In this document: positions 1 to 64,000 of the stretch, piece by piece
Layout: each line of letters opens with the position of its first letter
How positions within the stretch are numbered: position 1 is the first letter of the stretch
Assembly (NCBI GenBank): GCA_027923505.1
Contig: BROI01000007.1
Span: forward strand, 496,001-560,000
Reading direction: 5' to 3'
DNA length: 64,000 nt
Origin: Mayamaea pseudoterrestris
Lineage: Eukaryota
Notes under the pieces: generated by a model
Told to the model about the DNA's origin: nothing
Databases searched by the model: none
Seen by the model: only the letters and a program-made list of their open reading frames with translations
Program-made: the position numbers and the translations under genes

Positions 1-231
1 GCTTTGTGAAAAGCCGCCATTGGGAACGGTCAACAACTCCATCGCGAGTGACGAGCAGCCAAGCATTCAATTTCTTCCTTGACTGCGCTTTGCTACGAAC
101 GAAAGAGTGCAGCTTGATTGTAATAGGATTCAATTTGCCCTTTACAGCAGCAAGCAAGCAATTACAATCTCGTCGACTCGCTGCAGCCACGAATTTTTCT
201 CTCTTCGGTTGCAATCTTGTAAACATATACC

Positions 232-2547
232 ATGCGCATCCTCAACACGTTTACCAGTGCGGTTCTGCTTTGCCTCCTCCCCGCTGTCAGCGCAGTTGGC
301 GGCAAGGTTGCTGCAACTGTTGCTGCTGCAGCAGCAAATAACAACAACAAACCCGCCGTCAAGGGTACCGTCTTGAAAGCCGAGACGGAGCAAAAGCTCA
401 AGCAAGGCCAGCGCCTTTCACGGCGTGAACGCAAGGAGGTTGTTCAGGCTGAAAAGACAAAGTACATTGAGCTCCGTCAAGCCGGCCAAGATGAGGTCTC
501 CAACACGGAGGAAGCTGCCGCCCTCCGCAACTACCGTCTTCGTAACAAGAAGCGCAAGGGCCTTATTCGCAGGCGACAAGCCTCCTTGGCGGATGTATTA
601 TTTCCTGGAGTTGCTCCAGTCGAGTACAGACAAGGCGAGCCGATTTGGATTTACGCTGATTTGGTGGAAAGTCGCAAGACGCCCATTCCCTACGAGTTTT
701 ATGACTTGCCAGGATGTGGAGTTCCGCCCGAGAATGAAGCCTTGAAGCGCATGCGAAAGCGCAAGAATCTTGGCATGCGTCTGCAGGGACACGATCCAAA
801 GGTTGCGCCATTTTCAAGCATTCGCGTGTTGGAGGACCGTGGGTGTACTCCCATTTGCAAGGTGGAGCTTGACAACAAGAAGCTTCGCTGGATGCGGCGG
901 CTCGTCCAGAGACAGTATCGCGTTCAAATGACGTTGGATACGCTTCCGGTGCTTATGCGAAGTAAGGCTTACAATTATGCTGTTCGCGGATATCCAATTG
1001 GTTTTCAAGCGCCGGCGTCTTTTGAAGAACTCAAGAGCGGAGAGCTTTACGTTTTTAACCACTTGAAGTTTATCATTACATACAACAGGGAGCAAAGTGC
1101 CGAGGGCGTTCGCATTACTGGATTTGACGTTCATCCCATTTCGGTCCGCCACGAGTTTGAGGCTGGAGCTCAAATTAACGAAAAATCATCTATTGCTTCA
1201 TGTGGCGGTTTGGACGTTGAGAACGACCCGAGCAAGTATCTGCTGTTGAAGAGCGAGGGTGCCGCACCGCTCTCCATTGTTTACAGTTACGAGGTGGAAT
1301 GGGAGGAATCTCAGTTGCCTTGGAGCGATCGTTGGGATGTGTACTTGGTTGGTAAGCGAATAACTCGTACGCTTTTGTCTCAGAAGGTTGTCTTTGCTCA
1401 TTGAATTTCTTTCGCCATTCTTTTCGCAGGAGCACCGGACGATGACTTGCACTACTTTAGCATTGTCAACAGTCTCATGATTGTGCTGTTTCTGACAGGA
1501 GCGATTAGTACCATTATGATTCGCACGCTGCGCAAGGATATCGCCGTCTACAATGAAATGGATGCCTTTGATGACGGAGCCGAGGAAAGTGGTTGGAAGC
1601 TTGTTCATGGAGATGTCTTTCGTCCGCCGCAGCATGGTGTCATGGTCTTGTCCATTTTGGTAGGAACGGGATGCCAGCTTGGTGTCTCCTTTGGACTTGC
1701 AATGCTTGCCGCCATGTTGCATTTGGTCAACCCCATTCAAAAGGGACAAACTTTGACGGCACTTCTCATTCTTTACGTTCTCTGCGGATCTGTTGCCGGT
1801 TATGTCAGCAGCCGTCTGTACAAGTTCATGGACGGATCGGCTTGGAAGCTCAACGCCATTTTGACGGCTGCTGGTTTGCCTGGATCCATGGTCGCTGTCT
1901 TTTGCGTCTTAAACATGTTTTTGGGCTTTGCAAACGCCGCGACACATGTCAGTGTCTTGACGGTTATTGCCTTGTTCCTTCTTTGGGTCTGCGTTTCGTC
2001 TCCATTGGTGTTTGTTGGTGCGTTCTTTGGTATTAAGGCAGAAAAGCTGGATGTTCCGACCAAGACAAAGCAGATTGCTCGCGTGGTTCCTCCGACACCC
2101 TGGCATGTGCAAGCGCCATACACATTCCTGATGGGAGGAATCTTGCCGTTTGGATCTGTCTGTATCGAGCTCGCTTTCATCATGAGCGCTCTCTGGTTGC
2201 ATCAGATTTACTATGTCATGAGCTTTTTGTTCGCCGTGTTGCTTATTTTGGCGGCCACTTGCGCTCAAGTCAGCATTGTGCTCACGTACTTGCAGTTGTG
2301 CTGTGAGGATCACCGCTGGTGGTGGTCTTCATTCTGGAATTGTGCGTCGGCTGGTGCCTACTTGTTCCTCTACAGTGTCTGGTTTTTGAGTAGTCGATTG
2401 GAGCTCGTTGGTGTCTTGCCAGTCGTGGTGTACTTGACCTATATGACGATGATAAGCATTCTGTTCGGATTGGTGTGCGGTTCCATAAGCTTCATGTCGA
2501 GCTTGTGGTTCAATCGCATGATTTACGGTGCCGTCAAGGTGGATTAA
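232..2547 (+). CDS. Transmembrane 9 superfamily (EMP70/nonaspanin) protein, 2 exons (intron 1352-1429)
   Basis: Signal peptide; lumenal domain (PYEFYDLPGC, VFNHLKF, YSYEVEW..S..PWSDRWDVY); HYFSIVNS, ESGWKLVHGDVFRPP, GGILPF, EDHRWWW, C-terminal VKVD. GT..AG intron joins the two ORFs in frame. Confidence 0.95.
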
Positions 2548-2874
2548 AGAAATATATCTGTGGAGAGTTGATGCAATTTTGCGCGGAACTGCAGTCGGCG
2601 GCTGTTGCTTGCAAACAATCACTAATTCAAGACCATTGGTATAAACAGATTAGGTTACATTATCTTCTATTAGTACTGTAGAAGTAGACAATATAAAGCT
2701 CTCAATGTCATCACAGCCGATGCATGGTAATTATGTTTGGTAACGATACCGATACGACATTGAGGCAAATTGCTTCGCTCATTCATCGCGCAAATGCTCA
2801 TTACTCTTCGTGTCGCTATTGCACCTCACAAGTATCATAGACGTGTTCATTTGCATGCGGCTTCATGCAGAAGG

Positions 2875-3732
2875 ATGAACACAATGATGAGTGTGAACGG
2901 TGCTCTTTGTTTGCTCCTGCTGCTTGGTTTCTGTCAAGGTTTTTCAGTCGTACTCGAACCCTCTCTTACAAAGAACATTGAGTTTCAAAAAGCCAGAGAC
3001 GCAGACATTTTTAGTCATGATATGGGCTCGAGATGGACATCATCTATTGTTACATTGCCAGATAGGCGAGCTTCCCCTGCACTGTGGAATCGCCTTGTCC
3101 CAAAACTATGGGAGGATGCAAGAAGTTTCGATTCGACGCGAGTTTGGACAAGCTGCTCCTGTCGGCATGATAGTGAATTGACAGCGACGCGACAAGCAAT
3201 GCACGAATGGATAAATGCGGCGTTTCCAATCACAGACGAATCAGTCAAGCTGCAATGCGCTGCAGAACTAGCATCATTTGCAGAAGCATTTGTCAATGCC
3301 GTCCGTAGACAGCAACTTGAACCACAAGCCCCGCGATTGACATTCAAGGCCCGCATCGTTGCCAGCAGAGGTTCCGTCGCCACCAAGTGTCCTCGGTGGC
3401 ACGTGGATCATGTGTTTGTTCGTCATATTCAGTCGCTCGTTGGGCCCGGTTGCGCGTTTATGGAGTCGACAGATGAGGATTGGAGTGGTATGCAGGCTCG
3501 GTTCGACGCCAACGATGACAGCTTGACGACGGAGGAATGGAACCGACAATTGATCGGTTCAAAAGCATGTACTCGACAAGTTTCAGAAGGTCAAGCCGCC
3601 TTTTTGGTTGGAAACCGGTGGAAGGAGTTTGCTGGCTACGAGCTTGCCCCATGTGTGCATCGGTCGCCGCAGGGCTTGAAGCCATGGGAGGGACGCGTCC
3701 TTTTCACCATTGATATAGTAGACGATGCATGA
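2875..3732 (+). CDS. DUF1826-like protein (2OG-oxygenase-like fold), probably plastid-targeted
   Basis: CPRWHVDHV, GPG, HRSP and RVLFTID motifs. Hydrophobic leader followed by CQG-FSV. Start codon uncertain. Confidence 0.7.
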   Translation: MNTMMSVNGALCLLLLLGFCQGFSVVLEPSLTKNIEFQKARDADIFSHDMGSRWTSSIVTLPDRRASPALWNRLVPKLWEDARSFDSTRVWTSCSCRHDSELTATRQAMHEWINAAFPITDESVKLQCAAELASFAEAFVNAVRRQQLEPQAPRLTFKARIVASRGSVATKCPRWHVDHVFVRHIQSLVGPGCAFMESTDEDWSGMQARFDANDDSLTTEEWNRQLIGSKACTRQVSEGQAAFLVGNRWKEFAGYELAPCVHRSPQGLKPWEGRVLFTIDIVDDA

Positions 3733-3952
3733 TCATATCTTATATAACATATAGACATTTTATATTCGATAAGTCTATGTAAGCAATTGACTCGGTTAGC
3801 CGAGTAATGCACGAGACCATACATTAGTTGGAGTACGTGACATTTTGCTGTCGTCGAATGCGCGTCGTGATAACTTTTAAATGCCCACGCAAATAAGGCT
3901 CGCCGGTCAGCCCAAGCTAGTAGAATAAAGGCAACTTCATGCCAAGCATTTT

Positions 3953-4837
3953 CTATTCTCCTTGCGTCCGTTCTTCGTCCAGCAAGCCTTCTGGACTACT
4001 ATTCACACCAAAGTGGAAAATCGGGCCTTGCGCAATTTGCGACGGCGCATTAACCACGTCAAGCTCATCAATCGCTTCCACATTGTGATCCGCCCACAGC
4101 AACAGCTTGGAAACTTGATTCTTGTGAAGCAGACTCATGAATTCCTCCGCCACGGCATTGCATCCTTCGTTCCATAACCAGTTATTGTCCTTCATGGCGT
4201 GCAGACTCGTCTTGACCGTCTGCAATGCATCCCATTCATCTTGCCATCCCGCTGACGCGCTGGCCAATTGCTCAACTTGATCATCTGTTAGTCCCAAGAC
4301 GGCGCGAAGCTCCTGTTCGAGCGCTGCATCGTGACCCATGCGATGCAACACATATTGCTCCTGCATCATTTCCTCAAGCATGCCAATGTATTCCAATTGT
4401 TGCTCCAAAATGTCAGTGGCCGTTTGCTGACGCTCCGCCGTGCTCAACACTTGTTGGCCGCGATCCATGGAAAGCGCTTCCACCAAGGCCCGAGGATTGT
4501 CCTGGGTGCCCCACTCATGCACTTGCAGTTGCTCGAGCGTCTTTTCCAATATACCAACTTCTGTTTCATACGCGTCAACCTGAGTAAATTTGCATAGGTT
4601 GAAAAGACATGAGAGAGTGTGACGCTGAGCTACGTTAAAACAACATGCAAAGACTTTAAAGTCTAAACATCATGTAGTACGCACCAAATTCTTTTTGCGA
4701 AGCCGCCGCAACCGTGCACTCGCTCGGTTCCGCGCCAATCGCTTTTGCCGCTTCTCCTCCTCCTGCTTGGCGCCGTACGAAGTCATGTCCGGAAGGCTCA
4801 TGCTACGTTGCTGGGCGGGTTGCTGAAAGGGTATTAA

Positions 4838-4868
<31 letters not shown>

Positions 4869-5476
4869 ATAGTAGAGGATGCTACTGTGGCACCTGTTCC
4901 AATTGGCAGCGGCGAAGGATTCATGGAAGCCCTTGTCGCTGCATTTGCATGCGCAATATTGTGTGCCGCCATGGAAGGTGGCAATGTACTAGGCGGCGGC
5001 ATGCTTGCATTGGATGCAATATTTCCCAAGGACGCGCTGCTTGCCATTGTATTTGCTGACTGCTCGGGCGGAAGTAGCTGCTGCTGCATCGATGATGGGT
5101 CGACCAATAGATCATGCTGCTGTTCCTGCTGAAAGTCTGGACAAGAGGCAGCCGTTGGTAGAAAGCTGTTTGGAGTCACGCCCTGTGCCAGAGCCATGGC
5201 TGTTGCTTCGGCTCCACGACGATAGGCCTCCTGCAAGGCTTTTTGGTAGTCCTCCGTAGACAACGGAACCTCTGATGCTAAATTGGTGGATGTCTTGTTA
5301 TTATTGTTCGAATTAACTGACGAGTCTCCGGCGTGTTCCGACGAAAGTATTGAAGTAGACGTGGGAAAGACGGGGAGCGGAGGAGTACGCCATTGTCCGG
5401 CAAAAGCGGCGCGTTTCTTAGGCTCGTCAATTTCCGCGTCGGAAGCTTTGCGACCACAGTCGGGTGGAGCATCCAT
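3953..5476 (-). CDS. bZIP transcription factor, 2 exons (intron 4580-4684)
   Basis: Basic region EEKRQKRLARNRASARLRRLRKKNL splices in frame to VDAYETEVGILEKTLEQL (zipper). Gln-rich N-terminus. Confidence 0.88.
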
Positions 5477-5965
5477 AATGTCTTTTTGACTGGGTAACAG
5501 CTGCCTGCTTGGATTGCCGGATCGCAATAAGAAACAGCGCGCTCATTGCTGAGATCATCGTCGTCGCTCATCGTCGAGTTGACGATCGTCGACGCAAAAA
5601 TATCGCAGAGGAATCCGACTGCTCATCTGCGATCCCTGAAAACCGCTACGACGGTTGAGGTCCAGTGAGCTACGTACAAGTACAAGTACTTGCACCGTCC
5701 CATTGCCATATCCGCAATGTCTACTGCATCCATACAATGATACATGCAGCTTGTTAAAAGAGTCTGTGGAGGTTAATGATACACGCGCATCTGTAGAGCG
5801 ACTTTTTAGGAAAAGGTTTGTTTCAACGACTCGCGTTAACCGCAACAAACTGGCGAGCTCTCGCAAGTACTATTAAATTTACGGCTAGTTAACGTAAACA
5901 ACTCTTCCTATACTAAGAAGGACAGTGGTTTATCTAAAAATGAAACGGACATAGAAAACTCTTTC

Positions 5966-6819
5966 TCAAAACCATCCTTCATCGTCATCAGCCACCGTGC
6001 CTAGAGCTAAAGCTTCCGTCTTGCGCTTGCGGAGAGCAAAGACGTTGGCAAAGCGCACCTGCAGCGACGGCTTTGGACCATCCATGGATTTTTCAAAGCT
6101 ATCCCACCGCTTCGATTGAGTGCGCTGGGCTTGGCGCTCGGCGACGCTGATTTCGCTTCGTTTGTGGCCAGCGGCGAGCAACCAGCGTTCGCGAACATGG
6201 CGCGGAATTGGCTGGTCACTCGGATACCTTGAAGGTTGCTTGGTCTCTTCGAATTCGTCAATTGATGTTGTAAATGTGTCAAAGCTAGTCCATGTAATTG
6301 TGAGTGGTGCGCCCGTGCTGTGGAAAGGAGACGACGCGCGATGGGTGAGATATTATTTATGCTGACATGTTCTGACCCCGTTAAAAAATCTCTACCGTAC
6401 CTCACAGCAGGATTGTCGCCCAGCAAACGTCCATGCGAGTGCACATCCACACATCCAAAGGAAACGTTCTTCAAAGTTTGAGCAGCATCATCTGGAGCCG
6501 CTCGATACCTATGAGAAAGCGATTCGTCTTGGGTCGCAATTTTGAGGCAGGGGGAGGAAACAAAGACATCGCTCGCATTGCTCACGGAACGACTCGAGTC
6601 AGTCAAGCTTTCACAGCAAGTAGTAGCGTCCCAGCTAGGTGCTGACCGCAAGGAGGAAAAGACGGACTGCTTCCACGACACTCGGCCTGGTCGCTTGGAG
6701 GTTCCCATGTTCTTTTCCATTCGAATCTTCGATTGTGATGACTCTGATAGTCGTGTGTTTGCGTTGTCGTCAAAAGGAGCGACCGATGAGTGACCATGAG
6801 AGTAGCAAGTTGAATTCAT
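5966..6819 (-). CDS. Hypothetical protein with the diatom-common VxF.xV...LGDNPxV.xGxPLT..W motif, 2 exons (intron 6318-6400)
   Basis: VSFGCVDVHSHGRLLGDNPAV splices to STGAPLTITW...RERWLLAAGH through a GT..AG intron. Confidence 0.7.
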
Positions 6820-7952
6820 CTTGGTGCTGCCGTTTCGAAAGAATTTTTGTGCGCATGGTGATTCTTTCCGTCAGTGAGGAAGATGAGCGAGTGTCTGCAG
6901 CGGTTACAAGAGCGACCAGCATGGGATTGCACGATCTGCCGGCAGAACGGTCCGCAAGCTCATTTATCGAGTGTTCGGAGAGGTTCGTGTCCATTGACAC
7001 TTTGAAGAAGTGACCATTCCCTATGAAAAGTAACAATTGACACTTTCATGAGTCATTTATGGAAATGAACGATTGGTTCAAATCAGAACCGGTAAGACGG
7101 TCCTGCCGCTCCAGTTCTGCATCATATACTCGAAGTACTGTACTTGTACCTCCCTACCGAAACACTGTTAAAATGATCGTTTGCGGGGAGTTATAAGACC
7201 TGCTACTTGTACTACTCGTATTACGCTGTATCGAACAGCTCTGACATCCGTGAGCGTGCCGCCTCCTCTAAGAGTCCTATGCTCCAGCAGCTCTTTCTTG
7301 ACGGTGGTTGTGTTGTTAGAGAAGCTGGCTGGATCAGTCTACCGGTAGATAATATGTAAACATCGTAGACAGGTTTAAGCCTCCGAAGCAATATTATGTA
7401 TGATCAAAGTTAATCCGCAGGTGGCCATTCCGTACTGTAACAAAGCATGGCTCCAGGCGGTTGCCATTCGTCATCACCGCCGCATCTGCATCACTCTTCA
7501 ATGCTTATTGATCTTTTGGTCAATATCAAAATCCCGCGCGACACTTATATAGGCCGCTTCCAGCGACGTCGTGAGGCGCGTATGGAGATTCACATATCGA
7601 CAACTCCCACTCGACGAACGAATGGAAGCCTTCCATTGCCAAGGGCCGAAGCGTCATGTCTTGCTTTGTTGGTCACGGGCGACGAGTTTGCGCTTCATCA
7701 TGACATTTTATTGAGAAGCCTTCTATTGCCTCATCTTTTTTCTACTATTGCTCTGTCTCGAGCTATTTGAGGCATAAGCATTTGATGAGTCATATACAGA
7801 TGATACGTCAGTAATGCTTGTCATCGACCCTTCGTTCGTGACCTTCGACGGAGGATCCTCGTCAGTCTCCGTTCCGCCTTCGCCATCAACTCCGGTGTCT
7901 CCGGCTCACTCGTTTCAGTAGTCAATCTTGTCTTGTTCAGACAAGGCAACCA

Positions 7953-8489
7953 TTGACCATGAATGTTGTCGAACTAGAGCTCACCGTCGCTTCGACTGGT
8001 AATCATACGAGTATTGATACAATGGCGCCGACGAAGGACAACAACAGGCCTTCAGGTGCTGGTTTGAAATTTGCCGAAGATTATGGGCGGCTCGACCAGG
8101 TTTACATGGATGCTCCTAGGTCGTCATCGTCGGAATTGCCCGACTGGCTAGACACCAGCAGTCGACACTCACGCGACTTGGTTGATATGGAGGGAGGTGG
8201 AAGGAGTGGCTATGGCGCTTTTGCCAAGAGCGAGCGACAGCCGCGACGGACGAGCAAAAAAATAATCGGCCCAGCGCATGTCTTTGAAGATGACGAAAAG
8301 CCAGAACGCATGAGCATCACTTACGATGACGATGATCTCACGCGCAGGATTCGAATGAGTTTAATTGTTTGCCTAGTGTTGGTGCTGTTGGGAATATTGG
8401 TCAGTGTCATCTGGGCCATTGTTTCATGCCAGCCTGTGGGAGAGAATGTTTTTGATGATGTCGAGATTTTTGATGACCAGCTCAATTGA
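7953..8489 (+). CDS. Hypothetical single-pass membrane protein
   Basis: 178-aa ORF with one C-terminal hydrophobic helix (LIVCLVLVLLGILVSVIWAIV). True start may be the ATG at 7959 or 8022. Confidence 0.6.
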   Translation: MTMNVVELELTVASTGNHTSIDTMAPTKDNNRPSGAGLKFAEDYGRLDQVYMDAPRSSSSELPDWLDTSSRHSRDLVDMEGGGRSGYGAFAKSERQPRRTSKKIIGPAHVFEDDEKPERMSITYDDDDLTRRIRMSLIVCLVLVLLGILVSVIWAIVSCQPVGENVFDDVEIFDDQLN

Positions 8490-9350
8490 ATACAGTAGCT
8501 ACTGTAGTTTATGTATAACCTTTTGAAGCCATGCATGTGATTACAAATTCTGTCTATGCCAAATTATAAGCATTATCGCGCAGCCCAATTGTGGATTCGG
8601 CACTATCGCAGCTCGCTCATCCATGCCTACCGGTAAAAGTTTCTTAGTGAGACTCTTGACAAGATTGACAAGCGTTTGGGCTCATTTCTACTTGCCAAAT
8701 AGTAGTTCTATGCCCTCTTGTCCGCTGGTGATCGAGCAAAGTCAGAGAGCATTAGCTGAGCAGCAGCTATCGGCTGCGCATGCTCAGCTCAAGTGAAGAT
8801 TAGGCACGCGCTACTAACAAATTCCGGTATTCAACAGTCTATCCATTTGGAGTAAACTAGAGCTGCCTTTGCTTTGGCATTGGCGACCGACTGCCTAAAA
8901 TAATGAGGCAACGGATGGTTTGGCCAAAATCTGACCGCACTATGCTTCTAGCAACGGAAGGTATGTCAGAGCGCATTGGCGATCGCTAAATGTGAACATA
9001 GCAACAAATGAAGTCGATGCAACCCATGGGTAAAGAATTTTAACTCGTCGATGTACTGTTAGAGTAGTGCAATAGCTTGTTTCGCGTTGTCCCGCCGAGT
9101 TGAAGATTGATCATGATCGGCCCACTCGCAAGAGCCGGGCGGACAGTTTTCAACGTAACTGAACGATTTTGTGTTGCGCGCCGGCCGAGCAGATCGGTCA
9201 CGCTTTCTATCGCAAGATTGGCAACCGCATCGAAATTATGTGCACCCCATTCCTTCCAAAATTGTCGGCAAATCCGTACGCGTTAGCCTTGCTCCTCATT
9301 CGCAGCAGCATAATCAGAAACGATTCTGGTGAAGCTGCGAAACCACAAGA

Positions 9351-11902
9351 ATGGATCAACGAAACAATAGCAACAACATTGTAGATGATTCATCCGTCTC
9401 GGATATTTACACGACGGATGGAGCGAACAAAGATGAGTTCCGAATCGACCAGGAGGACACGATGAAGCAGATGAAGTATTTGCTCGATAGCACTTTGTTA
9501 GTACGCCGTAACGACGACGAGGATCTTGGCGAAGTATCTGACATGAACGACATTGACAACGACAGCAACGCGAGTGTTCTGAGTGACAATGCGCTTTTCC
9601 GAGCCGAGGTGGAGGTACGCACTCACTGCTTTGTCGCGTCGATCAAGTTTCGATCAGTCTTCGTTTAACTTACTTCGTGCCATCATTCCTCTCATTTATA
9701 CAAATCCAGGCTGAAGAGCGAAAGATCATGGCCGAGTACAACTTGGGACCCGACTTCGAACGGGCCGTCAGCAAGGCAGCGCCAGCTTCACCCCCAGCTG
9801 CCAGACCAATCCATCGGATCCGACCAAGCGCATCGGAGGAAGAAAAGAGCATGCGAGCAGTTAGTGAAAGCAGTTCCGTTGAGGTGGAAGATTTGTTAGC
9901 TGGAGGAGGAGCCGAAGCAAGTGAAGCCGGGTCGTCCTTTGTCGCGACGCCCGCACCATCCGTTCGAGCCCAGCGCTATAATGAAGAAAATATGCACACG
10001 CCAGTCAAAATGAGTCTAGCGCGAAAGGCTTCAAAAGAGGATGACGAGGTATTAGGGCCAGAAGACGAACAATCGCTGCCGAGTCAGCTGCTCGATGCAG
10101 GATTAGCGAAACGACTGCAGGTGCTGTCGCAGGAACCACTATTAGCGTCAAAGGCAGTCTCGCCTGATCGTACGGAAAAAACGTTCGTCGAGCAATCGCC
10201 GGAACGCACATTTAAAGACCCAGAAAGTCAACAATACATTCATGAGGGCAATCGGCCGCCATCAATGATTATCATCGGAGGTCCTTCTGGAAACAACGAG
10301 GAAAAGGCGGCGAAGCCATTGGGAGACGAAGAAGAACGTCCTAAAAGTTGTTTTCGCAGAATGACAGAAGACAAATTGGGTCGGCTGGTTCTTGTGTTAC
10401 TGTTTATATTGCTCGTTGCCGTTGCAGTTGCTGTATTTTCTCTAGTCAAGTACGGGAAGAATGGACAATTAATGAGCTCTACTAGTAAGGAAGATACGGC
10501 GCCAAACTTAAATTCGACGAACAATGTTACGGAATTTCCCGCATTTGCTGATGAGAGCCTGCAGCCTACAATTTACGTGACGGAATCTCCGACGAAGTCT
10601 CCGATTGAAGAGCAGAAGAAACCTGCTGCACAAAGGACGGATTCGCCTACTTCACTTCCTAAATTGGCGAGGACGGACTCACCGACAGATCAACCCACAG
10701 ATCAACCGACAGCTGAATCGACAGACCAACCGACGGACGCGCCAACTTACTCTCCTAGCCTACTGGCAACCAATGAACCAACAGTGCCGCCAGTGGCAGC
10801 AGCTCGAACTGATAGCCCCACTGTTTCGGAATGTGTGGATGATGCATCTGCTACAATTTATGTGAATGACAGATTTGGGGATCAGTCATGTTCGTGGCTC
10901 TCGGACAAGCCAGGGCAGACGAAACGTCTTTGTGCTGGACGGGCCAAGGATGTATGTTGCGCTACGTGCTCCGGTGCGGCAGAAACTACCTCGGTGCAAG
11001 CTCCGACGACGAGTTCTCCGACCAAGGCGCCCGTGCAAGCTCCGCATACTTCCGCTCCAACTGCGCTTCAAGCGCCCATGCCAAAACCCACACGGAAGCC
11101 CTCTCCTGCTCCTGCGGTGCCAGTAACACAGGAACCAATGCTCGAGACGGGAGAACCTACAGCAGCGTTTCCTTCCGTCCTTGATAGTCCCACTCAGGCC
11201 AATGCTGGAGACGCTGGTGGAGCTGCGGAAGTGCAAAATTCAGCAAGTGGAATGATTACTGGCATAGCGAATGATAAGACGCGGGCGGCGATTGCGACGC
11301 CGGGGTCGCCGCAGGCGAAATCTCTGCAATGGGTGGAAGATAATTTGTCATCCCAGGAAGAACACAAAATTAAGCAAGCATTTGGTTTGGCGACGTTGGC
11401 GTACATGACGAACCATCAGAATTGGAAAGATAATGAAGGGTGGCTCAACGGTGGCACAGACATCTGCAGTTGGGCTGGGGTCAATTGCGACAGCGGCGCC
11501 GTTACTAAAATTGACTTGAGTGGAAACGGTGTAGAGGGAAAGCTACCAGGTGAACTATCATATGTGGGTTTCCTTACTCATTTAAATTTAAGCGACAATT
11601 CGCTCAAAGGCAGACTTCCCAAGCCCCTTGGCTCGCTATCGAGCCTGCAGTCGCTTCAACTTCAGAACAACAACTTCTCTGGCCCAATCCCTCCTGGCTA
11701 TTCCAAATTGTCACAATTATCAGAGTTGTATCTGTGGCACAATAATCTGACCGGTACCTTGTCAAGCGAGATATGTGAGCTCCCTAACCTAACCGACGTC
11801 AACGTCGATTGTCGCGAAGTTGAAGCTGAATGCTGGACCACATGTTATTACTTGTGCGGAGAAGACAGTGGCGTCACATGCGACGACAACTTTGAACCGT
11901 AA
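9351..11902 (+). CDS. Type II membrane protein with Pro/Thr stalk, six-Cys module and C-terminal leucine-rich repeats, 2 exons (intron 9615-9709)
   Basis: TM helix LVLVLLFILLVAVAVAVF; PTxxPT repeats; LRR cap ICSWAGVNC; LxLxxNxLxGxLP repeats. Phase-0 GT..AG intron. Confidence 0.85.
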
Positions 11903-12182
11903 GCCGAGGTGTTCGACAGTTGCATGTAGTGAAAATGAATGTTTTAGCCTTTTTAGCAGATAGAAACCACAGAAAATGAGTAAACAATGATTGTTTTGCA
12001 TGTAACAGCTCGCATCAGTCCAGCGGTACAGAGGTAACACGCTTGGAGCTAGATTTGAGTCGTCTTTCGTTTTTTGTCGCGCACTATGGAAGGCACCGGC
12101 AGTGAATTGTATTCCGCTGGAGCCAAATGAGTAATGCGCCAGTACTCCCTGTGTTTGCCAGTAGCTTACGTACCTGTTATAT

Positions 12183-13550
12183 CTACTGTATGTCTATTCT
12201 TCGATCCTTGTTTGTCTCATGGTAATTCGTCCAGGCTCCACTATCATTTGCGTAATAATCCATTGGATAGACTTGTCTCCACTGCTCCTCTCCCATGGCG
12301 ACGAAGAATTCGTATGGATTCAATACAGGCTTATGTGAAAGAAACTGACCCCAGTCGACCGACAATCTCGGACACGCCACTTGTACAAAGGCATCAATGC
12401 TGGGCAGCAACTTTAGCTTGGCCGGTGTAATTTCCGATACGAGCATAATCATGAATGATTTATTGCGCTGGCGAAGCACTTGTCGAATCTTTTGCAGAAT
12501 GGCTGGATTGCCTTGGCGTCCCAGCGTTCCCAATATAATGCCAAACTTGAGCGCACTAGCCGCCTTGTCGATCATGTCGCGTCGAACGTCATGCATGTCG
12601 GAATGCGCGTATGACTCGAGCGTCATGTGTTTACCGTATGGGTCGTAGCGAAAGAAGGCTTCGATGTGAGGATTGCTAATCATGGTGCTTTCCAAATGGA
12701 AGCGGCCATCGGCAACAAAGCAAACCAAACCGTCATCCAGTTTCGGCGATGTGCATCCCAACACTTCACCCGGCGATAGTGGCTTGACTTGCGGAATTTT
12801 CACAATGTAGTTTTTTGATTCAAGTAACTCTTGTGCGAGCGGTAGAGCATGTCGAAACTGGATCGTTCCGAGCAAATAAATGGTAGTCTTGCTTGGAGCT
12901 GAAATTGAACTTTCATTCGCACTCCTTCTCGCCTCTAGCGTCGCTTCAAGACACTCCACTAGATGCTGCGTATCAATCTGAATTTGCACAAAAACGTAGA
13001 GACAAGGTAGTACCGTATGCTGAATGGGAACCAAGCAGGAATGTCCATAGTGAACAAGTAGCTCCGCGCCGAGCGCTTGGGCCGTCAAATCATCGACGCA
13101 GCAGGCTCCGTAGCAAACGTCTCCAAGAATTACCACTTGTGTCAATGTAGGACAAAGGCGACGCAAGGCATCGCCGAGGACTGTTGCGTACATTAACAAT
13201 CCTTCTGGTAGCTGCAAGGCAATGCAGGAGGCTTGGAGCGTGTGAATCTTTTGCGCCGTTTTCACAATCTCCCAGCTGTAGGCATCAGGCAAGTGACTCT
13301 CTTGGAGAACCTTGGCGAGGAGAACTGGATCAATTGTGAAATTATCTTCTGACGATGCAACTGGACGGTGACGACGAATGATGCGAGTTGCAGGACGTTG
13401 CATTGTTGCTGTTGCTTCTTCTGCTGTTGCTTGTGATGTCACGCCCTGCACTTTGGCGTCGTTCGAGTCGTCAGTGATGTTCATTGAGGGCTGTTCTACC
13501 GTATCTGCATCCGCCTTCGATTGCTCTGCTACAGCATCAAAAGCCGGCAT
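12183..13550 (-). CDS. DPH1: Diphthamide biosynthesis protein 1
   Basis: ALQLPEGL, GDVCYGACCVDD, HYGHSCL, GEVLGCT, DGRFHLE, GTLGRQG, ACPRLSVDWG, YPMDYY. Confidence 0.95.
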   Translation of the reverse strand: MPAFDAVAEQSKADADTVEQPSMNITDDSNDAKVQGVTSQATAEEATATMQRPATRIIRRHRPVASSEDNFTIDPVLLAKVLQESHLPDAYSWEIVKTAQKIHTLQASCIALQLPEGLLMYATVLGDALRRLCPTLTQVVILGDVCYGACCVDDLTAQALGAELLVHYGHSCLVPIQHTVLPCLYVFVQIQIDTQHLVECLEATLEARRSANESSISAPSKTTIYLLGTIQFRHALPLAQELLESKNYIVKIPQVKPLSPGEVLGCTSPKLDDGLVCFVADGRFHLESTMISNPHIEAFFRYDPYGKHMTLESYAHSDMHDVRRDMIDKAASALKFGIILGTLGRQGNPAILQKIRQVLRQRNKSFMIMLVSEITPAKLKLLPSIDAFVQVACPRLSVDWGQFLSHKPVLNPYEFFVAMGEEQWRQVYPMDYYANDSGAWTNYHETNKDRRIDIQ

Positions 13551-13835
13551 TGTTGTGTTTTCATGCAATACTAAAACGGTGTAAAGGCAACTGCTGATGA
13601 TTCGCCATGGTGAGATGAAACCATTGCATTTCTTGTGGTTCGCAAGCCGTGTCACGCTTAAAGTATTAGCGGTACTCATTTTAGCGGTACTCATCGCGTG
13701 CGTTTCGCACTTGGTTCGTTCCATCGAACCTGCTTTGCTTCCACGGGTCCAAATCTTTGGCTGCTTTTATTCCATCGCCTGTCTCTGTCATTGCAGCAGT
13801 AAAGTCAAGTTACCGTACGTTTATCAGTTTATAGA

Positions 13836-14888
13836 ATGATACGGACAAAAACCTCATTTTCGTGGCTCGTCTGTCTCGTCTGCATTTTCGTCGGCCAGGC
13901 TGCAGCTCGATCTTTTTACATCGCAACTGCTCGAAACAAAATCAACTCGCAAGATCGAACAAGATTACCGCAAGCTTATCATACAAATAGATCATCTCGT
14001 GATGACTACCTTACTCCAGCATCATCATTTGCATCAAGTATAGCGATTAGAGGAGGCGCCTTGGCGGATGACTCGGACGACGATGACGAGGAAGCAGAAT
14101 TTGACGTCGACGACGACGAAGACGATGAAGCATTGTTTGGTTTCGAACAAGATGATGGCGCTGACATTTCGGAGCGTCAGTTTGCTGAAGATACAACCGT
14201 TGATCGCATGAAGCTGGCCTGGGATCGAACGCCGCCTCTGACGAAAGCCTATATCAGTGCCACCTTTGGCACCACACTCTATGGCTACTTGATGAATTCC
14301 AACAAGTTTCCCGAAATACTGACACTAGACTGGAGCAAGGTTCTCAAGCAACTGCAAGTATGGCGGTTGTTGACTAGCTTTTTAAACTTTGGACCCTTTG
14401 GAATTGGCTGGTTCATGACGGCGCATTTTGTGTGGACGTACATGGCGACGCTTGAGCGACTTTGCCACAATCGGCCATATGACTTTTGGATCATGATACT
14501 GTTTGGACAAATGAGCATGGTCTTTGGTTATCCGCTGTTGAAGCTCAGTCCGCAATTTCTGGGACATAACTTGTCGACGTATTTGGTGTATATCTGGGCC
14601 CGTCAACATGAAGGACTGCAAGTGAGCATGTTTGATCTATTCACGGCTCGAGCGGAGCTTTTGCCATGGATCTTTTTGGGACAAACCTTTCTACTGGAGG
14701 GTGAAATTCCGTTTCTGGACGCTTTGGGGATTGCCTTTGGACATTTGTACTATCATTTGCAGACAACGGGAGCATTAAAAGCACCGGATGCACTAGTGAA
14801 GTGGTACCAAGACTCCCAGACTGAGTTGGCAGTGAAGCTACGAAAGCTTTATCAGCCAATTTCGTCCGACTTTGAAATCTTGCAGTAG
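13836..14888 (+). CDS. Derlin (Der1) with N-terminal bipartite presequence, probably symbiont-type (SELMA) Der1
   Basis: PPLTKAY, QVWRLLTSF (derlin WR motif), YIWAR, LPW, GIAFGHLYY. About 125-aa extension with signal peptide and acidic tract. Confidence 0.85.
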   Translation: MIRTKTSFSWLVCLVCIFVGQAAARSFYIATARNKINSQDRTRLPQAYHTNRSSRDDYLTPASSFASSIAIRGGALADDSDDDDEEAEFDVDDDEDDEALFGFEQDDGADISERQFAEDTTVDRMKLAWDRTPPLTKAYISATFGTTLYGYLMNSNKFPEILTLDWSKVLKQLQVWRLLTSFLNFGPFGIGWFMTAHFVWTYMATLERLCHNRPYDFWIMILFGQMSMVFGYPLLKLSPQFLGHNLSTYLVYIWARQHEGLQVSMFDLFTARAELLPWIFLGQTFLLEGEIPFLDALGIAFGHLYYHLQTTGALKAPDALVKWYQDSQTELAVKLRKLYQPISSDFEILQ

Positions 14889-15508
14889 TTGAAATAGTGC
14901 TTTGACTTGCAACGCAATTAAGCTTTGTTGTGTTCCAATTCCAAAATGACTTGAATAAATAAAATTTCTTCTACACCATGAATAAGTAATGTAGTGGTGC
15001 TGGCCTTTTGCTAGTAGTTTTGAAACTTGGTTTGCCCCCGCTTTTGATTCAGAGAGGGGAATTGGTAGTAGCAATTGGAAGTATGATGTACGTCGTAGAT
15101 GAAAGTGCCAAAGTGGAGAGCATCTATTATCTGATCATACTTACGAGAAAGTAGAGCAAAATCATATATTGTATTACATGCAGCGATAGTAATAACCATC
15201 AATGACTGTTTTACGTGCGCCTATCAGATACTGTCATTTAAATCCTCTCCGCAAACTCAAAGCGACCCTTTCCAAAGCTAATTATTAACCTTTGCCAGCG
15301 CTGGAACCACAAACTTGTACGGAACATTGGCAATCTTCACGGCTCGTACTGCAATCAGTGGACTGCTGTAGCCATTGTGCTGCTTGATGGGATAGCCACT
15401 GTCAATTTGGATTGGCTCATTTGTCTTCTCTTTCAAAAAGCAATAAGCCACGTCTCCGTCGGGTGCTTGATACTCAACTCATTCCACTTGACCTGCCATG
15501 AGTGTGTT

Positions 15509-15855
15509 CTCATCTGGTATGCCACAATGAGACACAGCACATTCAACAACTTGTTAGCAGTTCACCTCAACTGGCAGTCCAGTATGGCCTGCAGACCCCA
15601 GAATATTTATAACATAGATACATCTTATGCATTTGGACCAATAGTCTTGTCAGTTACTGTGTGGAACCAAAATTTGTGCAAAGAAAGGAATGTGCTAGCA
15701 GTGCACCATGCTTTGGCTACAAAATCATCAGCCTTGCCTGCTAAGCCATCCAACCCCTTTGTATGGTGTTTGTATGTTGACATTTTGAGCCAATGATGGG
15801 GAGACTATCTTCCCAATATCCAATCAGCTTGTCTGCCATGGTGAGCCTTGGCAGT
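15509..15855. repeat. Left-hand, degenerate copy of the 347-bp tandem repeat, interrupted by the retrotransposon
   Basis: Near-identical blocks to 22174-22490, e.g. cacctcaactggca, gcagaccccagaata, ctttggctacaaaatcatcagccttgcc, gatggggagactatcttcccaatatcc. Confidence 0.85.
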
Positions 15856-16166
15856 TGTAACTTGTAAATCAAATCGTTGCACCTTTCGCTTGTAGCTGTC
15901 CTTGGATGGCCAATCCAAGCTTGCAGTTGCTACAATACGAGAGACGAATAAATCGCTTTCTTAACTCTTCAAGCTTAGTAAGTCTGCTTGTTTCTACTCT
16001 ATATCGCACTAGTTTTAGCAATATACTCGTTGAATCGCTTCGAAGCCGTCGCTGCCACGCATCACGCGATCGTGAGGCTGTGGTGAGCCGCGAGTGCCGC
16101 TGTGTCACCCTATCGGACATTCGGTGTGACTTGCCCGATTTTCGCTGTTTTCGTTCGCATCCTGCA
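15856..16166 (-). repeat. 3' LTR (about 310 bp; TG...CA), preceded on the minus strand by polypurine tract GAGGGGAG (16168-16175)
   Basis: Minus strand reads GAGGGGAG-T-TGCAGG just after the pol stop. The plus-strand left end TGT is at 15856 (or 15863), where similarity to the host repeat stops. Confidence 0.75.
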
Positions 16167-16184
16167 ACTCCCCTCAAGTCATAC

Positions 16185-19100
16185 CTAATAGTTCGATTCC
16201 TTGAAGAGCAGGTTCTTTAAGTGCTTGCTTGCCGTAGCCCGCGGAAGAAACTTGGTAAGTACATCCGCCGGGTTTGTCGTTCCCATGATGTGGTTGAAAT
16301 TAATAATTCCCGCCGCAATCGCTTCGCGTACACGGTGAAATGCCAGTGCATTGTGTCGCTTCGTTAGACTAGAGTGCGGTAAGTTGCTGCTTTGCGTCAC
16401 CGACTTGTTGTCTCCAAACATCCATGAAGGTCCGTCGAGCGGAACTCCCAACATGCGTAGCGTGAAGCGGAGATCCATGATCTGCTCCGTGCTCACTCTC
16501 GCTGCTACAAACTCCGAGCCGTACGTCGCCGTCTCGACCGTCGCTTGGCGTTTCGAAAACCAATCGACGACTGTTCCATTCAACATGTGTAGCATGCCCA
16601 TCGCTGCCCGTCCCGTCGTGTAATCGTGGTACAGGTTTGCATCTTCAAACGTTGACATTCGCACCGCCTTGCCGCGCGGCGTGGGCATGTTCCACGGAAG
16701 CTCTTCGCAGATCTTGCCGTACACACTGTAATCCCAATCCATCTTGTCAACTGTCGCGTATCGCTCGTCCGTTGGAATCGAAACGTTGAATCGAATCGCT
16801 CCATCTGGGTATCGTCGTAAGTATCCGCAAATATGCTTCAACCGTTCCAAGTGCCCCGCTCGTGGCGCAGCTCGGAATCTCCCCATAGTCATGACAGCAC
16901 AGTGAATGTCGAATCGACATAAACTTACTGCCCATTGCAACGCACCAATGATCGATTGATACTTCGCAATTCCGTCGTCGTCAAGTTCCTTCGTTTCGTC
17001 GAGTTCCGGATGATCGCCGTCCCGCAGTGGACTTGTCTGCGGTCGCGGTTCCTCGCCGAACATTTCTTTGTAGTTCGCTAGTAGTCTTGTGACGTACTTC
17101 TTCGCTCCGAAGCAGAGTACGCCATCGTCGTCTCGCCAAACGTCTGCGCCCAAATGATATGCCAATGGACCGACGCCCTTCAACTTGTAGTTGTAGTTCT
17201 CAATTAAAAGATCCGTTAGTTCCTTCGGATTCTTCATCGCTATCGCTAAATCGTCGACATATACACAAACGTATTCGTAGTGCGTGCCCTTATCGCGCAT
17301 CCACACGTCCGATTCTGCGATACACGGCGTGAAGCCAATGTCGCGGAGCGTGTCTGCAAAGTGTTCGTGCCAGCGTGCGCCTGACGTGCGAAGACCGTAT
17401 AGTGCCTTCACGATCGTGAGCGTGTGACCCTCGAGCTCCCCGAACTCCGGACCTGCCACGATATAAACCTTCTCTTTCGTTTTCGCTTCCAAGTATGCGT
17501 TGCCGACGTCAGCTGCCCACAGTTCCAGACCGTTGAGTTCCGCTAACATCGCTACCATTCGTAGACTTCGCAATGACACAACGCCCGAGTAAACTGAATC
17601 CTTCGGCGGCTCTGTCATATGTCCTCCTGCGACGAGTCGTGCTTTCCGTCGCAAATCGTGCTTGACATCGAATATCATGTGCACGTTTATTCGTTTCCAT
17701 GGCGCCGGCATAACCTTACCGACTCCTTGATCTGCGAACGTGTCGTAATCATTTATCTGATTTAATTCCGTTCGAATCGCATCCGTCCACAGCGTGTTGC
17801 CGTTGATCTCGTCGAGAGCTTTCGCATCTTTATAATTGCGCGGCAACCTTACGCCGAATTTGTAGCGTACGCCGTTTGCTTTCGATTTTCGTTTCGCTGC
17901 TGTCACCATCTGTCGAAACTTCTTTCGCTTCCGAGTGTAATGTTCCAGCTGCTTCCATCCTGGCTTGTCGAGTAAGCCGTGCTTGAGTCCATACTCTGCG
18001 ATTGTTATCGGATCGTCCTTCTTCATGATCGCGAGAGGCTCCCACGTCGTCGTTCCGTCAGTCCATTCGACGAGAACGTTACTTGAACTTCCTTTGTATG
18101 TCGGATCGTTCGGTTTCAAATTAAGCTCGTGTCCGATTACCTTCGTGAATACCCACTGAGTCACCGGATCGTTTCGTATATCTTCGTCCATCTGTCGTTC
18201 GATTAAATCCGACAGTTCGTTGTAACTTATTAAGTCTTTCGCTGGCTCCTCTCCCATCTGGATCAGGAAACCTTTCGTCGTTTCGAGTAGCTCGTTATCG
18301 CGTACTTCGATATATTCGCATACAGTCGCTCGCATTTTCTGACCGTTTTCGTGTTCCCTTACGAACGTGCGTCCGAATTCGCATACAGTCGCTCGCATTT
18401 TCTGACCGTTTTCGTGTTCCCTTACGAACGTGCGTCCAATGAGTTCGCTTGGAGAGAACAGAGGGCATTTATTCCCTGATTCTTGCTCAGCCCTTCTGAA
18501 GAACTTCGCTGGTACGTTGGCGTGGTTCGCCATCGGAATCGTTTCGTCGTCGTTTCCTTCGTAGTTGTCGTGACTACTTTCTGTCGCATTCGTGCTATGG
18601 TAGCGTCCTGTCGTTTCAAAATTTCGCTCGCTTGCGCGTGTAGCTTCTTCAGAAATCTCCCCTCCAGACTCAGGGAAGGAAGGCAACTCTCGTGGTAACA
18701 AGTAGCTGCGCGAGACCACGTTGGAGCGCGGAATCGCCTGAAGCGTGTCGTCCGTCAGAACGAGAAAAGTCATGTGCGGACCGCTATTCTCTGCGATGCC
18801 CACGAATCGGCCGTTGCCAGATCGTACCGCCGAGGGAAAACTCCCCTGCGCCTCAAACGTGACCGGTTCCCACCACTTGAAATGTAACAAAGGCGAAATA
18901 TCCGGCAAATTTCCGAACGCAACTTCCGTTGGAGTGCGCCATCCCAGCGATTTCGTCGCGAGGACGTTCAGAATCATGATTACGAATTTAATCAGCAAAA
19001 TCCAGCAATGCCCTGGCGAACCCGAATCTCGTTGGAGGTTCTCCATCATTGGCTTAATGTGCGACGTGTGACGTTCGCATGGATTTTGTTCTGGGTGACC

Positions 19101-19780
19101 CGGTTCTGTGGTCACTTGAGGAATATTGTACATCCGACAGAGATCCCTCACAGCCTTGCCAGTCTCCGATTTGGCATTGTCGCTGAGCAGTCCGTTAGGA
19201 GCGCCCACTTCGCGGATAAAATCCTCTAACGCATTGGACATTTCACTTTCCGACTTCATCGGGTAGCCGCGCGTGTAAAAACTTTCTCGTCCAACAAAGA
19301 GCTGCATCTTAGTAGCTCCCCCATGCCCGAGAATTCCATCATCCAAAGCTGGCGTGTCAGAGTGTATCGTGTCCGTGGCGAATAGTTCGCGCAACCGCTG
19401 AACGTTCGCGGCCGGAAATCGTGACTTCGTGAGGTGTCGAAATGGTAATCGCGGATGTTCGCTGAGATGATACCATGCTTCCGTGTGACGTAAAGTCTGT
19501 TGAACTCGCTCAGTCGGGACCCATCCGAGGTACGGCCGAAGAGCATTATAGTCCGGTTCCTTGCTGCGTAGCTTCCGCAAATTAACGCGTGAAAACTGAG
19601 CGTGTCGCACGCACCGATTGATCAGTACGTCAAGTTCGTCGCCAGTGCGTGTCGGCGTGTGACGATTGCGGTGCGTGATACCGTCATCGTCGAATCGTTC
19701 GTCGAAAGATCCATAATCGCGATCGCGTTCGCCGAAATCGCCGATGCGCGTGCGTTCGACATCGTAAACAGTCGGGTCCG
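16185..19780 (-). CDS. pol: Copia Pol: integrase, chromo-like domain, reverse transcriptase, RNase H
   Basis: Integrase FATD..SDNAK..NPCER; RT KARLVAGG, DVGNAYL, KALYGL, YVDD; RNase H ETATYGSEF, GDNKS, NPADVLTK. The frame stays open upstream of 19610 to about 19780 (DPTVYD...). Confidence 0.93.
18314..18437. repeat. Tandem duplication inside pol, 63-bp period, in frame
   Basis: attcgcatacagtcgctcgcattttctgaccgttttcgtgttcccttacgaacgtgcgtcc at 18314 and 18377; peptide GRTFVREHENGQKMRATVCE occurs twice. Confidence 0.95.
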
Positions 19781-20220
19781 CACGCCGTCCGACGTCATGA
19801 TGACAGTCGGATACTTATCCAAATCATCGAACGTGGGTTTCGTCACGTCCAAGTACACCAGGCCATCGCGAATTGCCAATGGCAAAACGTAGCCTCCAAT
19901 GTTCGTCGTAATTCGTTGCGTTCCGCCAAACATGGTCGGAATATCGTCGACACGATGTCCCATTGCGCGCAATTGATTCGGGCAATGAATCGTCGGTCCG
20001 TCTCGCTTTAAAGCATACTGGTGACACAAAAGCAGAATGGTTTCCCCACTAAGGGTCTTTGCTAGTCCAGCTGCTGTGCCAATCTTGAGAGCTGGGACAA
20101 TATGATCGTCAATACCAGTCACATCCACCTCGGCGTTCGTTTCCGAAACGACGAGCATGTCTCCTCCGCATAAGCCTCCGTTCGCGCCGCTGTCGATGAG
20201 CGCCTGTTGATCCGCTCGTA
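19780..20220 (-). CDS. Copia aspartic protease segment, frameshifted relative to gag and pol
   Basis: ALIDSGANGGLCGGDM active-site motif, then VDVTGI...LPLAIRDGLVYL..PT..D..YPTVIMTSD. Confidence 0.85.
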
Positions 20221-21780
20221 GTGTGCGCGATTGACGCGCATACGACGATGCATGTTGAAGCTGAATGTACCTCGTCCGGTGTTATCAGTCGTCAACGATC
20301 CTGTCACTTGCTGAGTTGTAGTACTCGCATTATTCGCTTGCAGAACCGATCGTGCAGCCGTTTGGACTGACATTCCACTATTGCCTGGCTGGATATTAAT
20401 CGTGCCAGGAACGCTTGCGTGATCGTTCGCTACAGATTCCGTCGCGTGACGCTCTTGATGCGCCGCGTTGACTTGCGTCTGCGTCGTAGCCGTGCCTCGT
20501 TGGTTGCGCGGTCGCCATCCGTTTTCGGGTGTCTTGGGCGCCGTCGCACGCTTGTCCTTCAACTGCTTCCGCTGATCGAACTTCATCTCCAACCAGACTT
20601 CATCCTTCACGCTCGCGTGAGGTTTCTTCATGATCGCTGCAAATCGTTCCGCCGATAAGCCGCTTGGAGTCGCGCCGCCATTGCCGCCGCCGCCTCCTTT
20701 CGTTCCACTAGACTGCGCTTGATTGATTGTGCGCTTAGTCTTCGTCGTCGATGGATGTTTCTTGTCATACTTGATGCAGCACTCTTCTAAGTGCGCGTAC
20801 AACTGCGCGAAATTGTCTTCCGAGTCGTGTTGCCCCATGTGTTTCTTGATGGCAATCATTCCGTCAAAACCTGCTAGCGAGGCGCTGAATCCAGTGTGCT
20901 CAGAGAAAGCGTCGCGTAGCATGTCGTATCGTTGTAAACCTGTCAGAGCTTCTGCGTCCATTTCGAGCAGCCAGATGACTTTCTTGTAGAACAGTGCAAG
21001 AAATTCGATCGTCGGCCTTGACCACTTCTCGGTCAGCCGCATTCCCTGCAGTTCCGTTCGCGCGCGTTCCTTCTCGATGTGAGCAGTAGCGCCTTCTTCG
21101 TATCGCGTTCGCAATCGTTGGTAGACTTCGCGTCCGTCCATCGTCTTCTTGAACTGCTGTACTGCGAGTGATGCAGACGGAGTTCGACAGTGCGTGAGAA
21201 AGATTCTGTATACAAACACATTCTTCTTTGCATACGCCTTCTGTTCTTTCGGTCCCTTTTCCTTCGGGTCATAATCGTCGTCAAAGACTTCGTGGAAGTC
21301 GTGCAATGTAGCGATGACTTTCAACTCGGAAATCCACTGTTTCCACGAGGAATCCAGCTTCATTTCTTTACAATCCTTCGCCGAGAACTTGATAGACTTC
21401 GTAAATTGGTCTGAATACATCTCGTCGTCTTCGCCGTCACCGAGGTCCAGTACGGATGTCGGTGACTGCTTCGCTGTCCCACGTCCACGCTCGTCGGTGG
21501 CACCTTGTTGAACCTTGTGCCTCGTTTTAGCGTGGAACCTTGTACGGCATTCGCTTCTTCCGGCTCGTCCGCAATGTTGCAGCTGTGGACTGCTGAGCGC
21601 ATTGTGCTGCTTGATGCGACTAGCCAACTGCCATTGGATCGGCGTCCTTGTCTTGATGTCCACTCTTTCACATGCAATACGCCACGTCTCGTGTCGTCGT
21701 AGGTGCTTGAAGTACTCAACTCGTTCCTGCGTGACCTTGTCGCCATCGTCAGTCGTACGTTGACTCATCTGGTACGCCAC
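20220..21780 (-). CDS. gag: Copia Gag (5' end unreliable)
   Basis: Long ORF upstream of the protease with W..W...L...A..H...EVFD.DY.P and DGREVY..L...Y gag-like motifs. Confidence 0.8.
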
Positions 21781-22137
21781 AATGAGAACACAGCCATTCG
21801 AACAATGTTCTTGGTAGCAGTCACCTCAACTGGCAGTCACGTATGTCCTGCAGACCCCAGAATCTTTATAACATATATACAATGATACAATGATCCAATA
21901 GTCTTGTCACTTGTGGGAATGCAGCAATGTGCCATGAGGCCCCGTCACATTCAACAAAAGCTTGAATGTGCTAGCAGTGTAACCATGCTTTGGCTACAAA
22001 ATCATCAGCCTTGCCAGCATAAGCCTGCTGATCAACTCTTTGTATGGTAGTTTGCATAATTTGAAGCGCCAGATGTGGGAGACTATGCTGTGTCACCCTA
22101 TCGGACATTCGGTCTTGTCTGCCATGGTGATCCTGCA

Positions 22138-22720
22138 AGCAGATCCAATAACTAGTTGGATCTGCTAGCGGTGCACCTCAACTGGCACACAGACTGCCAG
22201 AATGGCCTGCAGACCCCAGAATATAAGAAACATATATACATATGATACAATTGGACCAATAGTCTTGTCACTTGTGGTGTGGAATGCAGCAATGTGCCAT
22301 GAGGCACTGCACATTCAACAAAAGGTTGAATGTGCTAGCAGTGTACCATGCTTTGGCTACAAAATCATCAGCCTTGCCAGCTAAGCCATCCAACCCCTTT
22401 GTATGGTGTTTGTTGACATTTTGAGCCAATGATGGGGAGACTATCTTCCCAATATCCTTCAGCCATTCTGCCATGGTGAGACTTGGCAGATCCAATAACT
22501 TGTTGGATCTGCTAGCGGTGCACCTCAACTGGCACACACACTGCCAGAATGTCCTGCAGACCCCAGAATATTAGAAACATAAATACATATGATACAACTG
22601 GACCAATAGTCTTGTCACTTGTGGTGTGGAACACAGCATTATGCCATGAGACCCCGCACATTCAACAAAAGGTTGAATGTGCTAGCAGTGCACTATGCTT
22701 TGGCTACAGGATCATCAATG
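22138..22720. repeat. CpG-depleted 347-bp tandem repeat made of two ~173-bp hairpin-bearing halves
   Basis: cacctcaactggca at 22174 and 22521 (period 347; also 21822). 27-nt hairpins at 22139, 22309, 22486 and 22656. Confidence 0.9.
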
Positions 22721-23154
22721 TGCTAGCATTACTCCATTTGGCCATAGTTATCATCAGCCTTATTGCATCTGGCTGCTTCTAGAAAGTCCTTTTCTTGCTG
22801 TGAGGATGTTTTACCATGAATTGGAATGCCTTGGAGGTTCATCGTATTGTTGCCTGTGGTTTGGGAATGAGGTCATCAGAGTTCTCCCTCTGGTAATTCC
22901 ATACTTCCCTGCTAGGTTTTTTTGTCAAAGTGAGTCTGCTAGGCTGCAGTATAATATTATATGCTGATCATTGCACGTCGCACTGTATATACACCTGTAC
23001 GACGTACGTACGTCGTACGAGTAGAATCAAATACCGTAGCGACACGATCTACCGTAGACGCGACAGCCGCGTGTGACAAAAAACGACCATGGCGCAAAGA
23101 AGCTTTCGAGCAAATATCTCTCCAGCTACAAACTCTTTTAAAGCTTCTACAACC

Positions 23155-24059
23155 ATGCCAAAAACTTCTTCTAAATCGAATTCCCGTCCACGAGAGGAGA
23201 AACGACTTCGTCGCTATCGGCTGGCGTGTCCCGGCAAGCTCTACGACAGAATTCATCGAGGAGTCACTCAACGACTCTACTTGATTGAACGTACCGAGGA
23301 AGGTCCTGATGAAATGGTCTTTTCGGTGCTTGGTTCCACTGGAAATGTTTATCAAGTGACTCTGACGCATATTCCAACTTGCACTTGTCCTGACTTTATG
23401 AGAAAGCAAGGTGAGTGCGACGAGCGATGCATTATGCATTGTTGCTAGAAGAAGTAATATGACTTTTGTGATGACTTCTACATGGTAACACTTGTCTGAC
23501 AACGTTCCACTTGTCATGAGCAGATGTTTGCAAACACATGATATTCGTCTTGACCAAGGTGGTTGGTCTCGGCGTGGAAAATCGACTTGTCTATCAGCGA
23601 GCGTTTGTTACGACCGAGCTGGAGGAATTGTTTGACATGGCCAAGCGTCGAAGAGTTGGAGGAAGCGTGCTTGCAAATCAGCGCGTCCGCGAATCATTTA
23701 AAAATGGAGCAAGTTCGTGTGGAGGAGCTGTTTGCGGCAAGGACGATAGCGCTTCCGGGGAACCTGTTCCTCGCTCCCTTTTGGTTGATTGTCCCATATG
23801 CTTTGATCGTTTGCAAACCTTGGAGGAATGCACGACATGCCTTGTCTGCAACGCTGGATTCCATAAAGATTGCATTCGTCGCTGGACTGGGCAACAACAA
23901 CGAAGCGGCTCTCCTTCTTGTCCAAACTGTCGATCCGCGTGGCCGATCGAGGGCAAGTCGTCGCAGGTCAGTGACGAAGGCTATGTCAACCTTGGTTCCT
24001 TGCAAGGACAGTCTCCAGTTCGGGATGCGAGTACATATAGACGTCGTCGATATGGTTAA
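23155..24059 (+). CDS. SWIM zinc finger plus RING protein, 2 exons (intron 23411-23523)
   Basis: VLGSTGNVY..CTCPDF..DVCKH (SWIM, completed across the splice); RING CPIC..C..C..FH..CI..W..CPNCRSAW. Confidence 0.9.
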
Positions 24060-24129
24060 ATGTATGATAGCAAATTTTAACAAGAATACTGGTGTAAATA
24101 TATATCTTTTCTACGCAAACACTGCATGC

Positions 24130-27100
24130 TCACAACGCGATCGGCCTCGTGGGCGTATACAAACCAATGAATGTATCGGTCGATCCAGCCGCCAGCAATG
24201 GCTTATACCTGTGAAAGGCCAGACAACTAACTGGGCCGATGCGATGTGATGCCATTTTTTCGTGGTATCGCAATACCTGCATTGTGTCGCCATCTAAAGT
24301 CAACAGCTTGATAAATTGTGCATGCGATCCGGTTGCGACCATGGGGATTTTTGAATGAACAGCAAGGGCTGTCATTGTGCTTCGCTGCACTTCCATTGTC
24401 CGGAGGCTCGACGACATGCGCAAGTCCCAGCTATGATTTTGAAAGAAAAAAATCCAGTCAATAAACTCATAAATTTCGACCCGTCGTCAGTTTAAAAGAC
24501 TTACGCTTTGATTTCTCCGTCTACTGTTCCCGATATCAACTCGTATCGATTTGCATATCCAGTGAAGGCGGTAGCCACCACCCAGCCTTTATGTTCTTTG
24601 AATAGGGTAGAACGTCGTCGTGGATTTGTACCTGACGCACTCGGACTATTCAATTCCTGAACAGGACGATGAACACGAAGATCGAAAATCCTCATTGTCC
24701 CGTCGCTGAATCCACCTACAAGAGTGTCTGGGCCGAATCCATTTGTTGAGGCGAACTGACCGGTCATGTCTGTATCCCAAGCAGTCGTCAGCGTTGTGAT
24801 GTTGGCTTCGCTGTTGGTTTCCAATTTACCAAGAAGAGTTTCCGAGTCGAGATCCCAGCAATTGATGTGAGCTGCATTGCCTCCGGCAAGTAAGCAGCCA
24901 CTCCATTGCTGCCACTCGCAGACCAGGCCGCTGCCCCGTTGACCGGCTTTCATTGGTAAAGCATGAAACGCAGAGATCATACATGGCACAGTGGGGTCCG
25001 CGCCATCTATCGCGTACAGATCGCCCCAAAATCGCACCGATCCGTCATCGCAGCCAACATAGAATAAACTTGACGATGTTTCGTTGACCCAGCCAGATGT
25101 GGTCATTCTCGTACCTTCTGGATTACCGTTCTGTTGTGACACTACCTTTGATCCGTTGTCAGTGTCCCAAACAACGACTGATCCAGTGCCTCCACATGAC
25201 ACGAGAATATTGTCAAATGGATGAAAGCGCAACATTGTAGTCATTGCTACACCATCATTTCGGAAAACTTTGGTCTCCGTTAGCTCGAGCTCCTTCCTCT
25301 TCACAGCTGCTAGCTCCTCTGCAGCTTCAAGAGCATCCTCCTCCTGCTCAAGCAGCATCTCGATGCTTTGCCGCGGGGGCTGGGGAGGTTTCGGCGCTAA
25401 ACTTGCATAATGTTGTCCGAGCTGTTCAGCCTGTCTGCGGGTGGACATTATCCTCGTCGCGTGATGAATCTTGGCGGCACCGGCTGGACTGAGAGGATCA
25501 AGCTTTATGTCGTTTTCGTCAAGCAAATATTCGAAGTTTGTGTCAAAAGTATCCTTCTTCCATGAATAAAATGTCGACTCTGGTATAGAATAGGTAAGCA
25601 CCTCGAATTCAGGTCTGACATGGTGAAGTGATGCAGTTCCTAGCGACGCTTGATGTTCCATTGAACCACCGGCTTCGTCCACTCCATCGGAGAGAACCCG
25701 TCGCAGACCGGGTTTTCTTATCTTCGCGCCTGTTGTTTTTGCTCGCTCAGAATCCCGCAGTCGCATCGGAGGTGGTGGAGTCATCATCGCTCGTGGTTCT
25801 TCGTCGATGTCGGTCAACACAGAAGGCTCTTGAACTATAGCCGAGGTATCAGCATCGCGTTCGCGTTCCGCCTGCATGCGAAACTGAAGCAAATTTTCGT
25901 GTACAAAACTAACGATCTTGCTGGCCGCCTGAGCAATGTTGGGGCAAGGATCCTCCTGCCGAATTATTCGAAGCGCCTCCCATATTTTCCGAAACCTCTC
26001 CAAGCTGTTACTTTCAAGTCCTGAAGGAATGGGGTAACTTCCATTTCTGTCAGCTTGCTTATGAGGATTCACAGGGGAATTGCTTGCAGACCGCTCTTCG
26101 GCCATTGCCACGAAAGCTTCCTGGTATTTTCTGACGACGTATCCCAGCGATATGACAGCTTCGTAGCGAACCAAAACACTCACATCTTTCGTCGCCTGCA
26201 AAATATATGCCGCGGCGTTAAGATCTAATATCATTCTCTGAGTATCGTCATAAACGGACGGCTGCAAAGGTCGTAAGTCTGTGTGGCTCTTTTGCATCTG
26301 AGGCGTCGATAAATGAGGCTGACTTATACCAACACCGTGACTTCCTCCGACCAAAAAGCCAGCTGGGCTGACGGAGCTTAGCGTCGGTTGTAAAGATTGC
26401 CCATGCATGGCATATGCAGGCTGAAGCGGCTGACCTTGAGGAGTGCGAAACTGTGCCGATTGGTGAAAAAACTGCTGAGCAGGTATAGGGTGCCGCAGTT
26501 GAGGTTGGCTATGCAGTGCATCAATATTCTGTGGACGCCACTGAAGACTCGGTACTTCCGACGAAGGTTGAAAAGCCGGTTGTAGCTGTATTCCGGGTCG
26601 AGTATGACCTTGCATGGGTCCAGGAATAGCTAAAAATGTTGCAGAGGGGGCTGCCAAGCCGGAAGTTGGCGTCTGCTGCCCATGCTTTAGATCTTGATAG
26701 GATGACGCACGACTCGTCGGTTTTGGAGGTCGAATCAAACAACCAATCGCGTAACAAGCAGCGGCGCGAACATCGGGATCTTTATCGTCGATACGATTAA
26801 ATAAGCATGTGTGTACACCACCTCTGAAACTTTCATTTTGAGCCGGCGAGTATTCTTTGGACATGTGGCCGAGAGACATGACAAGCCATAATCGGAAATG
26901 CGGGGGAAAATGCCACTCAACTATCTTATCGTGAGCTTTGTTGCCCTGATCGTACGAAGACAGTAAAGCACAGCAGGTGCCGTGCAGATTCAAGCGCATA
27001 CACTCCGCCTGTCCAGCCGAATAATCATCGCAGCAAATCGACAAAACGTAAGCTGCCATTGTACGTTCCTTTGCCGCTTCAACAATCTCAGCCCCTCCGC

Positions 27101-29115
27101 TTGTAAGTCCATACATCAAGTGCTGAGCAAAATGGTGAAACGCTCCATCTTTCAACAGATCGACACGACAGGATGGGTCAAAAGCAAGAACCGACGCCCA
27201 AATACTGACAAGAAGACTTTTGTATTCTGGAGACTGCAACAGTTTCATGACGTACGGGAAAATGCCTAAACTCAAAGCAAGATTGACAGCCCATGGACCT
27301 AAATCCAAAAATCTCCGCAGCAGCAAAAGTGCCCGAATTCGGTGGACCTGGCTGAGCAAGACCTGGAGTACAACCGGTAATTGCTCTGGCGATTCCAATT
27401 TCCCTCGCGCCAATTGCATCTTGTGAATTGCTGCAAATTCAAGCCAGATTTCAAACGCTGTCAGCTGCTCCGAGAAGAAAGGGGATGACGCCGCGTAGCT
27501 TGAGTCAGAGTCTGGTGATGAGCTTGGTTTCGCAGCTCGCATACCCGATTTTGAAGTATCGTCGGGAGTATTATCCTCGTCTCCCGGAGTTTTGACAGGT
27601 TTTACTATGACATGACTACCAAGAACTCCGTCCTTTATCAACTGAAAAAGTAGAGTCTCGCAAACTAGATCCCATGCTCTCCAAAGTGGGTGCTCAGCCA
27701 TGCCTGGCGGAAGCGGAGGATGTGAAACTGGCGTACAACCAAGACTCCGTAAAATCCGATCCGCCAAGAGAAAATTTCTGAACATGCTCGCGACTAGTAG
27801 GTCCTGGCGAAATAGTCGCTGAAATATAGGCTTGGGCAGCATGTTCCATGCGATCGAGTCTGTCACTGCCGTAAATATCCAGTTGAGCTCGCCGAGTGGC
27901 GTCTTACGATCGTTCGCTTGCCCAGGGATGCCATCGACAGCGTCTGGAATTAAAAACAAGTTAGGAAACAAAGAAATCATACAAGTGATCACATGACAAT
28001 GCCCGCGTACCAGGATCTAATCCTCCCATACTATTCGGGTGGTTACGAACAAACCACCTCAGGGCAATGGGTATCGGAGTGGTAAGGCAACTGGTAAAAA
28101 TGTCGGCAGGATAGTCTGGACCCATTGGAAGCCACTCGTTTTCGCTACATCCACATAGCACAATTGTATCATTCACCCATTGGCTTGACAATGCATCTAA
28201 CTCATCGGCCGAAATCCCATTTGCAGCATTGACGCTGGTCAAAGGGTCAGCCAGTGGCGACGAGTGGTTCGTTGGTTGCAGAGGCGCCTTGAAGAATGGA
28301 ATCAAAATACCAGCTGCGGAACAATCAAGGACAACAATCGACGGTTTCTCCATCCAGGAACGCATTTCTAATACACTTAATGGAATATACTCGGTATGAT
28401 TCTTGTCAAAAACCCAAATTTCGCCATTCGCCGTGGGCCTAGGTACACCATGTCCATTGTAATGCAGCAGAATTCGTTCATTTCTCGCCTGACGACGAAG
28501 TTGCACGCAAAGTGATCGTACATCTTCAATCGTCGGATCTAGAGCGCGCCGATGCTTGAGTGGCCGCGCAGTCCTTACTAATTGCCATTTTGCGTACTGC
28601 GATTCCAACCGCTCCCCAATAATTTCCTTGGCCTTTGAGCGAGAAACGGAGCGTGGATCAATCCAGCACTCCAAAACGGCGCAAGGATGCGGCTTGGTAA
28701 TGTCTGGTGGGTCCGTACCAATGTTTAGCGCCAAAATCAAGCCAACGCCAATTGTTTTCATGCGATCTCTGAGACGCCAGTCGGGCTCAATGGTTTCATC
28801 TTGCTTCTTCTTTGGTTGCTGCTCCTTGCCGTTGATGTTATCCTTTCTTTTATCATTTGCATTGATTTGTCGTATCTGCTGTTTCGACATTGTCCCCGTC
28901 GATTGAACGCGTGGCAGCAAGGAAAACGAGCTAACGCGCTTGGTAAAGGACGCATTTGCACCGCCTGCGGCTGCATCGGCTTCCTGCTGCTGCGTCGACT
29001 GTTTCCCATTGACTTTTCCGGAATCCGGGCACGTTAAAGCATCCACCCCTTTTGGGCGGTCCCGCAGGTATGGAGCCTGCATACGCTTGACGAAATATTC
29101 CTTTCGATTCGTCAT
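24130..29115 (-). CDS. RPTOR: Regulatory-associated protein of TOR (Raptor/KOG1), 3 exons (introns 27944-28010 and 24431-24504)
   Basis: RNC domain (WRLRDRMKT, LNIGTDPPD, HYNGHGVPRPTANGEIWVF, PADIFTSCLTTP, LFRQDLLVAS, PEQLPVVLQVLLSQVHR); HEAT region; C-terminal WD40. Confidence 0.97.
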
Positions 29116-29344
29116 CCTTTGTAGCTTTTATGAATTTGGCAATGAGGGACCAACAAGTCAGTAGTAGTGGATCGTCGATTCGATTTTCTGTGTGGGAAAT
29201 GTCTTTTCAGTCCCGCATACTCATTGAGTCTTTTCAAAACTGCTGAAGTCTCATCTATAGCTAAATATCTCGCAAAGATACCAACCATCGGGCAACGACG
29301 AACGAGACTCTGCACACAAACCAAGATGGAAAGCAATCTTTACC
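29116..29344. promoter_or_regulatory. Probable bidirectional promoter between RAPTOR and condensin CND1
   Basis: Divergent start codons only 229 bp apart (positional inference). Confidence 0.5.
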
Positions 29345-32300
29345 ATGGCGCCCTCTGCAAGCTGCTTTCCAATTCCATCCACTCTTCAGGATCTGGAGCG
29401 TGAACCATACAATCTACTGCCATACCCGGACGACTTTAATGACGACGATGACGAAGCTCGCGACGATTCTTTCAGCGCCTTGGTTCGCAAGGTGGAGCAT
29501 GGCAACCGATACTTGACCATGCAGTATGATCAGCAAAACAACAGCGGGGACGATGAAGACGAAGAGGAAGATGAACAGTGGATGGAGGAAGGTCGTCTCC
29601 AAGCAATCTATACGCTGGTTCGGTAAGTGAAATGTATATGATACAACCGAAGCATTTTGCAATCATTGCCGGCTGTTGCTTTCGCAGTCTTGTCACTCAC
29701 CTCTGCTATCATAATTTGTCTGCGATTAGTAAATCTGCCTCTTTAAAAGACGAAACTCGCGACGCTCTCGTTTCACTTCTTTGCCAAGCAGTCAAGCTGA
29801 TTGCTTCGTCACTCAACACGATCTCGGCCAAGGAAGGCGGAGAGGCAGTCCCTCAATCGTTTCGCGATGTATTCAGCTGCCACATGTACATGCTATACTC
29901 GCTCATGTTCCTCCTCGAGACAAACCAAGGAGATGCCAAGGTTCAAGAATCGAACGAGCGTGACATGTACGTTCAAGCCATGCTTTACGCTGCGCAAGCC
30001 ATGTCGGAATGCCGCCAAACGCTATGGCAGCGCGGCGTTGCCGACGAGGCCGTCATTCTTCTTCCCTGCCGCATGGTATATCCATTGTTGGAACGAGCTA
30101 CTGGAGTACAAGCTCGCAAGGCGATCGGCGCCGATGACGCGCTCCAGATTCTCGCAGTGACGCTATATTCGACTGACTCGGCACTGAGCACAATCACGGC
30201 GGCATTGATGGATCTTATGCACTCGTTCGAGCACATGGCGCCCATGGTGGCAGAACTTTGCACAATGGTCACGGAGCAGCCCATTAATCGATTGGCAGTC
30301 GAGTTGCTTCGAGAGATGGGACGTTTAGACGGAAATGATACCAAAGGGAACGGAGTCAAATTCGTCGCTCCTTTTTTGCCGGCTCTCGCACAAGTCCGTC
30401 CTCGGCTTGTGCTGCAGCATTTGACTGTTATTTTGCCGCATCTGCAAGCAGAGACTTATTATTTGCGATCTGCGCTGGTCCAGGCGATCGCTCACGTATT
30501 GGAATATCTTGGCAAGAATGAAATGAGCGCCGAGCACGTTGCAGAATCACCAGATGGTGCAGAGGTTTCATTCATTCACAATTCATCGAATAGCACCAAG
30601 TCTCGCGATGCTCTTTTACAGATTTTGGCCGAGCGCGTCTATGATGTGACATCCTTTACTCGCGGAGCTACGCTCAAGGCTTGGGCGAACTTGGTCATGT
30701 CGAATACGCTTCCCAAGGAAATGCTCTTGCCTGTCACCAAGCTCGCCATCGATCGATTGCAGGACAAGACTGTCGTTGCACGTAAACAGGCCATGGTACT
30801 TTTGACGATGGTGCTTGAAAACAATCCGTTCATGGGAAGTCTAGATCCAAAGCCGTATAATGAGAAGATGCGGGAGCTGTACGACTATGTCAAGGAAAAT
30901 ATGCCGGCTGACGTCAAGGAGGCATACAAAGGCAGCTTGGAAGCAGCTGGAGACGACCCTCGCTCCATTTTTGAAGCAGAACAGGCAGCGCTCGCAGCCG
31001 CTTTGGAAGAAGCTGAAATTATGCTCCGCGACACACCTGATGAGCTAACTGAAGCTCAACAAACATATTGCACCAAGGTCCAGGCATTGAAGTACACTCA
31101 ATCAGCCATTGAGTTTATCGAGCTATTCGAAGAAGCGACTGTTGCATTAGAAGGCATGCTGTTGTCCGTGAACAATAGCGATGTCACCGAAGCTCTTCAC
31201 TTTTTCGTTCAAGCGCGTCACTTCCAGCTTCCTTGTGCTGTAACTGGAATGAAGCGGGCGCTTGCTCTGATGTGGTCCACGGAGACTGCTATCCGCGATG
31301 AGGTATTGAAAGCTTTTATTGAGGTGTTTCTCGCTCAACCGGGCTCCGAGGGGTCAACGCTGCTGCCTCCTCGTCAGATTGCGAAGAATCTTTTGATTCT
31401 TACAAACGAGGCGACCGTCAGCGAGCTTGCATCAATCGAAGAGGCAATTCAGCGGCTTGTGAAAGACAGCCGCATCCCAGAGCAAGTGTTTTTGATACTC
31501 TGGTCGATCGCCAAGGATGGATCGGGTGATTTCCGAGCTGCTGCTTTGCATCTTCTTGCCATGGCGGCTAGTGCTGATCGTAGCTTGATCGACAGCAAGA
31601 GTCGTCTGAAACTACTTCTTGACGCAGGTCTGGGTGAATACACACGAGAGCGCAAGGATTGGAAACTAGCCAAAGCTGCTGCCATCGTGCTTCAGCGTGT
31701 TGGTCGAGCCAAAGTTGATCCGACCGACGCAAAATACCTCGTGCTTGAGCATATCATAGAGGAGCTCTGCGAGGTTGCTCGAGGTGAATGGTGTGACGAT
31801 AAGAAGACGAAAGATACTTTGGCTTGGTTTTCGACAGCAGAAGAGACAATCAAGGCATTATTTGTCATTTCTCCGGAACCCGAGACGATTTGCCGTGAAA
31901 TTATTATTGGCATGTCCGCTGTTACATTTCAGGATGGCTACACAGACTGCAACCCACTTCGCCTTGCTCGCTTCTTTCATGTTCTTGGGCATGTCGCTCT
32001 CCATTTGCTCGTGTACACCGAAGGGTTAAGCAGCGTTGTTCGACGTGCGAATGCTTTGAAGTCGTTGAAAAAACAAGAAGATGTTGGTAAAAAGAAGTCA
32101 CGCAATCAACAGCGTTCTGTTAATGACAGCAGTGGTTCCGAAGAGGACGCGATGGAAGCTGAGCTTGGTATGGATGCTGCGATCGAAGCTGATAATGAAC
32201 GGCAGCTGACTGACATAACTGAGCAAGAAATCATTGGTCGCGGCATTATCGGTGTATACGGTCCTTTGCTCGTTCGCGTTGTGGGGAACGAGGGAGGAGC

Positions 32301-33534
32301 TTTTGCTAGTTCGAACATCTTGATGCAAGCATCGATGCTCACGTTGTGTAAATTTATGTGCGTCTCCGGCAGTTTCTGCGAAAAGCATCTCCCTCTTTTG
32401 TTCACTGGTCTTGCCAACGCTCCTCCAGAAGATACGACCACTCGCGCCAATACTGTCGTCGCATTGGGTGATTTGGCTTTTCGCTTCCCCAACGAAGTTG
32501 AACCGTACACCCCGCGCTTCTACGCATGTCTTCGCGATTCCTCGACTAAAGTCCGCCGCCACACGCTGATGGTACTGACGCACCTCATTCTCAATGACAT
32601 GGTGAAGGTCAAGGGACAGGTGTGCGAGATTGCTATTTGTCTGCAGGACAACGACCTGCGAATCCGTGATATGGCTCGCCTGCTGTTTCACGAGCTCAGC
32701 AAGCGCAGCAACAACCCAATCTACAATCTTCTTCCCGATATAATTAGCCAGTTGAGTCAACTTTCCATGAAAAAAGAAGACTTCCGTGGCATCATGTCTT
32801 TTTTGCTTGGCTACATCAAGAAGGAGCGTCAATGCGAAATGCTTTGCGAGAAGTTGTGCCAGCGCTACCCAAATTGCAAGTCAACGGAACAGAAAGGCGA
32901 TCTAACGTACTGCATTGCCCAATTAAAGATGACCGAGCGGATGATCAAGTATCTTGCAGAAAACTTCAAGCTTTACAAGGATGCTCTTCACGACACTGAG
33001 GTGAATAAGCACATGTTTTCAATCTTGTCCAAGGCCAGAAAGCTTGGCAAACCAGAGCTACGTCAACATTTGGACAGCTGGGAAGCCCACTTGAATGAGG
33101 TAGCTAAGATTGGCGCCGAGAATGAAGCTGCCGACAAAAAGGCAAGTAGCGCTCGTACCCGAGCAAAGAAGAAGGCGTCCAAGAAATCTAAGCTTTTACA
33201 AGTCGTCGAGGAGGACGAGCTTGATATTCAATCAGACAACGAAGCTATGGATGACGAGGAAGCGATCATGCTGCCGCGATCTAGCAAGAAGCCGAGTCGA
33301 ATGGGAAAGAAGACGGCCAAAGTCATTGACGACGAAGATGATGAGCTCGAATTTGCGTCTGGAGAATCATCACCCATGCCACATTCCAACAACAAAGCCA
33401 GTCGCAAGGGAAAGAAGAAAGTCAAAGTCATTGACGACGACGAGGATGATGATGAGAATGAATTCATCGACAAGGAAAATGATCGCCAAATCCTGTCCTC
33501 CAGTCGAAGCTCACGACGTACTCGATTGTCATAA
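29345..33534 (+). CDS. NCAPD2: Condensin complex subunit 1 (CAP-D2/Ycs4), 2 exons (intron 29623 to 29729, alternative acceptor 29687)
   Basis: HEAT protein with Cnd1 motifs LCKFMCVS..FCE..LPLL, RANTVVALGDLAFRFPN, LTHLILNDMVKVKGQ, ELSKRSNNPIYNLLPDI. Confidence 0.95.
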
Positions 33535-33931
33535 GTTTCCGACTTTACATTTTACTATGATTTAAGCAACTAAGTTTTAGTTCACAGGTTGACCAGGATG
33601 TATCGGTCGATCGCCTCATGGGCTGGGGAGATGGAAAATAATAGACGCCACGGGAACTGCTTTGTCTGTCGCAGCGTGTTAGACAGGTAACGATGCGACG
33701 TAAAATGCTTGGACTACTCGTCCGCCCACGGTCAGATCCAGTTCGACCGACTGATGTTCGACTGATGAGACCTCGAGCATGAGCCTTACCATGACCCTCA
33801 GTTTATAGATAAGAATGGCAAACAATGTCATTCGATTGGAATTGATACATTGTTCATCTTGGTGATTCTCTCGTGCTTCGTCGAACAGCTTTGCCCGCAG
33901 TGTGCCAACATAGCAGCCATCACTTTTGAAC

Positions 33932-35480
33932 ATGGAGAAACCGCTTGACTGTGAATCCATGTCGCATCCTATTGTTCGCACTCGCTTGGTGGGACGCAAT
34001 CTTCCTTTCAATCAATCCAAGAATGTAATTCAGGTCATTCATAACTACGGAATGAAAATCATTCGCCTGACGATACATGATTCCTTTCATGTTTTGCTTC
34101 GACTTTCGGCGCTTCAAACGATTCTCTTGATGGTAACACTATTGACAATGAATGTGCTGTTCTTTGCCAGTCTCTACCTTGCGGTTGACCGCAACTACGA
34201 TCCCAAGGGTGTTTGCAATCTGGGAGTAAGTGGAAAGCCGCTAGAGTTTCATACTGCTTTTGCCATTTCGGTTCAAACGAGCGTCAGTGGCGGATATTGG
34301 TGAGTCCTTTCTTGGTGCCTCTATGAACGATCAATCATGGCAATAATCTAAAGATACCAACGCTCTGCAATGACAGCTTCCCGATAGGCAGCAACGCATT
34401 ATTTGAGGATTGCCCGGCCCTGCAATCCGTCTTTTACTTTCAAATTGGCTTTTCTTTACTGACTAACGGTAAGCGATGCATACGACAGTGAGCTCTGCGC
34501 TGAGCTGCTAGCTACTGTTGTTTATTTGTGCTTTGTAAATGTCGATTGGCCGGCTTTTTACGTGGACATGCGCCATTATTTTGTCCATCGAGTCAGTCTA
34601 ACTTTTGCTCCGTCGACTCGCAGCTGTTTGGATCGCTCTCATGATTGCTGCACTTGGCGACAACTCCCAACGAGCCGTACAAGTCCTGTTTTCGGAGAAA
34701 GCTATTGTTTCTGTGCACGGTAGCCAAACGAGGTTTCAAGTACGAATATTTGACGTTAATGCAAAACATCCTGTTGTCAATGCACACGTTCGTCTATACG
34801 CCATGATGAAGGACAAACCTGGCCCTCGTTCTCTGCGACTGGTGCAGCCCGATGATGAACTAGGGGGCGGCATGTTTCTTTCGCTACCTCAAGTCATTAG
34901 CCATCATATTGATTTGTACAGCATCTTGCATCCTCCTAAGGCAGACAATCCTTTACTCGAAAACAAGAATGGCTTGGATATGCGCGAAGCAGATTCCTCC
35001 ATTGGAAAGCGCGGAGAAGTCTCTTGTCCTGTCTGCAGCGAAAATTTTGGTACACATAATCAATGGGTCAGACATGTGAAGTATATGCAAATTGCCGAAA
35101 GTGTCGGCAAGACTCCTCGTCCAGGTGCTCATGGAAAGATTCGAGAATTGGAGCTTGACTTGGATCGGTACAAGCCAACCTCCAATCTTGAGGTTTTACA
35201 CTCTCACTTTGATCAAGAGATTAGCGAAGTTGTCTGTGTGGTGGAAGGCACTGATCCGTTGACGTCGGGAGCCTTTTGTGCAATGCAAAGCTACCAGTCA
35301 TCCGACATTGTTTGGGACCATGGAAGTGCCTTTCATCCCTGCATTAGCGTCGACTCTGACATTTATCGAGTTGACATTGATCGTTTCCATGATATTACAA
35401 AAAAGACATCTGGTGGCAGGCAGCACCAAGTATCAACAAGAGTACATGATTCATTCTTTGCTGTTGGCGGGACATTCTAG
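33932..35480 (+). CDS. Inward-rectifier (Kir-like) channel paralog 1, 3 exons (introns 34300-34376 and 34469-34623)
   Basis: D.FHVLL slide helix, TM1, AFAISVQT pore helix, Cys pair, TM2, VLFSEKAIV, FQVRI, HHID..S.L, EVVCVVEG.D..TS, SY...DI.W..F.P, D.DRFH. Confidence 0.85.
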
Positions 35481-35956
35481 CTTTTCTAACAATAAAAGTT
35501 GGGCGCAGAACATCGTATACTTGGTAGATGCTCTGGTAGTTATGATAGAGGAGCAGCTAACGTTTTGCATGGACTCTAGTATGTCAGAGTTGAATCTGAG
35601 ACAAGTTCTCTCCAATCACATACCGGTAGCAGCTGTAAGAGGCACCAGCCATGCATTCCATCTAGTAAACCAACCTAAATAATGATGCTGGCAGCATTCT
35701 AGTGTCTGTCTATTGGTCGTGGACACAGCCCTCTCGTGTGGGTCCAAAAGAGTGGTTAGTAAACTGTATTGCGCTGCGACACACAACATTCGACTCCTCG
35801 CGATGATGAGAGCTCGAGTTGATGTGAGCTGTGCGTGCTTCTGCTTTGCCATATAGGAGGCTGGGGATGTAGCGCGACCTTCTTACGGACTTTAGTTGCG
35901 GACGGGCAGATAGCGAGACGCAGCGAATAGAGAAGACAGTTAATTACTCGTAGAAA

Positions 35957-37393
35957 ATGTCTACAAGGATCATGACGAGAACGAAAAGCAAGTCGTCGCT
36001 CCAAGATCCTCCTCGCATAGTTTTGCGGAATCTCCCCTTTAATCAGTCAAGAAATATTCTTCAGGTGGAGCACGATGAAGGTTTTCGAATGTCGCGTTTA
36101 TTGCGGCACGATCTGTTTCACGTGTTGCTTGGTCTGCCGACCGTCACGACAATGGTGTTGCTTGCATGCCTCTGGACGGCAAATTGTTTGTTCTTTGCTG
36201 CCATCATTTACGCAGTCGACCCCGACGAGGCTGGAACGGACTGCAGACTTCGATCATACGACAAACCGATTCTTTATGCGACGGCTTTTGCTCAGTCAAT
36301 TCAGACAGCGTCTGGCGTTGGATACACGTAAGTGCCATCTGGCTCACCTTCGCTGTGTATTCAATGTATCGGTATGAAGATCTCACAAGTATATATTCAA
36401 ACCTTGCTTCATTTCAGCCTTCCCGTCGCTGTTAATTCCTACTATGCGCATTGTCCCAAGCTTCAAATAGCTACTTATTTTGAAATGTCAGTCTCCATGC
36501 TGATCGTTGCCTTTATCATTTCCATTCTCATTGCCCGCATGAAGAACGCGGCTCGCCGCGCAGTGCAACTCGTCTTTGCCAAAAAAGCCGTTGTCTCCGT
36601 TGTGAATGGACAGACTCGCCTCCAAATTCGAGCCTTTGACATTAATGCCCGGCACCCCATCGTTGGTGCTCATGTGCGGCTGTATGCCGTCACCAAGGAT
36701 CGACCAGTACCTCGCCGCCTTCGGCTTCTACAGCCAAACGATGTCACGGGCGGTCATCTTTTTCTATCGCTTCCTCTAGTTGTGAGCCACCATATTGATC
36801 TATACAGCATTTTGCATTCACCGCGACCAGATAATCCTCTCTTGAGACACAGCCATGGAATGGATTTGAGACAGGCTGACTCAGCCACTTGCAATCGGGA
36901 CGACGTTGTCTGCCGCATTTGCAGCGAGACGTTTGGTACGCACGAAATATGGGTCCGACATGTGCAGTACAAAAAGATTGCCGAAAGCGTGGCCGGTGTT
37001 TCGACCAAGAGGAGTCACCTTGGCGTTGGACAAGTTGAGCTTGATTTAAACAGCTACAAGCCCACTACGAACTTAAGCATTTTGAAGACTCATTTTGAGC
37101 AAGAAATCAGTGAAATCATTTGCGTGGTGGAAGGCATTGATCCATTGACATCGGGTGCGTTTAGCGCCATGCACACTTATCGAGCGTCAGATATTGTCTG
37201 GGAAGAGCATGCTGCGTTCCACCCTTGCATCAGTGCTGATTCTGGTACCTATAAAGTTGATTTGGACCGCTTTCATGAGATTGTCAACGTGCCCTCTGCT
37301 AGTCGCCAGCATCAAGTTTCGACGCGAGTGCACGACTCATTCTTTTTCAATGAGAACCGAGAGTTGAAAGCAGTTTCCATGTTGCCTCAGTAA
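35957..37393 (+). CDS. Inward-rectifier (Kir-like) channel paralog 2, 2 exons (intron 36328-36417)
   Basis: Same Kir motifs; spliced pore reads QTASGVGYTLP. Confidence 0.87.
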
Positions 37394-37655
37394 CTAACAT
37401 GGCTCGTCTCTTGTTTCATTTAATTTTTGACCTGAAATGTTGTGTATTATGTCGGCATTCGCATTATATGAATACGATGCTCCTTAAAAGCAGGCGTTCG
37501 TTTTGTTAGGAAGTATAACCATAGCTAAAAGATACACACTGCGACACTTGTTCGGAGTGTTGATTCGCGACGATGGCGCGCCAATCGACCTCGAGGCGTT
37601 TTGGCCGTCCCTCGTCAAAACCATGGGAATCTGTCGCCACAAGCATTAAGTTTCG

Positions 37656-39068
37656 ATGATTCCAATGAGATGGAGAGCGAATGACATACAGACTGATAAG
37701 GTGGATGATCTGCCTCGTCTTGTACGGCGAAATCTTCCCTTCAATCAGTCTGACAATGCGATCCAAGTTCTTCACAACCAAGGAATCAAGATACTGCGGC
37801 TGACGTCCTACGATTATTTCCACGTTTTGCTTCGCTATTCCTTGGCACAGATTTTAATCTTGCTTATTTTTCTGTGGACAATCAACATTTTGTTTTTCGC
37901 TGGCGTTTACGTTTCCATCGATCCCCATGAAAGCGGAAGCTGTGGACTCGGATTGAATGGGCAGCCCATCACTTGGGCGACAGCGTGGGGATTTTCTCTA
38001 CAAACCGCCACAACTGTAGGTTACACATTGCCTAATTCTGTTAATGGATATTTTGAGAATTGTCCATCGCTACAAACTGCAGTCTTTTTCCAAACGACCT
38101 TTTCGCTATTGTTCAACGCCTGCCTCATCGCCATTGTCACTGGACGCATTGCCAACAGCAGTCTCCGAGCAATCCAAGTGATCTTTTCTGATAAAGCCAT
38201 CGTATCCGTCATGGCTGGCCAAGTGCGATTGCAGATTCGAGTCTTTGACGCCGACGCTCGCCATCCAGTGGTCGAAGCGCATGTTCGATTGTACGCCGTC
38301 ATGAAGGACAAGCCAGTGCCACGTCCATTGCGTCTCATTCAACCGAACGATGATCAAGGTGCCAAAATGTTACTCTCTCTGCCACAAGTGATTTGCCATC
38401 ACATTGACTTGTACAGCTTGCTGCATCCACCCAAGCCTGATAATCCTACGAACGCTGTTCGAAATGGATTGGATTTGCGCCAAGCCGATTCCTTGACATG
38501 TACTCGGGAGGAAGTTGTATGTCCAGTCTGCAGTGAAACATATGGAACGTTTGAGCGCTGGGTTCGGCACGTTCAGTTTAATCAAATTGTGGAACGTGAG
38601 GATGAAATTCCAGTCAAGGGATCTCACCTTGAAGTTAAACCAGAGGAGCTCAATTTGAACAGGTACAAGCCGAGCAGCAATTTGCATGCCATGCAAACTC
38701 ATTTTGAACAAGAAGTGAGCGAGGTTATTTGCGTTGTGGAAGGGATTGATCCATTGACTTCGGGCTCTTTTGCTGCAGTTCACAGCTACCGAAAGGAAGA
38801 CATTTTCTGGCAAAATGGCGCAGTCTTCCATCCATGTATCAGTGCCGAAGCAGACAGCTACACGGTCGACCTTGATCGGTTTCACGAAATCATAACAAAA
38901 TCTGGTGGCAGGCAGCAGCAACTTTCTATCCGCCCTCACGACATGTTCTTTGCAATTGAACGGCGTCCCAACCTTAGCAGCCTGCTTCGCCAGGGCCACG
39001 CAATGACGAGAAACGTTCCTTCAATCCGTCGCCCTTTTGCACCGAACATGATGAGCCCCAGGCGGTAG
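37656..39068 (+). CDS. Inward-rectifier (Kir-like) channel paralog 3, intronless over the channel region
   Basis: Same Kir motifs; pore QTATTVGYTLP. Start codon uncertain. Confidence 0.9.
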   Translation: MIPMRWRANDIQTDKVDDLPRLVRRNLPFNQSDNAIQVLHNQGIKILRLTSYDYFHVLLRYSLAQILILLIFLWTINILFFAGVYVSIDPHESGSCGLGLNGQPITWATAWGFSLQTATTVGYTLPNSVNGYFENCPSLQTAVFFQTTFSLLFNACLIAIVTGRIANSSLRAIQVIFSDKAIVSVMAGQVRLQIRVFDADARHPVVEAHVRLYAVMKDKPVPRPLRLIQPNDDQGAKMLLSLPQVICHHIDLYSLLHPPKPDNPTNAVRNGLDLRQADSLTCTREEVVCPVCSETYGTFERWVRHVQFNQIVEREDEIPVKGSHLEVKPEELNLNRYKPSSNLHAMQTHFEQEVSEVICVVEGIDPLTSGSFAAVHSYRKEDIFWQNGAVFHPCISAEADSYTVDLDRFHEIITKSGGRQQQLSIRPHDMFFAIERRPNLSSLLRQGHAMTRNVPSIRRPFAPNMMSPRR

Positions 39069-39874
39069 TGGGTCACAAATTTAGATGATAGAATTAAGAT
39101 AAACTAACTCGTTGCAACTGTGTGGGTTGTGGCCTCTATGGCATTGACTTACTGTTAATGAGTCATGCACGGCATCCTATTCAGCTATTGTATCCTATAC
39201 TATCTATATGATGATCTTCCAATTGAGCTTGTGGAATAGAGTCTCTCGTTAACTGTAAAGTAGCTATCTCAATGACACTGAATTGCGTGCTACGGTAGCT
39301 GTCTCGACGACCAATGCCGAAAGGTCCATCCGTCACCCGTCGAAGAAACGAGTCACGGTGGTCCGGGTTCTTTTTGCGCGCGCGGCGGCTATGGGTCAGC
39401 CATGTTGTGAGCGCGCTGCTCGCGGAGGACACAATTCGGCGCTCTCGCAACTTGATCCAACTCACTTTGTTTGGATCAATTGGAATTTTGGAAAACGTAT
39501 TCATACGACTCCTTCAATAGATCGACAAGGCGTGGTATGTGAATTGAGTATAATGAGTGAAACATCGTGGAAGGAGTGGAGGAGTTAATCGAGAACGAGA
39601 GGATTTTGCTGAACGCAGGGCCTCGTAGGAATTGTACGGGTGCCACGCTCGCAGTCCATCATGCATGTTTTGGAATCCCAACAGTCAAGAATGCTTGGAT
39701 ATGTTTTAGTCCTTGCGCTACTGATAGTTTTGCTGATATTGTAATCTACATACGTAGACTGTTTCTTGACACTGAAATCGTACTTTGTGATTACAAGTTC
39801 CACTCACGAAATAGTTTGGGATTTCATTGCCTCACATTTTGCTCTCACTCTTTTTTCACAACAGAACATTAGAC

Positions 39875-42800
39875 ATGTCTGGCTTTGCTGCTAGCTTATC
39901 CGGGTATGGCGAGGACTCCGAGCTTCAGCGCCAGTTTGATGAGTATCAGCGCGGAAACCCAGGCATTAGCATGGGGATGCCTCCAGGGCCTCCTCTTCCA
40001 GACTACTACCATCAGCAGCAGCACCATCATCTTTCTCGCGTTCCTTCGGGCGCAAGCGGAAGCTCTCCACCTACGCATTCTACTCCCTACGTGCCGCAGA
40101 ATTATGGTCCTCCCATGGGCCATACATCTTCGCCAACCATGTCTTCAAGTCCCCTTATGATGGCGCAAGGAATGCCGCCGTACGCTACACATCACCAACC
40201 TCCTACCATGCTCGCTTACGCTAACATGCAGCCAAATTATTCACCTTCACACATGCATTATCAAGTTGCAGCTCCGCCTGGCGTGGTGGTTAGTAATTAT
40301 TCTTATCCGCCACCTCCAATGCCGCCTGGTGGCTCACCGATTACAGAGGAGGATTTGATTGATAGGCAAAACATTGATTCGCCGGAAGGAATTGCTGCCC
40401 TGTATTCGCAGCCCGAACCATTGACTCATCCGCGCGCTCCCAAAGCTACAACAACCATGGAGCAGATTCAAATTATGCAGGAAGCCTTCAAGCGCGAGCA
40501 AGATTCATCGCGTCGCCGGCACCAGTCAGCCTATGCCGAAGCGGCAGCCCGTCGGGCAGTGCGCATGGGAAACAAACCAGAGTATGGCGGAGGTGGTAAT
40601 TCAATGGGAAGTTTACAGTCATCGGCATCCGCCTCGCCCACGTCATCGGCGGGGAGTTTGCAAAGCTCTGGCGCAGCAGGGCAGTATGGGTTTGGCGCAG
40701 CAACACTAAGTAGTCAGCATCCACCTCAAGCTGCGACCACGACTACCAACAGTGTCAATGACCCCAAGGCGCGCCTCCCAACTATTGTTACCAAGCGCAG
40801 AGACGCAGCCGTTTTGGATCAGGATGAGCATGGCCGAATGATTGTTAGATACACGGACAGTGACGCAGTTTTCTACATTGGCAGCGCCCCACTCGGCGTG
40901 GAAGATGACAAGTATTGGTTGTCCGAGCTTCAAGTCTACTTGCGATCCAACTTTGCGGAAGCATTTTCGGCCAGCGAGGACGACATTGCTGTATTGATGC
41001 ATGGAAGAAACAAGCCAATTTCACTTGGACAGATTGGAATTCGTTGTCGATGGTGCAAGCACGACAGTCCGGCCGAACGCGGTCAGCAGGCGACGAGTTA
41101 TCCGTCACTTATTAGTGGAATTTACAATTCGGTACAGCAAATGCTTCGCTTGCATCTGGATAGTTGTTTATCCATGCCTCACGATGTTCGCGACAAGATT
41201 GAGTATCTCAAGCTATCCTGCAGCAGCCGAGGCGGTCGCAAGCAGTACTGGATTGACTCGGCCAGGCGCATTGGGTTGACTGATACTCCAACTGGCATTC
41301 ATTTTGTTCGAGACCCAGATGAACCGCTGCCTCCTCTTTCAGGGCCAAGTGTGGCGGCGAGGGATGCGACGGCTCTGCGCAAGAAGCGTCCTCCGGTGGC
41401 ATCGTATACAACAAACAATGTGCCACGGCTCAAGACGGCCCCAAGCAAGGCGAGACCTTTTATCCAGGATGAAAACTATGAAGACGAATATTCTGGTCGT
41501 ATAATGGATATTAACATGCCGTCTCAGCCGCCCAAGGATGCAGCTCCACTTGTTTTCCCTGAGGACAAACCGCTGATCTCCGACTATTTGTATCTGACTA
41601 TGGAGCAAATGGCGCTTTGCAATTTAATGGAAGCCGATCGCGTAGGCTGCTACAAGACTCGGAAGGTTGGTTTTCCAGGAATTGCGTGTCGTCATTGTGT
41701 TGGACAGGCTGGTTGTGGACGCTATTTTCCAGCTTCGGAAGCGTCTTTGTCGCAGACGACCACGTCGCAGACTATTTTAAATCATGTACGGAACTGTCGA
41801 CGCTGCCCTGCCCATATTCGAGACGAGTTAGAGATTATGAAGCGTGAACGCACCGGTCCAGATGGAAAGCGGCATGAAAAGCCGAAGCATGGAGGCCGCA
41901 AGGTCTTCTTCCATCGCCTGTGGTGTCGCATTCAAGGTTTGGACATTGATGACGAGGAGGAGGGCGAAGGAAGCTGTGAGGATGAGCCTGAACCCAGAAG
42001 CAGCATGAAAAAGGGACGACGCAAGAATGACGAGGACTACAGCTTCGATGAACTGTCGTGTAATGTGGAAACATCACATAGCGACTCGATTGATTATGGC
42101 TTATCGTCGGAAAAGGCGAAAGGCAAGCGCAGCAGCCCACGCAGCACGAGGAATTCGAGCAGCGCAAGTAAGGCAAGCAGCACAGATACTGAATCATGGG
42201 TACACGGATGTGTTCGCTTAACAAAAGCTGACGACAGTCATTGGTTGTCAGAGATGGAATGTTTTGCTCGCACTGAACTTGTTGAAGTATTCAGCTACAC
42301 GAGAGACGACTCTCTTCAAGGTTATTCTGGTCGAAAGCTACCAAGCGAGGGCCAGGTCGGGGTCAGATGCGTTTATTGCAAGGATCTCGATCCGAACCAG
42401 CGAATGAACGGCTGCGTCATTTTTCCAGACTCGCTTGAATCACTCCATTCAAAAGTGGCGGACATGATACGTTTGCATTTCCCGAGCTGCGGTTCTCTTC
42501 CTGACAATGTTCGTCAGACTTTTAAGTCGCTTCGTGGATTCGACGCGAAGGTATCGACGGAAGATTCCCATCATTACTGGATTGACGCTGCTGTTGATAT
42601 TGGGCTTTCGGGCGAGTCTACTGGCGGCACTGGTACATGGGGCATTTCCTTCCGCAGGAATCCACTTGAACCTAGTCCCGCCGATGAACTTGATATGGAA
42701 CCGACCAATGGTCGATGGGCAGGGTCGGCGAGGAACTTTCTAGTTATGAACGACGATCGTGGTACTTGCACCGATCAAGTCATCTTGCTAATGCGGCAGG

Positions 42801-43554
42801 TCCAGCCTTGTCGGTTCGGAGGCGCGGACAAGCGCGGCTCAGCGTCACGCGGGCGTGCTCGTGTCATGTAAGTTATTCTACTCGTCTCAGCCTGTAATTG
42901 TGTTTTGCATTTCCTCACTCTTGTCCACTCATTTATATCATCAAAGTGGCTTCCCTGGAATCTGTTGCAAGCATTGCAATGGACACAGCAGTCAAGGTAA
43001 GTTCCAACTCCAATTGAGTTCTAGAAATAAAAGTTGCTGCCACAGTTTCTCACTTTCGTTTTACAGGTCGTTACTTTCCACCTTCGGCCAAGAATTTAAC
43101 TGATAGCACGGTGAATTCGATGTTGACGCATGTAATGTCCTGCATCCACTGCCCCTTCCCAGTTCGAGCTTCGCTGGCATATCTGGGACATCGGGCTATT
43201 CAGCAAAAAGCTGATTTGGGTGGTGGCTGGAAGAAGAATTTCTTCCAACGAGTATGGGATCGTTTGCATGTCAGCATGGAGTGGACCGCGGCCGAGGGAA
43301 ATTTCGGATTGCCTGCGAGTCACAATAAAGTCAGCGAGTATGGCGAAGATGACGGACCGCTCGACCCCCATGATGATGGCGGCGAAGCGCAGGGTGAATC
43401 AGGCGACCAAATGAATGCGTTAATTAAGGCTGCCGCCATCTGGTTGACGGAGCAAGACGGTAGCAAACCCCGCAGTAAGCGAATCAACCCTGGCTCACCG
43501 GATTCTGCGGATGATAATGAAGGCTCTGGTAATAAGAGGCGCAGAGCTGTTTGA
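39875..43554 (+). CDS. Protein with repeated Cys/His modules (G.RC..C...H...C...P) of a diatom-type family, 3 exons (introns 42868-42946 and 42997-43066)
   Basis: Modules WLSE...EAF..GQIGIRCRWC..H...C, GFPGIACRHC..GRYFP..NHVRNC, WLSE..EVF..GQVGVRCVYC..HFPSC and GFPGICCKHC..GRYFP..HVMSC. Splices restore the frame. Confidence 0.8.
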
Positions 43555-43780
43555 GTGCGTTTATATCAACATGCATGTACTGTATATAAAAAATTGGATG
43601 CCAGCTTACAATCTTCGTTTGTCATAAGGCAGTAGACTTGCTACCTAGCTTCAAACTCCGGACAGTTTTCCATTGTAAAAGCTAGACTATTAAAGTTAAC
43701 CTTTTGTTTCTTCTAAAAGAGTTACTTGACTACCGGTAGCTTTAACTACCGGTCGTCGAGAAGTACTATTGTTCACCAAC

Positions 43781-44626
43781 TTAAATCTTCTTCTCAGGAG
43801 CAAGTCCATCAACAGTTAAACCCTTCTTCTTCATGCCCCATCCCTTTTCGCCTCCGTATTGTCCTTGCTTGACAACATCAGGGACAGGCCAGATGCTTCC
43901 AGATTAGCCCATGTTGAAACCGCCCATGGGAACTTCGTCCGTCGAGAGCTGATCGGCGTAAAAGATGCCGCCACTGCCAACCAATCGTGGGTAGCCGTAC
44001 TTTTTGAGCCAGTCTCCTCGAATTTCAGCTCCCTTTCCACCAAGCACTCCCTTTTTGGAGACTCGCGCGGCTTCAATCGCCTTGAGCTTTTCCTTTTGAC
44101 GAGCTGCGTTGTTAGACGTAGCGGTGAAGCCAAGAGCTTCCCAGATGGATGCAACCTTGGGAGGTCCCAAGTATGTCTTTCCAATGAGTGGCAAATTGAT
44201 CGTGAAGGATGGAAGGTTGAAGAGCGGACCAACCTCGTCGGCTTCCTTATTGGTGCGGTTCAATCTGTAGCGAAGACCATCCTTGTTCAAACGCTTCTCG
44301 AGGCCAGCCTCACTGATGCATTCGTTACCTGCCCATTCGTCGTCGAACGAAAATTTGGTGCCCTTTAGGAAACCAAAGTCTGCGGTTATCAAATTAAACA
44401 TGTATAATTAGTATGGTATATGGAAAATAATGAATAAGAATAAAATTTGAATCATATTCTAATGCAACTCACCTTCCATCTTCATCACAGATCCAGCATT
44501 GTGTTGCGAGCTAGCAGCTTGCACCTGCTTGGGTTGTGACAGCTGTCTTAGAGAGCTGCGGCTGACCGAGTAGGCATCCGCCGAGCCAGCGGCAAGAAAG
44601 AGAGCAGCAGCGGCCGTAACCTTCAT
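43781..44626 (-). CDS. Plastid-targeted protein of unknown function, 2 exons (intron 44380-44472), with in-frame TAA at 43904-43906
   Basis: MKVTAAAALFLAAGSADA-YSV bipartite leader; splice gives MKME-DFGFLKG. The frame continues 40 sense codons after the TAA. Confidence 0.75.
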
Positions 44627-44994
44627 GGTGGAGTAGTGTGAATGGAAGGGTTGCTGACCAAGGGAGCAGTACCGGTAGCAGCAACCACCGCGATCCTGCC
44701 TCGCACGTCAGTCTTCCTGCGAAGGAGCACAGGCGCCTTCATCTAATATCGGACCGGTACTCATCGTTCAAAATTTCGAGAAAACGGATCTCCTAGAAGT
44801 TGAAGTAACGCCATCGTCGTGAGCATCAATTTGCGTTCGGTTTGGAACCTTAAACTGACAGTCTGCTGAAGCATTTCAGACTGTACAAAGGGTACTTTGG
44901 CTTATTGTAGCCTATAAGTGTTTGAATCTGTGAACAATCTACCGTGTGACTGGCCTACTAAGATTCAGAAGATTCAACTCAACGCCAAGGCATC

Positions 44995-46672
44995 ATGTTT
45001 TCACGCGTCGGCATTTTGTTTCTTTTACTCACTTCGACATGCACAAACTTTGGAATAGCATTCACTCAAGCACGACTAATAAACAGACTATCACTGGTTC
45101 ATCGAGGGGGTAGTACAGAGACAATATCGCAAGAAACGCGGACGAATCGAGAGGAAACGGAATACTACGATGCGGGTCAAGTAACTCTACAAGATCCAGC
45201 GCAAGTAAGTTAATAATAATTGGATTTATGATTGAAAGTGGAGACTTGAATTCAATGTATACTAAATGTCATTTTACTTTCGACTCCAGAGTCGAGGACC
45301 TCTTCGTATACTTTTTCTCAGTTCGGACACGGGCGGTGGCCATCGAGCATCAGCAGAATCGCTGGCTAAACAATTTCAAACTCATTACCCTGGTTCGACT
45401 TACAATTTGCTCGATGTATGGAGCGAGGACGGCGTTTGGCCTTACAAAACACTCGTCGAGTCCTACAAACACTTGTCGGCACATCCTCGTCAATGGCAGT
45501 TTTTATATCATCTGTCCAACACACTGCCATGGGAGATACTGACGGATCTACACTCGCGCATTACTTGTGAACGAAGGATCCGAAAACGAATTGCAACCTA
45601 CAATCCTGATGTCATTGTTTCCGTGCATCCAGCCATGCAATACACTCCTCTTGTGGCAGCGCGAAAATTAAGCAAGGCCACTGGGAAAAAGATTCCATTC
45701 TTCACCGTCGTGACCGATTTGGGTGCTGCACACTGCACGTGGTTTCAAAAGAAACCGGACAAAATGTACGTGGCGTCGGAGCGGATTCGAAAACTAGCCA
45801 AGCGACGTGGACGGACCCCTGACGAAAGAATTGTCATGACTGGGTTGCCGATTCGACCAGAGTTCGCAATACAGGCTGAAAAAATGGGAGATCGCACCTG
45901 TGTGGAGGGCCAAGCATATCGTAAAAAGATCAAAGAGATGCTGAATTTGGATCCAGATCGTCCCGTCGTCCTTCTCATGGGAGGGGGTGAAGGGGTTGGC
46001 AACTTGGACAAGCTTGTCGATGAATTGTACTATGATTTTGTAAAGCAAGGCGTCGATGCTACTGTTTGCGTCATTTGTGGACGTAATATTAAACTCGAGC
46101 AGGGTCTAACCGAGAGAAACTGGGACGCTGTATTGAAAGGCGATCATAAGAAGCTAAAGAAGCGACACTTTCTTAAACGCTTGTTTCGGCGGAACCGCAG
46201 CAAGCGCATGGAGGAAGCAATGGATCGTAGTCTTGATCAGCAGGACGAACCCCGTCCAAAGGGAAAAGTCGCAGTTGTTGGTTTGGGCTTTGTTTCAAAT
46301 ATCGCCGACTACATGGTCGCTGCTGATATACTTGTGTCGAAGGCTGGACCCGGGACGATCGCCGAGGCAGCGGCGGTGGGACTTCCGGTAATGCTCACGA
46401 GCTTTCTACCCGGCCAGGAAGCTGGCAACGTCGACTTTGTGATCGAGCACCGCTTTGGTGATTTTATCTCAGCAAAGGAGCCGGAAGAAATGGCCCAGGA
46501 AGTGACTAGTTGGCTGCAAGACCAAGAGCTCATGGTGAACATGAGCAAGGCAGCTCAGCGAACTGGACAACCTACGGCCGCCGCAGATATTGTTCACGAC
46601 ATTGGAGCTATTACTCATACATGGATGGCTTTGAATGGTGCGGTGGAGTTGGACATGTCAAAGGTAAACTAA
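44995..46672 (+). CDS. MGD: Monogalactosyldiacylglycerol synthase, 2 exons (intron 45205-45289)
   Basis: SDTGGGHRASAE, SVHP, TVVTDL, GLPIR, MGGGEG, KAGPGTIAEA, PGQEAGNV. Signal peptide followed by IA-F. Confidence 0.95.
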
Positions 46673-46898
46673 GATACCGCGTCGAGAATCGCCCGACAAA
46701 CGAGCGCGCGCCAGCGTTTTTTGCACATCATATTGCTCAAGGTTGTTAACTCTAGTAATGCATATATGATTCTTTAGCTGGCTTGTACCGTTCCCTTTGC
46801 CGTATGCACTGGCGTGGCGAGCTACTCAACAGTTATAAAATGTGACATAAAAGCAAACTATCCCCTTAAATCGCGTCACATACATTTTTTACTAACAG

Positions 46899-49800
46899 TT
46901 AGACGGCAATTGGGCCACTTGGGTCTTTGGGATTCTCTTTTCCTCGGTTCACTTGCATTCGCAGATGGCTCAACGTGTCAAGGCAGCCGCTGTCGACACT
47001 ACTGTTGTCAACAACTGATGGCACATGTGGACTAACAGGGCCAGCTGAATAAAGATACGGACCTCCATCCCACTCTTCAGATAACGTGTAGGTGCTTGGA
47101 CAGCTCGAAAGATCGGTCGACTTGGTGTGGGTCTGTAGGAGACCGTCAGTTTGCTCCTTTGAAGGCGCATGTTTCTGTTGATCGCCATTGTTGCGACCAA
47201 ACAAACCGGTAATAAGCTTTGTACCTTTAAATATCTTCCTCTTACCTGGACTGGCTAAATTTTCGTCGTAATCGTCAGTAAAAGCTTGCTCCGTTCGTCC
47301 GCCAAAACTGACGCGTCGATTGTTGACGCTAGGGTGCTTCGAGGCGCCAGACTGTGTTTGCTGAGACATCATCATCTGTGGCATGACCATGTTATTCGGC
47401 GTTTGCAGTGGAGGGCTGCCAGGTAGCACTGGAAGAGACATGGAATGATAAGGTGCCTGCATTGGTATCTGGGTCCAAGGAGGGTAGTGTTGCGACTGAC
47501 CTGGCGGCAACTGGTAGGCGTACATTGGCATTGTCGACGGATATGACGGCAGCTGCATCGAATGGTATTGCTGCATGACTGGCGGTGGGCTTCCTTGCAG
47601 TGGCATTACCTTATGAGATGCTTCGGCCACCTGATCTTGCACTTCATTTGTCTCCTCTTTCCCTGGTGCGCTCGTAAGCATTGCCAAGGCCGATTGAAAC
47701 AGACTAGGCTGCTCATCTTTGATTGCAGTTTCTGCTTTCTCCTCTTTCTTCACCTCTGGCTCTTTAATAATTGCTGGCAAGCTAGACTTATAAATTTGAT
47801 TGTTCACTTCGGATGCATCTTCGGCTTTTGCAGATTCAAACGTCAGTCCAGTGCGCAATCGCTCCCAGGCCTGCTTTGTGCGCTCCTCCCACGTAATTTC
47901 CTTTTCATCCACAGTTGGCTGCTCTGCATCGGCAACCTTAACTGTAGCATCATGGCTGGCTTGCTGAAGCGCCAAGGCTTGCTGTCGGTGCTGCGTCTGA
48001 ATGTGATGCTGCTGCTGCTGTTGCTGCTGCATAGCTAGCTGCTGTTGCTGCTGCATCTGATAGAAAAAAAGCTGCTCATTCGTTGGCGGCGGGTTTGGAT
48101 ACGGATATGACCCACCGTTCCAACTCTGGGGCATTGGCAAAGCTCTTACCGGACCCGCTTGGGCGCGAGCTCCAACATCAGTCCTGTCAAGGCTTCGAGT
48201 TCTTTGCTGTGGATTTTTCGATCTTGAAGGCGATCGAGAGCGTGATTGAGATCGCGATAACTCGGGCTTTTTCGATCTTGAAGGCGATCGAGAGCGTGAT
48301 TGAGATCGCGACAACACGGGCGATCTGGATCGAGAACGTCGGAAAAATGGAAGGGAGAACGCAGATTTCTGTCGTCGTCCTGGTGCCTTTGCCTTTGCGC
48401 TACCAGTGAAGGTACGGCTCGCCTGTTGCTTTTGCACTCTTTCATAATACTGGCGCTGAAGCTGCGCCTGCTGCTGCGCTTGAAGTCGACGATCAACGGC
48501 CGGACTGCGCTGCATATGTATCTGAGGGTTATGCACCGAAGGCCCGTCACTAAAATGATTTACCTGAGGGATCGCTTCCCCAGGCGTACGGTACTGCATG
48601 CTGCAGCAACTGCCTTCGTCTTGCTGTGGTCTCGACGTTGCTTGCGGAAGAAGGTACTGCGCAGGTGTAGATTGCTGACTCGGTGTTCTTTTATAACCGG
48701 CTTCTGGAAGAGCGTCCAGGGATGTGCGAATACGTTCGCGAAGCCTTATATCACTTATATCATCCTGTCGAGCTTGTCCACGCGTTTGGCCCGTTGAAGG
48801 CCGGCTTGCTGCATTTGTTGGTGCTGCAATACGGATTGGATCCTGCATTAAGCTTTTTTCTTCCTCGACCGTGTTCATGAGCCCGCATGCACGCGTCTGT
48901 GGCATCTTGTCGAAATCCTGACGACTTGCCGTTATAAAACTTTGTCGTTCTAACATATCGTCGTAACTGTAGTAGCCTGGTCGCGACATCATTGGGTGAA
49001 TAGCGCCATTTTTAAGTTCCCGCGAAGCCGCGCCACTGCCGAACCCACTTAAGTGCGGCGGTTCCCAGTATGAAGTGTCAATAAATCCCTCTCGATGAGC
49101 GGTGATGTAACTCTGACGTTCCATCTGATCGCTGTTCGCAGACAGCGTGCCATCCATGCCATGGCGGTGGGCCATGATCATGCTATCGCGTTCCATTGCA
49201 TCATCAGGATTTCGGATCAGAGGATGCGTTGGATGCATATAGTTAAAGTTCTCCATTGCCCTCCGCGTTAAAGACCCTTGACGCCCGTTCAAGACCACAA
49301 CTCGCAGCGGATCATCTTGCTCAGCATGTCGACTAGGAGAGTTTGACCGAGCCCGACTTGGTGACTTTGAACGGCTGCCTCTGTTCTTACTACCACCCAT
49401 CGAAGGTAGACTCCAGCGATTTGTCTTATTCACTTCCTTATCGTCCGCGCTTCGGCTTCTCGTGCGATTAATACCCGGTGACGGATCACGTATCTTGTTT
49501 CTGGTAGCAGGAGAAGCAGGGGCATTTGGCATGATTGGCTGGCGATAGTTCCGCGTGACGCATTCATCCGGCATGGCTCGCCGCATAATCTTTTGCTGTC
49601 GGACAGGAATGATCGGAAGACTTTCGTCCCAATCATCAGCCGCACGGATGCTGCGACTCATCTGGTTTGGCTTGCCTTCAGCGCGTATCATTTGGATCGG
49701 ATCCAATGCTTCGTCCTCGTCAAACGAAACCGAAGCGCTTGTACGACGCCCCGGAGACGGAGAGCGCGACTTAGATGCCGTACGCCCACGGCTTGCTGTT

Positions 49801-50747
49801 TGGTTATCGTCCTTAGCACTGTCTTTTTTAGAAAAGACGCGGCGGAAGAAGGATGAACTAACTGAAACGTTCGATGCTCGATCGTCATCCCAGTCTGCGT
49901 CTTGCTCCACTTTCTGGCCCGATTCCTTGGCCTTCTTGCGACGTTGCTTCTCCTGCTTCTCACGAAGCTTTTTCATGCGTTTCTTCAATATGGCTTGATG
50001 CTGCTGTTTATGTCGTTCTTCAATAGCGGCAGTATCCTCATTTTCCTCATCCTCCTCTTCCTCATCGACGAGGGAATTGTCCAAATCGTCATCATAGTCG
50101 TACGACTGCTTGGGACGGTGATACGTCTTGGAAGGACCGTCCCGGTTGGACTTGGCCAACTCCTCCATATGATCCTCATCGTCATTGCAGTTAATCTTGA
50201 CACCACATAGCTGAGGCACGAAAGATTCCTTAGTTCGAGGAGGCGGTGGGGATGGCGGAGCAACCACTTTGCCACTTAGGAGGCTCTTTGGGTTGCCTTC
50301 CTCGTCAAACACAATCTCTTCCGTAAGCTTATTGTTGCGCTTCGACTTGCTCTTCTTCTTCTTGCGGTCGATCTCCTGCTTAGCAATCTTGTTGGATGGC
50401 GAGAAGCATCCTGCTTCAATACCAGCATCCATGCAGACTTGCGTAATGTTGCAGTGAAAGGTCGATGACGCATGATCTTCGTCTTTGACTGGCTCGGCAT
50501 CGTCTTCGTTCTCTTCGGCTGTATCGCTCCATCGCACCGACTTTGACGACTGATCACTTCGATTGCGTCGAAACATTTTAGGTGCGCGAAGGATGCCTCG
50601 CTTCTTTGGCTTGCGAGTCGGCGGAGGAGGCTCATACGTGCAAAACATGCCATTTAAGATCTCTTCCGCCACATCCTCAAGCGTATGGTTGGGCGCTCGA
50701 TCGGCATGGCCGTCCGTCACTCCCTGTGTCAATGTCACTGGAATCAT
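46899..50747 (-). CDS. Large low-complexity hypothetical protein (RS-, Q- and P-rich)
   Basis: Uninterrupted 1282-codon ORF with no recognisable domain. Confidence 0.7.
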   Translation of the reverse strand: MIPVTLTQGVTDGHADRAPNHTLEDVAEEILNGMFCTYEPPPPTRKPKKRGILRAPKMFRRNRSDQSSKSVRWSDTAEENEDDAEPVKDEDHASSTFHCNITQVCMDAGIEAGCFSPSNKIAKQEIDRKKKKSKSKRNNKLTEEIVFDEEGNPKSLLSGKVVAPPSPPPPRTKESFVPQLCGVKINCNDDEDHMEELAKSNRDGPSKTYHRPKQSYDYDDDLDNSLVDEEEEDEENEDTAAIEERHKQQHQAILKKRMKKLREKQEKQRRKKAKESGQKVEQDADWDDDRASNVSVSSSFFRRVFSKKDSAKDDNQTASRGRTASKSRSPSPGRRTSASVSFDEDEALDPIQMIRAEGKPNQMSRSIRAADDWDESLPIIPVRQQKIMRRAMPDECVTRNYRQPIMPNAPASPATRNKIRDPSPGINRTRSRSADDKEVNKTNRWSLPSMGGSKNRGSRSKSPSRARSNSPSRHAEQDDPLRVVVLNGRQGSLTRRAMENFNYMHPTHPLIRNPDDAMERDSMIMAHRHGMDGTLSANSDQMERQSYITAHREGFIDTSYWEPPHLSGFGSGAASRELKNGAIHPMMSRPGYYSYDDMLERQSFITASRQDFDKMPQTRACGLMNTVEEEKSLMQDPIRIAAPTNAASRPSTGQTRGQARQDDISDIRLRERIRTSLDALPEAGYKRTPSQQSTPAQYLLPQATSRPQQDEGSCCSMQYRTPGEAIPQVNHFSDGPSVHNPQIHMQRSPAVDRRLQAQQQAQLQRQYYERVQKQQASRTFTGSAKAKAPGRRQKSAFSLPFFRRSRSRSPVLSRSQSRSRSPSRSKKPELSRSQSRSRSPSRSKNPQQRTRSLDRTDVGARAQAGPVRALPMPQSWNGGSYPYPNPPPTNEQLFFYQMQQQQQLAMQQQQQQQHHIQTQHRQQALALQQASHDATVKVADAEQPTVDEKEITWEERTKQAWERLRTGLTFESAKAEDASEVNNQIYKSSLPAIIKEPEVKKEEKAETAIKDEQPSLFQSALAMLTSAPGKEETNEVQDQVAEASHKVMPLQGSPPPVMQQYHSMQLPSYPSTMPMYAYQLPPGQSQHYPPWTQIPMQAPYHSMSLPVLPGSPPLQTPNNMVMPQMMMSQQTQSGASKHPSVNNRRVSFGGRTEQAFTDDYDENLASPGKRKIFKGTKLITGLFGRNNGDQQKHAPSKEQTDGLLQTHTKSTDLSSCPSTYTLSEEWDGGPYLYSAGPVSPHVPSVVDNSSVDSGCLDTLSHLRMQVNRGKENPKDPSGPIAV
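48214..48311. repeat. Direct repeat with 54-bp period inside the ORF (encodes SRSQSRSRSPSRSK twice)
   Basis: tttttcgatcttgaaggcgatcgagagcgtgattgagatcgcga at 48214 and 48268. Confidence 0.9.
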
Positions 50748-51298
50748 GCTCCTGTCGATTGGTTCGAGGAGGTGCGGACAAAGTTGCTCTCGTAGCGTGG
50801 TACCGCTGCTTCTTTGACTCTAGACGTTGTCGACTTTGCCGCTGGATGCGATCGAATGAAGGCTAAAGATAGCACTTGGAGCACCTTGTTTCGTAAGCTT
50901 GTCGTCGCTGATCAAGTTCTCGCCAATGATGTCGTCTCCAGCTTTGTGGAATGGGCGATGCGGTTGGAAGGTGCGAGCGATTCCGTTTGGCGAAATTGTG
51001 AGGTTGGCGGGAGGTGCGGCTGGCTCGCGCACAAAATTCCGGGTTGCCTGTGTCGCATCACCAATCATCCGGCTTGCGTGCCTCCGCCATCGACAATGAC
51101 GAAACGAGCCGTTCGTCGCATCATTCATCTTTGCATCTATCGTACTCTACCAGCAATTCGCTTAATTTGCCATCAACATTGAGAATTCGATCATTAACTC
51201 AATCATCCAATCCTCACGTGCAGATACTTTACGCTGGCATTGAATATAATAGGAGCAATTAGAGCGTTGAGCAAGCATTCATTTTCACCTACCTCGTC

Positions 51299-54200
51299 AT
51301 GACAGCAAATGGCGAAGCAGTGGCTCCGGAGCAACCAAGGACTCGAACAATACAGCAGTGGAGATGCGATTACTGTCAGCAAAAGGCATTTACTTGTTAT
51401 GAAGCAGCCTGCGCGCATGAAAAAGAATGCCAGAAGCTTCAAGACTCGAAATCAACTGAAGCAAAGTCAAGTAAAAGTAGTAAACAATCATCCGACGAAG
51501 GTGACGATTCACAAGCGCAGCCGCTCAAGCAGCCCGAGAGAGCGATTCAAGTTATTGATATTTTCTCCTCACCCGAAGAAGTTGTTGAAGTTGCAAAAAC
51601 TGATCAGCCGGCACGACGCAGACCTGCAAGACAAGCGACCCTTTTTGCACCCATGGCAGCTCCAGCAGCACCAGTTGCTGACTCCAAAACGACTGCAGCG
51701 ACAAGGATTACAAACAAACAAGTTACCAAAAGGTCGACTGCGAAAGGTAAAGCAGCGAAAGTGCCGCTCATTTTCCAAGGGGTTGACCAGAATCAGCTCA
51801 TGGCGGAGCAAGCCGCAGTGGAGTTTCGAGCCAAGCGTCTCTTGCAGCAGCAAAAAGATCGAGAACGAGCCGAGAAGCGACAAAAGCAGCAGGAAGAACA
51901 AATCATTGCAGCGCCAGTGTCCACGAAAGTGACTTTACGAACGAATGGTCGACCAAAAGCGAAGAGTCAATTTAGTCCGGCACCTCGATTCCCAGTTCCC
52001 TCGCATGTCATTCCGAAGGAACATTCCATGCAATTGAATGCCAAACAGTCCCTCAAGCTGTCATTTATGCAGTCATCTGAGACACAGCCATGGTGGCGTC
52101 GCAAACTATCGTTGGTACCAAAACAGAACCAAATTGTAGAAAAAATATTCTCGCAATCAACCTTATCGCTCTTGCCGCCGAAGGACAGCATATATGCGAA
52201 GCAACCACCGGTAGTCGATTGTCTACAGCTCACACTCAAGTCCACACTCATTCCTCCTACAAGCGTCAAAACCAAGAGCAGAACATGGGCAGACGTTTAC
52301 TTAAATGACAAACTTCTCGTTAATGGCTTTGTTCCTGCTCATTTGAAGGAAATTTCTGACGAAATGATTGCCTTTGTCCAGGGCTGGATGGTGGAACGGC
52401 GTAATGCTCATGATCGCGCGGCAGAGAAGCAACGTAGACTAACGCGAAAGCTGCAATCAACAAAGCAACATCGACTCGCAAAAAAGACCAAGTCATCAAA
52501 ATTGTTCGACGACGACGATTGGTTAGGTTCAGACTGCAGCGACGATGAAGGGGACGGCCTCAAGAATATTTGCCATTTGACGGGGCCTAGTGGGCTCGGC
52601 AAATCAGCACTGGTGTATGCGGTTGCTCGACATTGCGGCTGTCGTGTAATTGAGCTTAATCCGTCGGACAAGCGCAACGCTGCTGCTGTCCGCAAAGTGA
52701 TTGAGGAAGCTACGCAGAGTCATTCGTCAATTGCCTTGCTGCAGAAGCAAGAGAAAGCTGCGCATCAAAGTTCGATATTGGAAGACAGCGACCAGGAAGA
52801 GAATGATGAAGGGAAGGGTTCTGTTCTACCAGTGATTCTGATTGATGAAATCGACAATCTTGACTCGAGTGATGGTGGATTCTGGTCGGCATTGAGCGAC
52901 GTGACGAAGCGAGCCAAGTGTCCAGTCTTCCTTACCAGTAATGTCCAACCAGGAGAGATCAAGATTCTCAACGGCCGATGTGGGGTCTTGCCGTTGCGAC
53001 GTGCCAAGCCAAGCGAGTGTATCGGCTTCATCCGGTCCATTGTTGACGGCGAAGGCTTTGTTTTGCGAAGCGACAATCCACTGGATAGTGAGGAGGCAAT
53101 TTCGCTCATTGCTGACTTATGCAATTCTGATTTGCGTCGTATTGCCCATGAGTTGCAGCTTTTTGCAACACAACCATTATTGCCAACACTTACTAAGGAA
53201 ATGATGCCGAGATTAGCAGAGACTTCACAAACGGCAACCTATGTGACACCGCACCCGCAGATTTTGGCAATCGAACCGCGTGGCGTTCGATTCGATCGCT
53301 ATGAGCTTTTGACAATCACAGGCACAGGCTTCTTGGGCTTGGCGGTGCCACCTAATCATGAGGGCGGCGGATATAAGGTGGACGTTTACATTGGCGATTG
53401 TCCTTGTCCAGTCGCGCGTATCATGAACGATTCTACAATTCTTGCAGTCTCTGCGCCAATCCCTTTGCCGCGGAACTTTCGTCATACCAGCCGCTTCCAT
53501 GACGAAGAATACCAGGCAATCACCATTTCCTCCACCACAAGGCTGGGCGTTGTGTCTAGTACATCACAATGTCCTGCGACGGTCACTCTACCGAATGGAT
53601 TGGCGATTTTGCAATGTAGCGCACCTGTTCTGCTCCATCGACACTTTTCGGACGTCCGGCAATTGGCTAAATGTGACGGTAGCTGCACGTCAGACGGGGA
53701 AATGGAGTTTGACGAGCCAAAACCAACTGCATCGACAACAGTATGCGTTCGGCCAAAGTTTGTTGACATGAGCGAGGCCTCCCGGATATTGACACAGGGA
53801 ATAACGGGATGGGAAGGTCATAAAGCCGACGTTAGTTGCCGTAGTTCTGGTAAATGTTCGCTACCATTTGTGACGGATATGTCACGTTCTGCTGATCTGA
53901 TAAGCGATGCTGCTTTACTTGATGACGTTGCCTTTCTGGGCCAACCTTACCTTTCCGGAGCATGTCGTGGCTTCAGCTACGACCTGACCAACGCCTATCC
54001 AGCCACAGCAAACGAAAGGACGAAACCGTAGGTGTCATTTGATAGTCAATCGATAAAATTCTACGCGTATTCTCACATTTAATGTTGTTTCCTGACAGTC
54101 CCAATTTTGAACGAATGTTGACCTCGGGCTGGAACGATGAGTGCTTCTTTTTTGGATCCAGCGACTGTTACATGGCCTCTACACTAACTACCAGAGACAA

Positions 54201-54864
54201 ACATCTTCTCAAGCTAACAGAATCCGCACTTCGTGGCCAGTCATGTCATACACTCACAGCAAATACTTCAGCATCAGAGGACGACCAATCTGATGACAAA
54301 TTGAAAGAGGAAGATACACTTCATACTCCTTCGGTCGAAGACAGTTTACTCGCAGCTTCGCTACCAGGTAGCTTGTTAGCGCTATCCTTTTATCTGCGAA
54401 ATGCTAGTGAGCTACCATATGACAACCTTACCACTCTCTCGCGCAATGTTCTATTCGACCGCAAAATAGCACACAAGGTCGAGCACGAGGTGGACCTGTT
54501 GGATGAGTTTGTCTTTCCCAGCACCCATCCTGTTACCAATTCACTCTTCTACCGGGGGCTCAGTCGCGAACTTGATTCGCTTCTTTTGTCGAGAGAGCTA
54601 GCCGACCCTCAACTCTTCCAAGTGACTTTACCAATGCTTCGAGTCATGTGTGTTCACGAGACGATCAATAAAATTGTGGCTGACAGCCTCAGATCCGAGG
54701 ATACGCTAGCACACGTGAGTAAACGAAGAACACGCAACTCCAGAGGTGCACAACACTGCTTAGAGCGAATCTCGCCCATGTTTAATAATAACGACGGCGA
54801 TGGCATGACCAGCTGGGACGTTGGAAAGCTACTATCCGACGCATCCCTGTTGCACGTTAGCTAG
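51299..54864 (+). CDS. RFC1-like AAA+ clamp loader/unloader, most like ELG1/ATAD5, 2 exons (intron 54028-54098)
   Basis: W..VY, Walker A GPSGLGKS, VIELNPSDKR, EEATQSH, Walker B ILIDEID, D.GFW.A, K.PV.LTSN, SDLRR. Confidence 0.8.
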
Positions 54865-54924
54865 AATTTAAAACGGAATACATATTAACAGGACCAGATA
54901 GATTATGTAAATTTCCAGCTACAA

Positions 54925-56610
54925 TTATCGATCGCCATAATTTGATGGAATGCCCTGCTGGCCTAGTATCGCTGCCTGGACTTCAGATTCGCCATGCTTG
55001 ACCTGTAAGCCTTTATATTCTCGTTGCTTGAGAAATTGTGCAGCAACGCTTTTATATGCGGTAATTTGGCCTTGTCCGGGTAGCGCTTGTAAATTAATCA
55101 TTTCATCTCCTGTCGATGGCGCTGACTCAAACTTGCCTGTCGCAACATTAAAATAAGGCTCGTCCCTGTCATCATCACGCGACGAGCCCCCAGCGCTGTC
55201 AAGCTTCAAATAATCGTCAACGATTGACAAACAGTCTTCGACACGCATAGAATATGGCTGATCGCCCCAGTTGACAATACCCAATGACATGAGCAGCTCA
55301 AATGGCGTCAAGACAATCGTCGAGAAATCACTCTCATCATCCAACAATGCATGCTCCGGACATGCCAGCAGGACGTAACATTCAATTTCAGCAAAGTTGG
55401 CCAACTTGGCTGGATTAATCTTCCCAACGCAAACCGTGTAAGAGCTTCTCCCACACGCATCAATCACACGCTGCAAACGAGACACGGCCTTTTGCATGCG
55501 AGGATCGGCTAGACTCGCGACGAGCAGACCAAATACAGATACTTGTCGCGCCTTGTTGACCAAGTAGAAACGGCGATTCAATTTGCGGGCAAATGATGGA
55601 TCCAGCGATGTCTCTAGTTGTTTGCGGCTGGGATGGTACGACCAAAACTGCAGTGGCTGAGGAGTACTGGATAACAATTGCATCGCGATGTTAAGAAACT
55701 GTCGACTGTTGGGATCTCCAATGTACAAGACTGTAAATGTGCTCAAGTCCAGTCGAGGTGGAAGCTCCAAGCCTCCCACAAGTAGTACGTCATGATTACA
55801 GTGATCAATTTCACTATCATGCTTTCCCGACATAAGTGGCTCACTCATTGGTTGTTCTTCAATCTTTTCATTTATGTTACTACACGCAGCTCCAGATGAC
55901 GGAGGTGACGTCGAACAACATTCCGCTCTGGAGCAAGCGTCACCCGTCGCTGCTACATGTAGATGCTCTGGTAATTTTGCGTCTCCGGCAATCACCAGCA
56001 GATCTCCTTGCTCCCCTAATCTCGTCTGTAAGTCTTCCATGACATGATGATACGAAGTGTCGTAAAGAAGCAATAATCTTCGAGGAGTGTTCATTTCGGC
56101 TATGAAAGACGTCACCTGCTCCACGCAGTCCTGGACATCAATCTCATAGTTTCCAAAGCAGTAAATTATCTTAGTTTCATCACTTGCTGAGCTTGTCTTT
56201 GTGATTGCCTGGCGACTCAAGCAGGCATGTCCAAAATGAACTAAAAGGCTAGCCTGCAAATGCTGGGCAGCAATGGTATCGGGGCAGCATGGCGCAAAAG
56301 TTGTATCTCCCAAGACAAAGACGAGCGAGTCTGGCAGCGCGTCTTGCAGAAACTGACACACATCGGGTGCGTCCTGCAGTAGTTCATCGGGAAACTGAAG
56401 AGCAATGGATGTGTAGCTCTCTTTGCTTTTGTTTGAAGCCGAGGGTGCAAGACTTGCCACGAGCGAGTCGAGTTGATAAAAATCCAGTAGCGAAGCCTCG
56501 CCTCGTGGACATTCTGGAAGATCATCAGTCTCGCCCGCTTGTTCGCGAATCACACGAGACCCATCATCAAAAATGAGCTGCGGAGCCGATGATCGATTGG
56601 ACGAAGACAT
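54925..56610 (-). CDS. DPH2: Diphthamide biosynthesis protein 2
   Basis: IALQFPDELL, LGDT...CC.D..AAQH, HFGHACLS, RRFYLV.KAR, VGKINPAKLANF, ACPE, R.YKGL, G..GI...Y. Confidence 0.95.
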   Translation of the reverse strand: MSSSNRSSAPQLIFDDGSRVIREQAGETDDLPECPRGEASLLDFYQLDSLVASLAPSASNKSKESYTSIALQFPDELLQDAPDVCQFLQDALPDSLVFVLGDTTFAPCCPDTIAAQHLQASLLVHFGHACLSRQAITKTSSASDETKIIYCFGNYEIDVQDCVEQVTSFIAEMNTPRRLLLLYDTSYHHVMEDLQTRLGEQGDLLVIAGDAKLPEHLHVAATGDACSRAECCSTSPPSSGAACSNINEKIEEQPMSEPLMSGKHDSEIDHCNHDVLLVGGLELPPRLDLSTFTVLYIGDPNSRQFLNIAMQLLSSTPQPLQFWSYHPSRKQLETSLDPSFARKLNRRFYLVNKARQVSVFGLLVASLADPRMQKAVSRLQRVIDACGRSSYTVCVGKINPAKLANFAEIECYVLLACPEHALLDDESDFSTIVLTPFELLMSLGIVNWGDQPYSMRVEDCLSIVDDYLKLDSAGGSSRDDDRDEPYFNVATGKFESAPSTGDEMINLQALPGQGQITAYKSVAAQFLKQREYKGLQVKHGESEVQAAILGQQGIPSNYGDR

Positions 56611-56867
56611 GGTCGTCGACGAGGAATTTGTGACGAGATGGATGGAGCCGCCCGAAGAATATAGAGTCGCACCGGTTCAGCTGTAGTGCCGGTCCGACTC
56701 ACGAGTTGTTTTGGCGGCATGTTATATCATACGTAGTACTCGAGTACAGCAGAGCCGATAAGTAGCATCTCATGTTATTGCAAACGAAGGTTAATGTTTT
56801 TAAAGATGTATAGTAATACATACTATCGGTGCAGGTGCAGGATCATATCATAGGCAGCTACAATTTA

Positions 56868-57532
56868 CTACTCAGCGTCAAGTCGATGGATCGTACTCTC
56901 CGCATCCTTGAGGTTTGTGTCAGATGGTGCAGCGTCAACTTTATTTCCATTTATCAATGCAGCACCATCACTAGTTACATTCAGCTGCATGGGAGTATAC
57001 TCAAATTCGTCCTGCTGTTCATTATCCGAGTCATCTCCGCTCGCTACACTTCCAGTTGCAATACCAAGTTTTGTCAAGTTTTGCTTACGCTTCTTGGCTT
57101 CCTTTTGTTTCTGTCGCTTCTTTCGTCGCTTATTGGTTCGTTCCTCGGCTTGCGCTTGGTTCAATTCGAGCTGACGTTGAAACTCTAAATCGGCCTGCTG
57201 CTCAGCGTCTTGCTCGTCCAGCTGCTTTAAACGATCCATCTCTCGAGCCCGTGCATGGCGATAAGTATGAAACTCACCAGATCCTGCGCCGGCAGTAGAA
57301 CCATAAGGATTGATAATCTTCTCTGGGCGGACTGTCGCGGAGATTGCGAACGCAGCAATGTGAGCGATTGATGGGAGACGGGATGACACAAACATTTTGC
57401 TGTCTACACTTCGTTTAACTCACCTGTACCACCCTTGGCAGCATCGGAAGATCCTTTCGCTTGATCATAGCTTACAGTTCGTACGTTGGACTGGTTGTCC
57501 GCATATGCTTGGACGGAGGAATAGCGGCCCAT
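56868..57532 (-). CDS. PRKRIP1: PRKR-interacting protein 1-like (DUF1168), 2 exons (intron 57332-57423)
   Basis: PEKI.NPYGSTAGAGSGEFHTYRHARAREMDR and T.KRRKKRQK.K. Confidence 0.9.
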
Positions 57533-57908
57533 GGTGACTTCTGTGAGAAAAGTGTGCGTCGTTCTGTGGGAATTTGTTGATTGTCGCACCACGATCGTTG
57601 CGACACGTTGCTGCCGCGCCGACGCGCCATTCGTCGACACTAGCCAAAAGTGTACACTGAGAATGACTCTTGAGTACCACTCGAAACTTTAGTCTTTAAG
57701 TAACGTTGTCGAAAGGAAGACCCCGTTTCCGTTGGCGCTTGAAATGAATGTCGAGGCACGTCCGAAAATCTCGAATACAAAAAGGCCGGTGAATGAGCAA
57801 GCACATCATGACCCCTCCGGCTTGGTTTTGGAACGATTGCGTCCTTCCGAGAGCGAACAAAAGCGACCAACCAGCAACAGGAGCCTAACACGTAGCAATC
57901 AATTATTT

Positions 57909-60315
57909 ATGCGGAACATGAAAGGGATGGTATCGATTCTGCTGCTCGCCCTCGTCGCAAGCTGTTCCGCAGAGCGTGACTCTTTCACGGAACAACAGTC
58001 CAGGCATCGACGACAAAAGTCATCTTACCTGCGACGAGCCATAAGACAGATCGATACGGCCCATAGACAGCTGTCGTACAGCGACGAATATGCTGCTGCT
58101 AGTGTGGGATACGCTCACGGAAGCAAGTATGCCGATCCAAGCAGTAGACACAATGGCTTTGTACCTCCGCCGCCACCGCCGAGACCCAACGACAGCTACT
58201 ACTCCTACTACACATCCAAAGGTACAAAAGCGACAAAAGGATCAAAATCTGTCAAGGGGACCATTTTAAGCAAGTCGAGTAAAGGAACCATACCAAGTTT
58301 TTCGGATGGCGAAGGCTATTTCACACCGCCGCCCAGCCATTCGACGACTTCTGCACCACAAACCTCGCATCCGACGACAAATGCTCCGTCTACTTCGTCA
58401 CCTTCTACAATGCCGTCGCTCCCAGCAAAAAAGGGCGTCGGTCGGCCACAAAAGTTGCCCGACATTCTTCCAGACTACAGTCTGGATCGATACTCTGACG
58501 ATGAAGCTACCGGTGACGAAGACCCGACAGGAGGCGATGTCAATGTCACCAATGCGACGAGCACCTCTGCTGCATTGGACGAGTTCACAGCTGCCAGTGA
58601 TCCCCATGCATGGCAGCAAGACTTTCAGCTAAGTAACGTGGAGCTTCAAATGTTGCAGAATGCCGAAGAATATCCAGCATCGACAGCGACGACTGCGCAA
58701 GTGACAATCCAAAGCAATACCTGTGAGCTTGGTTCCACTGGCTTCTACGGTGAACCAATTGGAACAGTCTACGACATTACATTTATATATCAGGCTTTAC
58801 TGACGAGCAATGCAACGGACACGATACTGCAGACCGAAGTTGCACCGGCACTTGACATTGGCATTCCGGAAGCGTTGTTGCCATCATTCTTTTCCGAGTG
58901 CAGCAACAGCCGTCGTCGATTACAAATGGCGGCAGCAACTATTGAGGGAGTGAGCCGCATGCAGACGGACTATGTCGTCATGGATCCGAATTGTAAGTAA
59001 TGAAGGAGTTGTTTTGTTTGCGATACATGCAGGATTCTCACTCACTGCTACTACCCTTTTTTAACTCTCTGCTACTACCCTTCTTCGACAGTATGCGTGG
59101 GAGGAGCTTCCGAAGGCAACTGCTACGTGTTTTCTGGATCCATCAATGTGTTTGGTGATAACTTTTACACTCAGAATGACGTTGAAAACACTGTAATGCC
59201 AGTGATTCAAAAAGTAATACAGAGTGGCCAGCTAACGTCCTTGAGCCCGTATTTAGAGAAAGTCACATACTTGGAAAGTGGTCTAGTAACAAGCAATCCA
59301 GTGCCTACGACTGCCCCAAAACCGACTGCCGCACCAGTGCCGACTCGACCGGGAGCTTCCCCAACGATTGCGCCCGTTCCAGTGACGCCTACGGTGAGTG
59401 CACCCACATTCTTCCCACCGACACCATCTGCACAGGTGCCATCGATACCGACCGCTCCGTCAGCACCGTCGACAAGCGGAACTGCCGCGCCCACTCCAAC
59501 TACTGGATCTCTTGCTCCGACGCCCGGAGTGCCAAGCCAACCGACACAGTCGCCTATGGCAGTTTCTGCAGCACCAAACGCATCGCCATCGTCAAAGTCG
59601 AAGCGAGGTGTCGACAGGGTTCCATGGTGGGGCTGGCTACTTATCGCGTTGTTCGGATTCGCTGTTCTTGCCGTTATTTGTTACCTCGCTCTAGCGGAAG
59701 ATGATGGACCTCGATCCAAGCCAAGTAGCAGTGATGTGCCTGATAAAGACGGCGATGCTTCCTACGAGCCTCCCGGAGGCGACGGGTATGTTCCGCCGGG
59801 TGGTGTAGACTCTTACGCAGACACAATGGATACGAGCGCGTTTCGAATACAGCCACCAAGTGGAAGCCTAGGAGTTGTACAAGAAGTGGGCGAGAACCAG
59901 GACGGCTTTCAATACGGAGATGAAGGTGAAGACGATGAAGGCGAAACATATGAGGACGATGAAGACGCTGAGGGAGACGAAGAATACGAAGAGGGAGACG
60001 AAGGGGAAGAAGACGGAGATGATGACGAGGAAGGAGAGTATGAGGACGGAGAAGAGTATGAAGAAGGTGATGAAGAATATGATGATGGCGATGAAGAAGG
60101 TGAAGAATATGATGACGAGTATGAAGAAGGTGAAGAAGAGCCGTAAGTACAGTAGCGTGACTCGATGTGCATATGTTTTGTGCATCACATGTGTACCTTA
60201 CTCATGCTCCTTCAATACCAGCGTTAGCGGAGACGAAGAAGATGAAGGTTCATACTACGAGGAGGAAACCATGGAAACACCCGATGAGAGCGACGGCCAA
60301 AGGCAGTGGAGGTAA
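57909..60315 (+). CDS. Type I membrane protein with RxL and KxxK motifs, Pro/Thr stalk and Asp/Glu-rich tail, 3 exons (introns 58993-59091 and 60143-60221)
   Basis: Signal peptide ILLLALVASCSA; TM WWGWLLIALFGFAVLAVICYLAL. Both GT..AG introns restore the frame. Start could be 57918 or 57927. Confidence 0.8.
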
Positions 60316-60907
60316 TGGTGGCTTTTGTTAAAGCGCAGGTATACCAATATTTTTTCATAAAGCTCAAAGACACTTCGTACCCATGTCGATTCCTTTATTT
60401 TGTGGGGTTGTATCGGAAATAGACTACATGGGGTAGTGCTTGGATGCCACACCTAAGTATAACGAAGCTGGTTACTGTTTGGATGTCTGCCCTCCCATAT
60501 ATTCCAGGCTACATCAGTGCTAGAAATGAGGTAACTGCACCAATCTCACCACTTACTGGCTGGTCTTTGGCAAATGCTGCCTATACCCATTCCAAGCACC
60601 AGAAGGTGATGTAGAAAGTACGACTGATTCATATCTAGCCCCTCAAGGGTCCAAAGTCTGCCACCGGGACGGCGTATAATGGTGCGGCCACCATCACCCA
60701 TTGCAGTTGGTCGACAGCTCTCTGATATTAATGATGTAAAACAGCCCAGCAAGTTCAAAAATCCTGTAGCAAACGTGAAAAGTTAAAGCCTTTTTCGTCG
60801 GAGCGGTACTCGTACTTTGGAAGAAACCGCCCGCCCCATTCGATCTTCTGCACTTCTACACACAAAGCAAATGAACAGTAAAGCAAGTCTTTTCTAGCCT
60901 TACAGTA

Positions 60908-61638
60908 ATGGTGCTTTACTTTAAAAGCAGATGCGGCGAGTACACACTCTACATGGGAAAAGACAAGTATGAGAATGAGGACTTGATTAAATATGGACAT
61001 CCAGAAGACGTATGGTTTCACGTGGACGACCTCTCATCGGCTCATGTATACTTGAGAATGAAGCCTGAAATGTCATTGGATGACGTACCTGAGGACCTTT
61101 TGATTGACTGTGCTTCTCTGGTGAAGGCAAACTCTATACAAGGCTGCAAAGTGAGTCGCTTTTAAGAGCCCGGCGGAGTGCGATGAGATCGGTCGCACCT
61201 CACTATTTCTCTCTATTACTTTTCTCTTTCATCAAGAAATCTTCAGTATACGTAGTCTATACGCGATGGAAGAATCTCAAAAAGACGTCTGACATGGTCG
61301 AAGGCCAAGTCTCATATCATAGACCAGACAATGTGCGGCGAATAGCGGTCGAGAAGAATAATACGATTGTTCGCCAAATAGAAAAGACGAGGAAGGAACT
61401 TTATCCAGATCTCGCCAAGGAACAGAGTGATCGACTCCATGAGATTCAGCGAGGAAAGAAACAAGAGTACAAACGTGCAGCAAAAGAAAAGCAGGTTGCA
61501 GTCATGCAGGCGAGGCAGGAGAAGGAAGCAAGGTCGTACGACCGAATTCAAGGGACTGAAGAGAGCCTATTAGCAAATCAAGTAGAAGCAACTGCGGACG
61601 CTACTGCGGCAGAGGAATATGAAGATGACTTCTTTTAA
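60908..61638 (+). CDS. CCDC25: CCDC25/Jlp2 (NFACT-R domain) protein, 2 exons (intron 61151-61236)
   Basis: [61 protein letters not shown]-terminal EDDFF. Confidence 0.95.
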
Positions 61639-61668
61639 ACCTGTAAAAATTGTAACTTATATTATCGC

Positions 61669-63612
61669 CTAGTATCGTTTGATCTTTTTACTTTGCTTGC
61701 TCGTCAGATTGTCATAGTCCAACTCCAGGTAGTAAGTTTCCTTGCGATCTGGATCAGAAAGGCGTTCCTCATGTAGTTTCAGCTTGACCGAACCAGTCGG
61801 TCGTTGCTCATGACTAAATGTGCGCTGAAAGAACTGCTCGATGATAAGGCGGTCGTCTATCGAAAGGCGATTCGATCGCTCCTGAAGCAATTGCCGCCAG
61901 TCTTGCTGGCGATGATGAGCATGAATTGCGTCATGTTGCGACTCTGCTTGACGTGTAACAGATTCGTCGTGTGTATGGGAAGCTGTGTGTCCAGTGTCCT
62001 CGGTCGTTGCAGAAACAGAACCCGTCTTGGTTTGCTGATATGCCGAGAGAGCTGCAGCCGCAGCTGCTGCGGCCGCAGACGAACCCGCTTGTAAGGTCGT
62101 TTCATTATTCGTAGAACCTGCAGCAGGAGCTTCGGCGCCATTGGCTGTCTTGACAACCTTTGCTTTGTCTTGCTCAACCGCGAGTGCCGCAGCATCCGCC
62201 TTGCGCTTCTTCTTCATTTGCGTACCAGCTGCGGACAAGTCAGCCGCTTGCTGCTTCCGAAACTGATCCTGAACTTCTGTAACATCCATCATTTTCATCT
62301 TGGATCGCTGATGTGAATTTCGCTCAGCAGCCAGCTGTGACCTTGATGCAGAAGCTGCCGCAACCATCGACGCAGATAAACTAGCTGCTGCTGATCCACT
62401 ATTGCCGCTACTCGCAGTTTGATTGCGTTGAAGGCCGCTCTTCTTGTTACGGAGCAAGGCTTGCGCCGCACCAGCCTTGCGCGCCTTGAGAATGGGCTGC
62501 GTTCGCACATTTCCAGCGGTTGGCCCTCGACTCGTCGCAGACGACATGCCTGGTCGCGCCAGTGGTTTGGTTGGCATGAGAAACATGGATGACTTCTTCT
62601 TGACGGGTTGTTTCGTGGTTGTGCGACTAGCTGCTGCGCCTGCTGGAGCCGTGGAGTCTGCTGATGCAGCCATGGCTGCTTCGGAGGAGGGTCGTGCTGA
62701 TCCATTGTTTGCTTGGGGGCTGGCCATGCTAGCGTTTGCCTTGACCGATGCCATGCCGGCGGCAGTGACAGTGTCGTGTGTTTGCTCCTCCATTGCCTTG
62801 AGTTCCTCCATTTTGGCATCCATGTGCAAAATCTCGGCTGATTCATTGACTTTAAAATGCTGATGCGGCGCAGTAACTTCTGGAAGTACTTGTTGTAGTA
62901 CAGATGGAGACAAGAGGGCGTAGTAGAAGGGAGCTAGCGTAGGATCAGCATCCGCAGTTGCTGCCATGAATCTTTGCGGATTGTTGGCATCTTCTTCGTC
63001 GTCGGAATCAAATTCGTACTGCTCAGTCTGTTTGATGCGCGCATTGACTCTTTGTAATATCTTTTTGCATGTTTTATCCAACACCTTTTTTGCTTCGGTG
63101 CCCATATTTGCTGTCTCTTGAGGCAAGTCTGGTGAAGCATCACTGTCCCTGCTGGCAATTTTGTATTGCACGAGTCCAGCAATGACTCGAACCCACTCGT
63201 CGTAGGTTTTCGTCGTCTGAGCCTCCTGGAGTATCTTGGACACTTCTGCATCCATCTCTTCAATTTCATCCTCGTTACTAATGCTGCGTGCATTGTCGTT
63301 TTCTCCTGCAGAATCGAGCCCAAGCAAGGCAATGAGTATTCGCAACTGCGTCGACTTGTTTGTTTTGACAAGAATTTTTCGGATGCGTCGCAGGTACTGT
63401 CGAGCTGAGTAAGGCTGATTACTGCTAGAACTAGTCGTCGCGCTCACAACGACGCGCAAGGCTGGCGTGACAATCGCCTTGGTCAATTCCAAGCTGGAGA
63501 AGGGCGATCGTAGTTTGCTTTCAATACTTGTCAAAAAAGCATCCAAGTCCCCGACGATATCATCGTCATCATCCGAATCAGAATTGGCATTATTTCCTTC
63601 AGCGTCTGACAT
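61669..63612 (-). CDS. Negative elongation factor A-like protein
   Basis: N-terminal LRILIALL...I...A....DEWVRVIA and HFKV. C-terminal N.L...R.II..F...VKLKL.E...LELDY.....KK resembles both conserved ends of NELF-A, separated by a low-complexity linker. Confidence 0.65.
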   Translation of the reverse strand: MSDAEGNNANSDSDDDDDIVGDLDAFLTSIESKLRSPFSSLELTKAIVTPALRVVVSATTSSSSNQPYSARQYLRRIRKILVKTNKSTQLRILIALLGLDSAGENDNARSISNEDEIEEMDAEVSKILQEAQTTKTYDEWVRVIAGLVQYKIASRDSDASPDLPQETANMGTEAKKVLDKTCKKILQRVNARIKQTEQYEFDSDDEEDANNPQRFMAATADADPTLAPFYYALLSPSVLQQVLPEVTAPHQHFKVNESAEILHMDAKMEELKAMEEQTHDTVTAAGMASVKANASMASPQANNGSARPSSEAAMAASADSTAPAGAAASRTTTKQPVKKKSSMFLMPTKPLARPGMSSATSRGPTAGNVRTQPILKARKAGAAQALLRNKKSGLQRNQTASSGNSGSAAASLSASMVAAASASRSQLAAERNSHQRSKMKMMDVTEVQDQFRKQQAADLSAAGTQMKKKRKADAAALAVEQDKAKVVKTANGAEAPAAGSTNNETTLQAGSSAAAAAAAAALSAYQQTKTGSVSATTEDTGHTASHTHDESVTRQAESQHDAIHAHHRQQDWRQLLQERSNRLSIDDRLIIEQFFQRTFSHEQRPTGSVKLKLHEERLSDPDRKETYYLELDYDNLTSKQSKKIKRY

Positions 63613-64000
63613 TTTTATGCAATCAATGAAGCAGCAGGATATGAGTAAGAATATTTGTCATCGAACGCGAGCTTGTTCTCATGGTCGAGAGAAACGCAAC
63701 CGCGCGATGATGACGTCACGACACCGGTCCGACTTGATGACGTTTTGTCCCACTTTTCGATTTGAACGCCATGGAGATTGATGCGACTCCGACCTGCGAC
63801 GAGCTCTCGCGACATCATACTGCACCAACAATTAAACCAAAGGCATGGCTTGGATATACCGGTAGCAATACGCTTCTCTTGAATAAGATCGTCGCATTGG
63901 CTGCTTTCGTTTTAGGGTGAACGACCCATAGCAAAGCTCACAGTCTGTCGTTGAAAGAGCAGTTCAGCAGCACGCGAAACGAAGGCGCGACGACGGGCGA

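Follow-up and report, generated by a model that had tools for sequence, protein, structure and literature searches.

The window analysed here, 64 kb of DNA from the diatom Mayamaea pseudoterrestris, is a gene-dense eukaryotic stretch that encodes EMP70, Raptor, condensin, MGDG synthase and other proteins, and it contains an array of hairpins flanked by a Der1-like and a RING-finger gene. Among the open reading frames (ORFs) of at least 200 aa, 29 of 35 were scanned for protein families (the remaining six are overlapping alternative-frame ORFs), and the only mobile-element proteins recognised were reverse transcriptase and integrase. A Ty1/copia-type retrotransposon lies in the window, with the minus strand as its sense strand and two main coding regions:

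20119..21768, minus strand: gag-like ORF, 549 aa from the ATG, with no Pfam family
16185..19814, minus strand: pol ORF, 1209 aa, with an RVT_2 domain

The reverse transcriptase domain RVT_2 (PF07727) occupies residues 703-914 of the pol product (4.1e-26; 92.5 bits against a cut-off of 31.6). The match to the integrase family rve (residues 181-241, E 3e-4) is weak and, at 21.5 bits, stays under the Pfam cut-off of 32.6 bits; this integrase-like stretch lies N-terminal to the reverse transcriptase, which is the Ty1/copia order. The gag-like ORF has a single database relative, a hypothetical protein of Mayamaea pseudoterrestris (61% identity over 42% of the query), and a third minus-strand ORF is an overlapping frame of 219 aa. 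In the sense orientation, the hairpin repeat is located directly upstream of gag. The sequence-only reading that preceded this analysis contains no mention of a retrotransposon context, in which the repeat constitutes the non-coding region (LTR/leader) upstream.

Five hairpins of two types, A and B, were identified:

21945..21971, no strand assigned: hairpin A1, with one uncompensated terminal mismatch
22139..22165, no strand assigned: hairpin B1, with an 11-bp stem that includes the pair 22138/22166
22309..22335, no strand assigned: hairpin A2, with an 11-bp stem and a 5-nt loop
22486..22512, no strand assigned: hairpin B2, with a 10-bp stem and a 7-nt loop
22656..22682, no strand assigned: hairpin A3

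From the sequence alone, four perfect inverted repeats of 27 nt, alternating between two types, had been reported, and an independent scan of the entire 64 kb for perfect stems (minimum 10 bp, loops of 3-9 nt) bears this out: it found seven registers, every one within hairpins B1, A2, B2 and A3, and no such hairpins elsewhere in the window (mean 0.7 and maximum 5 in 50 Markov simulations). A degenerate pattern with up to three mismatches matched the window at five sites (21945 with one mismatch, 22139, 22309, 22486 and 22656), against a chance expectation of 0.03; five sites were reached in none of 100 shuffles. Successive sites are 194, 170, 177 and 170 nt apart, and the pattern search thus reproduces the reported spacing of 170/177/170. 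Two further degenerate copies had been suggested near 21945 and 15690. The former is hairpin A1, whereas the latter consists of a 3' arm and tail only. The word TGCCATG precedes all five hairpins, as described; the tail TAGCRGTGYAC, said to follow each of them, is found behind four, with one extra base in the copy at 21945. The proposed format of 27 nt with 7-nt loops fits B2 but not the A hairpins, which have 11-bp stems and 5-nt loops, nor the 11-bp stem of B1; at the eleventh pair of B2, the plus strand has T.G and the minus strand C.A.

Over the five copies, seven of the ten stem pairs are invariant, two are changed on both sides between A and B (C:G to G:C and U:A to C:G) and one is broken in A1. 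Pairing is therefore kept in 49 of the 50 pair-by-copy cells, 4 of 500 column shuffles attain the score of this pair count, and both stem differences between the types are compensated on the opposite arm, as had been noted. An uncompensated stem change, which had been named as evidence against a conserved structure, was seen once, at the terminal pair of A1; the other varying pairs are compensated. Because every double change separates type A from type B, the covariation amounts in effect to one evolutionary contrast. The claim that structure rather than sequence was conserved holds in so far as self-complementarity is kept, but it involves a single A/B split, and much of the flanking sequence is conserved too: the resemblance between the A and B cores extends over ~75 nt, starting ahead of the tail and reaching past the CATGGCA word (minus strand). 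The 81-nt windows around the hairpins fold on either strand (-25.9 to -39.8 kcal/mol, z -2.6 to -6.5). The outer helices that had been proposed (TGCCA/TGGCA and others) form in single copies but are not common to A and B. Short loop-less palindromes lie beside the hairpins, namely GCTAGC at all five cores, CCATGG at both B cores and GTGCAC at three of the five and again beside the decayed low copy described below; on the plus strand, each stem shares its end with the word CTAG. As judged by eye, the loop of A is no more like the inverted loop of B, a possible sign of spacer inversion, than expected by chance.

The hairpins lie within a tandem repeat, as the sequence-only reading had stated, and the repeat contains a shorter core:

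21843..22717, no strand assigned: 347-bp tandem repeat, 2.5 copies, 85% matches (TRF)
22469..22534, no strand assigned: 66-nt core around hairpin B, on both sides of which most copies in public contigs switch flanks

Copies 2 and 3 of the repeat (22139-22717) are 93% alike, and copy 1 (21812-22086) is 82% like copy 2. The spacers of the A and B halves are indeed dissimilar, in that BLAST of the unit against the window gave no match between an A half and a B half. On the sense strand, a TATA-like box lies ~75 nt downstream of hairpin A, of which the canonical form TATAAA is confined to the two gag-proximal units (21870-21865 and 15611-15606), and an invariant block with an inverted CCAAT word, GACAAGACTATTGG, is found ~45 nt downstream of hairpin A in all four units. 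Terminal-repeat retrotransposons in miniature are defined by short LTRs, TG..CA ends, and a primer binding site (PBS) and polypurine tract (PPT) in a short internal part. The minus-strand unit 22667->22501 starts with TGTTGAA and ends with TCCAACA, with a TGG word 6 nt beyond; no purine tract was found between it and the next unit.

A second copy of this arrangement and the outlines of a nested insertion were recognised on the minus strand:

15311..15850, minus strand: continuation of an older, interrupted repeat, with one unit in which both hairpins are decayed, then a gag-like fragment
15855..22138, minus strand: proposed inserted Ty1/copia-type element, ~6.3 kb, starting with TTGCAGGAT and with CTGC on both sides
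16168..16175, minus strand: polypurine-tract-like GAGGGGAG, 9 nt past the pol stop and directly before TTGCAGGAT
15855..16167, minus strand: candidate 3' LTR of 313 bp, covered to great depth in public contigs
21783..22138, minus strand: 5' non-coding region of the inserted element, in which a homologue of the LTR start with the 27-mer 22087-22113 (= 16099-16125) is followed by a unit

The order of unit, degenerate core, CTCA-TTG-TGGCRTACCAG and ATG occurs twice. In the upper copy, CTCA-TTG-TGGCGTACCAG is found at 21786->21769 and is followed by the gag ATG; in the lower one (15311..15850), the unit is followed by CTCA-TTG-TGGCATACCAG-ATG and a stop-ridden gag-like fragment. The PBS-like TGGCRTACCAG thus precedes the gag ATG in both copies, and the 64-kb window holds no tRNA for comparison. 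The lower copy, which lies about 300 bp past the purine tract, is 74-80% like the region 21536-22503: positions 15311-15848 align to 21536-22134 (73.6% over 622 nt), and 15552-15865 to 22163-22503 (79.5%).

The nine bases TTGCAGGAT occur both after the PPT-like GAGGGGAG (16167-16159) and after hairpin B1 (22138-22130), and an exact 27-mer follows at both sites (16125-16099 and 22113-22087). The CTGC copies flank the interval at 22139-22142 and 15851-15854. When the interval is removed and the outer flanks are joined, the result resembles an intact B2 core, with 13 of the first 14 letters past the hairpin alike before the sequences drift apart. Given the shared TTGCAGGAT, the 27-mer, CTGC and the restored core, we read 22138->15855 as a younger insertion and propose that this element entered an older relative at the minus-strand 3' edge of hairpin B1. 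The older, decayed element would, in our reading, have had about three 347-bp units upstream of its gag, and the 2.5-copy array would be in part a product of nesting. Copy 1 of the repeat would then be the 5' region of the inserted element itself, which fits its offset period of 359-365 nt versus 347; the unit in this region holds hairpin A1, TATAAA (21865-21870) and a degenerate core. At the other end, the final ~30 nt of the 3' LTR candidate can be aligned to the left half of a B core, comprising tail, 5' arm and loop, and lack the 3' arm. No near-identical LTR pair was found between the two sides, where the best repeat is 74-80% identical. The LTR candidates 22138->21806 and 16167->15855 share a start of ~68 nt, beyond which they score 88 versus 79 +/- 7 in shuffles. 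With LTR candidates that do not match, this copy must be a mosaic or a recombinant.

The abundance of these parts was estimated from contigs of four public sequencing runs (at least 80% alike), in which summed depth is not a copy number. The unique flank 22928-23400 is represented without any difference in the contigs of run X1 and again in those of X2, which shows that both runs include the organism. Depths in X1 were as follows:

flanks: 81-167
element interior: 8,340-43,311
3' LTR, position 16016: 62,936
hairpin A loop, position 22323: 89,518, from 13 contigs
B-half spacer, positions 22379/22401: about 4,050-4,378

In these public contigs, the cores are ~1000 times as deep as the flanks, again a measure of depth and not of copies, and the spacers are ~20 times less deep than the cores. 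The bin 22262-22548 has a mean depth of 134,726 in X1, from which simple arithmetic suggests that the B core is several-fold deeper still. The ranking in X1 is that cores far exceed spacers and at least equal the LTR, which in turn exceeds the interior; X2 and X3 show broadly the same ranking, except that the LTR surpasses hairpin A in X3. Core-like sequences are, in short, far commoner in these runs than the flanks, and commoner than the spacers. Run X6 covers the interior at ~1000-2400 and positions 21975-22835 at 0-0.66, a lack of contig cover that is informative in neither direction. Contigs diverge from the window after position 22534 (29 in X1, 18 in X2 and 26 in X3) and before 22469 (16 in X3), and these two points delimit a conserved module of 66 nt. 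Other contigs have joints that skip 349 nt or step back 289 nt, indicating variants with other numbers of units elsewhere. Among the 40 listed differences, beside which there are 283 further ones, a single one falls in a hairpin, in the loop at 22323 (A>T, 88,832 of a depth of 89,518 in X1), and none falls in a stem.

The hairpins are probably LTR/leader border modules of Ty1/copia-type retrotransposons and not an independent array of RNA genes. An LTR-end consensus of TGTTRNR...YNYAACA, as well as stems between LTR ends and adjacent sequence, has been described (PMC3601003). On the sense strand, the 3' arm of A with two loop bases reads TGTTGAA and the 5' arm of B2 with two loop bases reads TCCAACA, a likeness which suggests that the arms resemble this published consensus. 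Taken with the 3' LTR candidate that ends in half a core and with the anatomy of the insertion, these LTR-like arms make LTR borders the most likely identity of the palindromes. On the sense strand, the 5' arm of each palindrome would close an LTR-like unit, and its 3' arm would open the following unit or the leader. If the arms were paired LTR ends read by one integrase, or formed a stem between U5 and the leader in RNA or strong-stop DNA, they would co-vary, and the compensated differences between A and B would reflect co-evolution of the two arms. The spacing of 170/177 nt may have arisen by tandem reiteration, either through unequal exchange or through LTR-LTR joining. It is also in favour of LTR borders that the unit precedes gag in two diverged copies and that contigs of X1, X2 and X3 are hundreds-fold deeper than the flanks. 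We infer that the palindromes most likely act in cis for the element.

Several observations argue against this assignment, among them the mismatch of the two LTR candidates beyond their first ~68 nt. On any one strand, only one arm per hairpin fits the consensus completely, and the hairpins within the array have no polypurine tract in front of them. With two sequence types as its basis, the covariation counts in effect as one event. Damage in the decayed copy is greatest in the hairpins, and the adjoining blocks are intact. The contigs of the abundant family depart from the window sequence at 21756 and have small indels in gag and pol. In addition, the CTGC direct repeat is 4 bp long and could be due to chance; copia target duplications are usually 5 bp. 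The border could alternatively be placed at the CA|TG word 9-14 nt past each hairpin, which is followed by TGG much like the gag-proximal CTCA-TTG-TGG, but we rank this placement lower because the insertion bounded by CTGC puts the CA|TG word in the target and not in the LTR.

In a stronger form, on which we are decidedly doubtful, the LTR/leader stem would be a working replication element of a diatom copia family, either a fold-back for priming or positioning reverse transcription, or else a chromosomal LTR-LTR junction palindrome that integrase can cut again and that multiplies mini-LTR units. The stem of 10-11 bp, made of the last LTR bases and the first bases beyond, would then have been selected in about a thousand or more copies. 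A fold-back would resemble the self-priming of Tf1-type elements (PMC3601003), and the junction version would have mini-LTR units of 167-347 bp spread as a non-autonomous parasite of the element.

Among the other explanations, it is possible, though we do not favour it, that the repeat derives from a retrotransposon and its palindromes have no function, the arms being kept or restored by template switching during DNA replication. Template switching, which reportedly gives rise to hairpins, preserves them and makes the arms of inverted repeats alike (PMC8794818, PMC8604942), would produce double 'compensatory' changes in one step, and copy number would simply follow the amplification of the element. 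This would account for A versus B being the sole contrast, with no single-sided or G.U intermediates in five copies, and it fits with the loop-less palindromes (GTGCAC, GCTAGC and CCATGG) that adjoin the hairpins and with the decayed copy, in which the hairpins were deleted first. It is at odds with the cores, which are much deeper than the spacers and retain their sequence while the flanks change, a combination that suggests constraint or a very recent spread; nor does it sit well with the listed hairpin variant being in the loop (22323 A>T) and no stem variant being found among the 40 listed differences. A rather unlikely alternative is that the palindromes are binding sites of a dimeric DNA-binding protein, tandemly reiterated and enhancer-like, in the U3 region of the LTR. 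Enhancers of LTRs are often tandemly reiterated, and a promoter function, which leans on such general rules, would agree with the invariant CCAAT block and the TATA-like box past hairpin A and with the short loop-less palindromes on either side of the hairpins; hairpin B would, however, fall downstream of the putative transcription start. Frames on the minus strand could also point to a decayed coding repeat with incidental palindromes, since 22570-22268 forms a stop-free frame of 100 aa. To this we attach next to no probability. The frame has no Pfam family and no homologue among 5.8 billion proteins of near length (one candidate shared words with it, and none scored), the copies differ by indels of 1, 4 and 7 nt, which are not multiples of three and break the frame, and stops are found in other frames and other copies. 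The sequence-only reading had listed such a coding repeat among the outcomes that would overturn it.

The three interpretations offered in that reading fared poorly. An array of processed structured RNAs, of the small RNA or ribozyme type, made from a transcript of the repeat now appears very unlikely. Its stems are stable on both strands, and every B half (15731, 22008, 22371 and 22757) has a 7-nt word like a hammerhead box, which we take to be identical to the conserved box. However, Rfam 15 gave no match in 15000-23400 at E<=1, and at E<=10 it gave eight matches (E 0.62-9.1), none of them to a ribozyme and none above 20.2 bits versus gathering scores of 36-70; the best combined 20.2 bits with a gathering score of 70. 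Moreover, four of the 11 outer pairs are broken in two of the five copies, the outer helices differ between A and B, and, at 10-11 bp, the stems are short as substrates of Dicer-type enzymes. Just as improbable is a higher-order satellite of nucleosome length, an A/B dimer that merely lies beside a transposon. Such a satellite would explain the alternation of two monomer types at 170/177 nt, the great depth of the cores and the joints that indicate other unit numbers elsewhere. The locus, however, has 2.5 units at 85% matches in a gene-dense setting, between the Der1-like and RING-finger genes, and not the long homogeneous head-to-tail arrays of a satellite; the unit is twice joined to gag-like sequence and shares its start with the PPT-adjacent LTR, and the spacers are ~20 times less deep than the cores. 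We give still less credence to single-strand recognition hairpins of an HUH/rolling-circle (Helitron-like) element. A hairpin followed by a conserved tail, with CTAG overlapping the end of the stem on the plus strand, would suit such an element, and tandem repeats are carried by Helentrons in oysters (PMC7492417), but no Rep, helicase or transposase family was found in the 29 of 35 ORFs scanned, the mobile-element proteins are limited to reverse transcriptase and integrase, and the hairpin pattern had no match in collections of viral and metagenome contigs.

Most likely, then, these are border repeats of retrotransposon LTRs and not a new RNA or satellite, and what appeared to be an array of covarying RNAs becomes the end structure of a retrotransposon. 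The case calls for caution, in that paralogous palindromes inside repeats can mimic RNA covariation. In diatoms, copia-type elements are reported to predominate among the transposons and to be activated by stress (PMC2806351). If the palindromes do act in cis, they would provide a concrete and mutable element for studying copia-type replication in diatoms; if they do not, they would be ordinary repeat anatomy.

Searches with the hairpin pattern, in which the covarying positions were left free, gave no match in metagenome contigs and none in viral contigs. A metagenome scan based on pol returned three loci, of which only L002 is close (75% identical in pol). This locus has its PPT and LTR start in common with the present element, but the 680 nt after its pol contain no short-loop inverted repeats, which argues against the border assignment, and its tail has no significant similarity to gag or to the unit; L003 has two short palindromes only, and L001 ends inside pol. 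With a PPT and LTR start but no hairpins in L002, the hairpin module is, on this evidence, lineage-specific.

Alpha-satellite DNA consists of monomers of ~171 nt in dimeric higher-order repeats. The two alternating monomer types of that length are similar to those seen here, but the repeat of M. pseudoterrestris forms no long array, lies in gene-rich DNA and is physically linked to gag and pol. Parallels may also be sought in satellites seeded by tandem repeats within LTR elements, cases of which are reportedly plant Ty3/gypsy elements. As in the present locus, such seeding repeats form a short array in a non-coding part of the element and are far commoner across the genome than its coding part (PMC7004042). 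The differences are that the host here is a diatom, the element is of the copia type and the conserved part is a palindromic core.

The element agrees in several respects with the CoDi groups of diatom Ty1/copia elements, which likewise have an RVT_2-type reverse transcriptase preceded by integrase, here a weak match (PMC2806351). Its length of ~6.3 kb falls within the 5.2-8.1 kb given there for diatom copia elements, and its LTR candidates of 313-356 bp within the 153-844 bp given for their LTRs. The LTR pairs reported in the same source are 94-100% identical, whereas the candidates here match at their starts only; neither 'hairpin' nor 'palindrome' appears in its main text.

Junctions of two LTRs that form a palindrome are already familiar from retroviral integrases (PMC1180852, PMC1905944), and in them, as here, consensus-like arms face each other across a few bases (PMC3601003, PMC1180852, PMC1905944). 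Co-varying arms are what would be expected of two ends under one integrase. Unlike circle junctions, the palindromes described here are chromosomal and reiterated, the second type lies in the middle of the 347-bp unit, and only one arm fits fully. In the retroviral U5-IR and U5-leader stems and in the PPT-exposing stem of Sire, the end of an LTR pairs with adjoining outside sequence (PMC3601003), and palindromes at the 5' end of Ty1 are used in RNA dimerisation (PMC6844567). The U5 and Sire stems differ from the hairpins of M. pseudoterrestris, which are known from DNA alone and whose loops of 5-7 nt, read on the sense strand, include no PBS and no purine tract; as in stems of the U5-leader type, however, the inverted repeat would adjoin the putative priming site.

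The copy of the Ty1/copia-type retrotransposon proposed for the window differs from its abundant family, the deeply covered element-like contigs of public sequencing runs, by a duplication and by small indels:

18314-18437, perfect 63-bp tandem duplication within the element's pol (TRF: 2.0 copies, 100%).

At this site exactly 63 nt are missing from the contigs of runs X2 and X6, and the abundant family thus lacks the duplication. Compared with the family's contigs, the window's copy also carries small indels at 19744-19785 and 20202-20203, for example two bases absent after 20202. These indels are probably the reason why gag, a 219-aa frame and pol lie in three different frames in this copy.

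Further features concern the 347-bp tandem repeat upstream of gag and its surroundings:

22182-22200 and 22529-22547, a second, small hairpin of the two older A-halves, with a 7-nt loop closed by the 6-bp stem CTGGCA/TGCCAG.
23520-24059, stretch containing the zf-RING_2 match (1.8e-8) of a SWIM-like plus RING-finger gene.

The hairpin is gone from repeat copy 1 and from the copy at 15570-15590, and most contigs carry other sequence in its place. A GTAC-rich, perfect loop-less palindrome of 22 bp (22997-23018) lies beyond the repeat, before the SWIM-like plus RING-finger gene begins.

Elsewhere in the window, three tandem ORFs (34602-39068) each encode IRK_C, the inward-rectifier K+ channel C-terminal domain (about 5e-13 apiece). 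Two diphthamide-synthesis-domain genes, at 12183-13766 (1.7e-99) and 54925-56676 (7.7e-63), are separated by 41 kb and probably represent the two usual paralogues. A 54-bp tandem duplication (48214-48321, 2.0 copies, 96%) lies inside a minus-strand 1306-aa ORF, for which no Pfam family was found.

In the metagenome contig L002, positions 1640-2310 comprise a pol end 75% identical to that of the element, with a purine tract and an LTR start that are homologous too. Next comes a run of GAC codons, which is similar to the continuation of the abundant family's contigs past window position 21756.
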